Positions 1 through 37,382 of a stretch of 37,382 nt of DNA are shown in pieces. Position 1 is the stretch's first letter, and the number at the start of each line of letters is the position of its first letter. The stretch lies in the sequence record DRR378314_1836, one strand, 5' to 3'. A program made the position numbers and the translations under genes. The notes beneath the pieces were generated by a model. That model searched no databases, was not told where the DNA came from, and saw only the letters and a program-made list of their open reading frames with translations.

Positions 1-2
1 AA

Positions 3-113
3 GAAAAACGACTGCTATTCATACAAGCCTTGGATGGTCGAGAATACAAAGTAGATTACAGTAAAGTTGGCACAAAACTATTTGTACGTATCCATCAAGA
101 TAGTTATATGTAA
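3..113 (+). CDS. 3' end of an unidentified CDS running in from the left edge (...EKRLLFIQALDGREYKVDYSKVGTKLFVRIHQDSYM*)
   Basis: Frame 3 is open from the window edge to TAA at 111-113; same strand as the next two genes; product not recognised. Confidence 0.6.
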   Translation, partial: EKRLLFIQALDGREYKVDYSKVGTKLFVRIHQDSYM

Positions 114-215
114 TCTCCTGCATAACTGGCATTGTTGTTGCTTATTATCTAATTAAAGAATGTAGCCTAAATAAGCGTGCTATATACCTATATGATGAAA
201 ATGAGGAAACATTGC

Positions 216-1895
216 ATGAGAGCTCTATTCACTTTATTGCCTGTTGTTAGCTTGCTCAGTGCTTGCGGCGGCTCAGGTGGTGGGAATGATAATCCCGATG
301 TGGCTGCATCGGTCAACGCTGGGATAGATCAGCAAGTTATTGAGAAGAGCGAATTTACTCTAACAGCGATAGGCTCACCTGCAAATGGAACGTTTTCTTG
401 GCAAAGAATTAATGGGCCCGCTGTTGAAGGGTTACCTGCTGATGGCGATGAACAAACCTTAACAGCGCCAGATGTAAAGACGGACAGCCAACTACTATTA
501 CGGGTTAACTACCAAACAGCAGACGGTCAGTTAGTTAGTGATGACGTTATGATTGATATTGTCTCGAATAACCAACTACCCGAGGCGGTTGTTACACAAA
601 TTGCGCCTGCAGAATTACCTTCCGATTATAAAGACACCATTACGTTGAGCGGTGCTGAGTCATCAGATCCCGATGAAAATGGTGCTATTAATAGTTATCG
701 TTGGCAGCAAATCTCTGGTCCAACTGTTGCGGTCGATAGCTACAATAATGAGACCATCAGTTTTTCTCACCCTCTATTAGATGTAAACACAACTTTAGTG
801 TGGCAGCTAACCGTCATTGATGATGAAGGGGGAGAAGCGAGTATTCAATATAATCATAAATTAAACAGAACAGATAAAGTGGTTATTGCTAATGCGGGAG
901 TTGATCAAACTGTAAATGAAGTTGAACTTGTCACGCTTGATGCGACGGCAAGTGAAACCGTCACCGAAACATTCTCCTGTCATTGGGAACAAATTGTTGG
1001 CAGTGTTACTTTAGCAAATCAAGAACAATGTATTACCTCGTTTACCGCACCAAAAACCGAAGCTGTTAATACGTTTAGTTTTGAGGTAACAGTGACCGAT
1101 AGTAAAGGTCGAACAGACGCCGATGTCGTACAAATCAATATTGAATCTAAACCGTTAGGTCTAATTAATGATACAGGGGTGAATACGTGCTACAACAATA
1201 CCCAACAAATAGCATGTGACAGCCCTGACTTTCCTCGCCAAGATGCAGCCGTTGGTCGGGACAGTGTTGTTAGTACGCATATCAATAAAGTAGGCGCTGG
1301 TGATTCAGCATTTGATTTTACTAAGTTAAATGAGTTTGCCGATGAGCTTCCGGACAATGCGAGTAACTTTAGTTGCGTTCGAGATAATGTCACAGGACTA
1401 ATTTGGGAAGTTAAAAGCCCAAACACTGGCACTTTACCTAACGCAACCTCACTCAGAGAAGGACAGAACCACTATACATGGTATTTAAATGGAGAAACCG
1501 GCGTACAAGGTGGTAGTCAACTAGGTGCAACTACCACATGCTCGGCAACAACGAATTGTGGTTTACAAGAGTATGTTAATGCCGTTAACAATTCAGATTA
1601 TTGTGGTGGAACTAATTGGCGAGTCCCCACGTACACCGAGCTGATGACTTTATTGGATTATTCTCAACATGGGCAATCGTTATTAATTGATAATGATTAC
1701 TTTGTTAATACACCTACTCAGCACGCTTTTGTAAACCAACCTTTTTTACCTTATTGGACCTCGCAAACAGCGGCAGATGGTACTAGTTTATCGCAGGCTT
1801 ATATAATAGATATGAGCGATGGCAATGATTTAGCTTATCCTAAGAGTGAAACGGCATTTGTACGCTTAGTTAGAACAGCGGGGGCATCACAATGA
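216..1895 (+). CDS. Lipoprotein with tandem PKD/Ig-like repeats and C-terminal DUF1566 (Lcl-C) domain
   Basis: ATG216 follows GAGG at 203-206; lipobox LSAC-GGSGGG; three PKD-like repeats (NAGIDQ..WQRINGP, SSDPD..YRWQQISGP, NAGVDQ..WEQ); DUF1566 motifs VRDNVTGLIWE, YCGGTNWRVPTYTEL, YWTS, VRLVR. Confidence 0.85.
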   Translation: MRALFTLLPVVSLLSACGGSGGGNDNPDVAASVNAGIDQQVIEKSEFTLTAIGSPANGTFSWQRINGPAVEGLPADGDEQTLTAPDVKTDSQLLLRVNYQTADGQLVSDDVMIDIVSNNQLPEAVVTQIAPAELPSDYKDTITLSGAESSDPDENGAINSYRWQQISGPTVAVDSYNNETISFSHPLLDVNTTLVWQLTVIDDEGGEASIQYNHKLNRTDKVVIANAGVDQTVNEVELVTLDATASETVTETFSCHWEQIVGSVTLANQEQCITSFTAPKTEAVNTFSFEVTVTDSKGRTDADVVQINIESKPLGLINDTGVNTCYNNTQQIACDSPDFPRQDAAVGRDSVVSTHINKVGAGDSAFDFTKLNEFADELPDNASNFSCVRDNVTGLIWEVKSPNTGTLPNATSLREGQNHYTWYLNGETGVQGGSQLGATTTCSATTNCGLQEYVNAVNNSDYCGGTNWRVPTYTELMTLLDYSQHGQSLLIDNDYFVNTPTQHAFVNQPFLPYWTSQTAADGTSLSQAYIIDMSDGNDLAYPKSETAFVRLVRTAGASQ

Positions 1896-2401
1896 AAACA
1901 TTATTTGCGAGCATACTACTTTTAAGCCCAAGCTTTTTGGCTGCGCAAACGTGTTACAGCACGGTGCCTGAAACAACATCCACAGCGCGTTTTACACTTA
2001 ACAATGATGGCACAGTGAGCGATAGCGTGACAGGGTTAATGTGGCAAACCTGTAGTTACGGGCAAAGCTATGATGCTGATACCACTAGCTGTACAAATAG
2101 CGCAATTAAAACCTCGTGGCAAGAAGCTTTAAGAGCGTCGGTTAACGACCGCACAGCAAATCATGATGATTGGCAAGTACCGAATAATAAAGAGCTAGCA
2201 AGTATCCTAGAGCACAGTTGTGTAACTCCAAGTATCAATGAGGTTATTTTCAAAGGGAATAAAAGTGAAAACTATTGGACGAGTACATCGGGCGTTATTG
2301 ACCCCGGCTTTGCTTGGGTATACACATTTGACAGAGGCCTTAACAGTTTACATGCTAAAACCTCTAACGTTTACCTTCGCTTGGTGCGATATGAGGACTA
2401 A
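1892..2401 (+). CDS. Secreted single-domain DUF1566 (Lcl-C) protein
   Basis: ATGA overlap with upstream stop; signal peptide; NNDGTVSDSVTGLMWQ, DWQVPNNKEL, YWTST, LRLVR. Confidence 0.88.
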   Translation: MKTLFASILLLSPSFLAAQTCYSTVPETTSTARFTLNNDGTVSDSVTGLMWQTCSYGQSYDADTTSCTNSAIKTSWQEALRASVNDRTANHDDWQVPNNKELASILEHSCVTPSINEVIFKGNKSENYWTSTSGVIDPGFAWVYTFDRGLNSLHAKTSNVYLRLVRYED

Positions 2402-3513
2402 ACCTGATTTAAATGTTGTTTAAACATGTCTAACCGCGCTTGTTCTAGCGCGGTTTTTATATCAGCACCTTTAATACCTTGAGCAATAAACTGTTGCGGG
2501 CTAATTTTTTTAGCTGCTTCAGTAGCACTTACTAGAGTGTGTTGCCGTTTTAATGGCCCGCAATTGGCAATCTCCGCTGCTTTTAATAAAGCACTGAATC
2601 GTTCTGGTCGGCGCCATAGGTCAAGTTGATTACAAAGTGCCAGTAACTCACTGCTGTTAAGTTGTTCATCTTTAAGGGTTGCGAGGTGTTGTTGCAAGTA
2701 GAGCGCCATATCCCGAACATCATTTGGCACCCGAATTGATGTCGCTAGTGTAATTATTGAGTCACGGCATAAATCACTGGTAGCTTGGCAAAATAGTAAG
2801 CTAGGCTCAGTCTCCTTTTGACTGTTTGCATACTCATAGCGGGCTTTGATTTGCTGGTATTTATCAGGAGTCCACGATGAAGCCAATGCGTTGCTGATAG
2901 AAGGAAGAGCATTAAGGCTGTAAAGCGTTTGCAAAAACTCAGCAAAAGCGCCATCACTGAGCGACTTTTCACATTCAAGCCAAATACGTTCTGGTGTCAG
3001 AGTGTTCAGTTCACCTTGAGAAATCATGCTCTTTAATAGCGTTTTGGTCTCATCAGCAATAGTAAAACCAAGATAATGATAACGAGCTGCAAAGCGAGCA
3101 ACACGCAATATTCTAAGTGGGTCTTCACTAAATGCATCGGATACATGGCGAAGAATGCGGTTGTCTAAATCTAGTTTACCGTTGTATGGATCAATTAAGC
3201 TGCCATCGTCAGCTTTTGCGATGGCATTAACTGTAAGGTCGCGTCGGCGTAAGTCATCTTCAAGTGTAACATCTGCTGAAAACTCACATGTAAACCCGGT
3301 ATACCCTTGACCTTGTTTGCGTTCAGTACGAGCGAGTGCATATTCTTCTTTGGTTTTTGGGTGTAAAAAAACAGGAAAATCTTTACCGACTTGTACAAAG
3401 CCTTGCTGTAAAAGTTGATCTGCAGTTGCACCAACAACAACATAATCACGTTCTTTAATTTTACGTCCGAGCAGCTCATCACGCACTGCACCACCCACTA
3501 AATAAACTTCCAT
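2398..3513 (-). CDS. cca: CCA-adding tRNA nucleotidyltransferase (short form)
   Basis: MEVYLVGGAVRD, GKDFPVFLHP, EEYALARTERK, DLRRRDLTVNA, EDPLRILRVARFAAR, ERIW; ATG at 3513 (GTG at 3519 possible). Confidence 0.95.
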   Translation of the reverse strand: MEVYLVGGAVRDELLGRKIKERDYVVVGATADQLLQQGFVQVGKDFPVFLHPKTKEEYALARTERKQGQGYTGFTCEFSADVTLEDDLRRRDLTVNAIAKADDGSLIDPYNGKLDLDNRILRHVSDAFSEDPLRILRVARFAARYHYLGFTIADETKTLLKSMISQGELNTLTPERIWLECEKSLSDGAFAEFLQTLYSLNALPSISNALASSWTPDKYQQIKARYEYANSQKETEPSLLFCQATSDLCRDSIITLATSIRVPNDVRDMALYLQQHLATLKDEQLNSSELLALCNQLDLWRRPERFSALLKAAEIANCGPLKRQHTLVSATEAAKKISPQQFIAQGIKGADIKTALEQARLDMFKQHLNQV

Positions 3514-3641
3514 AGTCACGCCTAGAGTTAACCTGTTTAGGTTATTTTACGTTATTTAAGTAATAAAACGCTAACAAGGTTTTCACTTAGTGCATTTTTT
3601 TGCCATTATAGGCGCAGATTTACTCAGTAAGGAAGTTCAGG

Positions 3642-4559
3642 GTGTATTTAAGCTATTTTGGCTTGTCGGAAAAACCGTTTTCAATCGCGCCAAATCCACA
3701 ATATTTATTTTTAAGCGAGCGCCACAAAGAAGCATTAGCTCACCTTACCTATGGTTTAGGCGAGGCGGGTGGTTTTGTATTGCTTACAGGCGAGGTAGGG
3801 ACAGGTAAAACAACCCTAATTCGTAGCTTGCAAGAACAACTGCCTGAGAATACGCAAGTGGCAATGATCCATAACCCTGCATTATCACAGCTAGAGTTGT
3901 TAGCCAGTATTTGCGATGAACTTGTCATTAATTATGATGGCGTCAATGCCACACTAAAAACCTTAACTGATGCAATAAAAAAGCATTTAGAGGCTAATCA
4001 TGAATCGGGTGGTCACACGATACTATTGATTGATGAAGCACAGCTACTTGCACCAGATGTACTCGAACAACTGCGGTTATTGACCAACATAGAAACCAAC
4101 CATAAAAAGTTACTGCAAATAGTGTTAGTCGGTCAACCAGAGTTACAAGAGTTACTTAAGCGCAATGAATTAAGGCAATTAGCGCAGCGTATTACTGCTC
4201 GGTACCATTTATTGCCGCTGACCGAGGGGCAAACTATTGCTTACATCAAACATCGTTTATATGTTGCCGGCTGTGAACGTGCGATGTTTTCGGCTGATGC
4301 ATTAAAAACTGTTTATGTTGTTACAAAAGGTATTCCTAGGTTAGTTAACTTACTATGCGAGCGTTGCTTAATGGGAGCGTTTTCTAAACAAGTTATGGTC
4401 ATTGATAGTGAAATTGTGATGCGTTCTGCAGAAGAAGCGTTGCCGCCAAGCGTACTGCAAAGTGAAGCTCCAAGTGAAGCAAAAACCAGTAAGCTTTTAA
4501 TACCTTTCGTTTTTATAACAGTGTTAGGCGCCGGTGTTGGCTTGTCGTTTATTTTTTAG
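3642..4559 (+). CDS. exeA: ExeA/GspA-family AAA ATPase (T2SS accessory protein A) ending in a TM helix
   Basis: MYLSYFGLSEKPFSIAPNP N-terminus, Walker A GEVGTGKT, Walker B LLIDEAQ, GQPEL, QLAQRI, GIPRLVN. Confidence 0.9.
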   Translation: MYLSYFGLSEKPFSIAPNPQYLFLSERHKEALAHLTYGLGEAGGFVLLTGEVGTGKTTLIRSLQEQLPENTQVAMIHNPALSQLELLASICDELVINYDGVNATLKTLTDAIKKHLEANHESGGHTILLIDEAQLLAPDVLEQLRLLTNIETNHKKLLQIVLVGQPELQELLKRNELRQLAQRITARYHLLPLTEGQTIAYIKHRLYVAGCERAMFSADALKTVYVVTKGIPRLVNLLCERCLMGAFSKQVMVIDSEIVMRSAEEALPPSVLQSEAPSEAKTSKLLIPFVFITVLGAGVGLSFIF

Positions 4560-4571
4560 TCGTGGTGAATT

Positions 4572-5624
4572 ATGTCGTTTTTATTAGATGCATTAAAACA
4601 ATCCGAGCATCATGATGAAGCATCTGCTTTTGATCAAAATGCTCAACAAATTAAACAACAACAAGAGCTTAAAAGGTATCGCTTAATCGCAATGTCACTT
4701 GCCTTATTGTTGGCTTTAGCGCTGACCTTAGTGGCTGGCTTTTCAATTGGTAAGTGGTTTCAGACTAAGAGTATTCCAACAGATAGTGCGTCAGAGCCTA
4801 GCCTTAAAGAGTTATCAGCAACTGATGAAAAAGTGATTCAGCCGAATGAAGACGTTTCTAGCGTGCAAAAGAGCAGCGATACATTGCCTAAGAATGTACC
4901 GCAAGAAGTTCAAAATGCACCCGCACAGTTTACTAATTCACAGCAGCCTGTGATGGCCCAAGGCTACGCGAACCAATCTCAACAGTATCAATGGGTCCAA
5001 GTGCCTGTTAATGCTGTACCAACTTACTCGCAAGGGCAAACTGTTTTAGTCCAAACTCCAAATGGGTATCAGCAAGTGATTAATGCCCCTGCAGCTCAGT
5101 TTCAGCCGCAGCAGTATTCACAGCCACAGCAATACGCTCAACCTCAACAGTTTGCACAATCACAGCCAATAAATACACGCTCAAGAGATATTGATTTAAG
5201 CCAATATAAGGTGCTTGGAAAGCCTATTGAGCAGTCAAATTCAACGAACCAAATAGTACCGCAGCGCGACGATGAGTTAGAGACTGTGCCTAGTGAGCTT
5301 AAAAATGCGTTTGCCCAAGCAATTAAAGACACTGAAACAGTCACGACCAATCAAGTTACCCAAGCAACAAGAAACTCTTCTTACGCAGAGCCTATTGAGC
5401 TATTACCAGACGGCTTATTAGCTTTGCTACCTAATATTAAATATCAGGCACACATTTATTCATCGTCCGTTGAGAAGCGTTGGATCAAGCTTAACAACCG
5501 TGAACTGTATGAAGGTGATAGTTTAGATGATATTGAAGTGTTAGAAATAACCCCAGAACAAAGTGTATTAAGTTTCGATGGCTATCAATTTAGTATTAAA
5601 GCGTTGCAAGACTGGCCAGAGTAA
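4572..5624 (+). CDS. exeB: ExeB/GspB type II secretion accessory protein B
   Basis: MSFLLDALKQSE start, single TM, low-complexity linker, C-terminal T2SSB motif AHIYSS..RWIKLN..EGD..EITP; follows exeA. Confidence 0.88.
   Translation: MSFLLDALKQSEHHDEASAFDQNAQQIKQQQELKRYRLIAMSLALLLALALTLVAGFSIGKWFQTKSIPTDSASEPSLKELSATDEKVIQPNEDVSSVQKSSDTLPKNVPQEVQNAPAQFTNSQQPVMAQGYANQSQQYQWVQVPVNAVPTYSQGQTVLVQTPNGYQQVINAPAAQFQPQQYSQPQQYAQPQQFAQSQPINTRSRDIDLSQYKVLGKPIEQSNSTNQIVPQRDDELETVPSELKNAFAQAIKDTETVTTNQVTQATRNSSYAEPIELLPDGLLALLPNIKYQAHIYSSSVEKRWIKLNNRELYEGDSLDDIEVLEITPEQSVLSFDGYQFSIKALQDWPE
5103..5168 (+). repeat. Degenerate 18-bp coding tandem repeat (QPQQYS/QPQQYA/QPQQFA/QSQP) in exeB
   Basis: cagccgcagcagtattca, cagccacagcaatacgct, caacctcaacagtttgca, caatcacagcca. 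Confidence 0.75.
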
Positions 5625-5643
5625 AAGGCAATTTTTAACCGTA

Positions 5644-8340
5644 TTAAAACTCGAAACTTAAGGCTAGTTTTATGGTTCGGCCAAATATTGGTCGGCCATA
5701 AAATAGCGGTTCTTGGTGGTTCAGATCATCTCTTGGATTACCTTCCGTCAAGCCCAGTGTGTTAGTGACGTTTTTCACTTCAAATTGCGCGCTGAGCTGC
5801 TCTGTTAGCATATACTGCGCAAAAATATCCCACGTTTGATACGCCGGCAATGCAAATTGATTGGCAATATCAGAATAACGTTTCCCTACATAAGACCAAG
5901 TGATTGCCAGCGTTAGAGGCCCGACGTTATATTCTGGGGAGAGACGCAGTTGCAACTTCGGTGTACGGGTTATTTGGTTACCATTATATTTACTTTGTGG
6001 TAATCGACCGGGAATGCCATAGAACCCTGCATCTTGCCACACGCCTATCGCAGAATACTGCCAAGTCTGATTAAACTGATAGTTATATTCAAACTCTAAC
6101 CCTTGAGTTTGGGTGTTAATTAACACTGCCTGTTGTGTATTTTCAGCACCGCGATAAACAGTAAACGCAAGAGGATCAAAGTTAGTATCAAAAACAGTGC
6201 CGCTAAACTGCCAGTGTGATGATTGGTAACGTATTCCGATTTCACTTAAAGTTAAGCTTATTGGCTGGCCAAAGTTTTGCTGTGCGCGTTGCTCATCGTT
6301 TTTAGCCCAACCGCGAGCATTACCATAATTTATTAGTCGCGGCATTTCAAAAGCGTCAGCATAGCGCGTAAACACAGCTAGCTGCTCACTGAGTTGGTAG
6401 TTGGCTCCGATACTGAGCGCATTTTCACTGAAAGAATCGGCTAGTGAGCTTGTCTCAGAGAAGTGTGAGTAATAAGGCTTTGCATTGGATGTTGATGATA
6501 GCAGGCCCCGCTGACTATGACTGTTTAGCCTAAGCTGCTCATTTCGCAGTGCAAAATCCACCCTTAGTTTGTCAGTTAAGTGCCAGTCCAAACTTGCATA
6601 AAGAGAATGTGACTGCGACTGCCCTTGGCCTGTTAAATACACCGGCCCTGCATAGGATAAAAAACCTTCTTCGGTAAAATTAGCAATAACATTATCTTGT
6701 TTATCCACCAGCACAATATCAAGCCGTTCAGGCTGGTGTTTTACATCAGTAAGTAATTGCCCAAGCCATTGATCTAAAGGCAAAGAGTTAAAATCGCTGT
6801 GGGCGTAAATGTGTCCTAAGCTGATTGACCAATCTTCTTTCAGGTAGTTAATACTAAAATGATTTATAAACTGTTGTTGCTCGTAGGTAGAGTGCAACGG
6901 GTAGCTTGAAGTGATCAGTCCATTGCCATTAAGTCGATGGGGATCGTGAATTAACGTTTTATCCTTGCTGCGCTGGTATTTGGCTTGTAACTCTTCTTGT
7001 AATTTACCCTTTGAAAAAAGATTTTTAAATTGTGTTACATCATCAAACAGTAAGCGGCTATTTGCATCAATAATGCTCTCGTTGCCCAAGTTCATTAACG
7101 TATAAAGGCGATTACTTAAGTCTGCGTAACGGGTGATATTATTAAGTTGCAGTTGTTCTGAAAGTAGCCCTTTGAACTGGACTGTGTAGCTGTTCATTAA
7201 AGTGTGTTGCGCATCTTCTAAATCATGTTGACGGATGCCTTGTGGGGTATAAAAGCTCAATGATTTTAGGTCACCGCTAAGTAATGTGCCGTAGTCATAG
7301 GGGAGGCTTTGTAGTTGTTCGATAGTGCCATGATTTTGCATAACTAATGGGGCATAAAAGCTGGTTTTATCGTTTAAGTGCTTGTAGCTAAAATCCAACT
7401 CTATATCATCTGTTAGCCAGCTGAGACGGGCGCTAAATTGACCGCCTAAATCACTGTTAAAGCCAGGTTCACGAATGCCATTTGAGCTCCTATAAAAACC
7501 ACCTAAGGTATAAAAAAGCTGATCATTAATAGGGCCACTAAATACACTGTCAAGACGAGTGTAGTCATAGTTTAGTGCTTGGCTAAGTTTAACTAAGTTA
7601 AATGGTATTTCGTCGCCGCGTCGACCAACATAGTTTACCATTGCAGCAGGGCCGTTTAGGGTGAAAATTCCGCTACTACCACCTCTTACAGCTTCAATTT
7701 TTTGATGGGTGAGATCGGGGCGTAAAAAAAAATCACTCCAAATACCATCGTAGGTTATTGGCAGCCCATCTTCCATTAAGCTGATAAAGCGAAACCCTTC
7801 ACCACCTCTAAGGCCGCGTGGTGCAACATTGTTATTAGTTTCGCCACCTGAATCCTCTACCCAAAAGCCTGTGACATGTTTAAGAATTTCAGCGTTGGAA
7901 TATGGGGTATGTTGATTTAGTTGCTGCGCTGACAGCTGAGTGATTGAAATAGAAGAATTTAAAATATTACGCGTTTTACCACTGACGCCAGTGACTATAA
8001 TACGCTCAAAGTCGTTCAGTTTATCAACGGGTGTTGGGGTTACAAAAATACGCTGTTGAGTGGAGTCTAAGGTAAATTGATATGGGCTATTGGCCAAAGT
8101 TTTAACCAATAATTGCTCAAGCGTAAAGCGCCCTTGTAGTGGGGGAAGGGGCGCCTGTGCTTTTATATCTGCGGCGCTTAGTTGCCAACCACTTTGCGCA
8201 GCAACATCAAGCATGCGCTGCTGCAAAGTAGCTTCAGCTAAATTAAATTGATAGTCAGTAGTAGCATGTAGATAGCTACTAAATAATATCAACCAAGGTA
8301 ATTGCTTGGTCAATAACCTCAATAACATGGTTTGATTCAA
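5644..8340 (-). CDS. TonB-dependent receptor/transducer with N-terminal STN-like signalling extension
   Basis: ~85 aa extension (YQFNLAEATLQQRMLDVAAQSGWQL..PLQGRFTLEQLLVKTLANSPY) before TonB box ERIIVTG; plug motif IEAVRGGSSG; C-terminal F; directly downstream of fecR-like gene; start TTG8340 or ATG8328. Confidence 0.9.
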   Translation of the reverse strand: MNQTMLLRLLTKQLPWLILFSSYLHATTDYQFNLAEATLQQRMLDVAAQSGWQLSAADIKAQAPLPPLQGRFTLEQLLVKTLANSPYQFTLDSTQQRIFVTPTPVDKLNDFERIIVTGVSGKTRNILNSSISITQLSAQQLNQHTPYSNAEILKHVTGFWVEDSGGETNNNVAPRGLRGGEGFRFISLMEDGLPITYDGIWSDFFLRPDLTHQKIEAVRGGSSGIFTLNGPAAMVNYVGRRGDEIPFNLVKLSQALNYDYTRLDSVFSGPINDQLFYTLGGFYRSSNGIREPGFNSDLGGQFSARLSWLTDDIELDFSYKHLNDKTSFYAPLVMQNHGTIEQLQSLPYDYGTLLSGDLKSLSFYTPQGIRQHDLEDAQHTLMNSYTVQFKGLLSEQLQLNNITRYADLSNRLYTLMNLGNESIIDANSRLLFDDVTQFKNLFSKGKLQEELQAKYQRSKDKTLIHDPHRLNGNGLITSSYPLHSTYEQQQFINHFSINYLKEDWSISLGHIYAHSDFNSLPLDQWLGQLLTDVKHQPERLDIVLVDKQDNVIANFTEEGFLSYAGPVYLTGQGQSQSHSLYASLDWHLTDKLRVDFALRNEQLRLNSHSQRGLLSSTSNAKPYYSHFSETSSLADSFSENALSIGANYQLSEQLAVFTRYADAFEMPRLINYGNARGWAKNDEQRAQQNFGQPISLTLSEIGIRYQSSHWQFSGTVFDTNFDPLAFTVYRGAENTQQAVLINTQTQGLEFEYNYQFNQTWQYSAIGVWQDAGFYGIPGRLPQSKYNGNQITRTPKLQLRLSPEYNVGPLTLAITWSYVGKRYSDIANQFALPAYQTWDIFAQYMLTEQLSAQFEVKNVTNTLGLTEGNPRDDLNHQEPLFYGRPIFGRTIKLALSFEF

Positions 8341-8402
8341 TATTTTTATTATTGTCCAAACTTTGTACCATTTTTAGCGCACGTATGCCATGCCACTTTT
8401 AG

Positions 8403-9452
8403 CTAATTAGCTGCTAACGTAAACTTTTTCCCTTCTTGAGTCACCGTGATTGGATAAATTTTATCAAGGGTGTGTAGCCATGAGTCGATTTCAGAGGTTA
8501 ACAAAGTCCCATTGTAGGTAAATTGACTAAGCTTTTGGCTGCCAAGGGTTATTTTTAGCTCACTATAACGGGCAATATCGTCAAGTACATCACCTAAGCG
8601 AGCATTCTGATACACTAAACGCCCTTGCTGCCAATCCATGGTGAGGTTTTCTCCTTGTGCTTTGCTACGAATAATAGTGCCAGTTTGAGTTATTTGCGCG
8701 GCTTGTCCTTGGGTTAATTTAATTGTTTGCTGCTGTGCAAGCGATACCGTGCCCTCAAGTACATCAACGCGAATAGAAGTAGGATGAGCACGCACATTGA
8801 ACACCGTGCCTAGTGCTTCTACTTGGCTTTGCTGGTGGCGCACAATAAAGGGTCTTTGTTTGTCTTTAGCGACTGAAAATAGTGCTTCACCTTGGTACAA
8901 AGTTAACTCTCGCGAGCTATTACTATAGCGCACAGCTAATTGACTATTAGCGCCTAAATCTACTCGGCTGTTATCATCTAAAGTGAAAGTACGGTGCTCG
9001 TTGATTGTGGTGCGAAAAAACTGATTTTGCACATCGGTCATTGCTGGACTGTTATTTGCCACCGTAACAGTCTTATTTCTGGGCTGTTCAACATTAATGA
9101 AGATACTAAAACTTAATAAAAAAAACGCGGCAGCTAAGGCATAATAGCTTGTTCGAGAGCGTTTTTCAGTACGTTTAATCATGTCTATCGCAGGTGGTAT
9201 TTGCGCAAGCTGTTGCTCTACGTAATCAGTATCTAGTTGCGTAGTTACTTGCCATAGTTGCTGCATTTTTTGAAAAATATCACGGTGCAATTCGCTTTGC
9301 GCCAACCAATCTTGCAACTGAGTTGGGTAGTGATGGCTGTTACTAATGGGCAGTTGCTGCTCCTCTAATAGCAAAAGCCAATCAGCGGCTTGCTCTTCAA
9401 TAATCGCTAAATCGTCAGGTGATGGGTTCATGCTAATATCCTTAAAACTCAT
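8403..9452 (-). CDS. FecR-family anti-sigma/transmembrane sensor
   Basis: EEQAADWLL..WLAQSELHR N-domain, one TM, TLDDNSRVDLGANS, LYQGEALFSVAKDKQRPFIV, LGTVFNV, WQQGRLVY. Confidence 0.93.
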   Translation of the reverse strand: MSFKDISMNPSPDDLAIIEEQAADWLLLLEEQQLPISNSHHYPTQLQDWLAQSELHRDIFQKMQQLWQVTTQLDTDYVEQQLAQIPPAIDMIKRTEKRSRTSYYALAAAFFLLSFSIFINVEQPRNKTVTVANNSPAMTDVQNQFFRTTINEHRTFTLDDNSRVDLGANSQLAVRYSNSSRELTLYQGEALFSVAKDKQRPFIVRHQQSQVEALGTVFNVRAHPTSIRVDVLEGTVSLAQQQTIKLTQGQAAQITQTGTIIRSKAQGENLTMDWQQGRLVYQNARLGDVLDDIARYSELKITLGSQKLSQFTYNGTLLTSEIDSWLHTLDKIYPITVTQEGKKFTLAAN

Positions 9453-9454
9453 GA

Positions 9455-10033
9455 TCAAAGCTCATGTTGTAACTGTTGATAGCAATGACGAACTGCACGT
9501 AATACATATTTTCGTACCATACTGGGAGATATTTGTAAGGTCAAAGCGATTTCTTCATAACTTTGACCACGAATTTTATACAGTAAAAAAGCCAGTCTGC
9601 ATTTGTCTGGCAAACTTGCGAGGGACTTCTCCATTTCTTTAAGTAATTCTTGGGTATGATGATTTTTCTCAGGGTTGGCACTGTTACCAAGTTGCGGCAT
9701 TTGCTCACTTTCGTCAGTGTGCTCTGCAAACGGACTGCGAGCTTTACGACGAAGCTTATCGATGGTTAAGTTGGTTGCTATTTTATATAAATAAGCAGCA
9801 ATGTAATTACTTACTTGGGCATCTTCTAAACCTAACAGTTTTACAAATGCTTCTTGTGCTATGTCCTCTGCTTCACGCTGATCAAGGCCTTTAGCCATAA
9901 TATGGCGTACTAACTTTTGCTGTTGTTGTAAAAACAGCTGCTCAACCTGCTGACGGCGCTGGGCATCGGCTTGTATCGTCACCGGGGCCTCGTTTGCGGC
10001 TTTCTTTCGTTTAAATGACAATAAAGGTGGCAT
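9455..10033 (-). CDS. ECF sigma-70 factor, FecI-like
   Basis: Region 2 AEDIAQEAFVKL..YLYKIATNLTIDKLRR; region 4 LPDKCRLAFLL..GQSYEEIA..SPSMVRKY; ATG10033 preferred because the ORF-track start at 10090 lies inside a hairpin. Confidence 0.92.
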   Translation of the reverse strand: MPPLLSFKRKKAANEAPVTIQADAQRRQQVEQLFLQQQQKLVRHIMAKGLDQREAEDIAQEAFVKLLGLEDAQVSNYIAAYLYKIATNLTIDKLRRKARSPFAEHTDESEQMPQLGNSANPEKNHHTQELLKEMEKSLASLPDKCRLAFLLYKIRGQSYEEIALTLQISPSMVRKYVLRAVRHCYQQLQHEL

Positions 10034-10062
10034 GGCTACGCATCCTATTCTTCCATTTATAG

Positions 10063-10100
10063 TGCTACATGGGTTGTACCAATAGTACAACCCATGTGCA
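10063..10100. other. Strong intergenic stem-loop between GH20 gene and sigma gene
   Basis: ACATGGGTTGTAC (10067-10079), loop CAATA, GTACAACCCATGT (10085-10097): 13 bp perfect, extendable by 3 bp past a bulge; no U-tract on the minus strand. Confidence 0.8.
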
Positions 10101-10110
10101 GTTTGCTTAG

Positions 10111-12855
10111 CTAGTTAATTGTTGCGACGCGGCTTACTTTGCCAGAATCACTTACCGTTCTCAGCAGTACACTTGCTGTTGTCGTAAGTGATACGGGATC
10201 TTGATAGCTTTGCCATGTTGCACCTTGATCTGTTGAATACTCTGTTTTCATGCCAACAAATCGTGTATTCACTATGAGCTGGCCGTTTTCAATATTGCCA
10301 CCGGGTAGAGGTATACGGTAATTAACGCCAACGTGTTCTGGCATTTGAGCATTAATATCGACCACTTGGTAATAGTCCAATAGTGGTAGAGCGTACTGTC
10401 CTAAGGTATTGGTGAAGGTTTGCCAAGCTTGTTCCATAGCAGCTCCTTCGGCTGGCATGCTCTGCACCCACGCACGCTCTGCTGCCCCTAATAACTTAGG
10501 GAAGGTCATGTAATCTAAAATTTCGGGGGATTTTTGATTTTCACCAAATAACTGTGCCTGAATCCCTTGGATATTTTGTTTACCGGTTTCATTAAGTAAT
10601 ACCCAGTTTGGGTTCCAAGGCACAGGATTGCCTAGTTTGTCAGTTTCAGCGTTGGCGTAAATATTAAACGGGCGATACTCAAAGGTTTTTTTCGTGTCGG
10701 TGTAGCCCGCCCAATGATAGCCAACTTCATCAGGGTGTTTATTGTAAGCTAAATCCAAATACAGGTTTGTGGCATGAGAGAGCACGACTTGATACCCCTG
10801 ATTAGCAAACTTATAAGCTTGATGCTCATTGCCCCAACCCCATACATTGTTCCAAAAAATAGGGTAGATGGTGCCATAATCTACGTTGCCGGTGCCATTA
10901 TGTGATAACACATCGCCCCAAGTTGCCATATCAAAACCATGTTGATTGACGATTTGTTTCCAGCGTAAGAAAAAGTAATCAAACAATTCAGCATCGGTTT
11001 TGCCCGCTGTGTTTGGGTTTTGCTGTACCGCAGGGGATTGAGCCCACCATTCATTTGGCCCTAAATGCGGCAATTCATCACCACCGCCATGTAAACGAGT
11101 AAGCTTAGCATCTGGGACTGCATCGTAGATTGCGCGGGTTTCACTGATTATATGGTTTAAAAATGTGAAGGTGCTCTCAAGCGCAGGATTGACAAAGTTA
11201 TCAGTATAAAATTGCGGTGTGTAGTACTTGGATTGATCTAGCGGATCGATCAGGCGATATTTGTTTGCTTGTGCTAAGTTGCTGTCTTTATATTTATTAT
11301 AACGATACTCCATTGCTTTAATGGCGGCTCTAGCATGGGCAGGGAAATCATATTCGATGATCACATCTATATGTCGGTCGGCGGCATACTGTAAAATCTC
11401 TTTGAAGTCATTAACAGTGTAGTAGCCCCAACCTTTGCCTAAGAAGTTTTGCTGCGCAACTTCAAAACCTTGAAAGCTAGGAGCAACGCCTAAGTTAGCC
11501 TCGGTGCGATTAGCTGGTTTATTTTCGATACCATCACCGGCTGCAAATTCATTGGCTGCGCCCATAAACGTATGTAGCATGTTTTCTTCGTTAAGATCAT
11601 AACCACGCTTGGCACCAAAGTCGGTGAGTTCAGGAATACCTGGGATCTCAAGTCGCCAGCCTTCGTCATTGGCAAGGTTAATTTCGAATTTATTTAATTT
11701 ATAAAAAGCCATTAAATCTAGTAGCTTGAATACTGTTTCTTTAGATTGAAAATTGCGTGCTACATCCAGCATCATGCCGCGATAGGCAAAGCGCGGCGCA
11801 TCAAGAATAACACTTGCAGGTAATACGGTGTTGTCGGCCAAGGTTGTAGAGTTTTGCGCATTTTTATATACAGTTGCAGGGATCATTTGGCGTAATGTTT
11901 GAATACCATAAAACACGCCTTGTGCATCACTGCCAGTAATTTTAATACCCGTAAAAGCATTAATCTCCAGTTTATAACCACTGTCGTCGGCTTGGCCGTC
12001 TTGATTTGTGTCTAGGTTGCTATCAATCAATAGAGTGATTTGATTAGGACCATTTTGTTGGTTGGCATTAATTGCAAAGCTGCCGCTGAGCAAATCGCTT
12101 AACGCCGTTTGCAAATAAGCCGCTTCTATTGTAAGCGCTGCTGGCGCAGTAATTGTGGTTAACTGACTCATTAAGGTTAAAAACTCATTAGCAGTGGTTA
12201 CGACTGAATGTGGCTGAGGGACAAGTTGGTTTTGTAACGATAAACTGGCAAGCGGCGCACTGTTTTCGCTAAATCGTAATGCGCTGGTTTGCACCGGCAT
12301 ATTATCGTTAGCTGTTTGTGTGGTTTGTTTTGGATCGGTTGGATCCATATGAACATCCACCAATACCGCCTGAGGTGCTTGGTTATCATAGCTAATATGA
12401 AACCCAGAAGGCGAATCATTTTTTAGCATTTGCCAATACTGGGCGATAATTTCTATTTCACGAGACTCACCTGGTTGAATAGGCGTAAATCCTGCTATGG
12501 GTTTTAAGACAAAATAATCCCCGCTTTTTGCTGTGTCTGCATTGTCGAGACTTAAATGTTGTGCCGCAATATGCTGGCGAGCTAATGCACCGTTTGGATC
12601 TGAACTTGGCAATACGCTAGCTGGTGGCCGCACTGAGCTAAAGTATAACGCCCAGCCAGCTTCACCGAGCGGTTCTAAACCATTGTTAGTAATGGTTAAG
12701 CTACCCATAAATATATTTTCACCAATACCATGATCAATCACTTGCCAATTTAATGCTAAGTTATCTGGGTTCGGTTGGGCGCTGCTAAATTGACTCGCAG
12801 TGAGTAATGCTAATACTGAAAGTGCTGTAGTAAATTTTTGCTTTTTAACAAACAT
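10111..12855 (-). CDS. GH20 beta-N-acetylhexosaminidase, chitobiase-type architecture (CHB_HEX N-domain, GH20b, catalytic barrel, C-terminal Ig)
   Basis: Signal peptide; DAPRFAYRGMMLDVARNF, DEGWRLEIPGIPELT, catalytic HGGGDE, LYLD, AERAW, NYRIPLPG, YSTDQG. Confidence 0.93.
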   Translation of the reverse strand: MFVKKQKFTTALSVLALLTASQFSSAQPNPDNLALNWQVIDHGIGENIFMGSLTITNNGLEPLGEAGWALYFSSVRPPASVLPSSDPNGALARQHIAAQHLSLDNADTAKSGDYFVLKPIAGFTPIQPGESREIEIIAQYWQMLKNDSPSGFHISYDNQAPQAVLVDVHMDPTDPKQTTQTANDNMPVQTSALRFSENSAPLASLSLQNQLVPQPHSVVTTANEFLTLMSQLTTITAPAALTIEAAYLQTALSDLLSGSFAINANQQNGPNQITLLIDSNLDTNQDGQADDSGYKLEINAFTGIKITGSDAQGVFYGIQTLRQMIPATVYKNAQNSTTLADNTVLPASVILDAPRFAYRGMMLDVARNFQSKETVFKLLDLMAFYKLNKFEINLANDEGWRLEIPGIPELTDFGAKRGYDLNEENMLHTFMGAANEFAAGDGIENKPANRTEANLGVAPSFQGFEVAQQNFLGKGWGYYTVNDFKEILQYAADRHIDVIIEYDFPAHARAAIKAMEYRYNKYKDSNLAQANKYRLIDPLDQSKYYTPQFYTDNFVNPALESTFTFLNHIISETRAIYDAVPDAKLTRLHGGGDELPHLGPNEWWAQSPAVQQNPNTAGKTDAELFDYFFLRWKQIVNQHGFDMATWGDVLSHNGTGNVDYGTIYPIFWNNVWGWGNEHQAYKFANQGYQVVLSHATNLYLDLAYNKHPDEVGYHWAGYTDTKKTFEYRPFNIYANAETDKLGNPVPWNPNWVLLNETGKQNIQGIQAQLFGENQKSPEILDYMTFPKLLGAAERAWVQSMPAEGAAMEQAWQTFTNTLGQYALPLLDYYQVVDINAQMPEHVGVNYRIPLPGGNIENGQLIVNTRFVGMKTEYSTDQGATWQSYQDPVSLTTTASVLLRTVSDSGKVSRVATIN

Positions 12856-12914
12856 AATGGCTCCTGAGCATTGTTATTATCTGTAGAGCGCTTACTGCAA
12901 GTTGACTCTAAGGT

Positions 12915-12944
12915 TATAAACGCTTTTAGGAGGCCGTTTGGGAA
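12915..12944 (-). promoter_or_regulatory. Candidate ECF-sigma promoter TTCCCAAAC-N13-CGTTTATA, copy 1
   Basis: Plus strand TATAAACG 12915-12922, 13 nt, GTTTGGGAA 12936-12944; same boxes and spacing at 18002-18031. Confidence 0.75.
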
Positions 12945-12982
12945 CGAAAAACTAAAAAAAGCGCTAAATACGTATTTAGTAT

Positions 12983-13043
12983 TAGGGCGTGTCGACCTTT
13001 CAGAATTAAAATTTGTTCTATCTCGAAAGATAAACACGCCCAA
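12983..13043. repeat. Short MITE-like element with 19-bp imperfect terminal inverted repeats
   Basis: TAGGGCGTGTCGACCTTTC (12983-13001), 23 nt, GAAAGATAAACACGCCCAA (13025-13043); 15/19 complementary; resembles 37323-37341. Confidence 0.7.
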
Positions 13044-13058
13044 GAACTTTAGGCGGTT

Positions 13059-15344
13059 TTAGTACACGGCAATTTCATCAATATAAAGTGGTAGCTTTGG
13101 GATTTGCGGGTCATCAGATTGCTTACTATTGACCGCAATAACTTTTAAATAGCGCAGCTCCACACCATTAAATACCAGAGTCGATAATGGCCCTTGCGGG
13201 TTAATGTCCTCGGCTAAGCGCTGCCAATTTTGTTGATCGTTCGAGCCCATGACTTGAATTTTTATGGGAGGATGGAGTTGACGGTGGCGTCCACTGTTGT
13301 AACCCAGTTTAACTTGGGTCACCAAAGTAGGCTCTGCCAAGTCGATTATCGCCTCTAAATCAGTGTCGTAAAAAATCGCATAATCGTCACTGCTGTAAAA
13401 TTGATCATAGGCAAACTGGCCATCTTGCAATTTGGCTGCAGAATCATCGGCAGCTGTATTACTAAGCGTAATTTTTTTAGTTAATGCCAAATGTGGACTG
13501 AGGGTAAGGCGGGCATCACCAACTAACTGCCCAATTGCACCTGCATAGCTTTTTGCACGCAGTTGCGTTTCTTTAGAAATGACTAACGGCTCACTGTAGA
13601 TCATTGATGAAAGTGTTGGCTCTGTGCCATCTAAGGTGTAATAAATGCGTGTGTTGGCAATCTCGGTGCTGATCTTAGCCTGTAAATTATTACCTATAAT
13701 TGTGCTGCTTATAATCGGCTTATAGGCGCTGCTAGCCGTATTGATATGCATCTGTTGGTAACGTTTAAATAATGCTGGTAAGCGGTTTTGGCTATAGTCA
13801 GACCAAGATTTATTGTGTTTGTTAGACCACAATGTTTCAGCTAATGCACTTAAGCGAGGAAAGAGCATATACTCGGCGTGACGAGGGGTTTTAATGTACT
13901 CAGTCCATAAAGCGCCTTGTGCGCCAATAATGTAAGCTTGTTGATCGGCGCTTAAGTCAGTAGGTTGAGGATCGTACTGGTATACATCTTTTAATCCCGT
14001 TAAGCCATGAATTGCTTTAGGTTCGTCTAGATTGCGTGATTGATAAGCATCAAAATAAATATATTGATACGGGCTCATGATCACTTGATGGCCCATTTTC
14101 GCCGCTTGAATGCCGCCTTCTGTGCCACGCCATGACATGATCAAGGCATCATCTGCAACGCCTCCTTCGAGTATTTCATCCCAGCCAATTACCTTTTTAT
14201 CAAGTGCTTGCACTATTTTTGCTACCCGTTTAATAAAGTAGCTTTGTACTTGCTCGGGGGTTGTAAGGTTATGCTGCTGCATTAATTTTTTCACCTGTGT
14301 ACTTGCCAGCCACTGCTTTTTAATCACTTCATCGCCGCCGATGTGTATATACTGGCTTGGGAATAACTCAGCTACCTCTTGATAAACCACCGCGAGAAAT
14401 TCAAATACATCTTCACGCGGGCATAGCACATCTTCAAAAATGCCAAATTGTGCTTGTACACTAACGGGTTGCTGATGACATGAAAGTTCAGGGTAAGCGG
14501 CAAGGATTGCAGTGCTATGGCCTGGAATATCAATCTCAGGAATGACTTCAATATGACGTGCTTTGGCATATTCAATCACTTCTTTAATTTGTGCTTTAGT
14601 GTAAAAACCCGATACCGGTTGGTTATCAAACAGTGGTTTATAATCATAAGTATGACCTACCACAGTATGCGGGCGAGTAGCACCAATGGAGGTAAGTTTT
14701 GGATAGGCATCAATTGCAAGACGCCAGCCTTGGTCGTCGGTTAAATGCCATTGAAAGACATTTAACTTATGCATAGCGAGCCAATCTATGTAACGTTTAA
14801 TAAAGGCTACATCAAAGAAGTGTCGACTCACATCTAAATGCATTCCACGATAACTAAAGCGTGGCTCATCGTTAATCTCAACTAGTGGGATAAGCCAGCT
14901 TTGGCGATTAATTGGCATGCGTGACTCTATGGCTTCGGGCAATAACTGGCGCAAAGACTGCATCGCCCAAAATAGACCTTGTACAGTATTTGCTTTGGCT
15001 TCAATAAATTCTTTTTTAACAATTAATTGATAGCCTTCAGCGCTAACTGGGTGCTCGACAAGTTTAAAAAACACACTATTTTTAACTGTGTTATTCGCTT
15101 GTGTTACGGGGAATTGGTAGCCAGTTGGTGGGCGTAAAAAATCAGCAAAATGCTGTGCAACAGCTGCTGCGTCACTATGGTTATAGTGAATTTCAGTATC
15201 GTAAGCCAAAGCAAAACTGCCTTGGCTATAGTGACTGCTGGTTGGTTTTGGAGTGATCTGTGCAAGTGCAAAGTAGGGACTAACAAGCAGTAGCAGTGCT
15301 AGTAGACTGCATTTTAGGCATATAGCAATATAGCGTTGAGGCAT
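13059..15344 (-). CDS. GH20 beta-N-acetylhexosaminidase with C-terminal Fn3-associated/CHB_HEX_C and F5/8-type-C (CBM32-like) domains
   Basis: ATG15344 after CAGGAAG; signal peptide; DEPRFSYRGMHLDVSRHF, WHLTDDQGWR, PEIDIPGH, HIGGDE, GWDEI, YFDAY, LWTEY; YYTLDGTEPT; LQDG..IIDL..RYLKV..IDEIAV. Confidence 0.95.
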   Translation of the reverse strand: MPQRYIAICLKCSLLALLLLVSPYFALAQITPKPTSSHYSQGSFALAYDTEIHYNHSDAAAVAQHFADFLRPPTGYQFPVTQANNTVKNSVFFKLVEHPVSAEGYQLIVKKEFIEAKANTVQGLFWAMQSLRQLLPEAIESRMPINRQSWLIPLVEINDEPRFSYRGMHLDVSRHFFDVAFIKRYIDWLAMHKLNVFQWHLTDDQGWRLAIDAYPKLTSIGATRPHTVVGHTYDYKPLFDNQPVSGFYTKAQIKEVIEYAKARHIEVIPEIDIPGHSTAILAAYPELSCHQQPVSVQAQFGIFEDVLCPREDVFEFLAVVYQEVAELFPSQYIHIGGDEVIKKQWLASTQVKKLMQQHNLTTPEQVQSYFIKRVAKIVQALDKKVIGWDEILEGGVADDALIMSWRGTEGGIQAAKMGHQVIMSPYQYIYFDAYQSRNLDEPKAIHGLTGLKDVYQYDPQPTDLSADQQAYIIGAQGALWTEYIKTPRHAEYMLFPRLSALAETLWSNKHNKSWSDYSQNRLPALFKRYQQMHINTASSAYKPIISSTIIGNNLQAKISTEIANTRIYYTLDGTEPTLSSMIYSEPLVISKETQLRAKSYAGAIGQLVGDARLTLSPHLALTKKITLSNTAADDSAAKLQDGQFAYDQFYSSDDYAIFYDTDLEAIIDLAEPTLVTQVKLGYNSGRHRQLHPPIKIQVMGSNDQQNWQRLAEDINPQGPLSTLVFNGVELRYLKVIAVNSKQSDDPQIPKLPLYIDEIAVY

Positions 15345-15358
15345 TGTAACTTCCTGAG

Positions 15359-15380
15359 AAAAGCCCGCAATAGCGGGCTT
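15359..15380 (-). terminator. Weak intrinsic terminator/attenuating hairpin between TonB receptor and first GH20 gene
   Basis: Minus strand AAGCCCGC-TATT-GCGGGCTT then TTCTC; only four U residues. Confidence 0.6.
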
Positions 15381-15427
15381 GATTAAACTAATTAGCACTG
15401 GGCATAGCGCAAATTAGCAAGGGGGCT

Positions 15428-17944
15428 TTAAAAATTAAGGGTCAAAGATGCGCTGATAGTGCGCCCTAAAATAGGTCTGGCGTAGTAATAGTCATAGCCT
15501 GCCTGTACATCGTTAATTGCTCGTGGATTCCCTTCGGTTAAGCCAAGTTCATCACTGAGATTAGTGGCTTTAACATGCAAGGCAACGCTGTCATTAAAGC
15601 GATAATTGACACCCATATCGACGGTAGTATAAGCCGGTAGCTCAAATTTATTTTCGCCGTCGGAGTATCGCTCACCTAGATGATGAACCGTTAAGTACAC
15701 ATCGCCATCGTCAAAGTAATAAGTGGGAGTAAAGCGTAATTGTACTTTGGGAGTACGTTTAACTTGTTTGCCATTCCAGTGTGAGAAAACACCAGTAAAA
15801 CCTTCCATCTTCGGGTTTTGTACCACACCAGTTAATTCCAGTTGTAATGAATCGAGTGCTTGCCAAACAGCCTCAAACTCTACCCCATCAGTAATAGTAT
15901 CAATCGTTTGGTTGGCGACTTCACCGTTGCTACCAGTAAAGTTACGCTCTACTAAGTCATTAAATTTGGTTCTAAATAACGTGACTGAGGTGCCTAGGGT
16001 GTCGCCTGAATAACGAGCGCCAAGTTCGCTAAAGGTAAGATTTACACTGTCATTAAAGTCAGCATCAACACCGGCATGAATGTTTTGCCCGTAGCTCATT
16101 AAACGCGGCATTTCGAACGCATCGGCGTAGCGGCCAAACATGGAAACATCGTCACCAATGGTGTAATTAAAGCCCACTGTCCATGCAGTTTCTGTTTCAT
16201 CACGTTTTTTGGATAAGTATTTTGTTGAGGTGGTATCAACGTAGTTATTAGCGAGGTTGTTATCTACATCATTGCCACTTGCATCAAACGCGCCATCAAC
16301 AGGTTTGGCAAACTCAGTGCCAGATGCCGTGCTATCAAGTTCTAGCCATTCAACGCGAATACCACCATCCAGACGTAAGTTATCAGTTGCTTGATATTGC
16401 TCATTAATAAATAGTGAGTTCGAGGTACTAGTACCAAATGCTGTCGCTTGACCCCAGCCAGGTGCATAGCCGGTTGAGCCGTTGTCGGTGAGCTGACCAA
16501 CCACTTGCTGGTTATCATCTACGGCAACAATATCAAGTAATCGAGCATTGTCTTTAACTTCGGTTAAAAATTGCGATTCCCATTTATCAACAGGCAGTGA
16601 ATCGGCATCGACATAAGCAAACAACCACCCCATAGTGAAAGTGTGTTTATCGCCTTCGTAGGTAAAATTAAGCTTATTAACGAATTGCTCGGCATCGTAA
16701 CGAGAATACAGCGGGTAGCTGGTGGTAACTAAGCCATTGCCATTTAGGTTACTTACATCATTAAGCATTTCGCCGCTATCTACATAACGATATTGGGCTG
16801 CTACAGCGCCATCATCCGCAAACTCATCAAGCATTGCCAGTACATCTTGTTGGCCAAGTCGGTCATTGGCATTGACTAAGGTTGAGTTGTCAAAGTTAAG
16901 CAATATATACATATCGTTTTCAAACTTAGAGTAACGGCCTGCTGTATTAAGTAACCAGCGATCATTGAGCTCCCAATCAAGGTTGTAGCCTAAGGTACTA
17001 AATTTAGTGTGTTGGCCGTCTTTAAGATCGCGTGTTTGGTAACTGCCATCTTCTTGCAAATAGTTAAGTAAGCGCTGACCATTCCCAATTAATGTGCCGT
17101 GTTGCGGATCAACCCCGGGAATGCCTTTTGGATTGTTTTGATCTTGCAGCGGAATTGGCACAAAGAAAGTGGTGTGATCATTTAAATGTTTAGCCGAGAG
17201 GGTTAGTTGTCCTTTATCAAACTCGCGTACTAGATTAAGCCTAAGCTGGCCACCGTGGTCGGCAGTAAATTCGGTGTCTCTGACTCCGTCTGAACGACGA
17301 TAAAAACCACCCATAGACATTTTCCAATTATCACTGATAGGCGTGCCGTAAAAAAACTCACTACGGTACATGCCATAATCGGCAGTTGTGAACTTTATAG
17401 TGGCTTCTTCAACATCATCGGGTTTGCGAGTAATAAAGTTAACGAGTGCCGCAGGGCCGTTAGTAGTCAGTAAACCTGACGTACCACCGCGAACGGCTTC
17501 CATATGTTTGATGGTAATATCTTGACGTTGATAAAAATCTACCCATACGCCGTCGTATACAACTGGCAAGCCGTCTTCTTCAACGCCGATATAACGAAAT
17601 CCTTCACCACCTCTAAGACCACGTGGCGCTACATTGTTATTGGTTTCACCACCTGAGTCTTCAACCCAAAAACCTGGCACTGCTTCAAGTAAATCAGCAG
17701 TACCTAGCGGGGCTTCACGGGAGAGTTGCTCAGCATCTAAGGTGGTGATTGAAACTGATGATTCTAATTTTGTTTGTCCACGCCCGCCACTACCTGTGAC
17801 AACGATGCGTTCAAGATCGAGAAGTTTTTTTTGCTCGGTATTAGAGGCAGAGCTTTGTTCTGCTGCAATAGTATTAATACTGAATAATGCACTGCTTACA
17901 GCTAATGCTATGAGGTGTTTATTGTAAGTTCTGTTGTTGTTCAT
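15428..17944 (-). CDS. TonB-dependent receptor without signalling extension, likely GlcNAc-oligosaccharide transporter
   Basis: Signal peptide; TonB box ERIVVTG close to mature N-terminus; MEAVRGGTSG; LGLTEGNPR..ARPILGRT..F C-terminus; upstream of two GH20 genes (substrate is inference). Confidence 0.93.
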   Translation of the reverse strand: MNNNRTYNKHLIALAVSSALFSINTIAAEQSSASNTEQKKLLDLERIVVTGSGGRGQTKLESSVSITTLDAEQLSREAPLGTADLLEAVPGFWVEDSGGETNNNVAPRGLRGGEGFRYIGVEEDGLPVVYDGVWVDFYQRQDITIKHMEAVRGGTSGLLTTNGPAALVNFITRKPDDVEEATIKFTTADYGMYRSEFFYGTPISDNWKMSMGGFYRRSDGVRDTEFTADHGGQLRLNLVREFDKGQLTLSAKHLNDHTTFFVPIPLQDQNNPKGIPGVDPQHGTLIGNGQRLLNYLQEDGSYQTRDLKDGQHTKFSTLGYNLDWELNDRWLLNTAGRYSKFENDMYILLNFDNSTLVNANDRLGQQDVLAMLDEFADDGAVAAQYRYVDSGEMLNDVSNLNGNGLVTTSYPLYSRYDAEQFVNKLNFTYEGDKHTFTMGWLFAYVDADSLPVDKWESQFLTEVKDNARLLDIVAVDDNQQVVGQLTDNGSTGYAPGWGQATAFGTSTSNSLFINEQYQATDNLRLDGGIRVEWLELDSTASGTEFAKPVDGAFDASGNDVDNNLANNYVDTTSTKYLSKKRDETETAWTVGFNYTIGDDVSMFGRYADAFEMPRLMSYGQNIHAGVDADFNDSVNLTFSELGARYSGDTLGTSVTLFRTKFNDLVERNFTGSNGEVANQTIDTITDGVEFEAVWQALDSLQLELTGVVQNPKMEGFTGVFSHWNGKQVKRTPKVQLRFTPTYYFDDGDVYLTVHHLGERYSDGENKFELPAYTTVDMGVNYRFNDSVALHVKATNLSDELGLTEGNPRAINDVQAGYDYYYARPILGRTISASLTLNF

Positions 17945-18001
17945 CTTATTCCCTTCGTTGTTGTTATAGACAAAGCTGACGGATTATTGGCTTTGTAAAT
18001 C

Positions 18002-18031
18002 TATAAACGAACGAAGGGGGAGGTTTGGGAA
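18002..18031 (-). promoter_or_regulatory. Candidate ECF-sigma promoter TTCCCAAAC-N13-CGTTTATA, copy 2
   Basis: Plus strand TATAAACG 18002-18009, 13 nt, GTTTGGGAA 18023-18031; 58 nt upstream of the receptor ATG (copy 1 is 60 nt upstream of its ATG). Confidence 0.75.
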
Positions 18032-18052
18032 TCGTTTCTTATAAAAAATTAT

Positions 18053-19252
18053 TTAAGGCAGGATTGAATGTTTAAAAAATCTGATTAAATCAATATTAAA
18101 ATCTTTAGGTTTCACGGCTGACTCCAGTGCATCATGAGTACGGCTATGAGCCAAATCAATATCTTCAACGCCTGTGTAGCGTGCATGTTTGGCATGATAA
18201 AAGGTTTTAACCTGCGGTTTTAGCGGGCTTGCTGGGTTGCTTTTTGTTACCAATCCGACTTTTTGGCTTGAAAGCTTCACCAAAGTACCAACAGGGTGGA
18301 TACCAATACATTGGATAAACTTGGTCAATAGCTCGCCATCAAAGCTATCAGGACAACCATCTTTTAGTATTTTAAAGGCTTTAATGGGCTCCATGCCATC
18401 TTTATAAACTCGCTCAGCTGTAAGCGCGTCATATACATCAACAATCGATGCCATACGCACATACTGACTGATTTCATCGGCGTGCTTACCAAACGGGTAG
18501 CCACTGCCATCTAGGCGCTCGTGGTGAAAGCCTGCAATATCAACAGCAATGCCTGTTAAACCTGACTCTTCTAGAATTTGCTTACTATAAAGCGCATGAT
18601 TTTGAATTGTTTTAAACTCTTGCTCAGTCAACCTTCCGGGTTTGTGAAGAATCTCATCAGGGATTTGTATTTTACCAATATCGTGTAGCAGGGCGCCTGT
18701 CGCTAGTTCTTCTATGAGCTCTTTTTCAAAATTTAAATGCTTGGCAAAAATACTAATTAAAACAGAAACATTAATTGAGTGCTCTAATAGGTAACTGTCT
18801 TTTTCTCGCATCCGTGTAATACAGGCCAGCGCATCTTGGTTACGAAAAACCGAATCAATAAAGCCACTTGCAAGCTCTTTAAATGGCGCTACTTCAATTG
18901 TTTTTCCTGCTTTAATATCACTAAATGCCTTGCTCTGTAAGTCTTTAGCTTCACAATAAAGTTTTTGAGCTTTGCCCATCTCTTGTTCAACAGAGTGAGT
19001 GGTATGCCATGGGTCACGTTGTTTTGGAGTGTCACTAACAATGGGGGCGTCGTTTAGCTCTTTTGGTTGCTCTATGATGGTTTTATCAGGGTCAATCTCG
19101 ACCTCTAAAATACCCGCTTTTATTAACTTATCGATACCAGCCTGCGTTTTTACCCACCCTTGGTTTTTTATTTTGATATTACCTGACTGCTTCGTTACTT
19201 GTTGTACGAACATACCGGGTAGAAGCTGTTTTATAGGAATGGTTTTAAACAT
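18053..19252 (-). CDS. HD-GYP cyclic-dinucleotide phosphodiesterase with DUF3391-like N-domain
   Basis: IPIKQLLPGMFV N-terminus; EHSINV, LLHDIGK, HHERLDGSGYPFG, IVDVYDALT..RVYK. Confidence 0.92.
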   Translation of the reverse strand: MFKTIPIKQLLPGMFVQQVTKQSGNIKIKNQGWVKTQAGIDKLIKAGILEVEIDPDKTIIEQPKELNDAPIVSDTPKQRDPWHTTHSVEQEMGKAQKLYCEAKDLQSKAFSDIKAGKTIEVAPFKELASGFIDSVFRNQDALACITRMREKDSYLLEHSINVSVLISIFAKHLNFEKELIEELATGALLHDIGKIQIPDEILHKPGRLTEQEFKTIQNHALYSKQILEESGLTGIAVDIAGFHHERLDGSGYPFGKHADEISQYVRMASIVDVYDALTAERVYKDGMEPIKAFKILKDGCPDSFDGELLTKFIQCIGIHPVGTLVKLSSQKVGLVTKSNPASPLKPQVKTFYHAKHARYTGVEDIDLAHSRTHDALESAVKPKDFNIDLIRFFKHSILP

Positions 19253-19312
19253 TACTTACTCAAAAAAATTCGCATACATTAAAGTTAGCAAACTTTTCAT
19301 TGTATAAGTAGC

Positions 19313-19338
19313 AAAAAGGGCGCTAAAAAGCGCCCTTT
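19313..19338 (-). terminator. Intrinsic terminator of putA
   Basis: AAAAAGGGCGCT-AAAA-AGCGCCCTTT just past the putA stop. Confidence 0.85.
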
Positions 19339-19356
19339 AATACTTAGTTGTTGATT

Positions 19357-22300
19357 TTATTCGTCATCTTCAACCAAAGTCATGAGAGATGTGTTACCAC
19401 CTGAGGCGGTAGTATCAATACTAATCGTCTTTTCTGTGATCAGACGTTTGATCAGCGTATCGTAATACTCTGAGCTTATCACAGGCAAGATTGCGCCTTT
19501 GCGTTGTGCAAGCTGCTGGCTAAAGTAGCCCAGACGTGATGAACGTGCTGCAACCACTGCGCCCGCTAAATGTGGATGCGCCAAGATTGCTTGTAGCTGG
19601 TTTGGCTTTGCAACTTGGAACACACCTTCAGCGACACCCGTTGAGATAAACTTGTCTTTAAACGCAACAGCTTCATCATAGAATAACTCTGATGCTACTG
19701 TGATTACAGTATTACCCGCTGCAAGTGCAGTGATAATAGAGATAGCCCAAAAGTTAAATGATGTACTCTTATCTGCATAACATACTACACAACCGCGTGC
19801 TTCAAGGTGTAGTGTGTTTGATTCGCCAGTTGGCCCTGGTAACGTAGTATATTTACGCATGTGCTTTTCAAGTCGGTTTAGCTGGGCACGTGCATCGGCA
19901 AGTGTTAATGCTAAATCATCTGCAAGCTCATCGATGATATCAACGGTGGCTACTTTGGCTAATAACTGTCTAACAGCAGAAACACGGTCATTTAGCGGTG
20001 TGCCACGCCAAATTTTTTCGTCGCGCATTGAGTTAGTCATTAACTTTTCAACTTGCTCATTTGCACCTGAGTAGTGGTGTAAATCAAGCTCATCGGGCGT
20101 TAAGTTGGTCATTTGCACGTTATCAGGTGACGCTTTTTCTTTAACTAAGCGTTGCAGGTAGTTTGGACCACCTGCTTTCGGGCCAGTACCAGATAAACCA
20201 CGACCACCAAACGGTTGTACGCCTACAATTGCACCAATCATATTACGATTAACGTAAACGTTGCCCGCGCGTGACATTTTAGCAAGGTATTCACAGCGCT
20301 CTTCGATACGTGAATGAATACCCATAGTTAAGCCAAAGCCAGTGTTATTGATTTGGTCAACAACACTGTCAATTTCAGTGCCCTTAAAGCGAATTACATG
20401 CACACATGGGCCAAATACTTCACGTTTAAGTACTGATAAATCTTTGATTTCATATAAGCGTGGAGCAAAGAAATAAGCGCCATTTTCAGTATTATCAGGA
20501 ATTTCACACTCATAGTGCAGTGTGGCATTGCCTTTTAGATACTCAACGTGATCGGTTAGGTTCTTCAATGCTTTTTCATCGATAACAGGACCAATGTCTG
20601 TTGAGAGTAGTGCAGGGTCGCCAACATGTAACTCTTTTAGCGCCCCTTTGATCATCTCAATGATGCCATCTGCCACGTCTTCTTGTAAAAATAATACACG
20701 CAATGCAGAACAGCGTTGACCGGCACTTTGGAAACCAGAACTAATCACATCATCAACCACTTGCTCAGGCAGTGCAGTTGAATCGACGATCATACAGTTT
20801 TGACCACCTGTTTCGGCAATTAACGGTACTTGAATATCATTACGCGCTGCAAGTGTTTGTGAGATGATAGTGCCAGTCTCGGTTGAACCGGTGAACATCA
20901 CTGCTTGAATACGCTCATCGGGTACAATTGTCTTACCTACTTCACTACCGCGGGCAATAACAGGTTGTACAACATGCTCAGGTAAACCTACTGATAACAT
21001 TAGTTCAATAGAGCGCAGTGCAATGTAACTAGTTTGTTCAGCTGGTTTTGCGATAACGGTATTACCGGTTACGATTGCAGCAGCTACTTGACCCAAAAAG
21101 ATAGCAAGTGGGAAGTTCCACGGGCTTATACATAAAATAACACCGCGGGCTTCAAAGCGCTCATCTTCACTAAGCTCTTCAGCACGCGCTGCGTAGTAAC
21201 GACAAAAATCAACAGCTTCGCGTACTTCATCAATGCCATCTTGTGCAACTTTACCAGCTTCTTTAATACAGATTGCTACAAGCTCATCATGGTGGCGTTC
21301 TAGAATATCGGCAATACGACGAAGTAAATTTGCACGCTCTTTTACAGGTGTTTGTGACCATGACTCAAAGGCCGTTTCCGCGTTAGCAAGTAGGCTAAGC
21401 ATGTCATCACTGTTATGTAATTTAACGTGGCCAATGACTTCTTTATGATTAGCTGGATTTTTAACCGCTAATGAGCCTTCAGGTACGTCACTTTCATTAA
21501 TGCGATGTTCTTCAAACCACGAATCTAGGTTTTCTTTAAAGGGTGTAATTGCATTGATGTCAGTTAAATCCATACCTTTTGAATTAGCACGCTCTGCGCC
21601 GTATAAATCAATTGGCATCTTAATTTGCGTGTTGTACTTATTACGTAAACCTTGCAGTGTTTCTACAGGATCAGGGAGTAATGCTTCAACAGGTTGCGTG
21701 GTATCAACAATCGCATTTACAAACGATGAGTTAGCACCGTTTTCAAGTAAGCGACGAACCAAGTATGCAAGTAAGTCTTCGTGCTGACCAACAGGTGCAT
21801 ACACGCGACACTGAATTTTCTCTTGCGTTACGATTTGGTCAAATAAAGACTCGCCCATACCGTGCAGGCGTTGGAATTCAAATCCATCATGATCGCCTTT
21901 TGCAACTTCTAGAATCGTTGCGGCAGTGTATGCGTTATGAGTGGCAAATTGTGGATACAGCACGTCACGCGCTTCAAGCATTTTAATAGCACAGGCTTTG
22001 TATGAAACGTCAGTCGTTGCTTTTCGGGTAAATACAGGGAAATGATCTAAACCATCTTGCTGTGTAGTTTTGATTTCTGTATCCCAGTAAGCGCCTTTAA
22101 CTAAGCGTACCATTAGTTTGCGCCCAACGCGGGTAGCAAGCTCTGTGAGCCATTCGATAACAAAAATAGCGCGTTTTTGGTATGCCTGAACAGCTAGACC
22201 AAAACCATGCCAGCCAGCTAAATCGTCGTCGCTAAATACGGCCTCAATGACATCAAGAGAAATATCCAAGCGGTCAGCTTCTTCAGCATCTACTGTAAAG

Positions 22301-23160
22301 CCAATATCGTAACTTTTAGCGACCAATGCAAGCGCCTTAAGTTTAGGCACAATTTCTTTCATCACACGTTCTTTATGGGTGAATTCATAACGTGGATGAA
22401 TTGCCGAAAGTTTCACTGAAATACCAGGGCTCTTAATTGGGCCGCGGCCATTTGCAGCTTTACCAATAGAGTGAATTGCATTTAGGTAACTTTGATAATA
22501 ACGGTCCGCGTCTTTCATTGTACGCGCGCCTTCACCTAGCATGTCGTATGAGTATACATAGCCCTTGCGTTCTGTATCTGCTGCACGCTCAATGGCTTCG
22601 TCAATGGTGCGACCCATAACGAATTGCTTACCCATGATCTTCATCGCGAAGTTAACTGACTTACGGATCACTGGCTCGCCTAAACGACCAATGGTTTTTT
22701 TCAACACACCAAATTGCTGATCTTTGGTTTTGTCGTTGTAGTTAACCATTTTCCCGGTCACTAACAAACCCCAAGACGATGCATTAACAAACAGAGAGTC
22801 ACTGCTACCTAAGTGTGAGCTCCAATCGCCTTTTGCTAATTTGTCACGGATAAGGGTTTCTTGAGTCGCTTTATCTGGCACACGAAGTAGGGCTTCAGCC
22901 AAACACATTAATACCACACCTTCTTCACTCGAAAGTGAGAATTCATTTAAAAGTGCATCAACACCGCTTTGACCATCTTGGTCTTTACGAATATTGTGAA
23001 CTATTTGACGTGCACGCTCCCATGCACGGCTACGGGCTTTAACACCTACTTCGGCAAGGGGTAAAATATGATCAATAACTGCATTTTCATCAATGCGGTA
23101 AAAGTCACGGATCTTTTGTCGAATTGGACACGTTGTAGTCAAATCGCCGTTGAATAACAT
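19357..23160 (-). CDS. putA: Bifunctional proline dehydrogenase / glutamate-semialdehyde dehydrogenase PutA (no RHH domain)
   Basis: SYDMLGEGA, SVKLSA, VDAEEA, RLVKGAYWD, FATHN, YLVRRLLENGANSSF, ISPWNFP, ETGG, SAGQRCSALR; ATG23160 after TGAGG. Confidence 0.97.
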   Translation of the reverse strand: MLFNGDLTTTCPIRQKIRDFYRIDENAVIDHILPLAEVGVKARSRAWERARQIVHNIRKDQDGQSGVDALLNEFSLSSEEGVVLMCLAEALLRVPDKATQETLIRDKLAKGDWSSHLGSSDSLFVNASSWGLLVTGKMVNYNDKTKDQQFGVLKKTIGRLGEPVIRKSVNFAMKIMGKQFVMGRTIDEAIERAADTERKGYVYSYDMLGEGARTMKDADRYYQSYLNAIHSIGKAANGRGPIKSPGISVKLSAIHPRYEFTHKERVMKEIVPKLKALALVAKSYDIGFTVDAEEADRLDISLDVIEAVFSDDDLAGWHGFGLAVQAYQKRAIFVIEWLTELATRVGRKLMVRLVKGAYWDTEIKTTQQDGLDHFPVFTRKATTDVSYKACAIKMLEARDVLYPQFATHNAYTAATILEVAKGDHDGFEFQRLHGMGESLFDQIVTQEKIQCRVYAPVGQHEDLLAYLVRRLLENGANSSFVNAIVDTTQPVEALLPDPVETLQGLRNKYNTQIKMPIDLYGAERANSKGMDLTDINAITPFKENLDSWFEEHRINESDVPEGSLAVKNPANHKEVIGHVKLHNSDDMLSLLANAETAFESWSQTPVKERANLLRRIADILERHHDELVAICIKEAGKVAQDGIDEVREAVDFCRYYAARAEELSEDERFEARGVILCISPWNFPLAIFLGQVAAAIVTGNTVIAKPAEQTSYIALRSIELMLSVGLPEHVVQPVIARGSEVGKTIVPDERIQAVMFTGSTETGTIISQTLAARNDIQVPLIAETGGQNCMIVDSTALPEQVVDDVISSGFQSAGQRCSALRVLFLQEDVADGIIEMIKGALKELHVGDPALLSTDIGPVIDEKALKNLTDHVEYLKGNATLHYECEIPDNTENGAYFFAPRLYEIKDLSVLKREVFGPCVHVIRFKGTEIDSVVDQINNTGFGLTMGIHSRIEERCEYLAKMSRAGNVYVNRNMIGAIVGVQPFGGRGLSGTGPKAGGPNYLQRLVKEKASPDNVQMTNLTPDELDLHHYSGANEQVEKLMTNSMRDEKIWRGTPLNDRVSAVRQLLAKVATVDIIDELADDLALTLADARAQLNRLEKHMRKYTTLPGPTGESNTLHLEARGCVVCYADKSTSFNFWAISIITALAAGNTVITVASELFYDEAVAFKDKFISTGVAEGVFQVAKPNQLQAILAHPHLAGAVVAARSSRLGYFSQQLAQRKGAILPVISSEYYDTLIKRLITEKTISIDTTASGGNTSLMTLVEDDE

Positions 23161-23330
23161 AAGTAACCTCAAAAGTGTGGAGTCTTGCAGCAAAAAAAGA
23201 GTGCTGCTCGATTATCATGTTGTTTAATGCGTGCATTCTAATTAAATTCCAGCAGAATATGCTGGTTAAATTTGCCGATTTACGATAATTTACAGGGCAT
23301 ACGTTAAACTTATCCGCATAAAATTCTGTT

Positions 23331-23810
23331 ATGACAAGTCCCAATAGATTACGCCTGCTTGATCGTATCGATTTAGCAATTTTAGACGTTCTGCAAAAAA
23401 ACGGCAGAATATCTAATGTGAACCTTGCAAAGCAGGTTAACTTAAGCCCAAGCCCTTGTCTTGACCGAGTAAAACGACTCGAGCAAGAAGGTTATATCGA
23501 GGGCTACTTTGCTAAGCTTAACGAAGCAAAACTTAACCAGAGTTTATTAGCGCATGTACAAGTGTCATTAGTAACATCAAATACGGCCGTATTTAAAGTC
23601 TTCCGTGAACATATTTTACGAATTACTCAAGTTATCGAGTGCGATATGGTAGCAGGGGGTTACGATTATTTATTAAAAATACGTGTGTCAGATATGGACG
23701 AATACCGCCAAGTGTTAGGTGATTTAGTTGATATACCGGGTGTGGGCACGCACCATACCTATATGGTTATTGAGAAAATAAAGCAAGACAATGGTCTCAA
23801 GCTCGATTAA
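23331..23810 (+). CDS. putR: Lrp/AsnC-family regulator divergent from putA (PutR-like)
   Basis: LDRIDLAIL..LQKNGRISNVNLAKQVNLSPSPCLDRVKRLE, GGYDYLLK; divergent putR-putA layout; symbol assigned from context. Confidence 0.85.
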   Translation: MTSPNRLRLLDRIDLAILDVLQKNGRISNVNLAKQVNLSPSPCLDRVKRLEQEGYIEGYFAKLNEAKLNQSLLAHVQVSLVTSNTAVFKVFREHILRITQVIECDMVAGGYDYLLKIRVSDMDEYRQVLGDLVDIPGVGTHHTYMVIEKIKQDNGLKLD

Positions 23811-23840
23811 ATAAAAAAGCACCTATTGGTGCTTTTTTAT
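23811..23840. terminator. Bidirectional intrinsic terminator
   Basis: ATAAAAAAGCACC-TATT-GGTGCTTTTTTAT between convergent genes. Confidence 0.9.
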
Positions 23841-23848
23841 TGTATTGC

Positions 23849-24448
23849 TTATGCCCATCCGTCGTAACGTTTACGGCGCGACAGCACTATCGTTAAAATA
23901 ATCCCTAAAAACAATCCTATAAATGCGATAGCTCCCCCGTAGGTAAGTAGCTGACGTTTCTCTTTAGCACCGGCTTGTTGCTTTTGAGTACGCTCTGCAT
24001 TTAAAGTCGTTTGCAGTTTGGTGATTTGTTCTGACAACATTAGATTTTGATCAGTGAGTGATTGGTTTTGTTCTTGTAGTTGTGGCAGTTCAATCTGGGT
24101 TTGACGAAGTTGCTCTTGCATCGACGTCATTTCTTCACTCAAAGTACGGTATTGCTGGTGAATACCAGCTGATTTAGAGACAAACTTAGCCTCTACCCAG
24201 CCTTCGCGTTCTTTATCATCAATAACTTTGACGAAGCCGTTTTCTTCAGGTGAAAGTTGCGTAAGCTTTGTTCCCGCATCTACTGATCCGATAATTCGGT
24301 AGTTCTTACTCGCACCGGAATGCATAAACGTATAAAGATTATCAACAATATAAGCCGTATTTGTATTGTTTGTTGAATTTGCTTCTTCGCCGTGACTAAC
24401 AAACGCAACAGCGCTAAGAAGTAAAGCTAATAAGGAATGTTTAAACAT
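23849..24448 (-). CDS. ygiM: SH3b-domain membrane protein (TIGR04211/YgiM family)
   Basis: YIVDNLYTFMHSGASKNYRIIGSV, REGWV, coiled coil, C-terminal TM then RRKRYDGW; divergent from ygiF. Confidence 0.88.
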   Translation of the reverse strand: MFKHSLLALLLSAVAFVSHGEEANSTNNTNTAYIVDNLYTFMHSGASKNYRIIGSVDAGTKLTQLSPEENGFVKVIDDKEREGWVEAKFVSKSAGIHQQYRTLSEEMTSMQEQLRQTQIELPQLQEQNQSLTDQNLMLSEQITKLQTTLNAERTQKQQAGAKEKRQLLTYGGAIAFIGLFLGIILTIVLSRRKRYDGWA

Positions 24449-24656
24449 TAATCTACCCTGTTAATGTAACCGTGATCGTTACGGCAATTTTTTTGTTCTA
24501 AGTATAGAGATAGTATGGATTAAACTCGTTAATAGCAAGGCTGATATTGTAATCACATCACAGTGAATAAATGAAATCTCGCTAAAAAATTTGCATTACC
24601 GCTTTGCTTTGTTTATTTTGAGCTCTTATTTATTTTAAAGGTAATCCTCAAGCCTA

Positions 24657-26177
24657 ATGGATACTGAGATAGAACTTAAGTTTTTGGTGTCAGATGCCGT
24701 TGTTCCACTGATCCCCGCGTTAATTACTCAATTTGCAAAAACCGTCACAAACAAGCCTTCCCGTAGTTTGCAAAATGCTTACTATGACACTCCTAGTCGA
24801 GAGTTAAGAGCACTTGATATTGGTTTTAGAACACGTTGTGCAGATAATCAATGTGAGCAAACAATCAAACTAGCAGGAGAAGTTGTTGGAGGTTTACATC
24901 AACGCCCTGAATATAATTTGCCGATTGAAAGTAACCGCCCAGATATCACTGAGTTTGACAGCGGTATTTGGCCTCACGGCATGCAAGTTAACGCAATAGC
25001 CGCTAATTTATACCCAATATTCAGTACTAACTTTATCCGCCGCACTTGGTTAATTGAAACCGAAGGTGGAGCAAAAATTGAGGTTGTTTTAGATAAAGGT
25101 GAAGTGTCAGCTTCTGGTCGGGTTGAAATTATTTGTGAGCTTGAAATCGAACTGATGGAAGGCAGTCGTGATGAGTTGTTTGCGTTAGCCGATAAACTAG
25201 TCGCACAGAGTAATATTCGTCTTGGTTTGTATTCAAAAGCGGCCAGAGGTTATCGTTTAGCGGATGAAAAACCACTTAAACCGAGCAAATCAATCGGTTT
25301 TGTTTCACTGCCTAAAAAGGCAACGCAAGAGCAAGCCCTCATTGCAGCAATAGGGTTTGGTATTCGCTTTGTGCAAAAACATGAGCAGTGCTATTTTGAC
25401 AAGCCTAGCTTAAAAACGCTTAAACGAGTTACTGATGGCATCAGCCTGATTCGCCACACGTTTTGGCTATTTGATGACATTGTAGATAAAAGCACTACAG
25501 AGTCATTAAGAGTAGAGCTTAAGTGGTTGTTAAGCGAACTAGCGTGGGTTGAAAACGCTATTCAGCTTAAGACATATACATCAAAACGTCATGCCTATTA
25601 CAAAAAAATTAACAGTGCGCCAGAGCTTACTCAAGTGATCAATGACCTAAAAGAGCTACAGCCAAGTATTGATGACATCAACAAACTCTTTCACAGCGCG
25701 CGCTATAATCGGTTACTCCTTAGTTTAACTACCTGGCTTGTAGATAAACAGTGGCGTAAAAGCTGGGGGCAAACCCAGTTTCAAGCCGCGGAACGCTCTG
25801 TTGATGAAATAGCAAACCGTTTATTTCATAAAGATTGGCAGGATCTGCACCAGTTGTTACCAGAGCAACAAACTCTTACTTGTAAAGACTACTTAAACCT
25901 ACGTACCCGCCTTGAAAATAGCTTACTCAGTGGCAACTGTTTAGGTGCATTGTATGATAAAGAGGATCGCAGTGAGTTCCGTATTCCATGGCTTGATATT
26001 TCTCACGGGATATATGAGTTGTGTACGCTCGATTATTTAAAGCAGCTATGCGCAGGACAAGAAGACGAAGAGCTTGCCAAAATACAACATTGGCTTGAAA
26101 TGAAATCTGAGTTTTTGGTTAGTGCGATGGAGCAAAGTCGTTTAGCGTCATTTAAAATTTCACCCTACTGGGAATAG
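24657..26177 (+). CDS. ygiF: CYTH + CHAD inorganic triphosphatase YgiF
   Basis: EIELK, NAYYDT, EQTIK..GGLHQRPEYN, FSTNFIR, ICELEIEL, SKAARGY. Confidence 0.92.
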   Translation: MDTEIELKFLVSDAVVPLIPALITQFAKTVTNKPSRSLQNAYYDTPSRELRALDIGFRTRCADNQCEQTIKLAGEVVGGLHQRPEYNLPIESNRPDITEFDSGIWPHGMQVNAIAANLYPIFSTNFIRRTWLIETEGGAKIEVVLDKGEVSASGRVEIICELEIELMEGSRDELFALADKLVAQSNIRLGLYSKAARGYRLADEKPLKPSKSIGFVSLPKKATQEQALIAAIGFGIRFVQKHEQCYFDKPSLKTLKRVTDGISLIRHTFWLFDDIVDKSTTESLRVELKWLLSELAWVENAIQLKTYTSKRHAYYKKINSAPELTQVINDLKELQPSIDDINKLFHSARYNRLLLSLTTWLVDKQWRKSWGQTQFQAAERSVDEIANRLFHKDWQDLHQLLPEQQTLTCKDYLNLRTRLENSLLSGNCLGALYDKEDRSEFRIPWLDISHGIYELCTLDYLKQLCAGQEDEELAKIQHWLEMKSEFLVSAMEQSRLASFKISPYWE

Positions 26178-26209
26178 CCTTGTACTGATAGCAACACGAT
26201 GGAGTGTTA

Positions 26210-26872
26210 ATGCGCAAAATAGCCGGGTTATTAATCATACTGTGTTGCTTTACAGTTTATTCTGCGCAGCAAACACCATGGCAATTATGGAAAACTCAAG
26301 ATGGTGTCAGTGTTTCCTTTAAAAAACACTCAAATGGTATTGTTGAAGTGCAAGGCACGTTACAGATAGAAAATAGCACTGCAAGCGACTTCATGGCCCT
26401 TCTTAGTGATACTGAGCGAGCCCCAAAGTGGGTCGAAAATGTGAGTCACGTTGAGGTGCTGGCCCGCCCAAGTGACGCAGAAACTATCGTGTATACAAAA
26501 ATTAACTCGCCGTGGCCTATCAGAGATAGGGATATGGTGAGTTATTCCTGCTACAAACGGCTAAATCCCACGCAAACGTTATTAACGATTAGTGCTTATT
26601 CTGGTTTTAAAGAGCACGTTGATTCGGTTGTGCGTATCAAGGGTTTAAAAGCGACTTGGTTACTCGAAGAACATAATAGCTCAGAAAAGGTCAGTCTGGC
26701 GCTCACCCACACAGTTTATGCAGACCCTGGTGGTGCAATACCCCATTGGTTAAGCAATAATGTAAGTTTAAAAAGTACGCTTAAAACACTACGAGCTTTA
26801 CGTAGTGAGCTCGCTCAAGAGCAATATCATGCTGCGCCTACTGATATCAAAGAGGGTAATTGCTCTATATAG
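26210..26872 (+). CDS. Secreted START/SRPBCC lipid-binding domain protein
   Basis: Signal peptide; WQLWKTQDGVSV, KWV, SPWPIRDRDMV, DPGGAIPHWL; GGAG before ATG26210. Confidence 0.88.
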   Translation: MRKIAGLLIILCCFTVYSAQQTPWQLWKTQDGVSVSFKKHSNGIVEVQGTLQIENSTASDFMALLSDTERAPKWVENVSHVEVLARPSDAETIVYTKINSPWPIRDRDMVSYSCYKRLNPTQTLLTISAYSGFKEHVDSVVRIKGLKATWLLEEHNSSEKVSLALTHTVYADPGGAIPHWLSNNVSLKSTLKTLRALRSELAQEQYHAAPTDIKEGNCSI

Positions 26873-27012
26873 TGTTACCTTTTTGTTCCTTATAAGTTAA
26901 TCGCTTGTATTCGTTACACTTTCTTACATATTAATACATAATCTAAATGGAATTTATGGCTTATATTGGTATAGTTCCTTTTTTAGGAATGTGTGCTATA
27001 AGGACATAGGTT

Positions 27013-29001
27013 GTGTTTAATGCTATTTCAACGCCTTCTAGTCGTTGGTTTTCATTTGTGGCAGAGTGTTGGCGTTTAGCTGCACTTTGGTTTGCAGGTG
27101 TATTGCTCTTCATGAGCTTTCGTATTTTCTTCTTAGTATATTTTTATGACCATATTGCAGCACCTTTAAATGCAACAGCTCTATACAATACTTTAAAGAC
27201 TGGCTTTGCTTTTGACTCAGCTGCGAGTGGGGTGTGTTTTAGTATTCCTTTTTTACTCAACTGCATCTTTCAGCCAATGCGGCTAGGGCACTGGGTTTCA
27301 AAAGTTCGTATTTATACTGCGAGAGTATTTTTTAGCGTAATGATCTTATTATGCATTACCAGCGTCACCTATATTTCTGAGTATGGTACACAATTTAACT
27401 ACTTTATGTTTGAAGGGCTACATGATGATCAGCAGGCCATCGCATTAACCGCAATAAAGCAATACAAGCCATGGGGCAGCCTTATAAGTTTAGTGCTTCT
27501 GTTGTTTATTGCGTTTAGATATTGCAAGCATGTTGAGCAAACTAGCCTTAGTTTTTTATCGCGCATTTATACTGTCTGTAAGTGGAAACGCTCACTACTG
27601 GTTATTCTGATAACGGTGCTTTTTATCTGCGCTATTCGCGGCTCATTCGAATCTCGTCCTGCTTCGCGTAAATGGTCTGCGGTGACTCCTGATGCGTTTG
27701 TAAATAACCTTGTGATTAACCCTTTTCGTAGCTTTGTGTATGCAATAAAAGACTATAACGAATTACAAAATCATGGAATAGATGGTAAAAACCCCTATTT
27801 GAGCTCAAATGCTGCACCACTCACTGATCCATTACTCGATTATCAGCAACACACAAAAGGAGCGTTTATTGACCCTCCATCACAGGTGTTTTTTATAATC
27901 ATGGAAAGCTATGATTCGTGGCCTTTGCAGCAAAAGTACGCATCACTTAATGTGACTAATGAATTAAAAAGCTTAGCTAGCAAGGGGATCTATTTAGATA
28001 ATATGCTACCTGCTGCCAGTAGTACGATGAATTCACTTTCGAGTATTTTGTCTGGTATTCCATTTTCAGGTGTGAACATGAGCCGCATTGGCCCGCAACA
28101 ACCTGCCAGTAAGCTTTCTTTTATTAATCAAATGGAGCGGCTTGGTTACACCAGTCAGTTTTTTTATGGTGGATTACTCTCATGGCAAAATGTGGGTGAA
28201 TATGTAGAATCGCAAGGTGTCGATAATATTTATTCCGCGACAGATGCTGGTGGTAAAGGCAGTGCGGGTGTATGGGGGATTGATGATAGCCAACTATTTG
28301 AACTCGCAGCGGCTAAAACCGAACAAAAAAGTTTTAATGTAATTTTAAGCGGCAGTTATCACGGTCCTTTCAATTTAGATTTAGCGCAACTTGACTACCC
28401 ATTCGCATCTTATGATGATTACCCCGCAACAATACAATCGCTAGAAGGCGAACTATTAGACCCCTATGTGTTAGGGCATTTATGGTATGCAGATAAAATG
28501 CTGGGCGAGTTTGTGCGAAAAATGGAGCAGCGTTACCCTGATGCACTGTTTGTGATCACGGGCGATCATTTTAGTCGTCGTTACCTACATAGCCGACCTA
28601 ATTTGTTTGAACTAACACACGTGCCAATGGTGATTTATGGGCAAGGTATTACACCTGATTTGTTGTCATCGCAACACGTTGCAAGTCATATGGATATTGC
28701 TCCAACCTTACTTAATTTAATCGCACCTAAAAATACAGCGTTTTATAGTATGGGCCAATCATTGTTAAGTATTGACGAAGAGCGCACCGTTTTTGGTTTT
28801 CAAACTATTCGTCGCAATGAAAAGCTGTGGAAGGGAGATTTAAAGGCGATTTACGAGTATTATAAGGTTAATGAACACGATAAAACTCAGTTAACGTCAT
28901 TCAGTCCGTCAGGGGTTGAATATATTGATGCTGATACAGAGCAAGCTTATAATCGTTATATGGCTACTGCATGGCACTTGCTTATTCGTGGTATGGAGTG
29001 A
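27013..29001 (+). CDS. LTA synthase/OpgB-like membrane protein (alkaline-phosphatase superfamily)
   Basis: Five N-terminal TM segments; IRG..NP linker; IIMES, putative catalytic Thr in ASSTMN, SYHGPF, YAD, ITGDH, SHMDIAPT. Confidence 0.88.
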   Translation: MFNAISTPSSRWFSFVAECWRLAALWFAGVLLFMSFRIFFLVYFYDHIAAPLNATALYNTLKTGFAFDSAASGVCFSIPFLLNCIFQPMRLGHWVSKVRIYTARVFFSVMILLCITSVTYISEYGTQFNYFMFEGLHDDQQAIALTAIKQYKPWGSLISLVLLLFIAFRYCKHVEQTSLSFLSRIYTVCKWKRSLLVILITVLFICAIRGSFESRPASRKWSAVTPDAFVNNLVINPFRSFVYAIKDYNELQNHGIDGKNPYLSSNAAPLTDPLLDYQQHTKGAFIDPPSQVFFIIMESYDSWPLQQKYASLNVTNELKSLASKGIYLDNMLPAASSTMNSLSSILSGIPFSGVNMSRIGPQQPASKLSFINQMERLGYTSQFFYGGLLSWQNVGEYVESQGVDNIYSATDAGGKGSAGVWGIDDSQLFELAAAKTEQKSFNVILSGSYHGPFNLDLAQLDYPFASYDDYPATIQSLEGELLDPYVLGHLWYADKMLGEFVRKMEQRYPDALFVITGDHFSRRYLHSRPNLFELTHVPMVIYGQGITPDLLSSQHVASHMDIAPTLLNLIAPKNTAFYSMGQSLLSIDEERTVFGFQTIRRNEKLWKGDLKAIYEYYKVNEHDKTQLTSFSPSGVEYIDADTEQAYNRYMATAWHLLIRGME

Positions 29002-29054
29002 GTATTTGTTAGCCATACATCACTAATTCAAAGCCGTATGAAAAAGATAATAAA

Positions 29055-29456
29055 ATGAATAAACCTGAAATCAATTTAGTTAATAAACCCAATGGCATTG
29101 GTATAGGCCGTATTATAAAAGCCACTCAGTGTTCTATAAAAGGGTTTAAAGCGGCTTTTAAAGAAGAGTCGGCATTTAGAACTGAACTGGCATTAGGTGT
29201 TATTTTGTTGCCCTTATCGTTTTGGTTGGCGCAGTCTTTACTGCACTGGGTGATACTCATTGTTAGCTTTTTATTTTTATTGATTGTTGAATTGCTTAAC
29301 TCCGCTATTGAAGCATTAACGGATAGAGTAGGGGTTGAATATCATGTTTTATCGGGGCGCGCTAAAGATATAGCATCAGCGGCAGTAACCTTAGCTTTAA
29401 TTGTATTGTTAATAGTATGGGGTGTCGCTGGATATGAAAAGATACTTACATTATAG
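29055..29456 (+). CDS. dgkA: Diacylglycerol kinase
   Basis: RIIKA..SIKGFKAAFKEESAFR, ELLNSAIE, LSGRAKDIASAAV. Confidence 0.96.
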   Translation: MNKPEINLVNKPNGIGIGRIIKATQCSIKGFKAAFKEESAFRTELALGVILLPLSFWLAQSLLHWVILIVSFLFLLIVELLNSAIEALTDRVGVEYHVLSGRAKDIASAAVTLALIVLLIVWGVAGYEKILTL

Positions 29457-29665
29457 GTTAGAAAGTTAGGTAAAACGTCACGGGCTTCGAATAGATCTTA
29501 GTACCTAGTCACTTTTAGCTATTATTTTATAATTACTTCTCTTGAGCGCAGCGTCTCTTAATCTCTTTGTGAATAAATTACTTTTAAATTTAATTGCGTG
29601 GGGTAGCGCATGCCTAGCAGCGAGTTTACCTCGCGACAAAAACGTAGAACATAATTTCTAGGCAT

Positions 29666-29691
29666 AAAAAAAGCGCCAATTGGCGCTTTTT
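29666..29691 (-). terminator. Intrinsic terminator of metK (bidirectional-capable)
   Basis: AAAAAAAGCGCCAATTGGCGCTTTTT. Confidence 0.88.
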
Positions 29692-29714
29692 CTACATTCA
29701 CACAAAGGCTGGAA

Positions 29715-30866
29715 TTAAAGACCAGCTGCTGCGCGAAGTGCGTCAGCTTTATCTGTGCGTTCCCATGGGAATTCATCACGACCAAAGTGGCCGTAAGCCG
29801 CTGTTGGTAGGTAAATTGGACGCTCAAGATCTAACATTTGAATTAAGCCGTAAGGGCGTAAGTCAAAGTGTTCACGAATAAGTTCGATTAAACGACTTTC
29901 TTCTAATTTGCTAGTACCAAACGTTTCAACACTGATTGACGTAGGTTCTGCAACACCGATAGCGTAAGAAACCTGTAGCTCACACTTGTCAGCAAGACCA
30001 GCGGCAACCACGTTTTTAGCAACATAACGTGCAGCGTACGCAGCTGAACGGTCAACTTTTGATGGATCTTTACCAGAGAAAGCACCACCACCGTGACGTG
30101 CCATACCGCCGTAGGTGTCAACAATGATTTTACGACCTGTTAAACCACAGTCACCCATTGGGCCACCGATAACAAAACGGCCAGTTGGGTTGATGAAGAA
30201 CTTCGTTGCGCTAGTAATTAGCTCTGCAGGTAGTACCGGCTTGATGATAGTTTCCATTACCGCTTCTACTAAGTCATTTTGTGAAATTTCTTCACTGTGC
30301 TGAGTAGAAAGAACTACCGCATCGATACCAACAGGCTTACCATTTTCGTATGCAAAGGTTACTTGTGATTTTGCATCAGGACGTAACCAGTTAAGTTCGC
30401 CGCTTTTACGTACTTGCGCTTGGCGCTGTACTAAACGGTGAGAGTACGTGATTGGTGCAGGCATTAGCACTTCAGTTTCGTTACATGCGTAACCAAACAT
30501 TAAGCCTTGGTCACCAGCGCCTTGTTCTTCAGGGCTAGTACGGTCAACACCCTGGTTGATATCTGGTGATTGCTTACCGATAGTGTTTAAAATTGCACAC
30601 GAATCAGCATCAAAACCCATATCTGAATGAGTATAGCCAATTTCACGCACTGTTTTACGCGTGATTTCTTCGATATCAACCCATGCACTCGTGGTGATTT
30701 CACCACCGACCATGACCATACCGGTTTTTACGTAAGTTTCACACGCAACACGTGCATGAGAATCTTGCTCTAAGATGGCATCTAGTACCGCGTCAGAGAT
30801 TTGATCCGCGATTTTATCCGGATGACCTTCAGAAACTGATTCAGAAGTAAATAAATGTTTTGCCAT
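29715..30866 (-). CDS. metK: S-adenosylmethionine synthetase
   Basis: [33 protein letters not shown]. Confidence 0.99.
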
Positions 30867-30968
30867 TGTATTTCTGCTCACAAATATTGCGCTTCACAAA
30901 CGTCGGTAAGAGCGCTAAAAAATTAAGGGGCGTATTTTATCTAAAACAAATATATTTTCATAGTAATT

Positions 30969-30984
30969 TTACGCCTAGACGTCT
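30969..30984. promoter_or_regulatory. MetJ operator (tandem Met boxes) upstream of metK
   Basis: Perfect AGACGTCT at 30977-30984 abutting a 5/8 box TTACGCCT at 30969-30976. Confidence 0.85.
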
Positions 30985-31144
30985 AAATAAAATTACTAAT
31001 AACTTTTAGTTCTTAATAAACCTCCATTTTAGTCTAATTTATTAGGGGTTTTAATTGCACACTGCCCCTAGAATAAGTAAGAATGGGTGTTTCTAGTAAA
31101 ACACACAATCAACCAGCGCAAATACAGTAAAGGTAGGAGAATTC

Positions 31145-33136
31145 ATGCCGTCTCGCAAAGAACTTGCAAATGCTATTCGCGTCTTATCAATGGACGCAGT
31201 ACAACAGGCCAAATCAGGCCACCCTGGAGCCCCTATGGGCATGGCAGATATCGCAGAAGTACTATGGCGCGATTATCTAAATCATAATCCAACTAATCCA
31301 GAGTGGGTAGACAGAGATCGATTTATACTCTCAAACGGCCACGGTTCAATGCTTATTTATTCTCTACTGCATTTAAGTGGTTATGATTTACCAATTGACG
31401 AAATTAAAAACTTCCGTCAAATGCATTCAAAAACACCGGGTCATCCAGAATATGGTTATGCACCAGGTATCGAAACCACTACGGGCCCACTTGGTCAAGG
31501 GATCACAAATGCAGTCGGTATGGCGATTGCTGAAAAAGCATTAGCGGCTCAGTTTAACCGTGAAGGCCACGACATTGTTGATCACTTCACGTATACATTC
31601 TTGGGCGATGGCTGCCTTATGGAAGGTATTTCTCACGAAGCATGTTCGCTTGCGGGTACTTTAGGCCTTGGTAAGTTAGTAGCATTTTGGGATGACAACG
31701 GTATTTCAATCGATGGTGAAGTCGAAGGTTGGTTCAGTGATGATACCCCAGCGCGTTTTAAAGCGTACGGTTGGCATGTAATCAGTGATGTAGATGGCCA
31801 TGATTCAGACGCTATTCGCACAGCAATCGAAGAAGCACGCAGCATCACAGACAAGCCAACACTCATTTGTTGTAAAACAGTAATTGGTTACGGTTCACCT
31901 AATAAATCAGGTAGCCATGACTGTCACGGTGCGCCACTGGGTGAAGACGAAATTAAAGCCGCGCGCGAGTTCCTTGGTTGGACTGGCGATGCATTTGACA
32001 TTCCAGCTGACATTTACAGCGAGTGGGATGGCAAAGAAAAAGGTAAGCAACTTGAAGCGAGCTGGGATGAAAAGTTTGCCGCATATGCAGCCGCACACCC
32101 TGAACTAGCAGCAGAGTTTAAACGTCGTACAAGTGGTGAGTTACCAGCTGATTGGAGCGAGAAATCACAAGCGTACATTGAGCAACTTGATGCAAACCCA
32201 GCAAACCCTGCATCACGTAAAGCATCACAAGATGCACTTAATGCATTTGGTCCTCTATTACCAGAGTTTATGGGCGGCTCTGCTGATTTAGCAGGTTCAA
32301 ACCTAACAATTTGGAAAGGTTCTAAAGGCCTTGAAGCCAATGATGCCAGCGGTAACTACATCTACTACGGTGTGCGTGAGTTTGGTATGTCAGCAATTAT
32401 GAATGGTATTGCACTACATAAAGGCTTTATCCCTTACGGTGCGACCTTCTTAATGTTTATGGAATACGCGCGTAATGCTGTACGTATGGCTGCGTTGATG
32501 AAAGTGCCAAGCATTTTTGTTTATACCCATGATTCAATTGGATTAGGTGAAGATGGCCCAACCCACCAACCAGTAGAGCAAATTGCGAGCATGCGTTTAA
32601 CGCCTAACCTAGTTAACTGGCGTCCGTGTGACCAAGTTGAGTCTGCAATTGCATGGCAACAAGCCATTGAGCGTAAAGACGGTCCAACGTCATTGATCTT
32701 TACTCGCCAAGGGCTTGCTCAACAAACTCGTTCAGCACAGCAATTAAGCGATGTGAAAAAAGGCGGTTACGTACTTAGCTGTGATGGTGAGCCTGAGCTT
32801 ATCTTAATCGCAACAGGCTCTGAGGTGCAATTAGCACAAGACTCTGCGGCTGAATTACGTAAGCAAGGTAAAAAGGTACGTGTTGTATCAATGCCTTCAA
32901 CAGATGTTTTTGATGCACAAGACGCAGCTTACAAAGAAAGCGTACTACCCGCTGCGGTTTCACGCCGCGTAGCAGTAGAAGCGGGTATTGCTGATTACTG
33001 GTATAAATACGTAGGCCTAAATGGCGCAGTCGTAGGTATGACGACCTTTGGTGAGTCAGCGCCAGCTAACGAATTGTTTGAACACTTTGGTTTCACGGTA
33101 GAAAATATCGTAAACAAGGCAAACGAACTGTTTTAA
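31145..33136 (+). CDS. tkt: Transketolase
   Basis: [49 protein letters not shown]. Confidence 0.99.
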
Positions 33137-33183
33137 GTGCTGAGGTATTAATGGTCAGCTATTAATACCGAATCTGAGAATAG

Positions 33184-33221
33184 AAAAACCCGCTTAGTAT
33201 TAAAGACTAAGCGGGTTTTTT
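33184..33221. terminator. Bidirectional intrinsic terminator between tkt and DUF1501 gene
   Basis: AAAAACCCGCTTAGT-ATTAAAG-ACTAAGCGGGTTTTTT. Confidence 0.9.
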
Positions 33222-33276
33222 ATTATTTACTCATTAACGCTGGCTAACATAATAAGCTAATTAGTCAGCGTAGGAG

Positions 33277-34605
33277 TTAAATAAAACCCAGAGTATGTTG
33301 GTTAAAGTTGGCTAAATTCGGGAATATATCTACTAGTTCTGAGTCAGGTACGCCAAACCACTTGGCTAAAGTGGCAAAGTACTGCTCATTCGCAACGTCG
33401 GGTATTAATCGTCCACCTCGGGTGTCTTTTGGACCGCCTAAATGTTGGGTCAACAAGGAGCCATATAAATCGCCACCGTTTACCGCGCCGCCCATTACAA
33501 GATGATTCCCCGCCCAACCATGATCAGTACCATTACCGTTAGAGGTTAATGTTCGGCCAAACTCACTCATGGTAAACAGTGTCACATTGTCTTGTTTATT
33601 TAGGTAAGACATTGCGCGATTAAACTCAGCTAACGACTGTGATAACTGGCTGAGCAATGAAGCATGGCTGCGATTTTGGTCGCCATGAGTATCAAAGCCA
33701 CCCATTGACACATAAAATACTTGGCGTTTACACCCAAGTTGAGATTGAATTGATATTGTACGTGCTATCGTTTTAAGCCTACGAGAAAGAGAGCTGTTAG
33801 AAAATACACCATCAATAGGATCAGAGTCTTGGAGGGCAATATTCATTGCTGAGGTTTTATCAATGGATGCTTTTACACGCGAGCCATAGGCTTGCGCAAT
33901 AGGGTTTGTTTGACCTGTTAATACGCGATTAAACAGGTTATTCACATGTTCACTACGCTCTTGTGAGCCGCTTAAAGCATTAATGCGGCTTATGCCATTG
34001 CTGCTTAAACTAAAGGGCATGCTGTTGCTGCTAGTTTGCCAGAGGTTCATTCCTGAGAGCGAAATATTGCCGCCAAACTGTTCACTTTGTTGCAGTCGCT
34101 CTAATAATCTTGCGCCCCAGCCACTATTTAGTGAGCTTTGCTCTTTGCCATACATCCATGTTGCTCGTTGTTTGTTATGCGAAAAAAGGTGCAGTGGGAG
34201 TGGAACAGACTTATTGATAACATCTTGCTGCGTTGTTGGCGCAATTAAGCTGCCAACGCCAGTAACAAAGGCCAGTTGGCGCTCTTCAAATATACTTTGC
34301 AATGGCGCTAAAGAATTATGCAAACCAACACCGCCTTCTTGTGCGGTATCTGGCGACAATTGCAAAGGGTTATTAATAGCTAAATTTTGTCGGCTTGCTT
34401 CATATAGGCTGCGTGCTTCGCCTTCAATGGGCACCAACATATTTAAAGAGTCATTACCGCCACTTAAATAAACGCACACGAGTGCTTTATATTCGTCATC
34501 AGCAAAATTGCTAGCACCTTGAAAAGCCTGCAACTGTAATTGAGTAAGTGCAGCCATAGACACACCACCCTTTAAGCATAAGTCTAAAAACTTTCTTCTA
34601 TCCAT
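33277..34605 (-). CDS. Tat-exported DUF1501 protein
   Basis: DRRKFL twin-arginine motif; YKALVCVYLSGGND, LFSH, GWG, GGFDTH, SEFGRT..NG.GTDHGW. Confidence 0.92.
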   Translation of the reverse strand: MDRRKFLDLCLKGGVSMAALTQLQLQAFQGASNFADDEYKALVCVYLSGGNDSLNMLVPIEGEARSLYEASRQNLAINNPLQLSPDTAQEGGVGLHNSLAPLQSIFEERQLAFVTGVGSLIAPTTQQDVINKSVPLPLHLFSHNKQRATWMYGKEQSSLNSGWGARLLERLQQSEQFGGNISLSGMNLWQTSSNSMPFSLSSNGISRINALSGSQERSEHVNNLFNRVLTGQTNPIAQAYGSRVKASIDKTSAMNIALQDSDPIDGVFSNSSLSRRLKTIARTISIQSQLGCKRQVFYVSMGGFDTHGDQNRSHASLLSQLSQSLAEFNRAMSYLNKQDNVTLFTMSEFGRTLTSNGNGTDHGWAGNHLVMGGAVNGGDLYGSLLTQHLGGPKDTRGGRLIPDVANEQYFATLAKWFGVPDSELVDIFPNLANFNQHTLGFI

Positions 34606-34614
34606 GACACTCTC

Positions 34615-36579
34615 CTATTGCTGCAAGCTGTATTCGGCTGAAACCGTAATTAAATACACGATATACGAAAGCCTTAAATGACTTTCACTTGACGAAAAGT
34701 AAGCGTCCATATCGTAAATTGCATTGCGCATATCGTGTGACATAGCACCTGCAAAGAATAATGTGTCGTACTTATCGATAACCGCATTTAAGCCAAAGTT
34801 AGCCAGTAACTCCAAGTCATCACCCATGTACAAATAGACATAGTTTTCATTGAGTTCATCATAACGTTCTGCAACGCGTCGGCTCATTTCATCAAAATGA
34901 GTATTTAGTGTATTGATCACATAAGCATCGTTGGCAATTTGTAATTCTGGTGCAACAAGCATAGAGCCCGATAGCTCTTGAGGTTGATGATCCGGTTGGT
35001 AAAAGTTAAAAACAGAGGGGGACTGCAACGGGCCTTGGCCAAACTTTAGGCTTAAATTGCTGGTGTAATAACGATTATTTAGCGACTTAGCCTTGAATAC
35101 CCGCCACAGTTGCATTTGTTTAAGGAGTGGCTCTCTCACTTTACCAAAATAAGCAAGAGGCGCTGCAAACTGCCGAGCTTCAGGGTCAAGGTAGATTGCT
35201 TTTATTACAGCACTCAAGTCACCTTTAACACCTTGGCCATTATCATTAAAAATTTTAGCAACCCGCTCAATGTAACTGGGGGACGGGTTTGATGTAATTA
35301 ACTTTAAAATTAATTGTTTACTTATAAATGGAGCTATATTTGGGTGTGCAAAGATTGTATCGAGCGCTATTTTTAGTGAGGTTTCTGCATCAGTATTAGC
35401 AGGAATAACCACATCACTGATTAAATGTTTCTCAGCTGTTGAATGATACGCCTCAAATGGGCTCATAAGAATTGAGTGGTTATTGCTCGGGCGCCCCCAA
35501 AACTCACTGGCGCCAAATGTCCAGCCAGTGAATACTTTAGCAAACCCTTCAATATCAGCTTGAGTATAAGCAGGGATCGGTTGGCCATTTGTATCTTTTT
35601 TTACTAAACCATTTAGCGATAACTCTTCTAAACCTATGCTAAATAACTGTAGCAGCTCCCTAGCATAGTTTTCGTCTGGGCGAATATTACGCTCTTCATC
35701 GGCTTTTTCATTGCCTAAATGATCCAAATATTTTCCCATGATAGGGGATCGAGATATAGTTTCAAGAATGTCACGGTAATTGCCAAATGCATTTTCTAGT
35801 AACATATCGTAGTAGCTCACCATGCCTTTAGGCTCATTTGCCAATGAGTTATTAAAGTCAGACACCACAAAAATTTGACTCATAGCATAGGCAACTCGCT
35901 GCCTGAGTTGATCAGGAGCGTTAATACTGCCTTTCCACCAGGCATCAATACGATTTATTTGCCGTGGATAATCTCTGTTTGGATAGTTTTCTAAATAATC
36001 GACATGGTAGGTAATGGGCAGCTGCATTTGTGAGTCTATCCATTCTTCAGCGCTTAACCCCTGCGCCGATAAAATCTCTTCGTACGTTGGCCCTAAACTG
36101 GCCTGATGTAAAAGCCGAGCAGCGTGCGAACTGTCCATGGTAGCTTTTGCAGTAAAACCAAATTCAAACTCACTTTGTGCGCCATGTTCATCCGTTACTC
36201 TAAGCAAAAAGCGATACGCTTCATCATAACCACTGAGGGGGGAGGGAATAGTCAGTGTTAACACCTCATTGCCTGAGATTTCAATTGGCTGCCCTGCAAG
36301 CTGTTGCCAATTATAGGTGAGTGTATCGCCATCTGAATCACTTGCGCTGGCGTTTAAAGTGAGGGTTTGACCGTGGCTCACACTATCAGGAGGGGAGAGG
36401 CTAATAACCGGAGCGGTGTTTTCGGTGGTCGTATCGTCATCTGAAGTATCCCCGCTAGCAGGAGGGGTTGTTGGGGTATCTGATACAGGTGTTTCCTTAC
36501 TTGTGTTTGCTTCATTGCCACCGCCGCATGCAACTAAAAAACAACTTGTAAGGATAGCTAGTGCTATTCGCTTACTCAT
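34615..36579 (-). CDS. DUF1800 lipoprotein with N-terminal PKD/Ig-like domain
   Basis: Lipobox LVAC-GGG; NTAP..ASDSDGDTLTYNWQQ; DQLRQRVAYAMSQIFVVS, PDENYARELLQLFSIGL, TSNPSPSY, PSVFNFY. Confidence 0.92.
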   Translation of the reverse strand: MSKRIALAILTSCFLVACGGGNEANTSKETPVSDTPTTPPASGDTSDDDTTTENTAPVISLSPPDSVSHGQTLTLNASASDSDGDTLTYNWQQLAGQPIEISGNEVLTLTIPSPLSGYDEAYRFLLRVTDEHGAQSEFEFGFTAKATMDSSHAARLLHQASLGPTYEEILSAQGLSAEEWIDSQMQLPITYHVDYLENYPNRDYPRQINRIDAWWKGSINAPDQLRQRVAYAMSQIFVVSDFNNSLANEPKGMVSYYDMLLENAFGNYRDILETISRSPIMGKYLDHLGNEKADEERNIRPDENYARELLQLFSIGLEELSLNGLVKKDTNGQPIPAYTQADIEGFAKVFTGWTFGASEFWGRPSNNHSILMSPFEAYHSTAEKHLISDVVIPANTDAETSLKIALDTIFAHPNIAPFISKQLILKLITSNPSPSYIERVAKIFNDNGQGVKGDLSAVIKAIYLDPEARQFAAPLAYFGKVREPLLKQMQLWRVFKAKSLNNRYYTSNLSLKFGQGPLQSPSVFNFYQPDHQPQELSGSMLVAPELQIANDAYVINTLNTHFDEMSRRVAERYDELNENYVYLYMGDDLELLANFGLNAVIDKYDTLFFAGAMSHDMRNAIYDMDAYFSSSESHLRLSYIVYLITVSAEYSLQQ

Positions 36580-37013
36580 TTCAATGCCCTAATGTAAATA
36601 AATTTTTAATAATTTAGCATTGTAAATTTAATGTTGCGTAGTTGTTTTGTGTGAATTTTATTCACGTTTCTGGTCATACCTGAACAAGTAAGTGGGTACT
36701 ACTGATCCACACAATAAAGTTAGTGCACTCAACATGAACGGCAGGTTAATTTTTTGTGTTTGAAAGTTTAAATTTATGAGGGGTTAAAGTTTGCTTAGTA
36801 GAGAATATACGAAGATTATTTGTAGGAACATACGATGATTTATTATTTATAAAATAAGCCTAAGGCCAAATCTATTTGATGTTGGTGAGAGGTTTACCAA
36901 AAAAGTAAAATGGGTTTTACGTGAGCATTTTTCACATCTTGTTCCTTGCAAGGCTTATGAGTATCAGGCACTGTGGTCATTAATAAATTATAAAACAATA
37001 AACAGGAGTGAGG

Positions 37014-37325
37014 ATGTCTCAGTTTGATAATGTAAGTGTTGTTAAAACAGCAAACGTGTATTTTGATGGTAAAGTGTCAAGCCGTACAGTGATTTTTGCA
37101 GATGGCAGCACCAAAACATTAGGCTTTATGCAAGCGGGTGAATTTGAGTTTGCTACTAGTAAAAAAGAGCTAATGGAACTTAACGGTGGTCGGTGGGAAG
37201 TTTTGCTCCCGGGTGAGACCGAGTGGAAAACTATGTCAGCAGGTGAGTCATTTAATGTTGATGCGAACGTTACTTTCCAAGTAAAAGTGGCTGATTTTGC
37301 TGATTACTGTTGTTCGTACACTTAG
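37014..37325 (+). CDS. ppnP: Pyrimidine/purine nucleoside phosphorylase (DUF1255)
   Basis: [43 protein letters not shown] upstream. Confidence 0.93.
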
Positions 37326-37382
37326 GGTCTGTTTACCTTTCAAGGTTAAATCTGCAGCAGTCTGTTTGGTATTTAGGCAAGG
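37323..37382. mobile_element. Left end of a probable MITE-like dispersed repeat, running off the window
   Basis: TAGGGTCTGTTTACCTTTCA..TTAAA resembles TAGGGCGTGTCGACCTTTCA..TTAAA at 12983; begins at the ppnP stop codon. Confidence 0.6.

Follow-up and report, generated by a model that had tools for sequence, protein, structure and literature searches.

The window, the whole 37,382-nt stretch of DNA analysed here (DRR378314_1836), comes from a marine Pseudoalteromonas. At positions 5644–17944 its minus strand carries a 12.4 kb gene block of six co-oriented open reading frames (ORFs): a TonB-dependent receptor (TBDR), T1; a GH20 hexosaminidase; a chitobiase-type GH20; an ECF sigma factor; a FecR-like protein; and a second TBDR, T2. 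The preliminary description gave the same six genes at these coordinates, and the ORF list and Pfam matches bear it out. In coding order, the features are:

18004..18031, minus strand: P1, ECF-type promoter-like motif TTCCCAAAC-N13-CGTTTA, with its -10-like end 60 nt 5' of the T1 ATG
15428..17944, minus strand: T1, TonB-dependent receptor without a signalling extension, 838 aa (Pfam Plug and barrel)
13059..15344, minus strand: GH20 beta-N-acetylhexosaminidase, 761 aa (PF00728, 1e-124; ORF from GTG 15398)
13037..13055, minus strand: terminator-like hairpin directly 3' of the GH20 stop, end of unit 1
12917..12944, minus strand: P2, second copy of the motif, 62 nt 5' of the chitobiase ATG
10111..12855, minus strand: chitobiase-type GH20, 914 aa (PF00728, CHB_HEX, CHB_HEX_C)
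10066..10098, minus strand: stem-loop (14-bp stem) 3' of the chitobiase stop and 5' of the sigma start; coding strand lacks a T-run
9455..10033, minus strand: ECF sigma factor, 192 aa (Sigma70_r2 and r4_2; ATG 10033, ORF from TTG 10090)
8403..9458, minus strand: FecR-like anti-sigma factor (FecR PF04773, FecR_C, DUF4880 / PF16344, PF16220)
5644..8328, minus strand: T2, TonB-dependent transducer, 894 aa, signalling domain at about residues 27–105 (ORF from 8340)

Three start codons were refined within their ORFs. The sigma factor was set to start at ATG 10033, where AGGA..ATGCCACC is conserved, and the FecR start abuts or overlaps its stop. ATG 15344 gives the GH20 the same 761 aa as its orthologues, and a T2 start at 8328 gives the same 894 aa as protein P0002. 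Where the window has the hairpin after the GH20 gene, the orthologous locus of genome G521 has a clear hairpin and T-run. The stem-loop between chitobiase and sigma is present in 15/15 Pseudoalteromonas loci, with differing stem sequences. The Pfam scan found no chitinase or permease families in the block, as the preliminary description had said of chitinases and inner-membrane permeases. Contigs from RNA libraries of relatives, 85–95% alike, match stretches of each of the six genes and span FecR to T2 (8180–9408), chitobiase to sigma (9648–10382) and GH20 to chitobiase (12775–13650, with a 59-nt skip). They hint at expression of the locus and no more; neither starts, nor levels, nor single transcripts can be read from such contigs, and DNA carry-over is possible.

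T2 had been described as a TBDR with a signalling extension. Its Pfam Plug domain begins only at residue 128. The Pfam STN model does not match T2 even at E ≤ 10. A T2 orthologue at locus L062 scores 28.1 bits against the STN cut-off of 28.4, and precomputed PF07660 matches are present in 5 of 94 homologues. By sequence, the extension resembles the HasR signalling domain (2m5j, E 0.0019). Its AlphaFold2 model has a b-a-b-b-a-b-b fold with a pLDDT of about 83 over residues 1–80. Foldseek matches it best to transducer signalling domains, namely those of FoxA, FecA (1zzv, TMt 0.78), PupB, FpvA, PupA and HasR. Judged by sequence and predicted fold, the extension is a signalling domain despite the Pfam STN miss. 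On 5644–8340, the earlier reading thus stands on the HasR match and the AlphaFold2/Foldseek result, with the STN HMM itself negative.

The predicted complex of this domain with FecR residues 135–351 scored 0.79, whereas the best of three controls scored 0.47; the mark used for such scores was attained in 51 of 78 solved complexes and in 2 of 108 mismatched pairs. Three runs share at least 95% of contacts, and the partner pLDDT is 88. The predicted contact is made by residues 313–335 of FecR_C. The model resembles the PupB–PupR complex, which has already been solved, and hence shows likeness only.

The sigma factor has regions 2 and 4 (PF04542 and PF08281) and scores above the cut-off of TIGR02937. 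Its sub-threshold NCBIfam matches are PRK12527, the Bacteroidetes-type TIGR02985 and FecI, and its score with TIGR02985 nearly equals those with FecI-type models. The FecR-like protein has one hydrophobic span (residues 105–123). Across 12 sequences from four genera, A24/W27/L28/L29 (AxxWLL) and the G217–T218 pair within ALGTVFNV are invariant. All FecIRA-type parts are present: an ECF sigma factor, a FecR-like anti-sigma factor with sigma-binding, span, FecR and C-terminal domains, and a TBDR with a signalling domain.

The module was found in 16 of 140 Pseudoalteromonas genomes, where its genomic context is of two or more kinds. An orthologue of FecR is present in 15 of the 140, and one of T1 in those 15 and in G532, where the two units of the module are swapped. 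Sigma–FecR–transducer triad, GH20 and second TBDR occur together in 16/16 of these carriers. A five-gene core lies in differing contexts in seven genomes from three other Alteromonadaceae genera; these came from a family-level draw, with Pfam matches for six loci and ORF sizes alone for the seventh. On each of 12 close metagenome contigs, four of them complete, triad, GH20 and second TBDR are found as far as the contig reaches. The synteny survey thus answers the earlier idea of a triad tied to GH20 genes in its favour: they co-occur in 16/16 Pseudoalteromonas carriers, 7/7 carriers of other genera and, as far as each reaches, 12/12 metagenome contigs. A GH20 gene is part of the T1 unit at 24/24 loci (the window, 16 in Pseudoalteromonas and seven in other genera). 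The chitobiase is restricted to the Pseudoalteromonas versions, and the core shared by four genera has the 761-aa-type GH20 alone. In the nearest genome, G001, the flanks are 99% identical and a 37-nt spacer replaces window positions 5625–18052. The module genes are inherited together as a unit.

An order-level draw of 401 genomes, with five from the genus and zero carriers, returned nothing for FecR (1e-45), T1 (1e-120) or T2 residues 1–260 (1e-30). These blanks say little, because they come from a single carrier-free draw and one search scored two candidates per genome. A contig scan with N-terminal FecR peptides alone found six close Pseudoalteromonas loci. At locus L022, the split in T2 and the X in FecR fall on N bases and hence are no evidence of pseudogenes. 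A stop in the T2 translation from locus L037 falls 5' of the true start codon.

Some 60 nt 5' of T1, and likewise of the chitobiase–sigma–FecR–T2 unit, stands a bipartite motif, ATTCCCAAA-N13/14-tCGTT(T/A)A. The window has two exact matches against 0 expected. Among Pseudoalteromonas loci, the motif precedes T1 in 17/17 and the chitobiase in all 16 that have one, and was never found 5' of the other four genes. In the three other genera, it stands 5' of T1 in 7/7 loci (one with CTCCC) and 5' of sigma in 5/7 with the strict pattern and 2/7 with one mismatch. In G521 and the other loci that have no chitobiase, the motif lies directly 5' of sigma, as would be expected of an autoregulated ECF promoter. 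At the rearranged G532 locus, it moves with both units. The 45 sites comprise 35 distinct core sequences, in which both boxes are fixed and the spacers vary; the TTCCC-to-CGT distance is fixed at 17 nt while the spacer sequence is free. GGAAC-type -35 boxes are usual for many ECF sigma factors, and the -35-like box TTCCC is unlike these.

Genome-wide, the strict pattern is confined to the locus, with two sites in G009, two in G016 and none in the module-free G001; the reversed-motif control gave 0–1 sites. The exact window motif is also missing from G001, because that genome lacks the module. The relaxed motif occurs at background (4–8 matches per genome against 3–12 in the reversed control), so the regulon cannot be firmly extended or bounded.

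We infer from these patterns that the motif is the promoter of the sigma factor. The motif could instead belong to another regulator, with the sigma factor controlling something else or itself only, and with the neighbouring GH20 and T1 genes under separate control, for instance that of a NagR/NagC-type repressor whose gene lies elsewhere. The link between sigma and motif is predicted from sequence, the -35-like box is unusual beside known ECF promoters, and the relaxed counts bring no help from outside the locus. Still, this reading is improbable. It would have to accommodate a two-box motif with a fixed internal distance and a free spacer, set at a fixed distance from start codons and found 5' of the sigma operon in every locus type. 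The motif also stays with the module across two or more contexts, one rearrangement and four genera, and its strict form is absent elsewhere in the searched genomes, the module-free close relative included. The preliminary description had proposed a locus that turns on its own importer and hexosaminidases, and an ECF-type motif 5' of both units lends this indirect support.

T1 has a signal peptide, an ERIVVTG TonB-box-like stretch and a C-terminal Phe. It is 40–41% identical to T2, and the two proteins fall into separate clades at 100/100 support, both of which contain all four genera. They are old paralogues, in keeping with a transporter and a sensor. T1 is presumed to be the bulk importer, and the two receptors would then divide the labour. 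Their nearest NCBIfam models are siderophore-type subfamilies, far below cut-offs. The next TBDR relatives lie in carbohydrate loci and not in iron loci (L080 and L082, with GH13).

Those sub-threshold siderophore-receptor matches, with the classical iron arrangement of FecR, ECF sigma and transducer, would fit iron or siderophore cell-surface signalling with the hexosaminidase genes as passengers. The gene content and control regions speak against this, and we regard it as very improbable. No Fur box (at most 6 of 19 mismatches to the 19-nt Fur consensus) was found in any intergenic region of the block, in agreement with the preliminary description; the best intergenic match has at least 7 of 19 mismatches, and six weak matches all fall in coding DNA against 4.75 expected. 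Pfam found no siderophore, heme or ABC-iron genes in the block. GH20 stays in the T1 unit at all 24 annotated loci, the chitobiase sits between promoter and sigma, and outside the family the closest TBDR relatives adjoin GH13 amylases.

Both GH20 enzymes carry the family catalytic domain with an adjacent Asp–Glu pair. The 761-aa enzyme has its catalytic pair in HIGGDE, a signal peptide, and C-terminal Fn3_assoc/CHB_HEX_C_1 and discoidin-like domains. Its best solved relative, aligned over the full length, is 6q63 (E 5e-145), which is BT0459 of Bacteroides thetaiotaomicron (PMC7426924). The chitobiase-type enzyme (PF00728, 2e-77; HGGGDE) matches 9joq (6e-116) and the Serratia chitobiase 1qba (5e-97). 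Its signal peptide has no lipobox, which suggests a periplasmic or secreted location. Among the 23 window ORFs scanned, none encodes a ChiS-type hybrid sensor kinase, a chitin-oligosaccharide binding protein or a chitoporin.

The ligand is probably a beta-HexNAc oligosaccharide, most likely a chito-oligosaccharide. GH18 chitinases are present in 22/23 carrier genomes and in 15/23 non-carrier genomes of the genus, a contrast that ignores phylogenetic kinship. Chitin is not the sole candidate, because one carrier (G860) has no GH18 and BT0459 is an N-glycan enzyme. The same module might therefore serve another glycan with terminal beta-GlcNAc or beta-GalNAc, such as fragments of N-glycan or mucin type from animal or algal glycoproteins, oligomers that derive from peptidoglycan or contain GalNAc, or oxidised chito-oligomers. 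The four-genus core has just the 761-aa-type GH20 with its discoidin-like domain, whose closest solved relative is the Bacteroides enzyme; the chitobiase was added in Pseudoalteromonas versions only; and loci with annotated neighbours have no chitinase, chitin-binding or GlcNAc catabolic genes in or beside them. For P. prydzensis, import of oxidised chito-oligomers via other TBDRs has been reported (PMC9537276). We think such a glycan possible but doubtful: against it stand the GH18 chitinases of nearly all carriers, the chitobiase-type enzyme under the same promoter in the Pseudoalteromonas version, and the chito-oligomers that GH20 enzymes of such architecture commonly cut (PMC7014002).

Our preferred reading, to which we give a probability of about 0.6, takes the block for a self-contained module of cell-surface signalling that responds to a beta-N-acetylhexosamine-ended glycan, most likely chito-oligosaccharides. 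The T2 signalling-domain fold and the constant presence of GH20 support what had been proposed at the outset, a sigma/FecR/transducer system wired to HexNAc use. T2 would bind the oligosaccharide at the outer membrane, and its periplasmic signalling domain would act on the C-terminal domain of the FecR-like protein, so that signalling would run from T2 through FecR to sigma. The released sigma factor would read the two motif-bearing promoters. P1 would drive the T1 importer and the 761-aa GH20. P2 would drive the chitobiase-type GH20 and then, past a stem-loop that probably damps read-through, sigma, FecR and T2, giving positive feedback. The GH20 enzymes would cut imported oligomers to HexNAc in the periplasm, with inner-membrane uptake and catabolism encoded elsewhere.

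The closest designs are the iron and heme systems of E. coli (FecA–FecR–FecI) and of Pseudomonas and Serratia (FoxA/FoxR/FoxI, FpvA, PupB/PupR/PupI, HasR/HasS/HasI). Shared with them are a transducer with an N-terminal signalling domain, a FecR-type anti-sigma factor (one span, conserved G–T pair, C-terminal domain) and an adjoining ECF sigma factor; with PupB–PupR, the predicted contact between signalling domain and FecR_C is also alike. In contrast to these systems, the module has no Fur box, its cargo is two GH20 hexosaminidases, an extension-less paralogous TBDR is constant, and Pfam STN misses the T2 domain. The sigma operon here has the same motif as the target operon, whereas fecIR is Fur-controlled and not autoregulated.

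In polysaccharide utilization loci (PULs) of Bacteroides, a TonB-dependent protein of the outer membrane signals across the envelope to an ECF sigma factor, which controls glycan-degrading genes, often GH20. An ECF-sigma/anti-sigma-regulated class is named among host-glycan PULs (PMC13543919). Likeness lies in the signalling route, in BT0459 as relative of the core GH20 and in the TIGR02985 score of sigma. The module differs in being gammaproteobacterial, in its size of five to six genes, in having sensor and importer as separate paralogues and in having no SusD-like gene; neither a SusD-like family nor a CarboxypepD_reg domain on the TBDRs was found in the window block or in the six other-genus loci scanned.

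The PrhA–PrhR–PrhI system of Ralstonia solanacearum is a FecA/FecR/FecI-type triad that senses a non-iron signal, plant cell contact; it controls hrp virulence regulators and is said to need no transport (PMC1790865). The module here would instead control an importer and glycosidases. The TBDR-based GlcNAc and chitin loci of Proteobacteria are under the control of cytoplasmic repressors, NagR and NagQ among them. Xanthomonas GlcNAc/Nix, Shewanella nag and P. prydzensis ong combine TBDR and GH20 for HexNAc oligomers, as here (PMC9537276, PMC4173781), and the repressor of the ong cluster is OngR, of MurR/RpiR type (PMC9537276). Those loci carry inner-membrane transporters and catabolic genes. 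The module lacks repressor, transporters and catabolic genes alike and has the triad of sigma, anti-sigma and transducer instead.

Hex99 and Hex86 of Pseudoalteromonas piscicida (Alteromonas sp. O-7) are likened to the two GH20 enzymes by size and species. P. piscicida genomes have adjacent 761-aa and 914-aa orthologues; the latter is 84% identical, with a mature mass of 98.7–99.5 kDa, and the window's 761-aa form has a computed precursor mass of 86 kDa. These sizes fit Hex86 and Hex99, a match by size and species alone, and neither name appears among the members listed (15 of 52 in each of two clusters). Tsujibo et al. are said to have reported in 1999 that beta-1,6-(GlcNAc)2, a product of the Hex99-type enzyme, induces chitinase production. 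The accessible literature yielded no mention of sigma, FecR or TBDR genes flanking Hex99/Hex86.

A search of the main text of open-access articles found no description of a sigma/FecR/TBDR–GH20 module in Proteobacteria. To our knowledge, carbohydrate re-use of iron-type signalling has so far been described mainly for Bacteroidetes PULs, and chitin sensing by degraders other than Vibrio is poorly known. More speculatively, and in our view rather unlikely to hold in full, there may be, among marine Gammaproteobacteria, a so far undescribed class of modules for glycan sensing. Each would rest on a TBDR pair split into a sensor that evolves fast and carries the signalling domain, and an importer that evolves slowly; the HexNAc module and the GH13 amylase-linked sigma–FecR–TBDR locus L082 would be members. 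In Pseudoalteromonas, the HexNAc module would be an outer-membrane chitin sensor atop the chitinolytic cascade, with a Hex99-type transglycosylating chitobiase under ECF control. If this is true, it would fill the place held by ChiS in Vibrio.

On our preferred reading, the module is a compact circuit from sensor to promoter, with one sigma factor, two putative promoters and a single defined motif. Together with the sigma/anti-sigma pair, this motif could be put to use as an orthogonal switch for sugar-inducible expression. That a signalling TBDR is always paired with a non-signalling paralogue suggests separate roles, one in sensing and the other in bulk uptake. A major flux of carbon and nitrogen in the sea runs through chitin turnover. 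Here, a design familiar from signalling in iron uptake seems to serve for food of amino-sugar type, probably derived from chitin.

ORF calling and a Pfam scan of the window ORFs confirm six minus-strand genes in the same orientation at 5644-17944, in the order TBDR-GH20-GH20-ECF sigma-FecR-TBDR given in the preliminary description. All were assigned with Pfam, and from the first in transcription order they are:

15428-17944, minus strand: T1, a TonB-dependent receptor (TBDR) without a signalling extension
13059-15398, minus strand: GH20 hexosaminidase; probable start ATG 15344, giving 761 aa, a length as in its orthologues
10111-12855, minus strand: chitobiase-type GH20 with CHB_HEX and CHB_HEX_C domains
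9455-10090, minus strand: ECF sigma factor; conserved start ATG 10033, kept in relatives
8403-9458, minus strand: FecR-like anti-sigma factor
5644-8340, minus strand: T2, a TBDR with Plug only from residue 128; probable start 8328 by homologue comparison

Both GH20 proteins have a signal peptide with no lipobox and keep the Asp-Glu catalytic pair, and each TBDR shows a TonB-box-like stretch and ends in Phe. Among the 23 window ORFs, the Pfam scan picked up no family of chitinases, permeases or GlcNAc catabolism, in agreement with the earlier remark that the block holds neither chitinase nor permease. Elsewhere in the window, a DUF1800 protein with PKD and Ig-like domains (33277-36579) lies beside a minus-strand DUF1501 protein, an often-paired set, and two neighbouring proteins at 177-2401 each have an Lcl C-terminal domain, the first also with K319L-like PKD domains (Pfam).

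T2 had been proposed to carry a signalling extension that an STN HMM search should detect. The Pfam STN model itself does not match T2, even at E≤10; the identity of the domain is upheld by sequence and fold. Over residues 30-101, T2 matches the HasR signalling domain (2m5j, E 0.0019), and the full protein aligns with HasR from residue 25 (E 4.8e-6). An AF2 model of residues 26-130, built from 22 input sequences (mean pLDDT 73, about 83 over 80 folded residues), has a b-a-b-b-a-b-b fold. Its best Foldseek matches are the signalling domains of FoxA, FecA (1zzv, TMt 0.78), PupB (in complex with PupR), FpvA, PupA and HasR, and precomputed PF07660 falls on 5 of 94 T2 homologues. Together these show that T2 is a transducer-type receptor, despite the STN model miss.

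FecR has a single hydrophobic span (residues 105-123) and an ALGTVFNV stretch, including G217-T218, that does not vary among 12 sequences drawn from four genera; this Gly-Thr pair is where FoxR-type anti-sigma factors undergo self-cleavage. In a predicted complex, the T2 signalling domain packs on FecR residues 313-335 with a score of 0.79 (best of three controls 0.47), at least 95% contact agreement between runs and a partner pLDDT of 88. As calibration, 51 of 78 solved complexes reached the mark, compared with 2 of 108 mismatched pairs. The predicted contact indicates likeness rather than binding, because the like complex PupB-PupR is already solved.

A shared promoter-like motif, TTCCCAAAC-N13-CGTTTA, occurs twice in the intergenic DNA of the window: P1 (18004-18031), 60 nt 5' of the T1 start codon, and P2 (12917-12944), 62 nt 5' of that of the chitobiase. 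Shuffles give 0 expected matches. Across 17 Pseudoalteromonas loci (the window and 16 others), the motif lies 5' of T1 in all 17 and 5' of the chitobiase in all 16 that possess it, and upstream of the other four genes in none. Seven loci from three other genera have no chitobiase; here the motif is 5' of T1 in every case (once with CTCCC) and 5' of sigma in five by the strict pattern, the other two having TTCTC. G521 is the Pseudoalteromonas genome whose locus lacks the chitobiase; there (L036 5605-8640) a clear GH20 terminator is followed by a one-mismatch motif directly 5' of sigma, the five-gene form of the other genera. The two units are swapped in the carrier G532 and each retains its motif, and close metagenome loci place it likewise. 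The 45 sites comprise 35 distinct cores, with both boxes and their spacing fixed and the spacer variable. Genome-wide, the strict pattern occurs only at the locus (two sites each in genomes G009 and G016, none in the module-free G001; reversed control 0-1). Since the pattern was derived from these loci, recovery of the known sites is by construction; the information lies solely in the absence of others. Genome-wide counts of a relaxed pattern do not rise above background.

From this placement, we infer that the motif is a promoter used by the module's own ECF sigma factor. P1 would then drive a T1-GH20 unit and P2 a (chitobiase-)sigma-FecR-T2 unit. The -35-like box is unlike familiar ECF boxes. 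A stem-loop (10066-10098; 14-bp stem, coding strand lacking a T-run) separates the chitobiase stop from the sigma start. All 15 Pseudoalteromonas loci compared have one at this junction but with stems of differing sequence, so that structure is kept and sequence is not; it may serve to limit read-through towards sigma, FecR and T2, or as an RNA-stability element. RNA-library contigs of relatives, which are blind to starts, levels and single transcripts, touch each of the six genes in part and span three of the junctions between genes.

The module is built like FecIRA-type cell-surface signalling systems and has their structural features, but the iron hallmark of those systems is missing. Against the Fur-box consensus, no match in the four intergenic regions has fewer than 7/19 mismatches, and the six weak matches in the block all fall in coding DNA (4.75 expected); the earlier failure to see a Fur box stands. 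By analogy, the module would work like FecIRA-type signalling.

Close loci are found in P. prydzensis, P. haloplanktis ATCC 14393, P. maricaloris and other Pseudoalteromonas. A FecR orthologue (E≤1e-60) is present in 15 of 140 genomes of the genus; searching for T1 orthologues (E≤1e-100) recovers these 15 and G532. Fourteen of the FecR-positive loci have all six genes in the same order, the exception being G521; G532 is arranged chitobiase-sigma-FecR-T2-T1-GH20, with a FecR only 32% identical. Seven of the 15 loci lie between putA/HD-GYP and gspB like the window, and eight lie elsewhere. In G001, the nearest genome, both flanks are 99% identical and 37 nt replace window 5625-18052 (the 12.4-kb module), so the block was gained or lost whole; the spacer may be a deletion scar or an empty site. 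The words TTTTTTATAAG and TCCCCC occur both in this spacer (L100 3948-3982) and, in opposite orientation, in the P1 region.

Three order-level queries returned the same draw of 401 genomes (5 from the genus, no carriers) and found no module. A family-level draw of 401 genomes gave seven carriers in three further genera: six loci, scanned with Pfam, read T1-GH20-sigma-FecR-T2 in unrelated contexts, and the ORF sizes of the seventh match this five-gene form. Named T2 homologues come from Bowmanella, Colwellia, Thalassotalea, Teredinibacter and P. tunicata. Thirty metagenome loci divide into 12 close, 1 ambiguous and 17 distant; all the close ones fit the module as far as their contigs reach (3 complete five-gene, 1 complete six-gene, 8 cut by contig ends). 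The expected co-occurrence of triad and GH20 genes is therefore seen in Pseudoalteromonas, in the other genera and on close metagenome contigs. Both carriers from one of these genera have an acetyl-CoA synthetase gene directly 3' of T2 (L063 1280-3226, L065 16571-18517), which may be chance or a link to acetate released from GlcNAc.

Built from 11 loci, the tree of T1 and T2 splits into two clades (100/100 support), each with all four genera, and T2 branches are about 3-5x longer than those of T1; therefore the duplication predates the spread, with the sensor as the faster-evolving copy. Identities at the protein level among 15 same-order loci (T1 87-97%, FecR 55-89%) agree with this.

Several observations point to chitin as the source of the ligand. 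The chitobiase-type GH20 matches Serratia chitobiase (1qba, 5e-97). GH18 chitinases are present in 22/23 carrier genomes versus 15/23 non-carrier genomes of the genus, a weak contrast because the genomes are related. P. piscicida genomes have adjacent 914-aa and 761-aa orthologues that agree in size with Hex99 and Hex86, the two GH20 enzymes characterised from this species, and so are candidates for them. Three points weigh against chitin as the sole source: the best solved relative of the conserved core GH20 is BT0459 of Bacteroides, one carrier is without GH18, and chitinase and nag genes are missing from every locus annotated with Pfam (the window and other-genus loci).

The wider TBDR family looks carbohydrate-linked, as the next relatives found adjoin GH13 amylases (metagenome contigs L080 and L082). 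L082 (4931-17710) encodes a GH13 amylase, ECF sigma, FecR and a 958-aa TBDR with an N-terminal extension, and looks like an alpha-glucan-linked signalling triad. The TTCCC..CGTT motif is absent at L082, and the word TTTTTGTCACC occurs 5' of both sigma and TBDR. A tryptophan-halogenase-like gene, an uncharacterised 705-aa protein, an SSF symporter and a LacI gene lie beside. Three high-GC metagenome contigs (L083, L084, L088) have distant sigma-FecR-TBDR triads (TBDR 28-33% identical), and the next protein after each triad, about 500-620 aa long, has no Pfam family.

By function, the module is the counterpart of the Bacteroides PULs run by ECF-sigma/anti-sigma pairs, from which it differs in having no SusD. 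Other proteobacterial TBDR-GH20 loci are under cytoplasmic repressors (PMC9537276). We found no description of a sigma/FecR/TBDR-GH20 module in Proteobacteria in the open-access article texts searched. With ligand and induction as predictions, the strong points of the module would be its clean predicted regulation and its putative pairing of a sensor with an importer.

Follow-up and report, generated by a model that had tools for sequence, protein, structure and literature searches.

A bipartite motif, TTCCCAAAC-N13-CGTTTATA, heads both gene groups of a 12-kb amino-sugar gene island of marine Pseudoalteromonas, and it is probably an autoregulated -35/-10 promoter recognised by the ECF sigma factor encoded within the same island (9455-10033). 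In the 37,382-bp stretch of DNA analysed here (the window), two exact copies are found on the minus strand, at 18031-18002 and 12944-12915, with 17 identical bases over the two boxes; one copy (site 1, P1) precedes a TonB-dependent receptor and a GH20 hexosaminidase, and the other (site 2, P2) precedes a chitobiase-type GH20 enzyme followed by the sigma factor, a FecR protein and a TonB-dependent transducer. The motif had been proposed as a cognate ECF promoter in a first-pass annotation of the window, and comparative sequence evidence supports this proposal in four respects: conservation of the motif, its shift to the sigma gene where the intervening gene is absent, its co-occurrence with the FecR gene, and the presence of a related motif in a sister clade of sigma factors. 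The motif gives a hitherto uncharacterised ECF sigma of FecI-like type a concrete recognition sequence that lends itself to testing; this sigma would control the uptake of amino sugars, probably derived from chitin, in marine Alteromonadaceae, with a regulon of two operons. Together, the motif and the sigma factor make a candidate orthogonal switch.

Gene content of the island and its variability between strains

In the order of the minus strand, the region comprises genes for PutA and an HD-GYP protein, motif 1, the TonB-dependent receptor, the 779-aa GH20 enzyme, a hairpin, motif 2, the 914-aa chitobiase-type GH20 enzyme, a second hairpin, and the genes for the ECF sigma, FecR and the TonB-dependent transducer (Table 1). 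The 838-aa receptor has no N-terminal signalling extension. The sigma factor contains regions 2 and 4 only, according to Pfam; it scores 83.5 bits against the NCBIfam sigma70-ECF model (cut-off 42.9) and fails the FecI equivalog (NF041727) with 80.2 bits against a cut-off of 260. The FecR gene overlaps the sigma stop codon (9455-9458). The transducer is 894 aa long when read from its ATG, within an 898-aa ORF that begins with TTG 8340 and in which the Pfam Plug domain starts at residue 128; no STN domain is recognised by Pfam in the extra N-terminal segment of about 100 residues. In an AlphaFold model based on nine orthologues, residues of about 25-100 have a pLDDT of about 90 and match the signalling domains of PupB, FecA, PupA, FpvA and HasR (PupB 6ovm_B, E 5e-4; FecA 1zzv, TMt 0.77; PupA 2a02, TMt 0.79). 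Based on this STN-like fold match in the model, the product of the last gene of the island is assigned as an STN-bearing TonB transducer. With this assignment, the FecIRA-type signalling trio, consisting of the ECF sigma, the adjacent FecR anti-sigma and the STN-bearing TonB-dependent receptor, is complete in the block, and these three are the only regulators that the block encodes.

The island is variable between strains. In G001, the nearest genome compared with the window (99% identity), a mere 33 bp on a single contig separate the sequences corresponding to window positions 1-5624 and 18053-37382; the six-gene block is missing in its entirety, and the flanking stop codons are 33 bp apart. 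Both motifs, their target genes and the sole nearby regulators thus come and go together. The block is found at the same place in several other Pseudoalteromonas species, and no integrase or repeat was noticed at its ends. The last 60 bases of the window (37323-37382) have more than 40 matches in G001 with 80-97% identity and represent a short dispersed intergenic repeat.

Table 1. Positions of the putative promoter elements, hairpins and genes of the island in the window
Feature	Position	Strand	Remarks
P1 box 1 (-35-like), TTCCCAAAC	18023..18031	-	conserved core TTCCYAAA
P1 box 2 (-10-like), CGTTTATA	18002..18009	-	conserved core CGT(T/A)
P1 predicted transcription start zone	17994..18000	-	predicted from IS-box-like geometry only
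P2 box 1 (-35-like)	12936..12944	-	match and conservation across loci
P2 box 2 (-10-like)	12915..12922	-	match and conservation across loci
P2 predicted transcription start zone	12907..12913	-	predicted only, same reasoning as for P1
TonB-dependent receptor, 838 aa, first gene of unit 1	15428..17944	-	Pfam Plug and barrel; Plug from residue 59
GH20 beta-N-acetylhexosaminidase, 779 aa, second gene of unit 1	13059..15398	-	Pfam Glyco_hydro_20, E 1e-124
Terminator-like hairpin after unit 1	13037..13055	-	-11.9 kcal/mol, z -4.3
GH20 chitobiase-type enzyme, 914 aa, first gene of unit 2	10111..12855	-	Pfam CHB_HEX, Glyco_hydro_20b, Glyco_hydro_20, CHB_HEX_C
Hairpin between chitobiase and sigma genes, no U-run	10066..10098	-	-25.2 kcal/mol, z -5.5
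ECF sigma factor, 192 aa	9455..10033	-	ATG 10033; Pfam Sigma70_r2, r4_2, Sigma70_ECF
FecR-type anti-sigma factor, 351 aa	8403..9458	-	Pfam FecR, FecR_C, DUF4880
TonB-dependent transducer with N-terminal STN domain	5644..8328	-	Pfam Plug; STN from fold search
Strain-variable block, 12.4 kb, with both motif copies and all six genes	5625..18052	.	missing from G001

Two copies of the motif in the window

The positions of the boxes, the 13-nt spacer and the distances to the start codons given in the first-pass annotation are borne out by the sequence. At site 1, a spacer at 18022-18010 separates the boxes, and the final base of the motif lies 58 nt from the A of ATG 17944, the start codon of the receptor gene; at site 2, the spacer occupies 12935-12923, and the final base lies 60 nt from ATG 12855 of the chitobiase-type gene. 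The two 13-nt spacers are unrelated (ctcccccttcgtt vs ggcctcctaaaag). The T-tracts noticed earlier just upstream of both sites are likewise present. When up to three mismatches are allowed, these two are the only matches on both strands of the window, compared with a mean of 0.17 matches in shuffled windows and two or more matches in 0 of 100 shuffles, which excludes chance as an explanation within the window.

Conservation across related loci

The comparison covered 21 loci, namely the window, nine Pseudoalteromonas genomes, one Colwellia and one Thalassotalea genome, and nine metagenome contigs. The 11 genome loci, including those of Colwellia asteriadis and a Thalassotalea, were found with the middle GH20 gene and have the same gene order; the nine metagenome loci were found with the receptor alignment. 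A loose expression yielded 39 gene-strand matches over the 21 loci, one of which (L013:20034) was dropped from the site set owing to its poor box 1 and the lack of a gene to serve. In the first-pass annotation, absence of the motif upstream of orthologues had been named beforehand as grounds for rejecting the promoter reading; the motif was found at 38 of the 38 positions for which upstream DNA is available. The receptor gene accounts for 20 of these, and the chitobiase gene, replaced by the sigma gene in loci that lack it, for the other 18; the related loci share ancestry, and these counts do not represent independent events. The N13 distance between the boxes and the orientation towards the gene are the same in all 38 sites; the spacers and flanks are variable. 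Such rigid spacing is expected of an ECF promoter, in which a -35 core of 5 nt and the -10 core are about 16-17 nt apart.

Among the 35 unique sites, T1, T2, C3, A6 and C23-G24-T25 are invariant, an invariance that is partly built in because the expression fixed some positions; positions 3, 4, 8, 27 and 30 were left free or half free. C4 is kept in 33 sites, A7 in 34 and A8 in 32, and the base after CGT is T in 33 sites and A in two. Position 9, the C of the "AAC" that the first-pass annotation had taken as an ECF-type -35 feature, is C in only 6 of the 35. The conserved core is TTCCYAAA-N14-CGT(T/A), not "AAC"; of the two ECF-type elements originally claimed, the CGT of the -10 box has held up in every unique site and the AAC has not. 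A -35 box without the AAC common in ECF promoters counts against the sigma-promoter reading; AAC in the -35 element is common rather than universal among these promoters. No described ECF group with a TTCCYAAA-type -35 box was found in the literature, and nothing relevant was found there on this locus or its promoter in Pseudoalteromonas. Downstream of the boxes, 32 of the 35 unique sites have A as base 38 of the motif (window 17994), and the site-1 leader hairpin begins directly after it.

When both strands of all 21 loci were scanned with a position weight matrix built from the sites, nothing beyond the known sites (14.4-44.6 bits) scored above 12 bits, and 20 window shuffles gave one match in total. 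In particular, the transducer gene of the island clade has no motif in front of it, which speaks against the promoter reading, since this gene is the canonical FecI target. The island and the motif occur together in at least five genus groups, that is, Pseudoalteromonas, Colwellia, Thalassotalea and two further groups of the family search described below. An order-level receptor search matched none of 401 genomes, in a sample that included five genomes of the genus, none of them island-bearing, and this result is therefore uninformative.

The motif follows the sigma gene and the island

In three loci that lack the chitobiase gene (L017, L022 and L023), the second motif copy lies directly before the sigma gene, and the same holds for L065, L067 and L068; with L072, L073, L075, L077 and L078, this arrangement is found in 11 distinct chitobiase-less loci. 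A sigma search of 401 genomes of the family identified seven orthologues with 53-58% identity, two of which belong to the L022 and L023 genomes, and in all seven the motif is located just upstream of the sigma gene and points at it. The spacing of the motif is also fixed in the five further genomes of this search; two expression matches, L072:2798 and L074:3484, were dropped because of poor boxes or off-spacing. The motif is thereby placed as autoregulation would have it, upstream of the sigma factor's own operon.

The genome-wide scan suggested in the first-pass annotation agrees with this picture. An orthologue of the FecR gene (E <= 1e-60) is present in 15 of 140 genomes of the genus. The strict pattern TTCCYAA-N15-CGTTTA has 57 matches in these 140 Pseudoalteromonas genomes, 25 of which are located within 9 kb of the FecR orthologue, with one or two in each of the 15 carriers. 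The other 32 matches compare with about 95 for a reversed control (hand count over the 140 genomes); half of them (16) form four recurrent families, and in the one example inspected for each family the match lies inside an ORF (4/4). A second pattern, applied to five island genomes, matched 15 times and its control 25 times; seven of the 15 matches are island sites, and all eight others are intragenic. In the island-less G001, the best motif has two mismatches, with one such match against three for the reversed control. Outside the block, the motif is no commoner than a control pattern.

A related motif in a sister clade of sigma factors

With a lower threshold, the 401-genome family sample yielded 13 more distant sigma homologues. 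The five best-scoring ones (L079-L083, of which L082 and L083 are nearly identical) show 35-37% identity by HMMER and 36-40% by tblastn and are the nearest sigma factors outside the orthologue group. In each of them, the sequence GTTCCG(A/T)...CGT(C/T), that is, TTCC-N17-CGT, is found 52-59 nt before the estimated start of the sigma gene, with a FecR gene downstream of sigma; in L079, it directly follows a terminator-like T-run. No such motif was found within 350 nt of the other eight homologues. The wider regions around three of the five show that the cargo is peptidase or oligopeptide transport: in two of the three, sigma, FecR and the transducer are followed by peptidase or oligopeptide-transporter genes, and in both of these a second motif copy is located between FecR and the transducer gene, a position that is the classical target of FecI-type sigmas. 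Five of the six expression matches in the 60 kb of these wider regions are at promoter positions; the sixth, L094:6028, is intragenic and was dropped.

The TTCC...CGT pair goes with this sigma branch whatever the cargo, which argues that the sigma factor, and not a factor linked to the GH20 genes, reads the motif; this independence of cargo is the strongest argument for recognition by the sigma. The sister-clade systems are likely peptide-sensing relatives with their own promoter variant. The individual GTTCCG-N16-CGT(C/T) sites are L093:9648 and 11418, L094:9656 and 11441, and L092:10367; they stand before the sigma gene in L092-L094 and also before the transducer gene in L093 and L094, and the associated genes encode a peptidase, an amidohydrolase or an oligopeptide transporter.

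Proposed mechanism

In the mechanism that we propose, an oligosaccharide of the GlcNAc type bound at the STN-bearing transducer would signal via FecR and free the sigma factor. RNA polymerase carrying this sigma would contact TTCCYAAA with region 4 of the sigma and CGT(T/A) with region 2, and transcription would start a few bases downstream, in the two predicted start zones. The importer and both hexosaminidases would be raised and, by way of unit 2, so would the sigma, the anti-sigma and the transducer, which amounts to positive feedback; the transducer gene, with no motif of its own, would be co-transcribed with the sigma and FecR genes.

Complementarity between the motif spacer and the Shine-Dalgarno region

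The spacer and the CGTT of box 2 make up a stretch that can base-pair with the Shine-Dalgarno region of the gene that follows. In the window, 18010-18022 pairs with 17949-17962 and 12923-12935 with 12858-12875. The duplex at site 1 has 13 bp and -16.1 kcal/mol, and ends 5 nt before the AUG; the 13-nt spacer alone gives -14.7 with its cognate Shine-Dalgarno region against a mean of -6.3 with other Shine-Dalgarno windows, and among shuffled spacers one in 200 pairs as well. The two partners change together in L018/L064 and make use of G-U pairing in L019-L021; in the Colwellia-like L065, L066, L068 and L071, the sequences are wholly different and still complementary. At site 2, the pairing amounts to -14.2 in L018, -13.6 in L063 and, with bulges, -15.5 in the window, and the spacer alone pairs weakly in L013 (-3.1). 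No complementarity was found at site 1 of L022, L023, L067 and L070, or at most sigma-proximal sites. Over 38 unique spacer/Shine-Dalgarno pairs, the cognate mean is -7.8 and the non-cognate mean -5.4.

In leaders folded from box 1, the ribosome-binding site is buried (-13 to -26 kcal/mol); in those folded from motif position 36, it is open in most cases. For eight site-1 leaders, RNAalifold returned a long-range helix of 10 pairs, two of which have double changes. For 11 site-2 leaders, the long-range helix was not returned, since its registers differ between lineages; folds of single sequences show it.

We tentatively suggest that the promoter could be dual-purpose, the boxes recruiting the island sigma, and the spacer with CGTT acting as an anti-Shine-Dalgarno element that silences read-through transcripts. 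Transcripts arriving by read-through or from basal upstream starts would fold onto the ribosome-binding site and stay untranslated. The mRNAs started by the sigma, from which the spacer is missing, would alone be translated, and translation of the cargo would be tied to initiation by the sigma. The boxes are kept where the complementarity is absent, and the pairing is therefore taken as an add-on rather than as evidence that the boxes act in RNA. In IS10, pairing of an upstream sequence with the ribosome-binding site of the transposase gene is known to protect this gene against transcription coming from outside. By analogy, a transcript would be translatable only if it began at the element's own promoter and did not carry the complementary segment upstream; unlike in IS10, the putative complementary segment would sit in the promoter spacer of sigma-dependent catabolic genes. 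If confirmed, this pairing would offer inducible genes a compact protection against expression by read-through.

Alternative explanations

Co-variation of the spacers with the Shine-Dalgarno region implies that selection acts on transcripts already begun before the -10 box, and it raises the weight of an explanation in which the motif acts as RNA. On this view, a housekeeping promoter or read-through would give rise to transcripts that begin at box 1 or further upstream, the leader helix would hide the ribosome-binding site, and some factor would open the helix. Consistent with this are the stable pairing of the spacer and CGTT with the Shine-Dalgarno region at site 1, the lineage-specific compensating sequences (L018/L064, L065/L066/L068/L071 and site 2 of L063), the RNAalifold helix in the eight site-1 leaders, and AT-rich -10-like hexamers that often occur a few bases upstream of box 1. 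RNA data for an L013-like strain (X3-X6; assembled contigs of four runs from one sample) also bear on the question. The contigs leave out L013:7338-7602, which includes site 1, the leader and the first 160 nt of the receptor gene, and in three of the four runs a contig runs straight across motif 2; this RNA may be read-through or DNA carry-over, and it fits a leader RNA as well. We nevertheless regard an RNA element as unlikely. The boxes are kept despite the lack of complementarity at site 1 of L022, L023, L067 and L070 and at most sigma-proximal sites; the site-1 folds leave box 1 unpaired, and yet it is the most invariant part of the motif; at site 2, box 1 follows the terminator T-run at a distance of only about 10 nt; Rfam 15 has no match at E <= 1 over window positions 5000-19500; the sister clade has the same two-box geometry, with no anti-Shine-Dalgarno sequence seen by eye at one site (L093); and no RNA-binding regulator is encoded in the island.

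The remaining explanations keep the motif at the DNA level and assign it to another protein. It seems to us very improbable that a transcription factor of the host, such as an amino-sugar regulator, uses the motif as its operator to control a sigma-70 promoter. Amino-sugar genes are commonly controlled by repressors, and a weak TAnnnT follows the CGT (T29 in 26, A30 in 29 and T34 in 30 of the 35 sites), but the motif is asymmetric and always has one orientation, it travels with the island across at least five genus groups, and it is not enriched outside the island in the 140 genomes, the five island genomes or G001, where a host factor should have other sites. Neither site has a sigma-70 consensus (TTGACA-N16-18-TATAAT-like; 22 matches in the region vs 32.3 expected). 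An operator with AAAC/GTTT dyad symmetry was rejected on account of position 9, which is C in only 6 of the 35 sites. The motif could also be an ECF-type promoter read by a different ECF sigma encoded in the host chromosome, as several ECF/FecI-like paralogues exist (up to 32 first-look candidates per genome). Such a sigma would be expected to have further targets, and none were found outside the island in the 140 genomes, the five island genomes or G001; moreover, in 11 loci the gene directly behind the motif is that of the island sigma itself, and the nearest homologues of this sigma have a related motif before them, so that we give this possibility hardly any credence.

Comparison with known systems

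The best-known arrangement of this type is FecI-FecR-FecA of Escherichia coli, a cell-surface signalling system with the fecA promoter. The island resembles it in having an ECF sigma, a FecR-type anti-sigma, a TonB-dependent transducer with an N-terminal STN domain and, as proposed here, a dedicated promoter that would be read only by the freed sigma. Unlike in the Fec system, the cargo consists of two GH20 hexosaminidases and a second receptor instead of iron transport; the sigma reaches 80 of the 260 bits required by the FecI equivalog, and its gene is part of the induced unit; the transducer gene is not headed by a motif; and the -35 sequence is different.

The IS box of the Pseudomonas PvdS-type sigmas is given as TAAAT-N16-CGT in the excerpts available of PMC2235872. 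The promoter-like spacing claimed in the first-pass annotation finds a parallel there: with N13 between the boxes in 38 of 38 sites, the island motif can be read as TCCCA-N16-CGT, which has the same geometry, the same CGT and AT-rich surroundings as that description of the IS box (PMC2235872, in part). It differs from the IS box so described (PMC2235872) in its -35 sequence, TCCCA and not TAAAT, and in belonging to a sugar-use island and not to a siderophore regulon.

Trans-envelope signalling by ECF sigma, anti-sigma and SusC proteins has been reported for the glycan loci of Bacteroides thetaiotaomicron, in the sections consulted of PMC2709373. As far as those sections go, the two systems have in common that a glycan-sensing transducer, an anti-sigma and an ECF sigma activate neighbouring glycan-degrading genes, including hexosaminidases, with positive feedback on the transducer (PMC2709373); in the island, these steps are predicted. 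The B. thetaiotaomicron sigma genes are described in the same sections as having housekeeping promoters and as not being induced (PMC2709373), whereas the island motif heads the unit that contains the sigma gene. Furthermore, the island has no SusD partner, and its host is a gammaproteobacterium.

Among FecI-like groups, the available portion of PMC7826278 describes ECF240 and ECF242 as having no conserved promoter motifs and no autoregulation, and ECF239 as possibly autoregulated with the motif (A|G)ACA/TAC. The same portion mentions two receptors in the neighbourhood of ECF242s7 (Alteromonas), and it is by this described neighbourhood only that the island can be likened to ECF242s7 (PMC7826278). 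Unlike ECF240 and ECF242 as described there (PMC7826278), the island has a conserved motif, which in many loci lies 2.8 kb upstream of the sigma gene and at that distance would be missed by a scan of the region just before the gene. Each of the comparative sequence tests carried out here supports the reading in which a FecI-like sigma, so far uncharacterised and encoded in a sugar-use island, would drive its own expression from this motif. It would follow that a FecI-like system can be autoregulated from a promoter kilobases upstream of its sigma gene, and that surveys restricted to the region just before the sigma gene would overlook such a promoter.

Hairpins and leaders around the putative promoters

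In each of the five relatives whose site 2 was folded, a terminator-like hairpin (-11.4 to -15.7 kcal/mol) has the T-run as its tail, and its U-run stops about 10 nt short of box 1. A terminator-like hairpin of -15.5 kcal/mol also lies directly 5' of the motif at site 1 of L016. This placement of terminators favours the promoter reading. In the window, the site-2 terminator stem is weakened by a change (z 0.29). The window has a 59-bp strain-specific insertion at 12988-13046, which is absent from L013-like strains, where the joint is seen in RNA-library contigs; the insertion overlaps or adds the hairpin at 13037-13055, and the ancestral stem beside motif 2 is the one weakened in the window.

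The chitobiase and sigma genes are separated by a gap of 80 nt in the window, and RNA contigs of the L013-like strain span their junction. The hairpin in this gap is kept as a structure, with different sequences, in the seven relatives folded (-16.6 to -25.9 kcal/mol); RNAalifold gives no consensus for this spacer because of the register, and single folds show the hairpin in each relative. This hairpin could be a processing or stability element. It is followed by a conserved TATAAAT/TACAAAT-GGAAGA stretch, which could be a weak basal promoter for the sigma gene.

In the site-1 leader, the predicted start zone is directly followed by a small hairpin at 17966-17996 (minus strand); its stems differ among four lineages, one pair represents a double change, and the hairpin is lost in L014. 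The site-2 leader (12853-12914, minus strand) contains an invariant GCUCU with two alternative pairing partners, the Shine-Dalgarno AGGAGC and a UAGAG further upstream.
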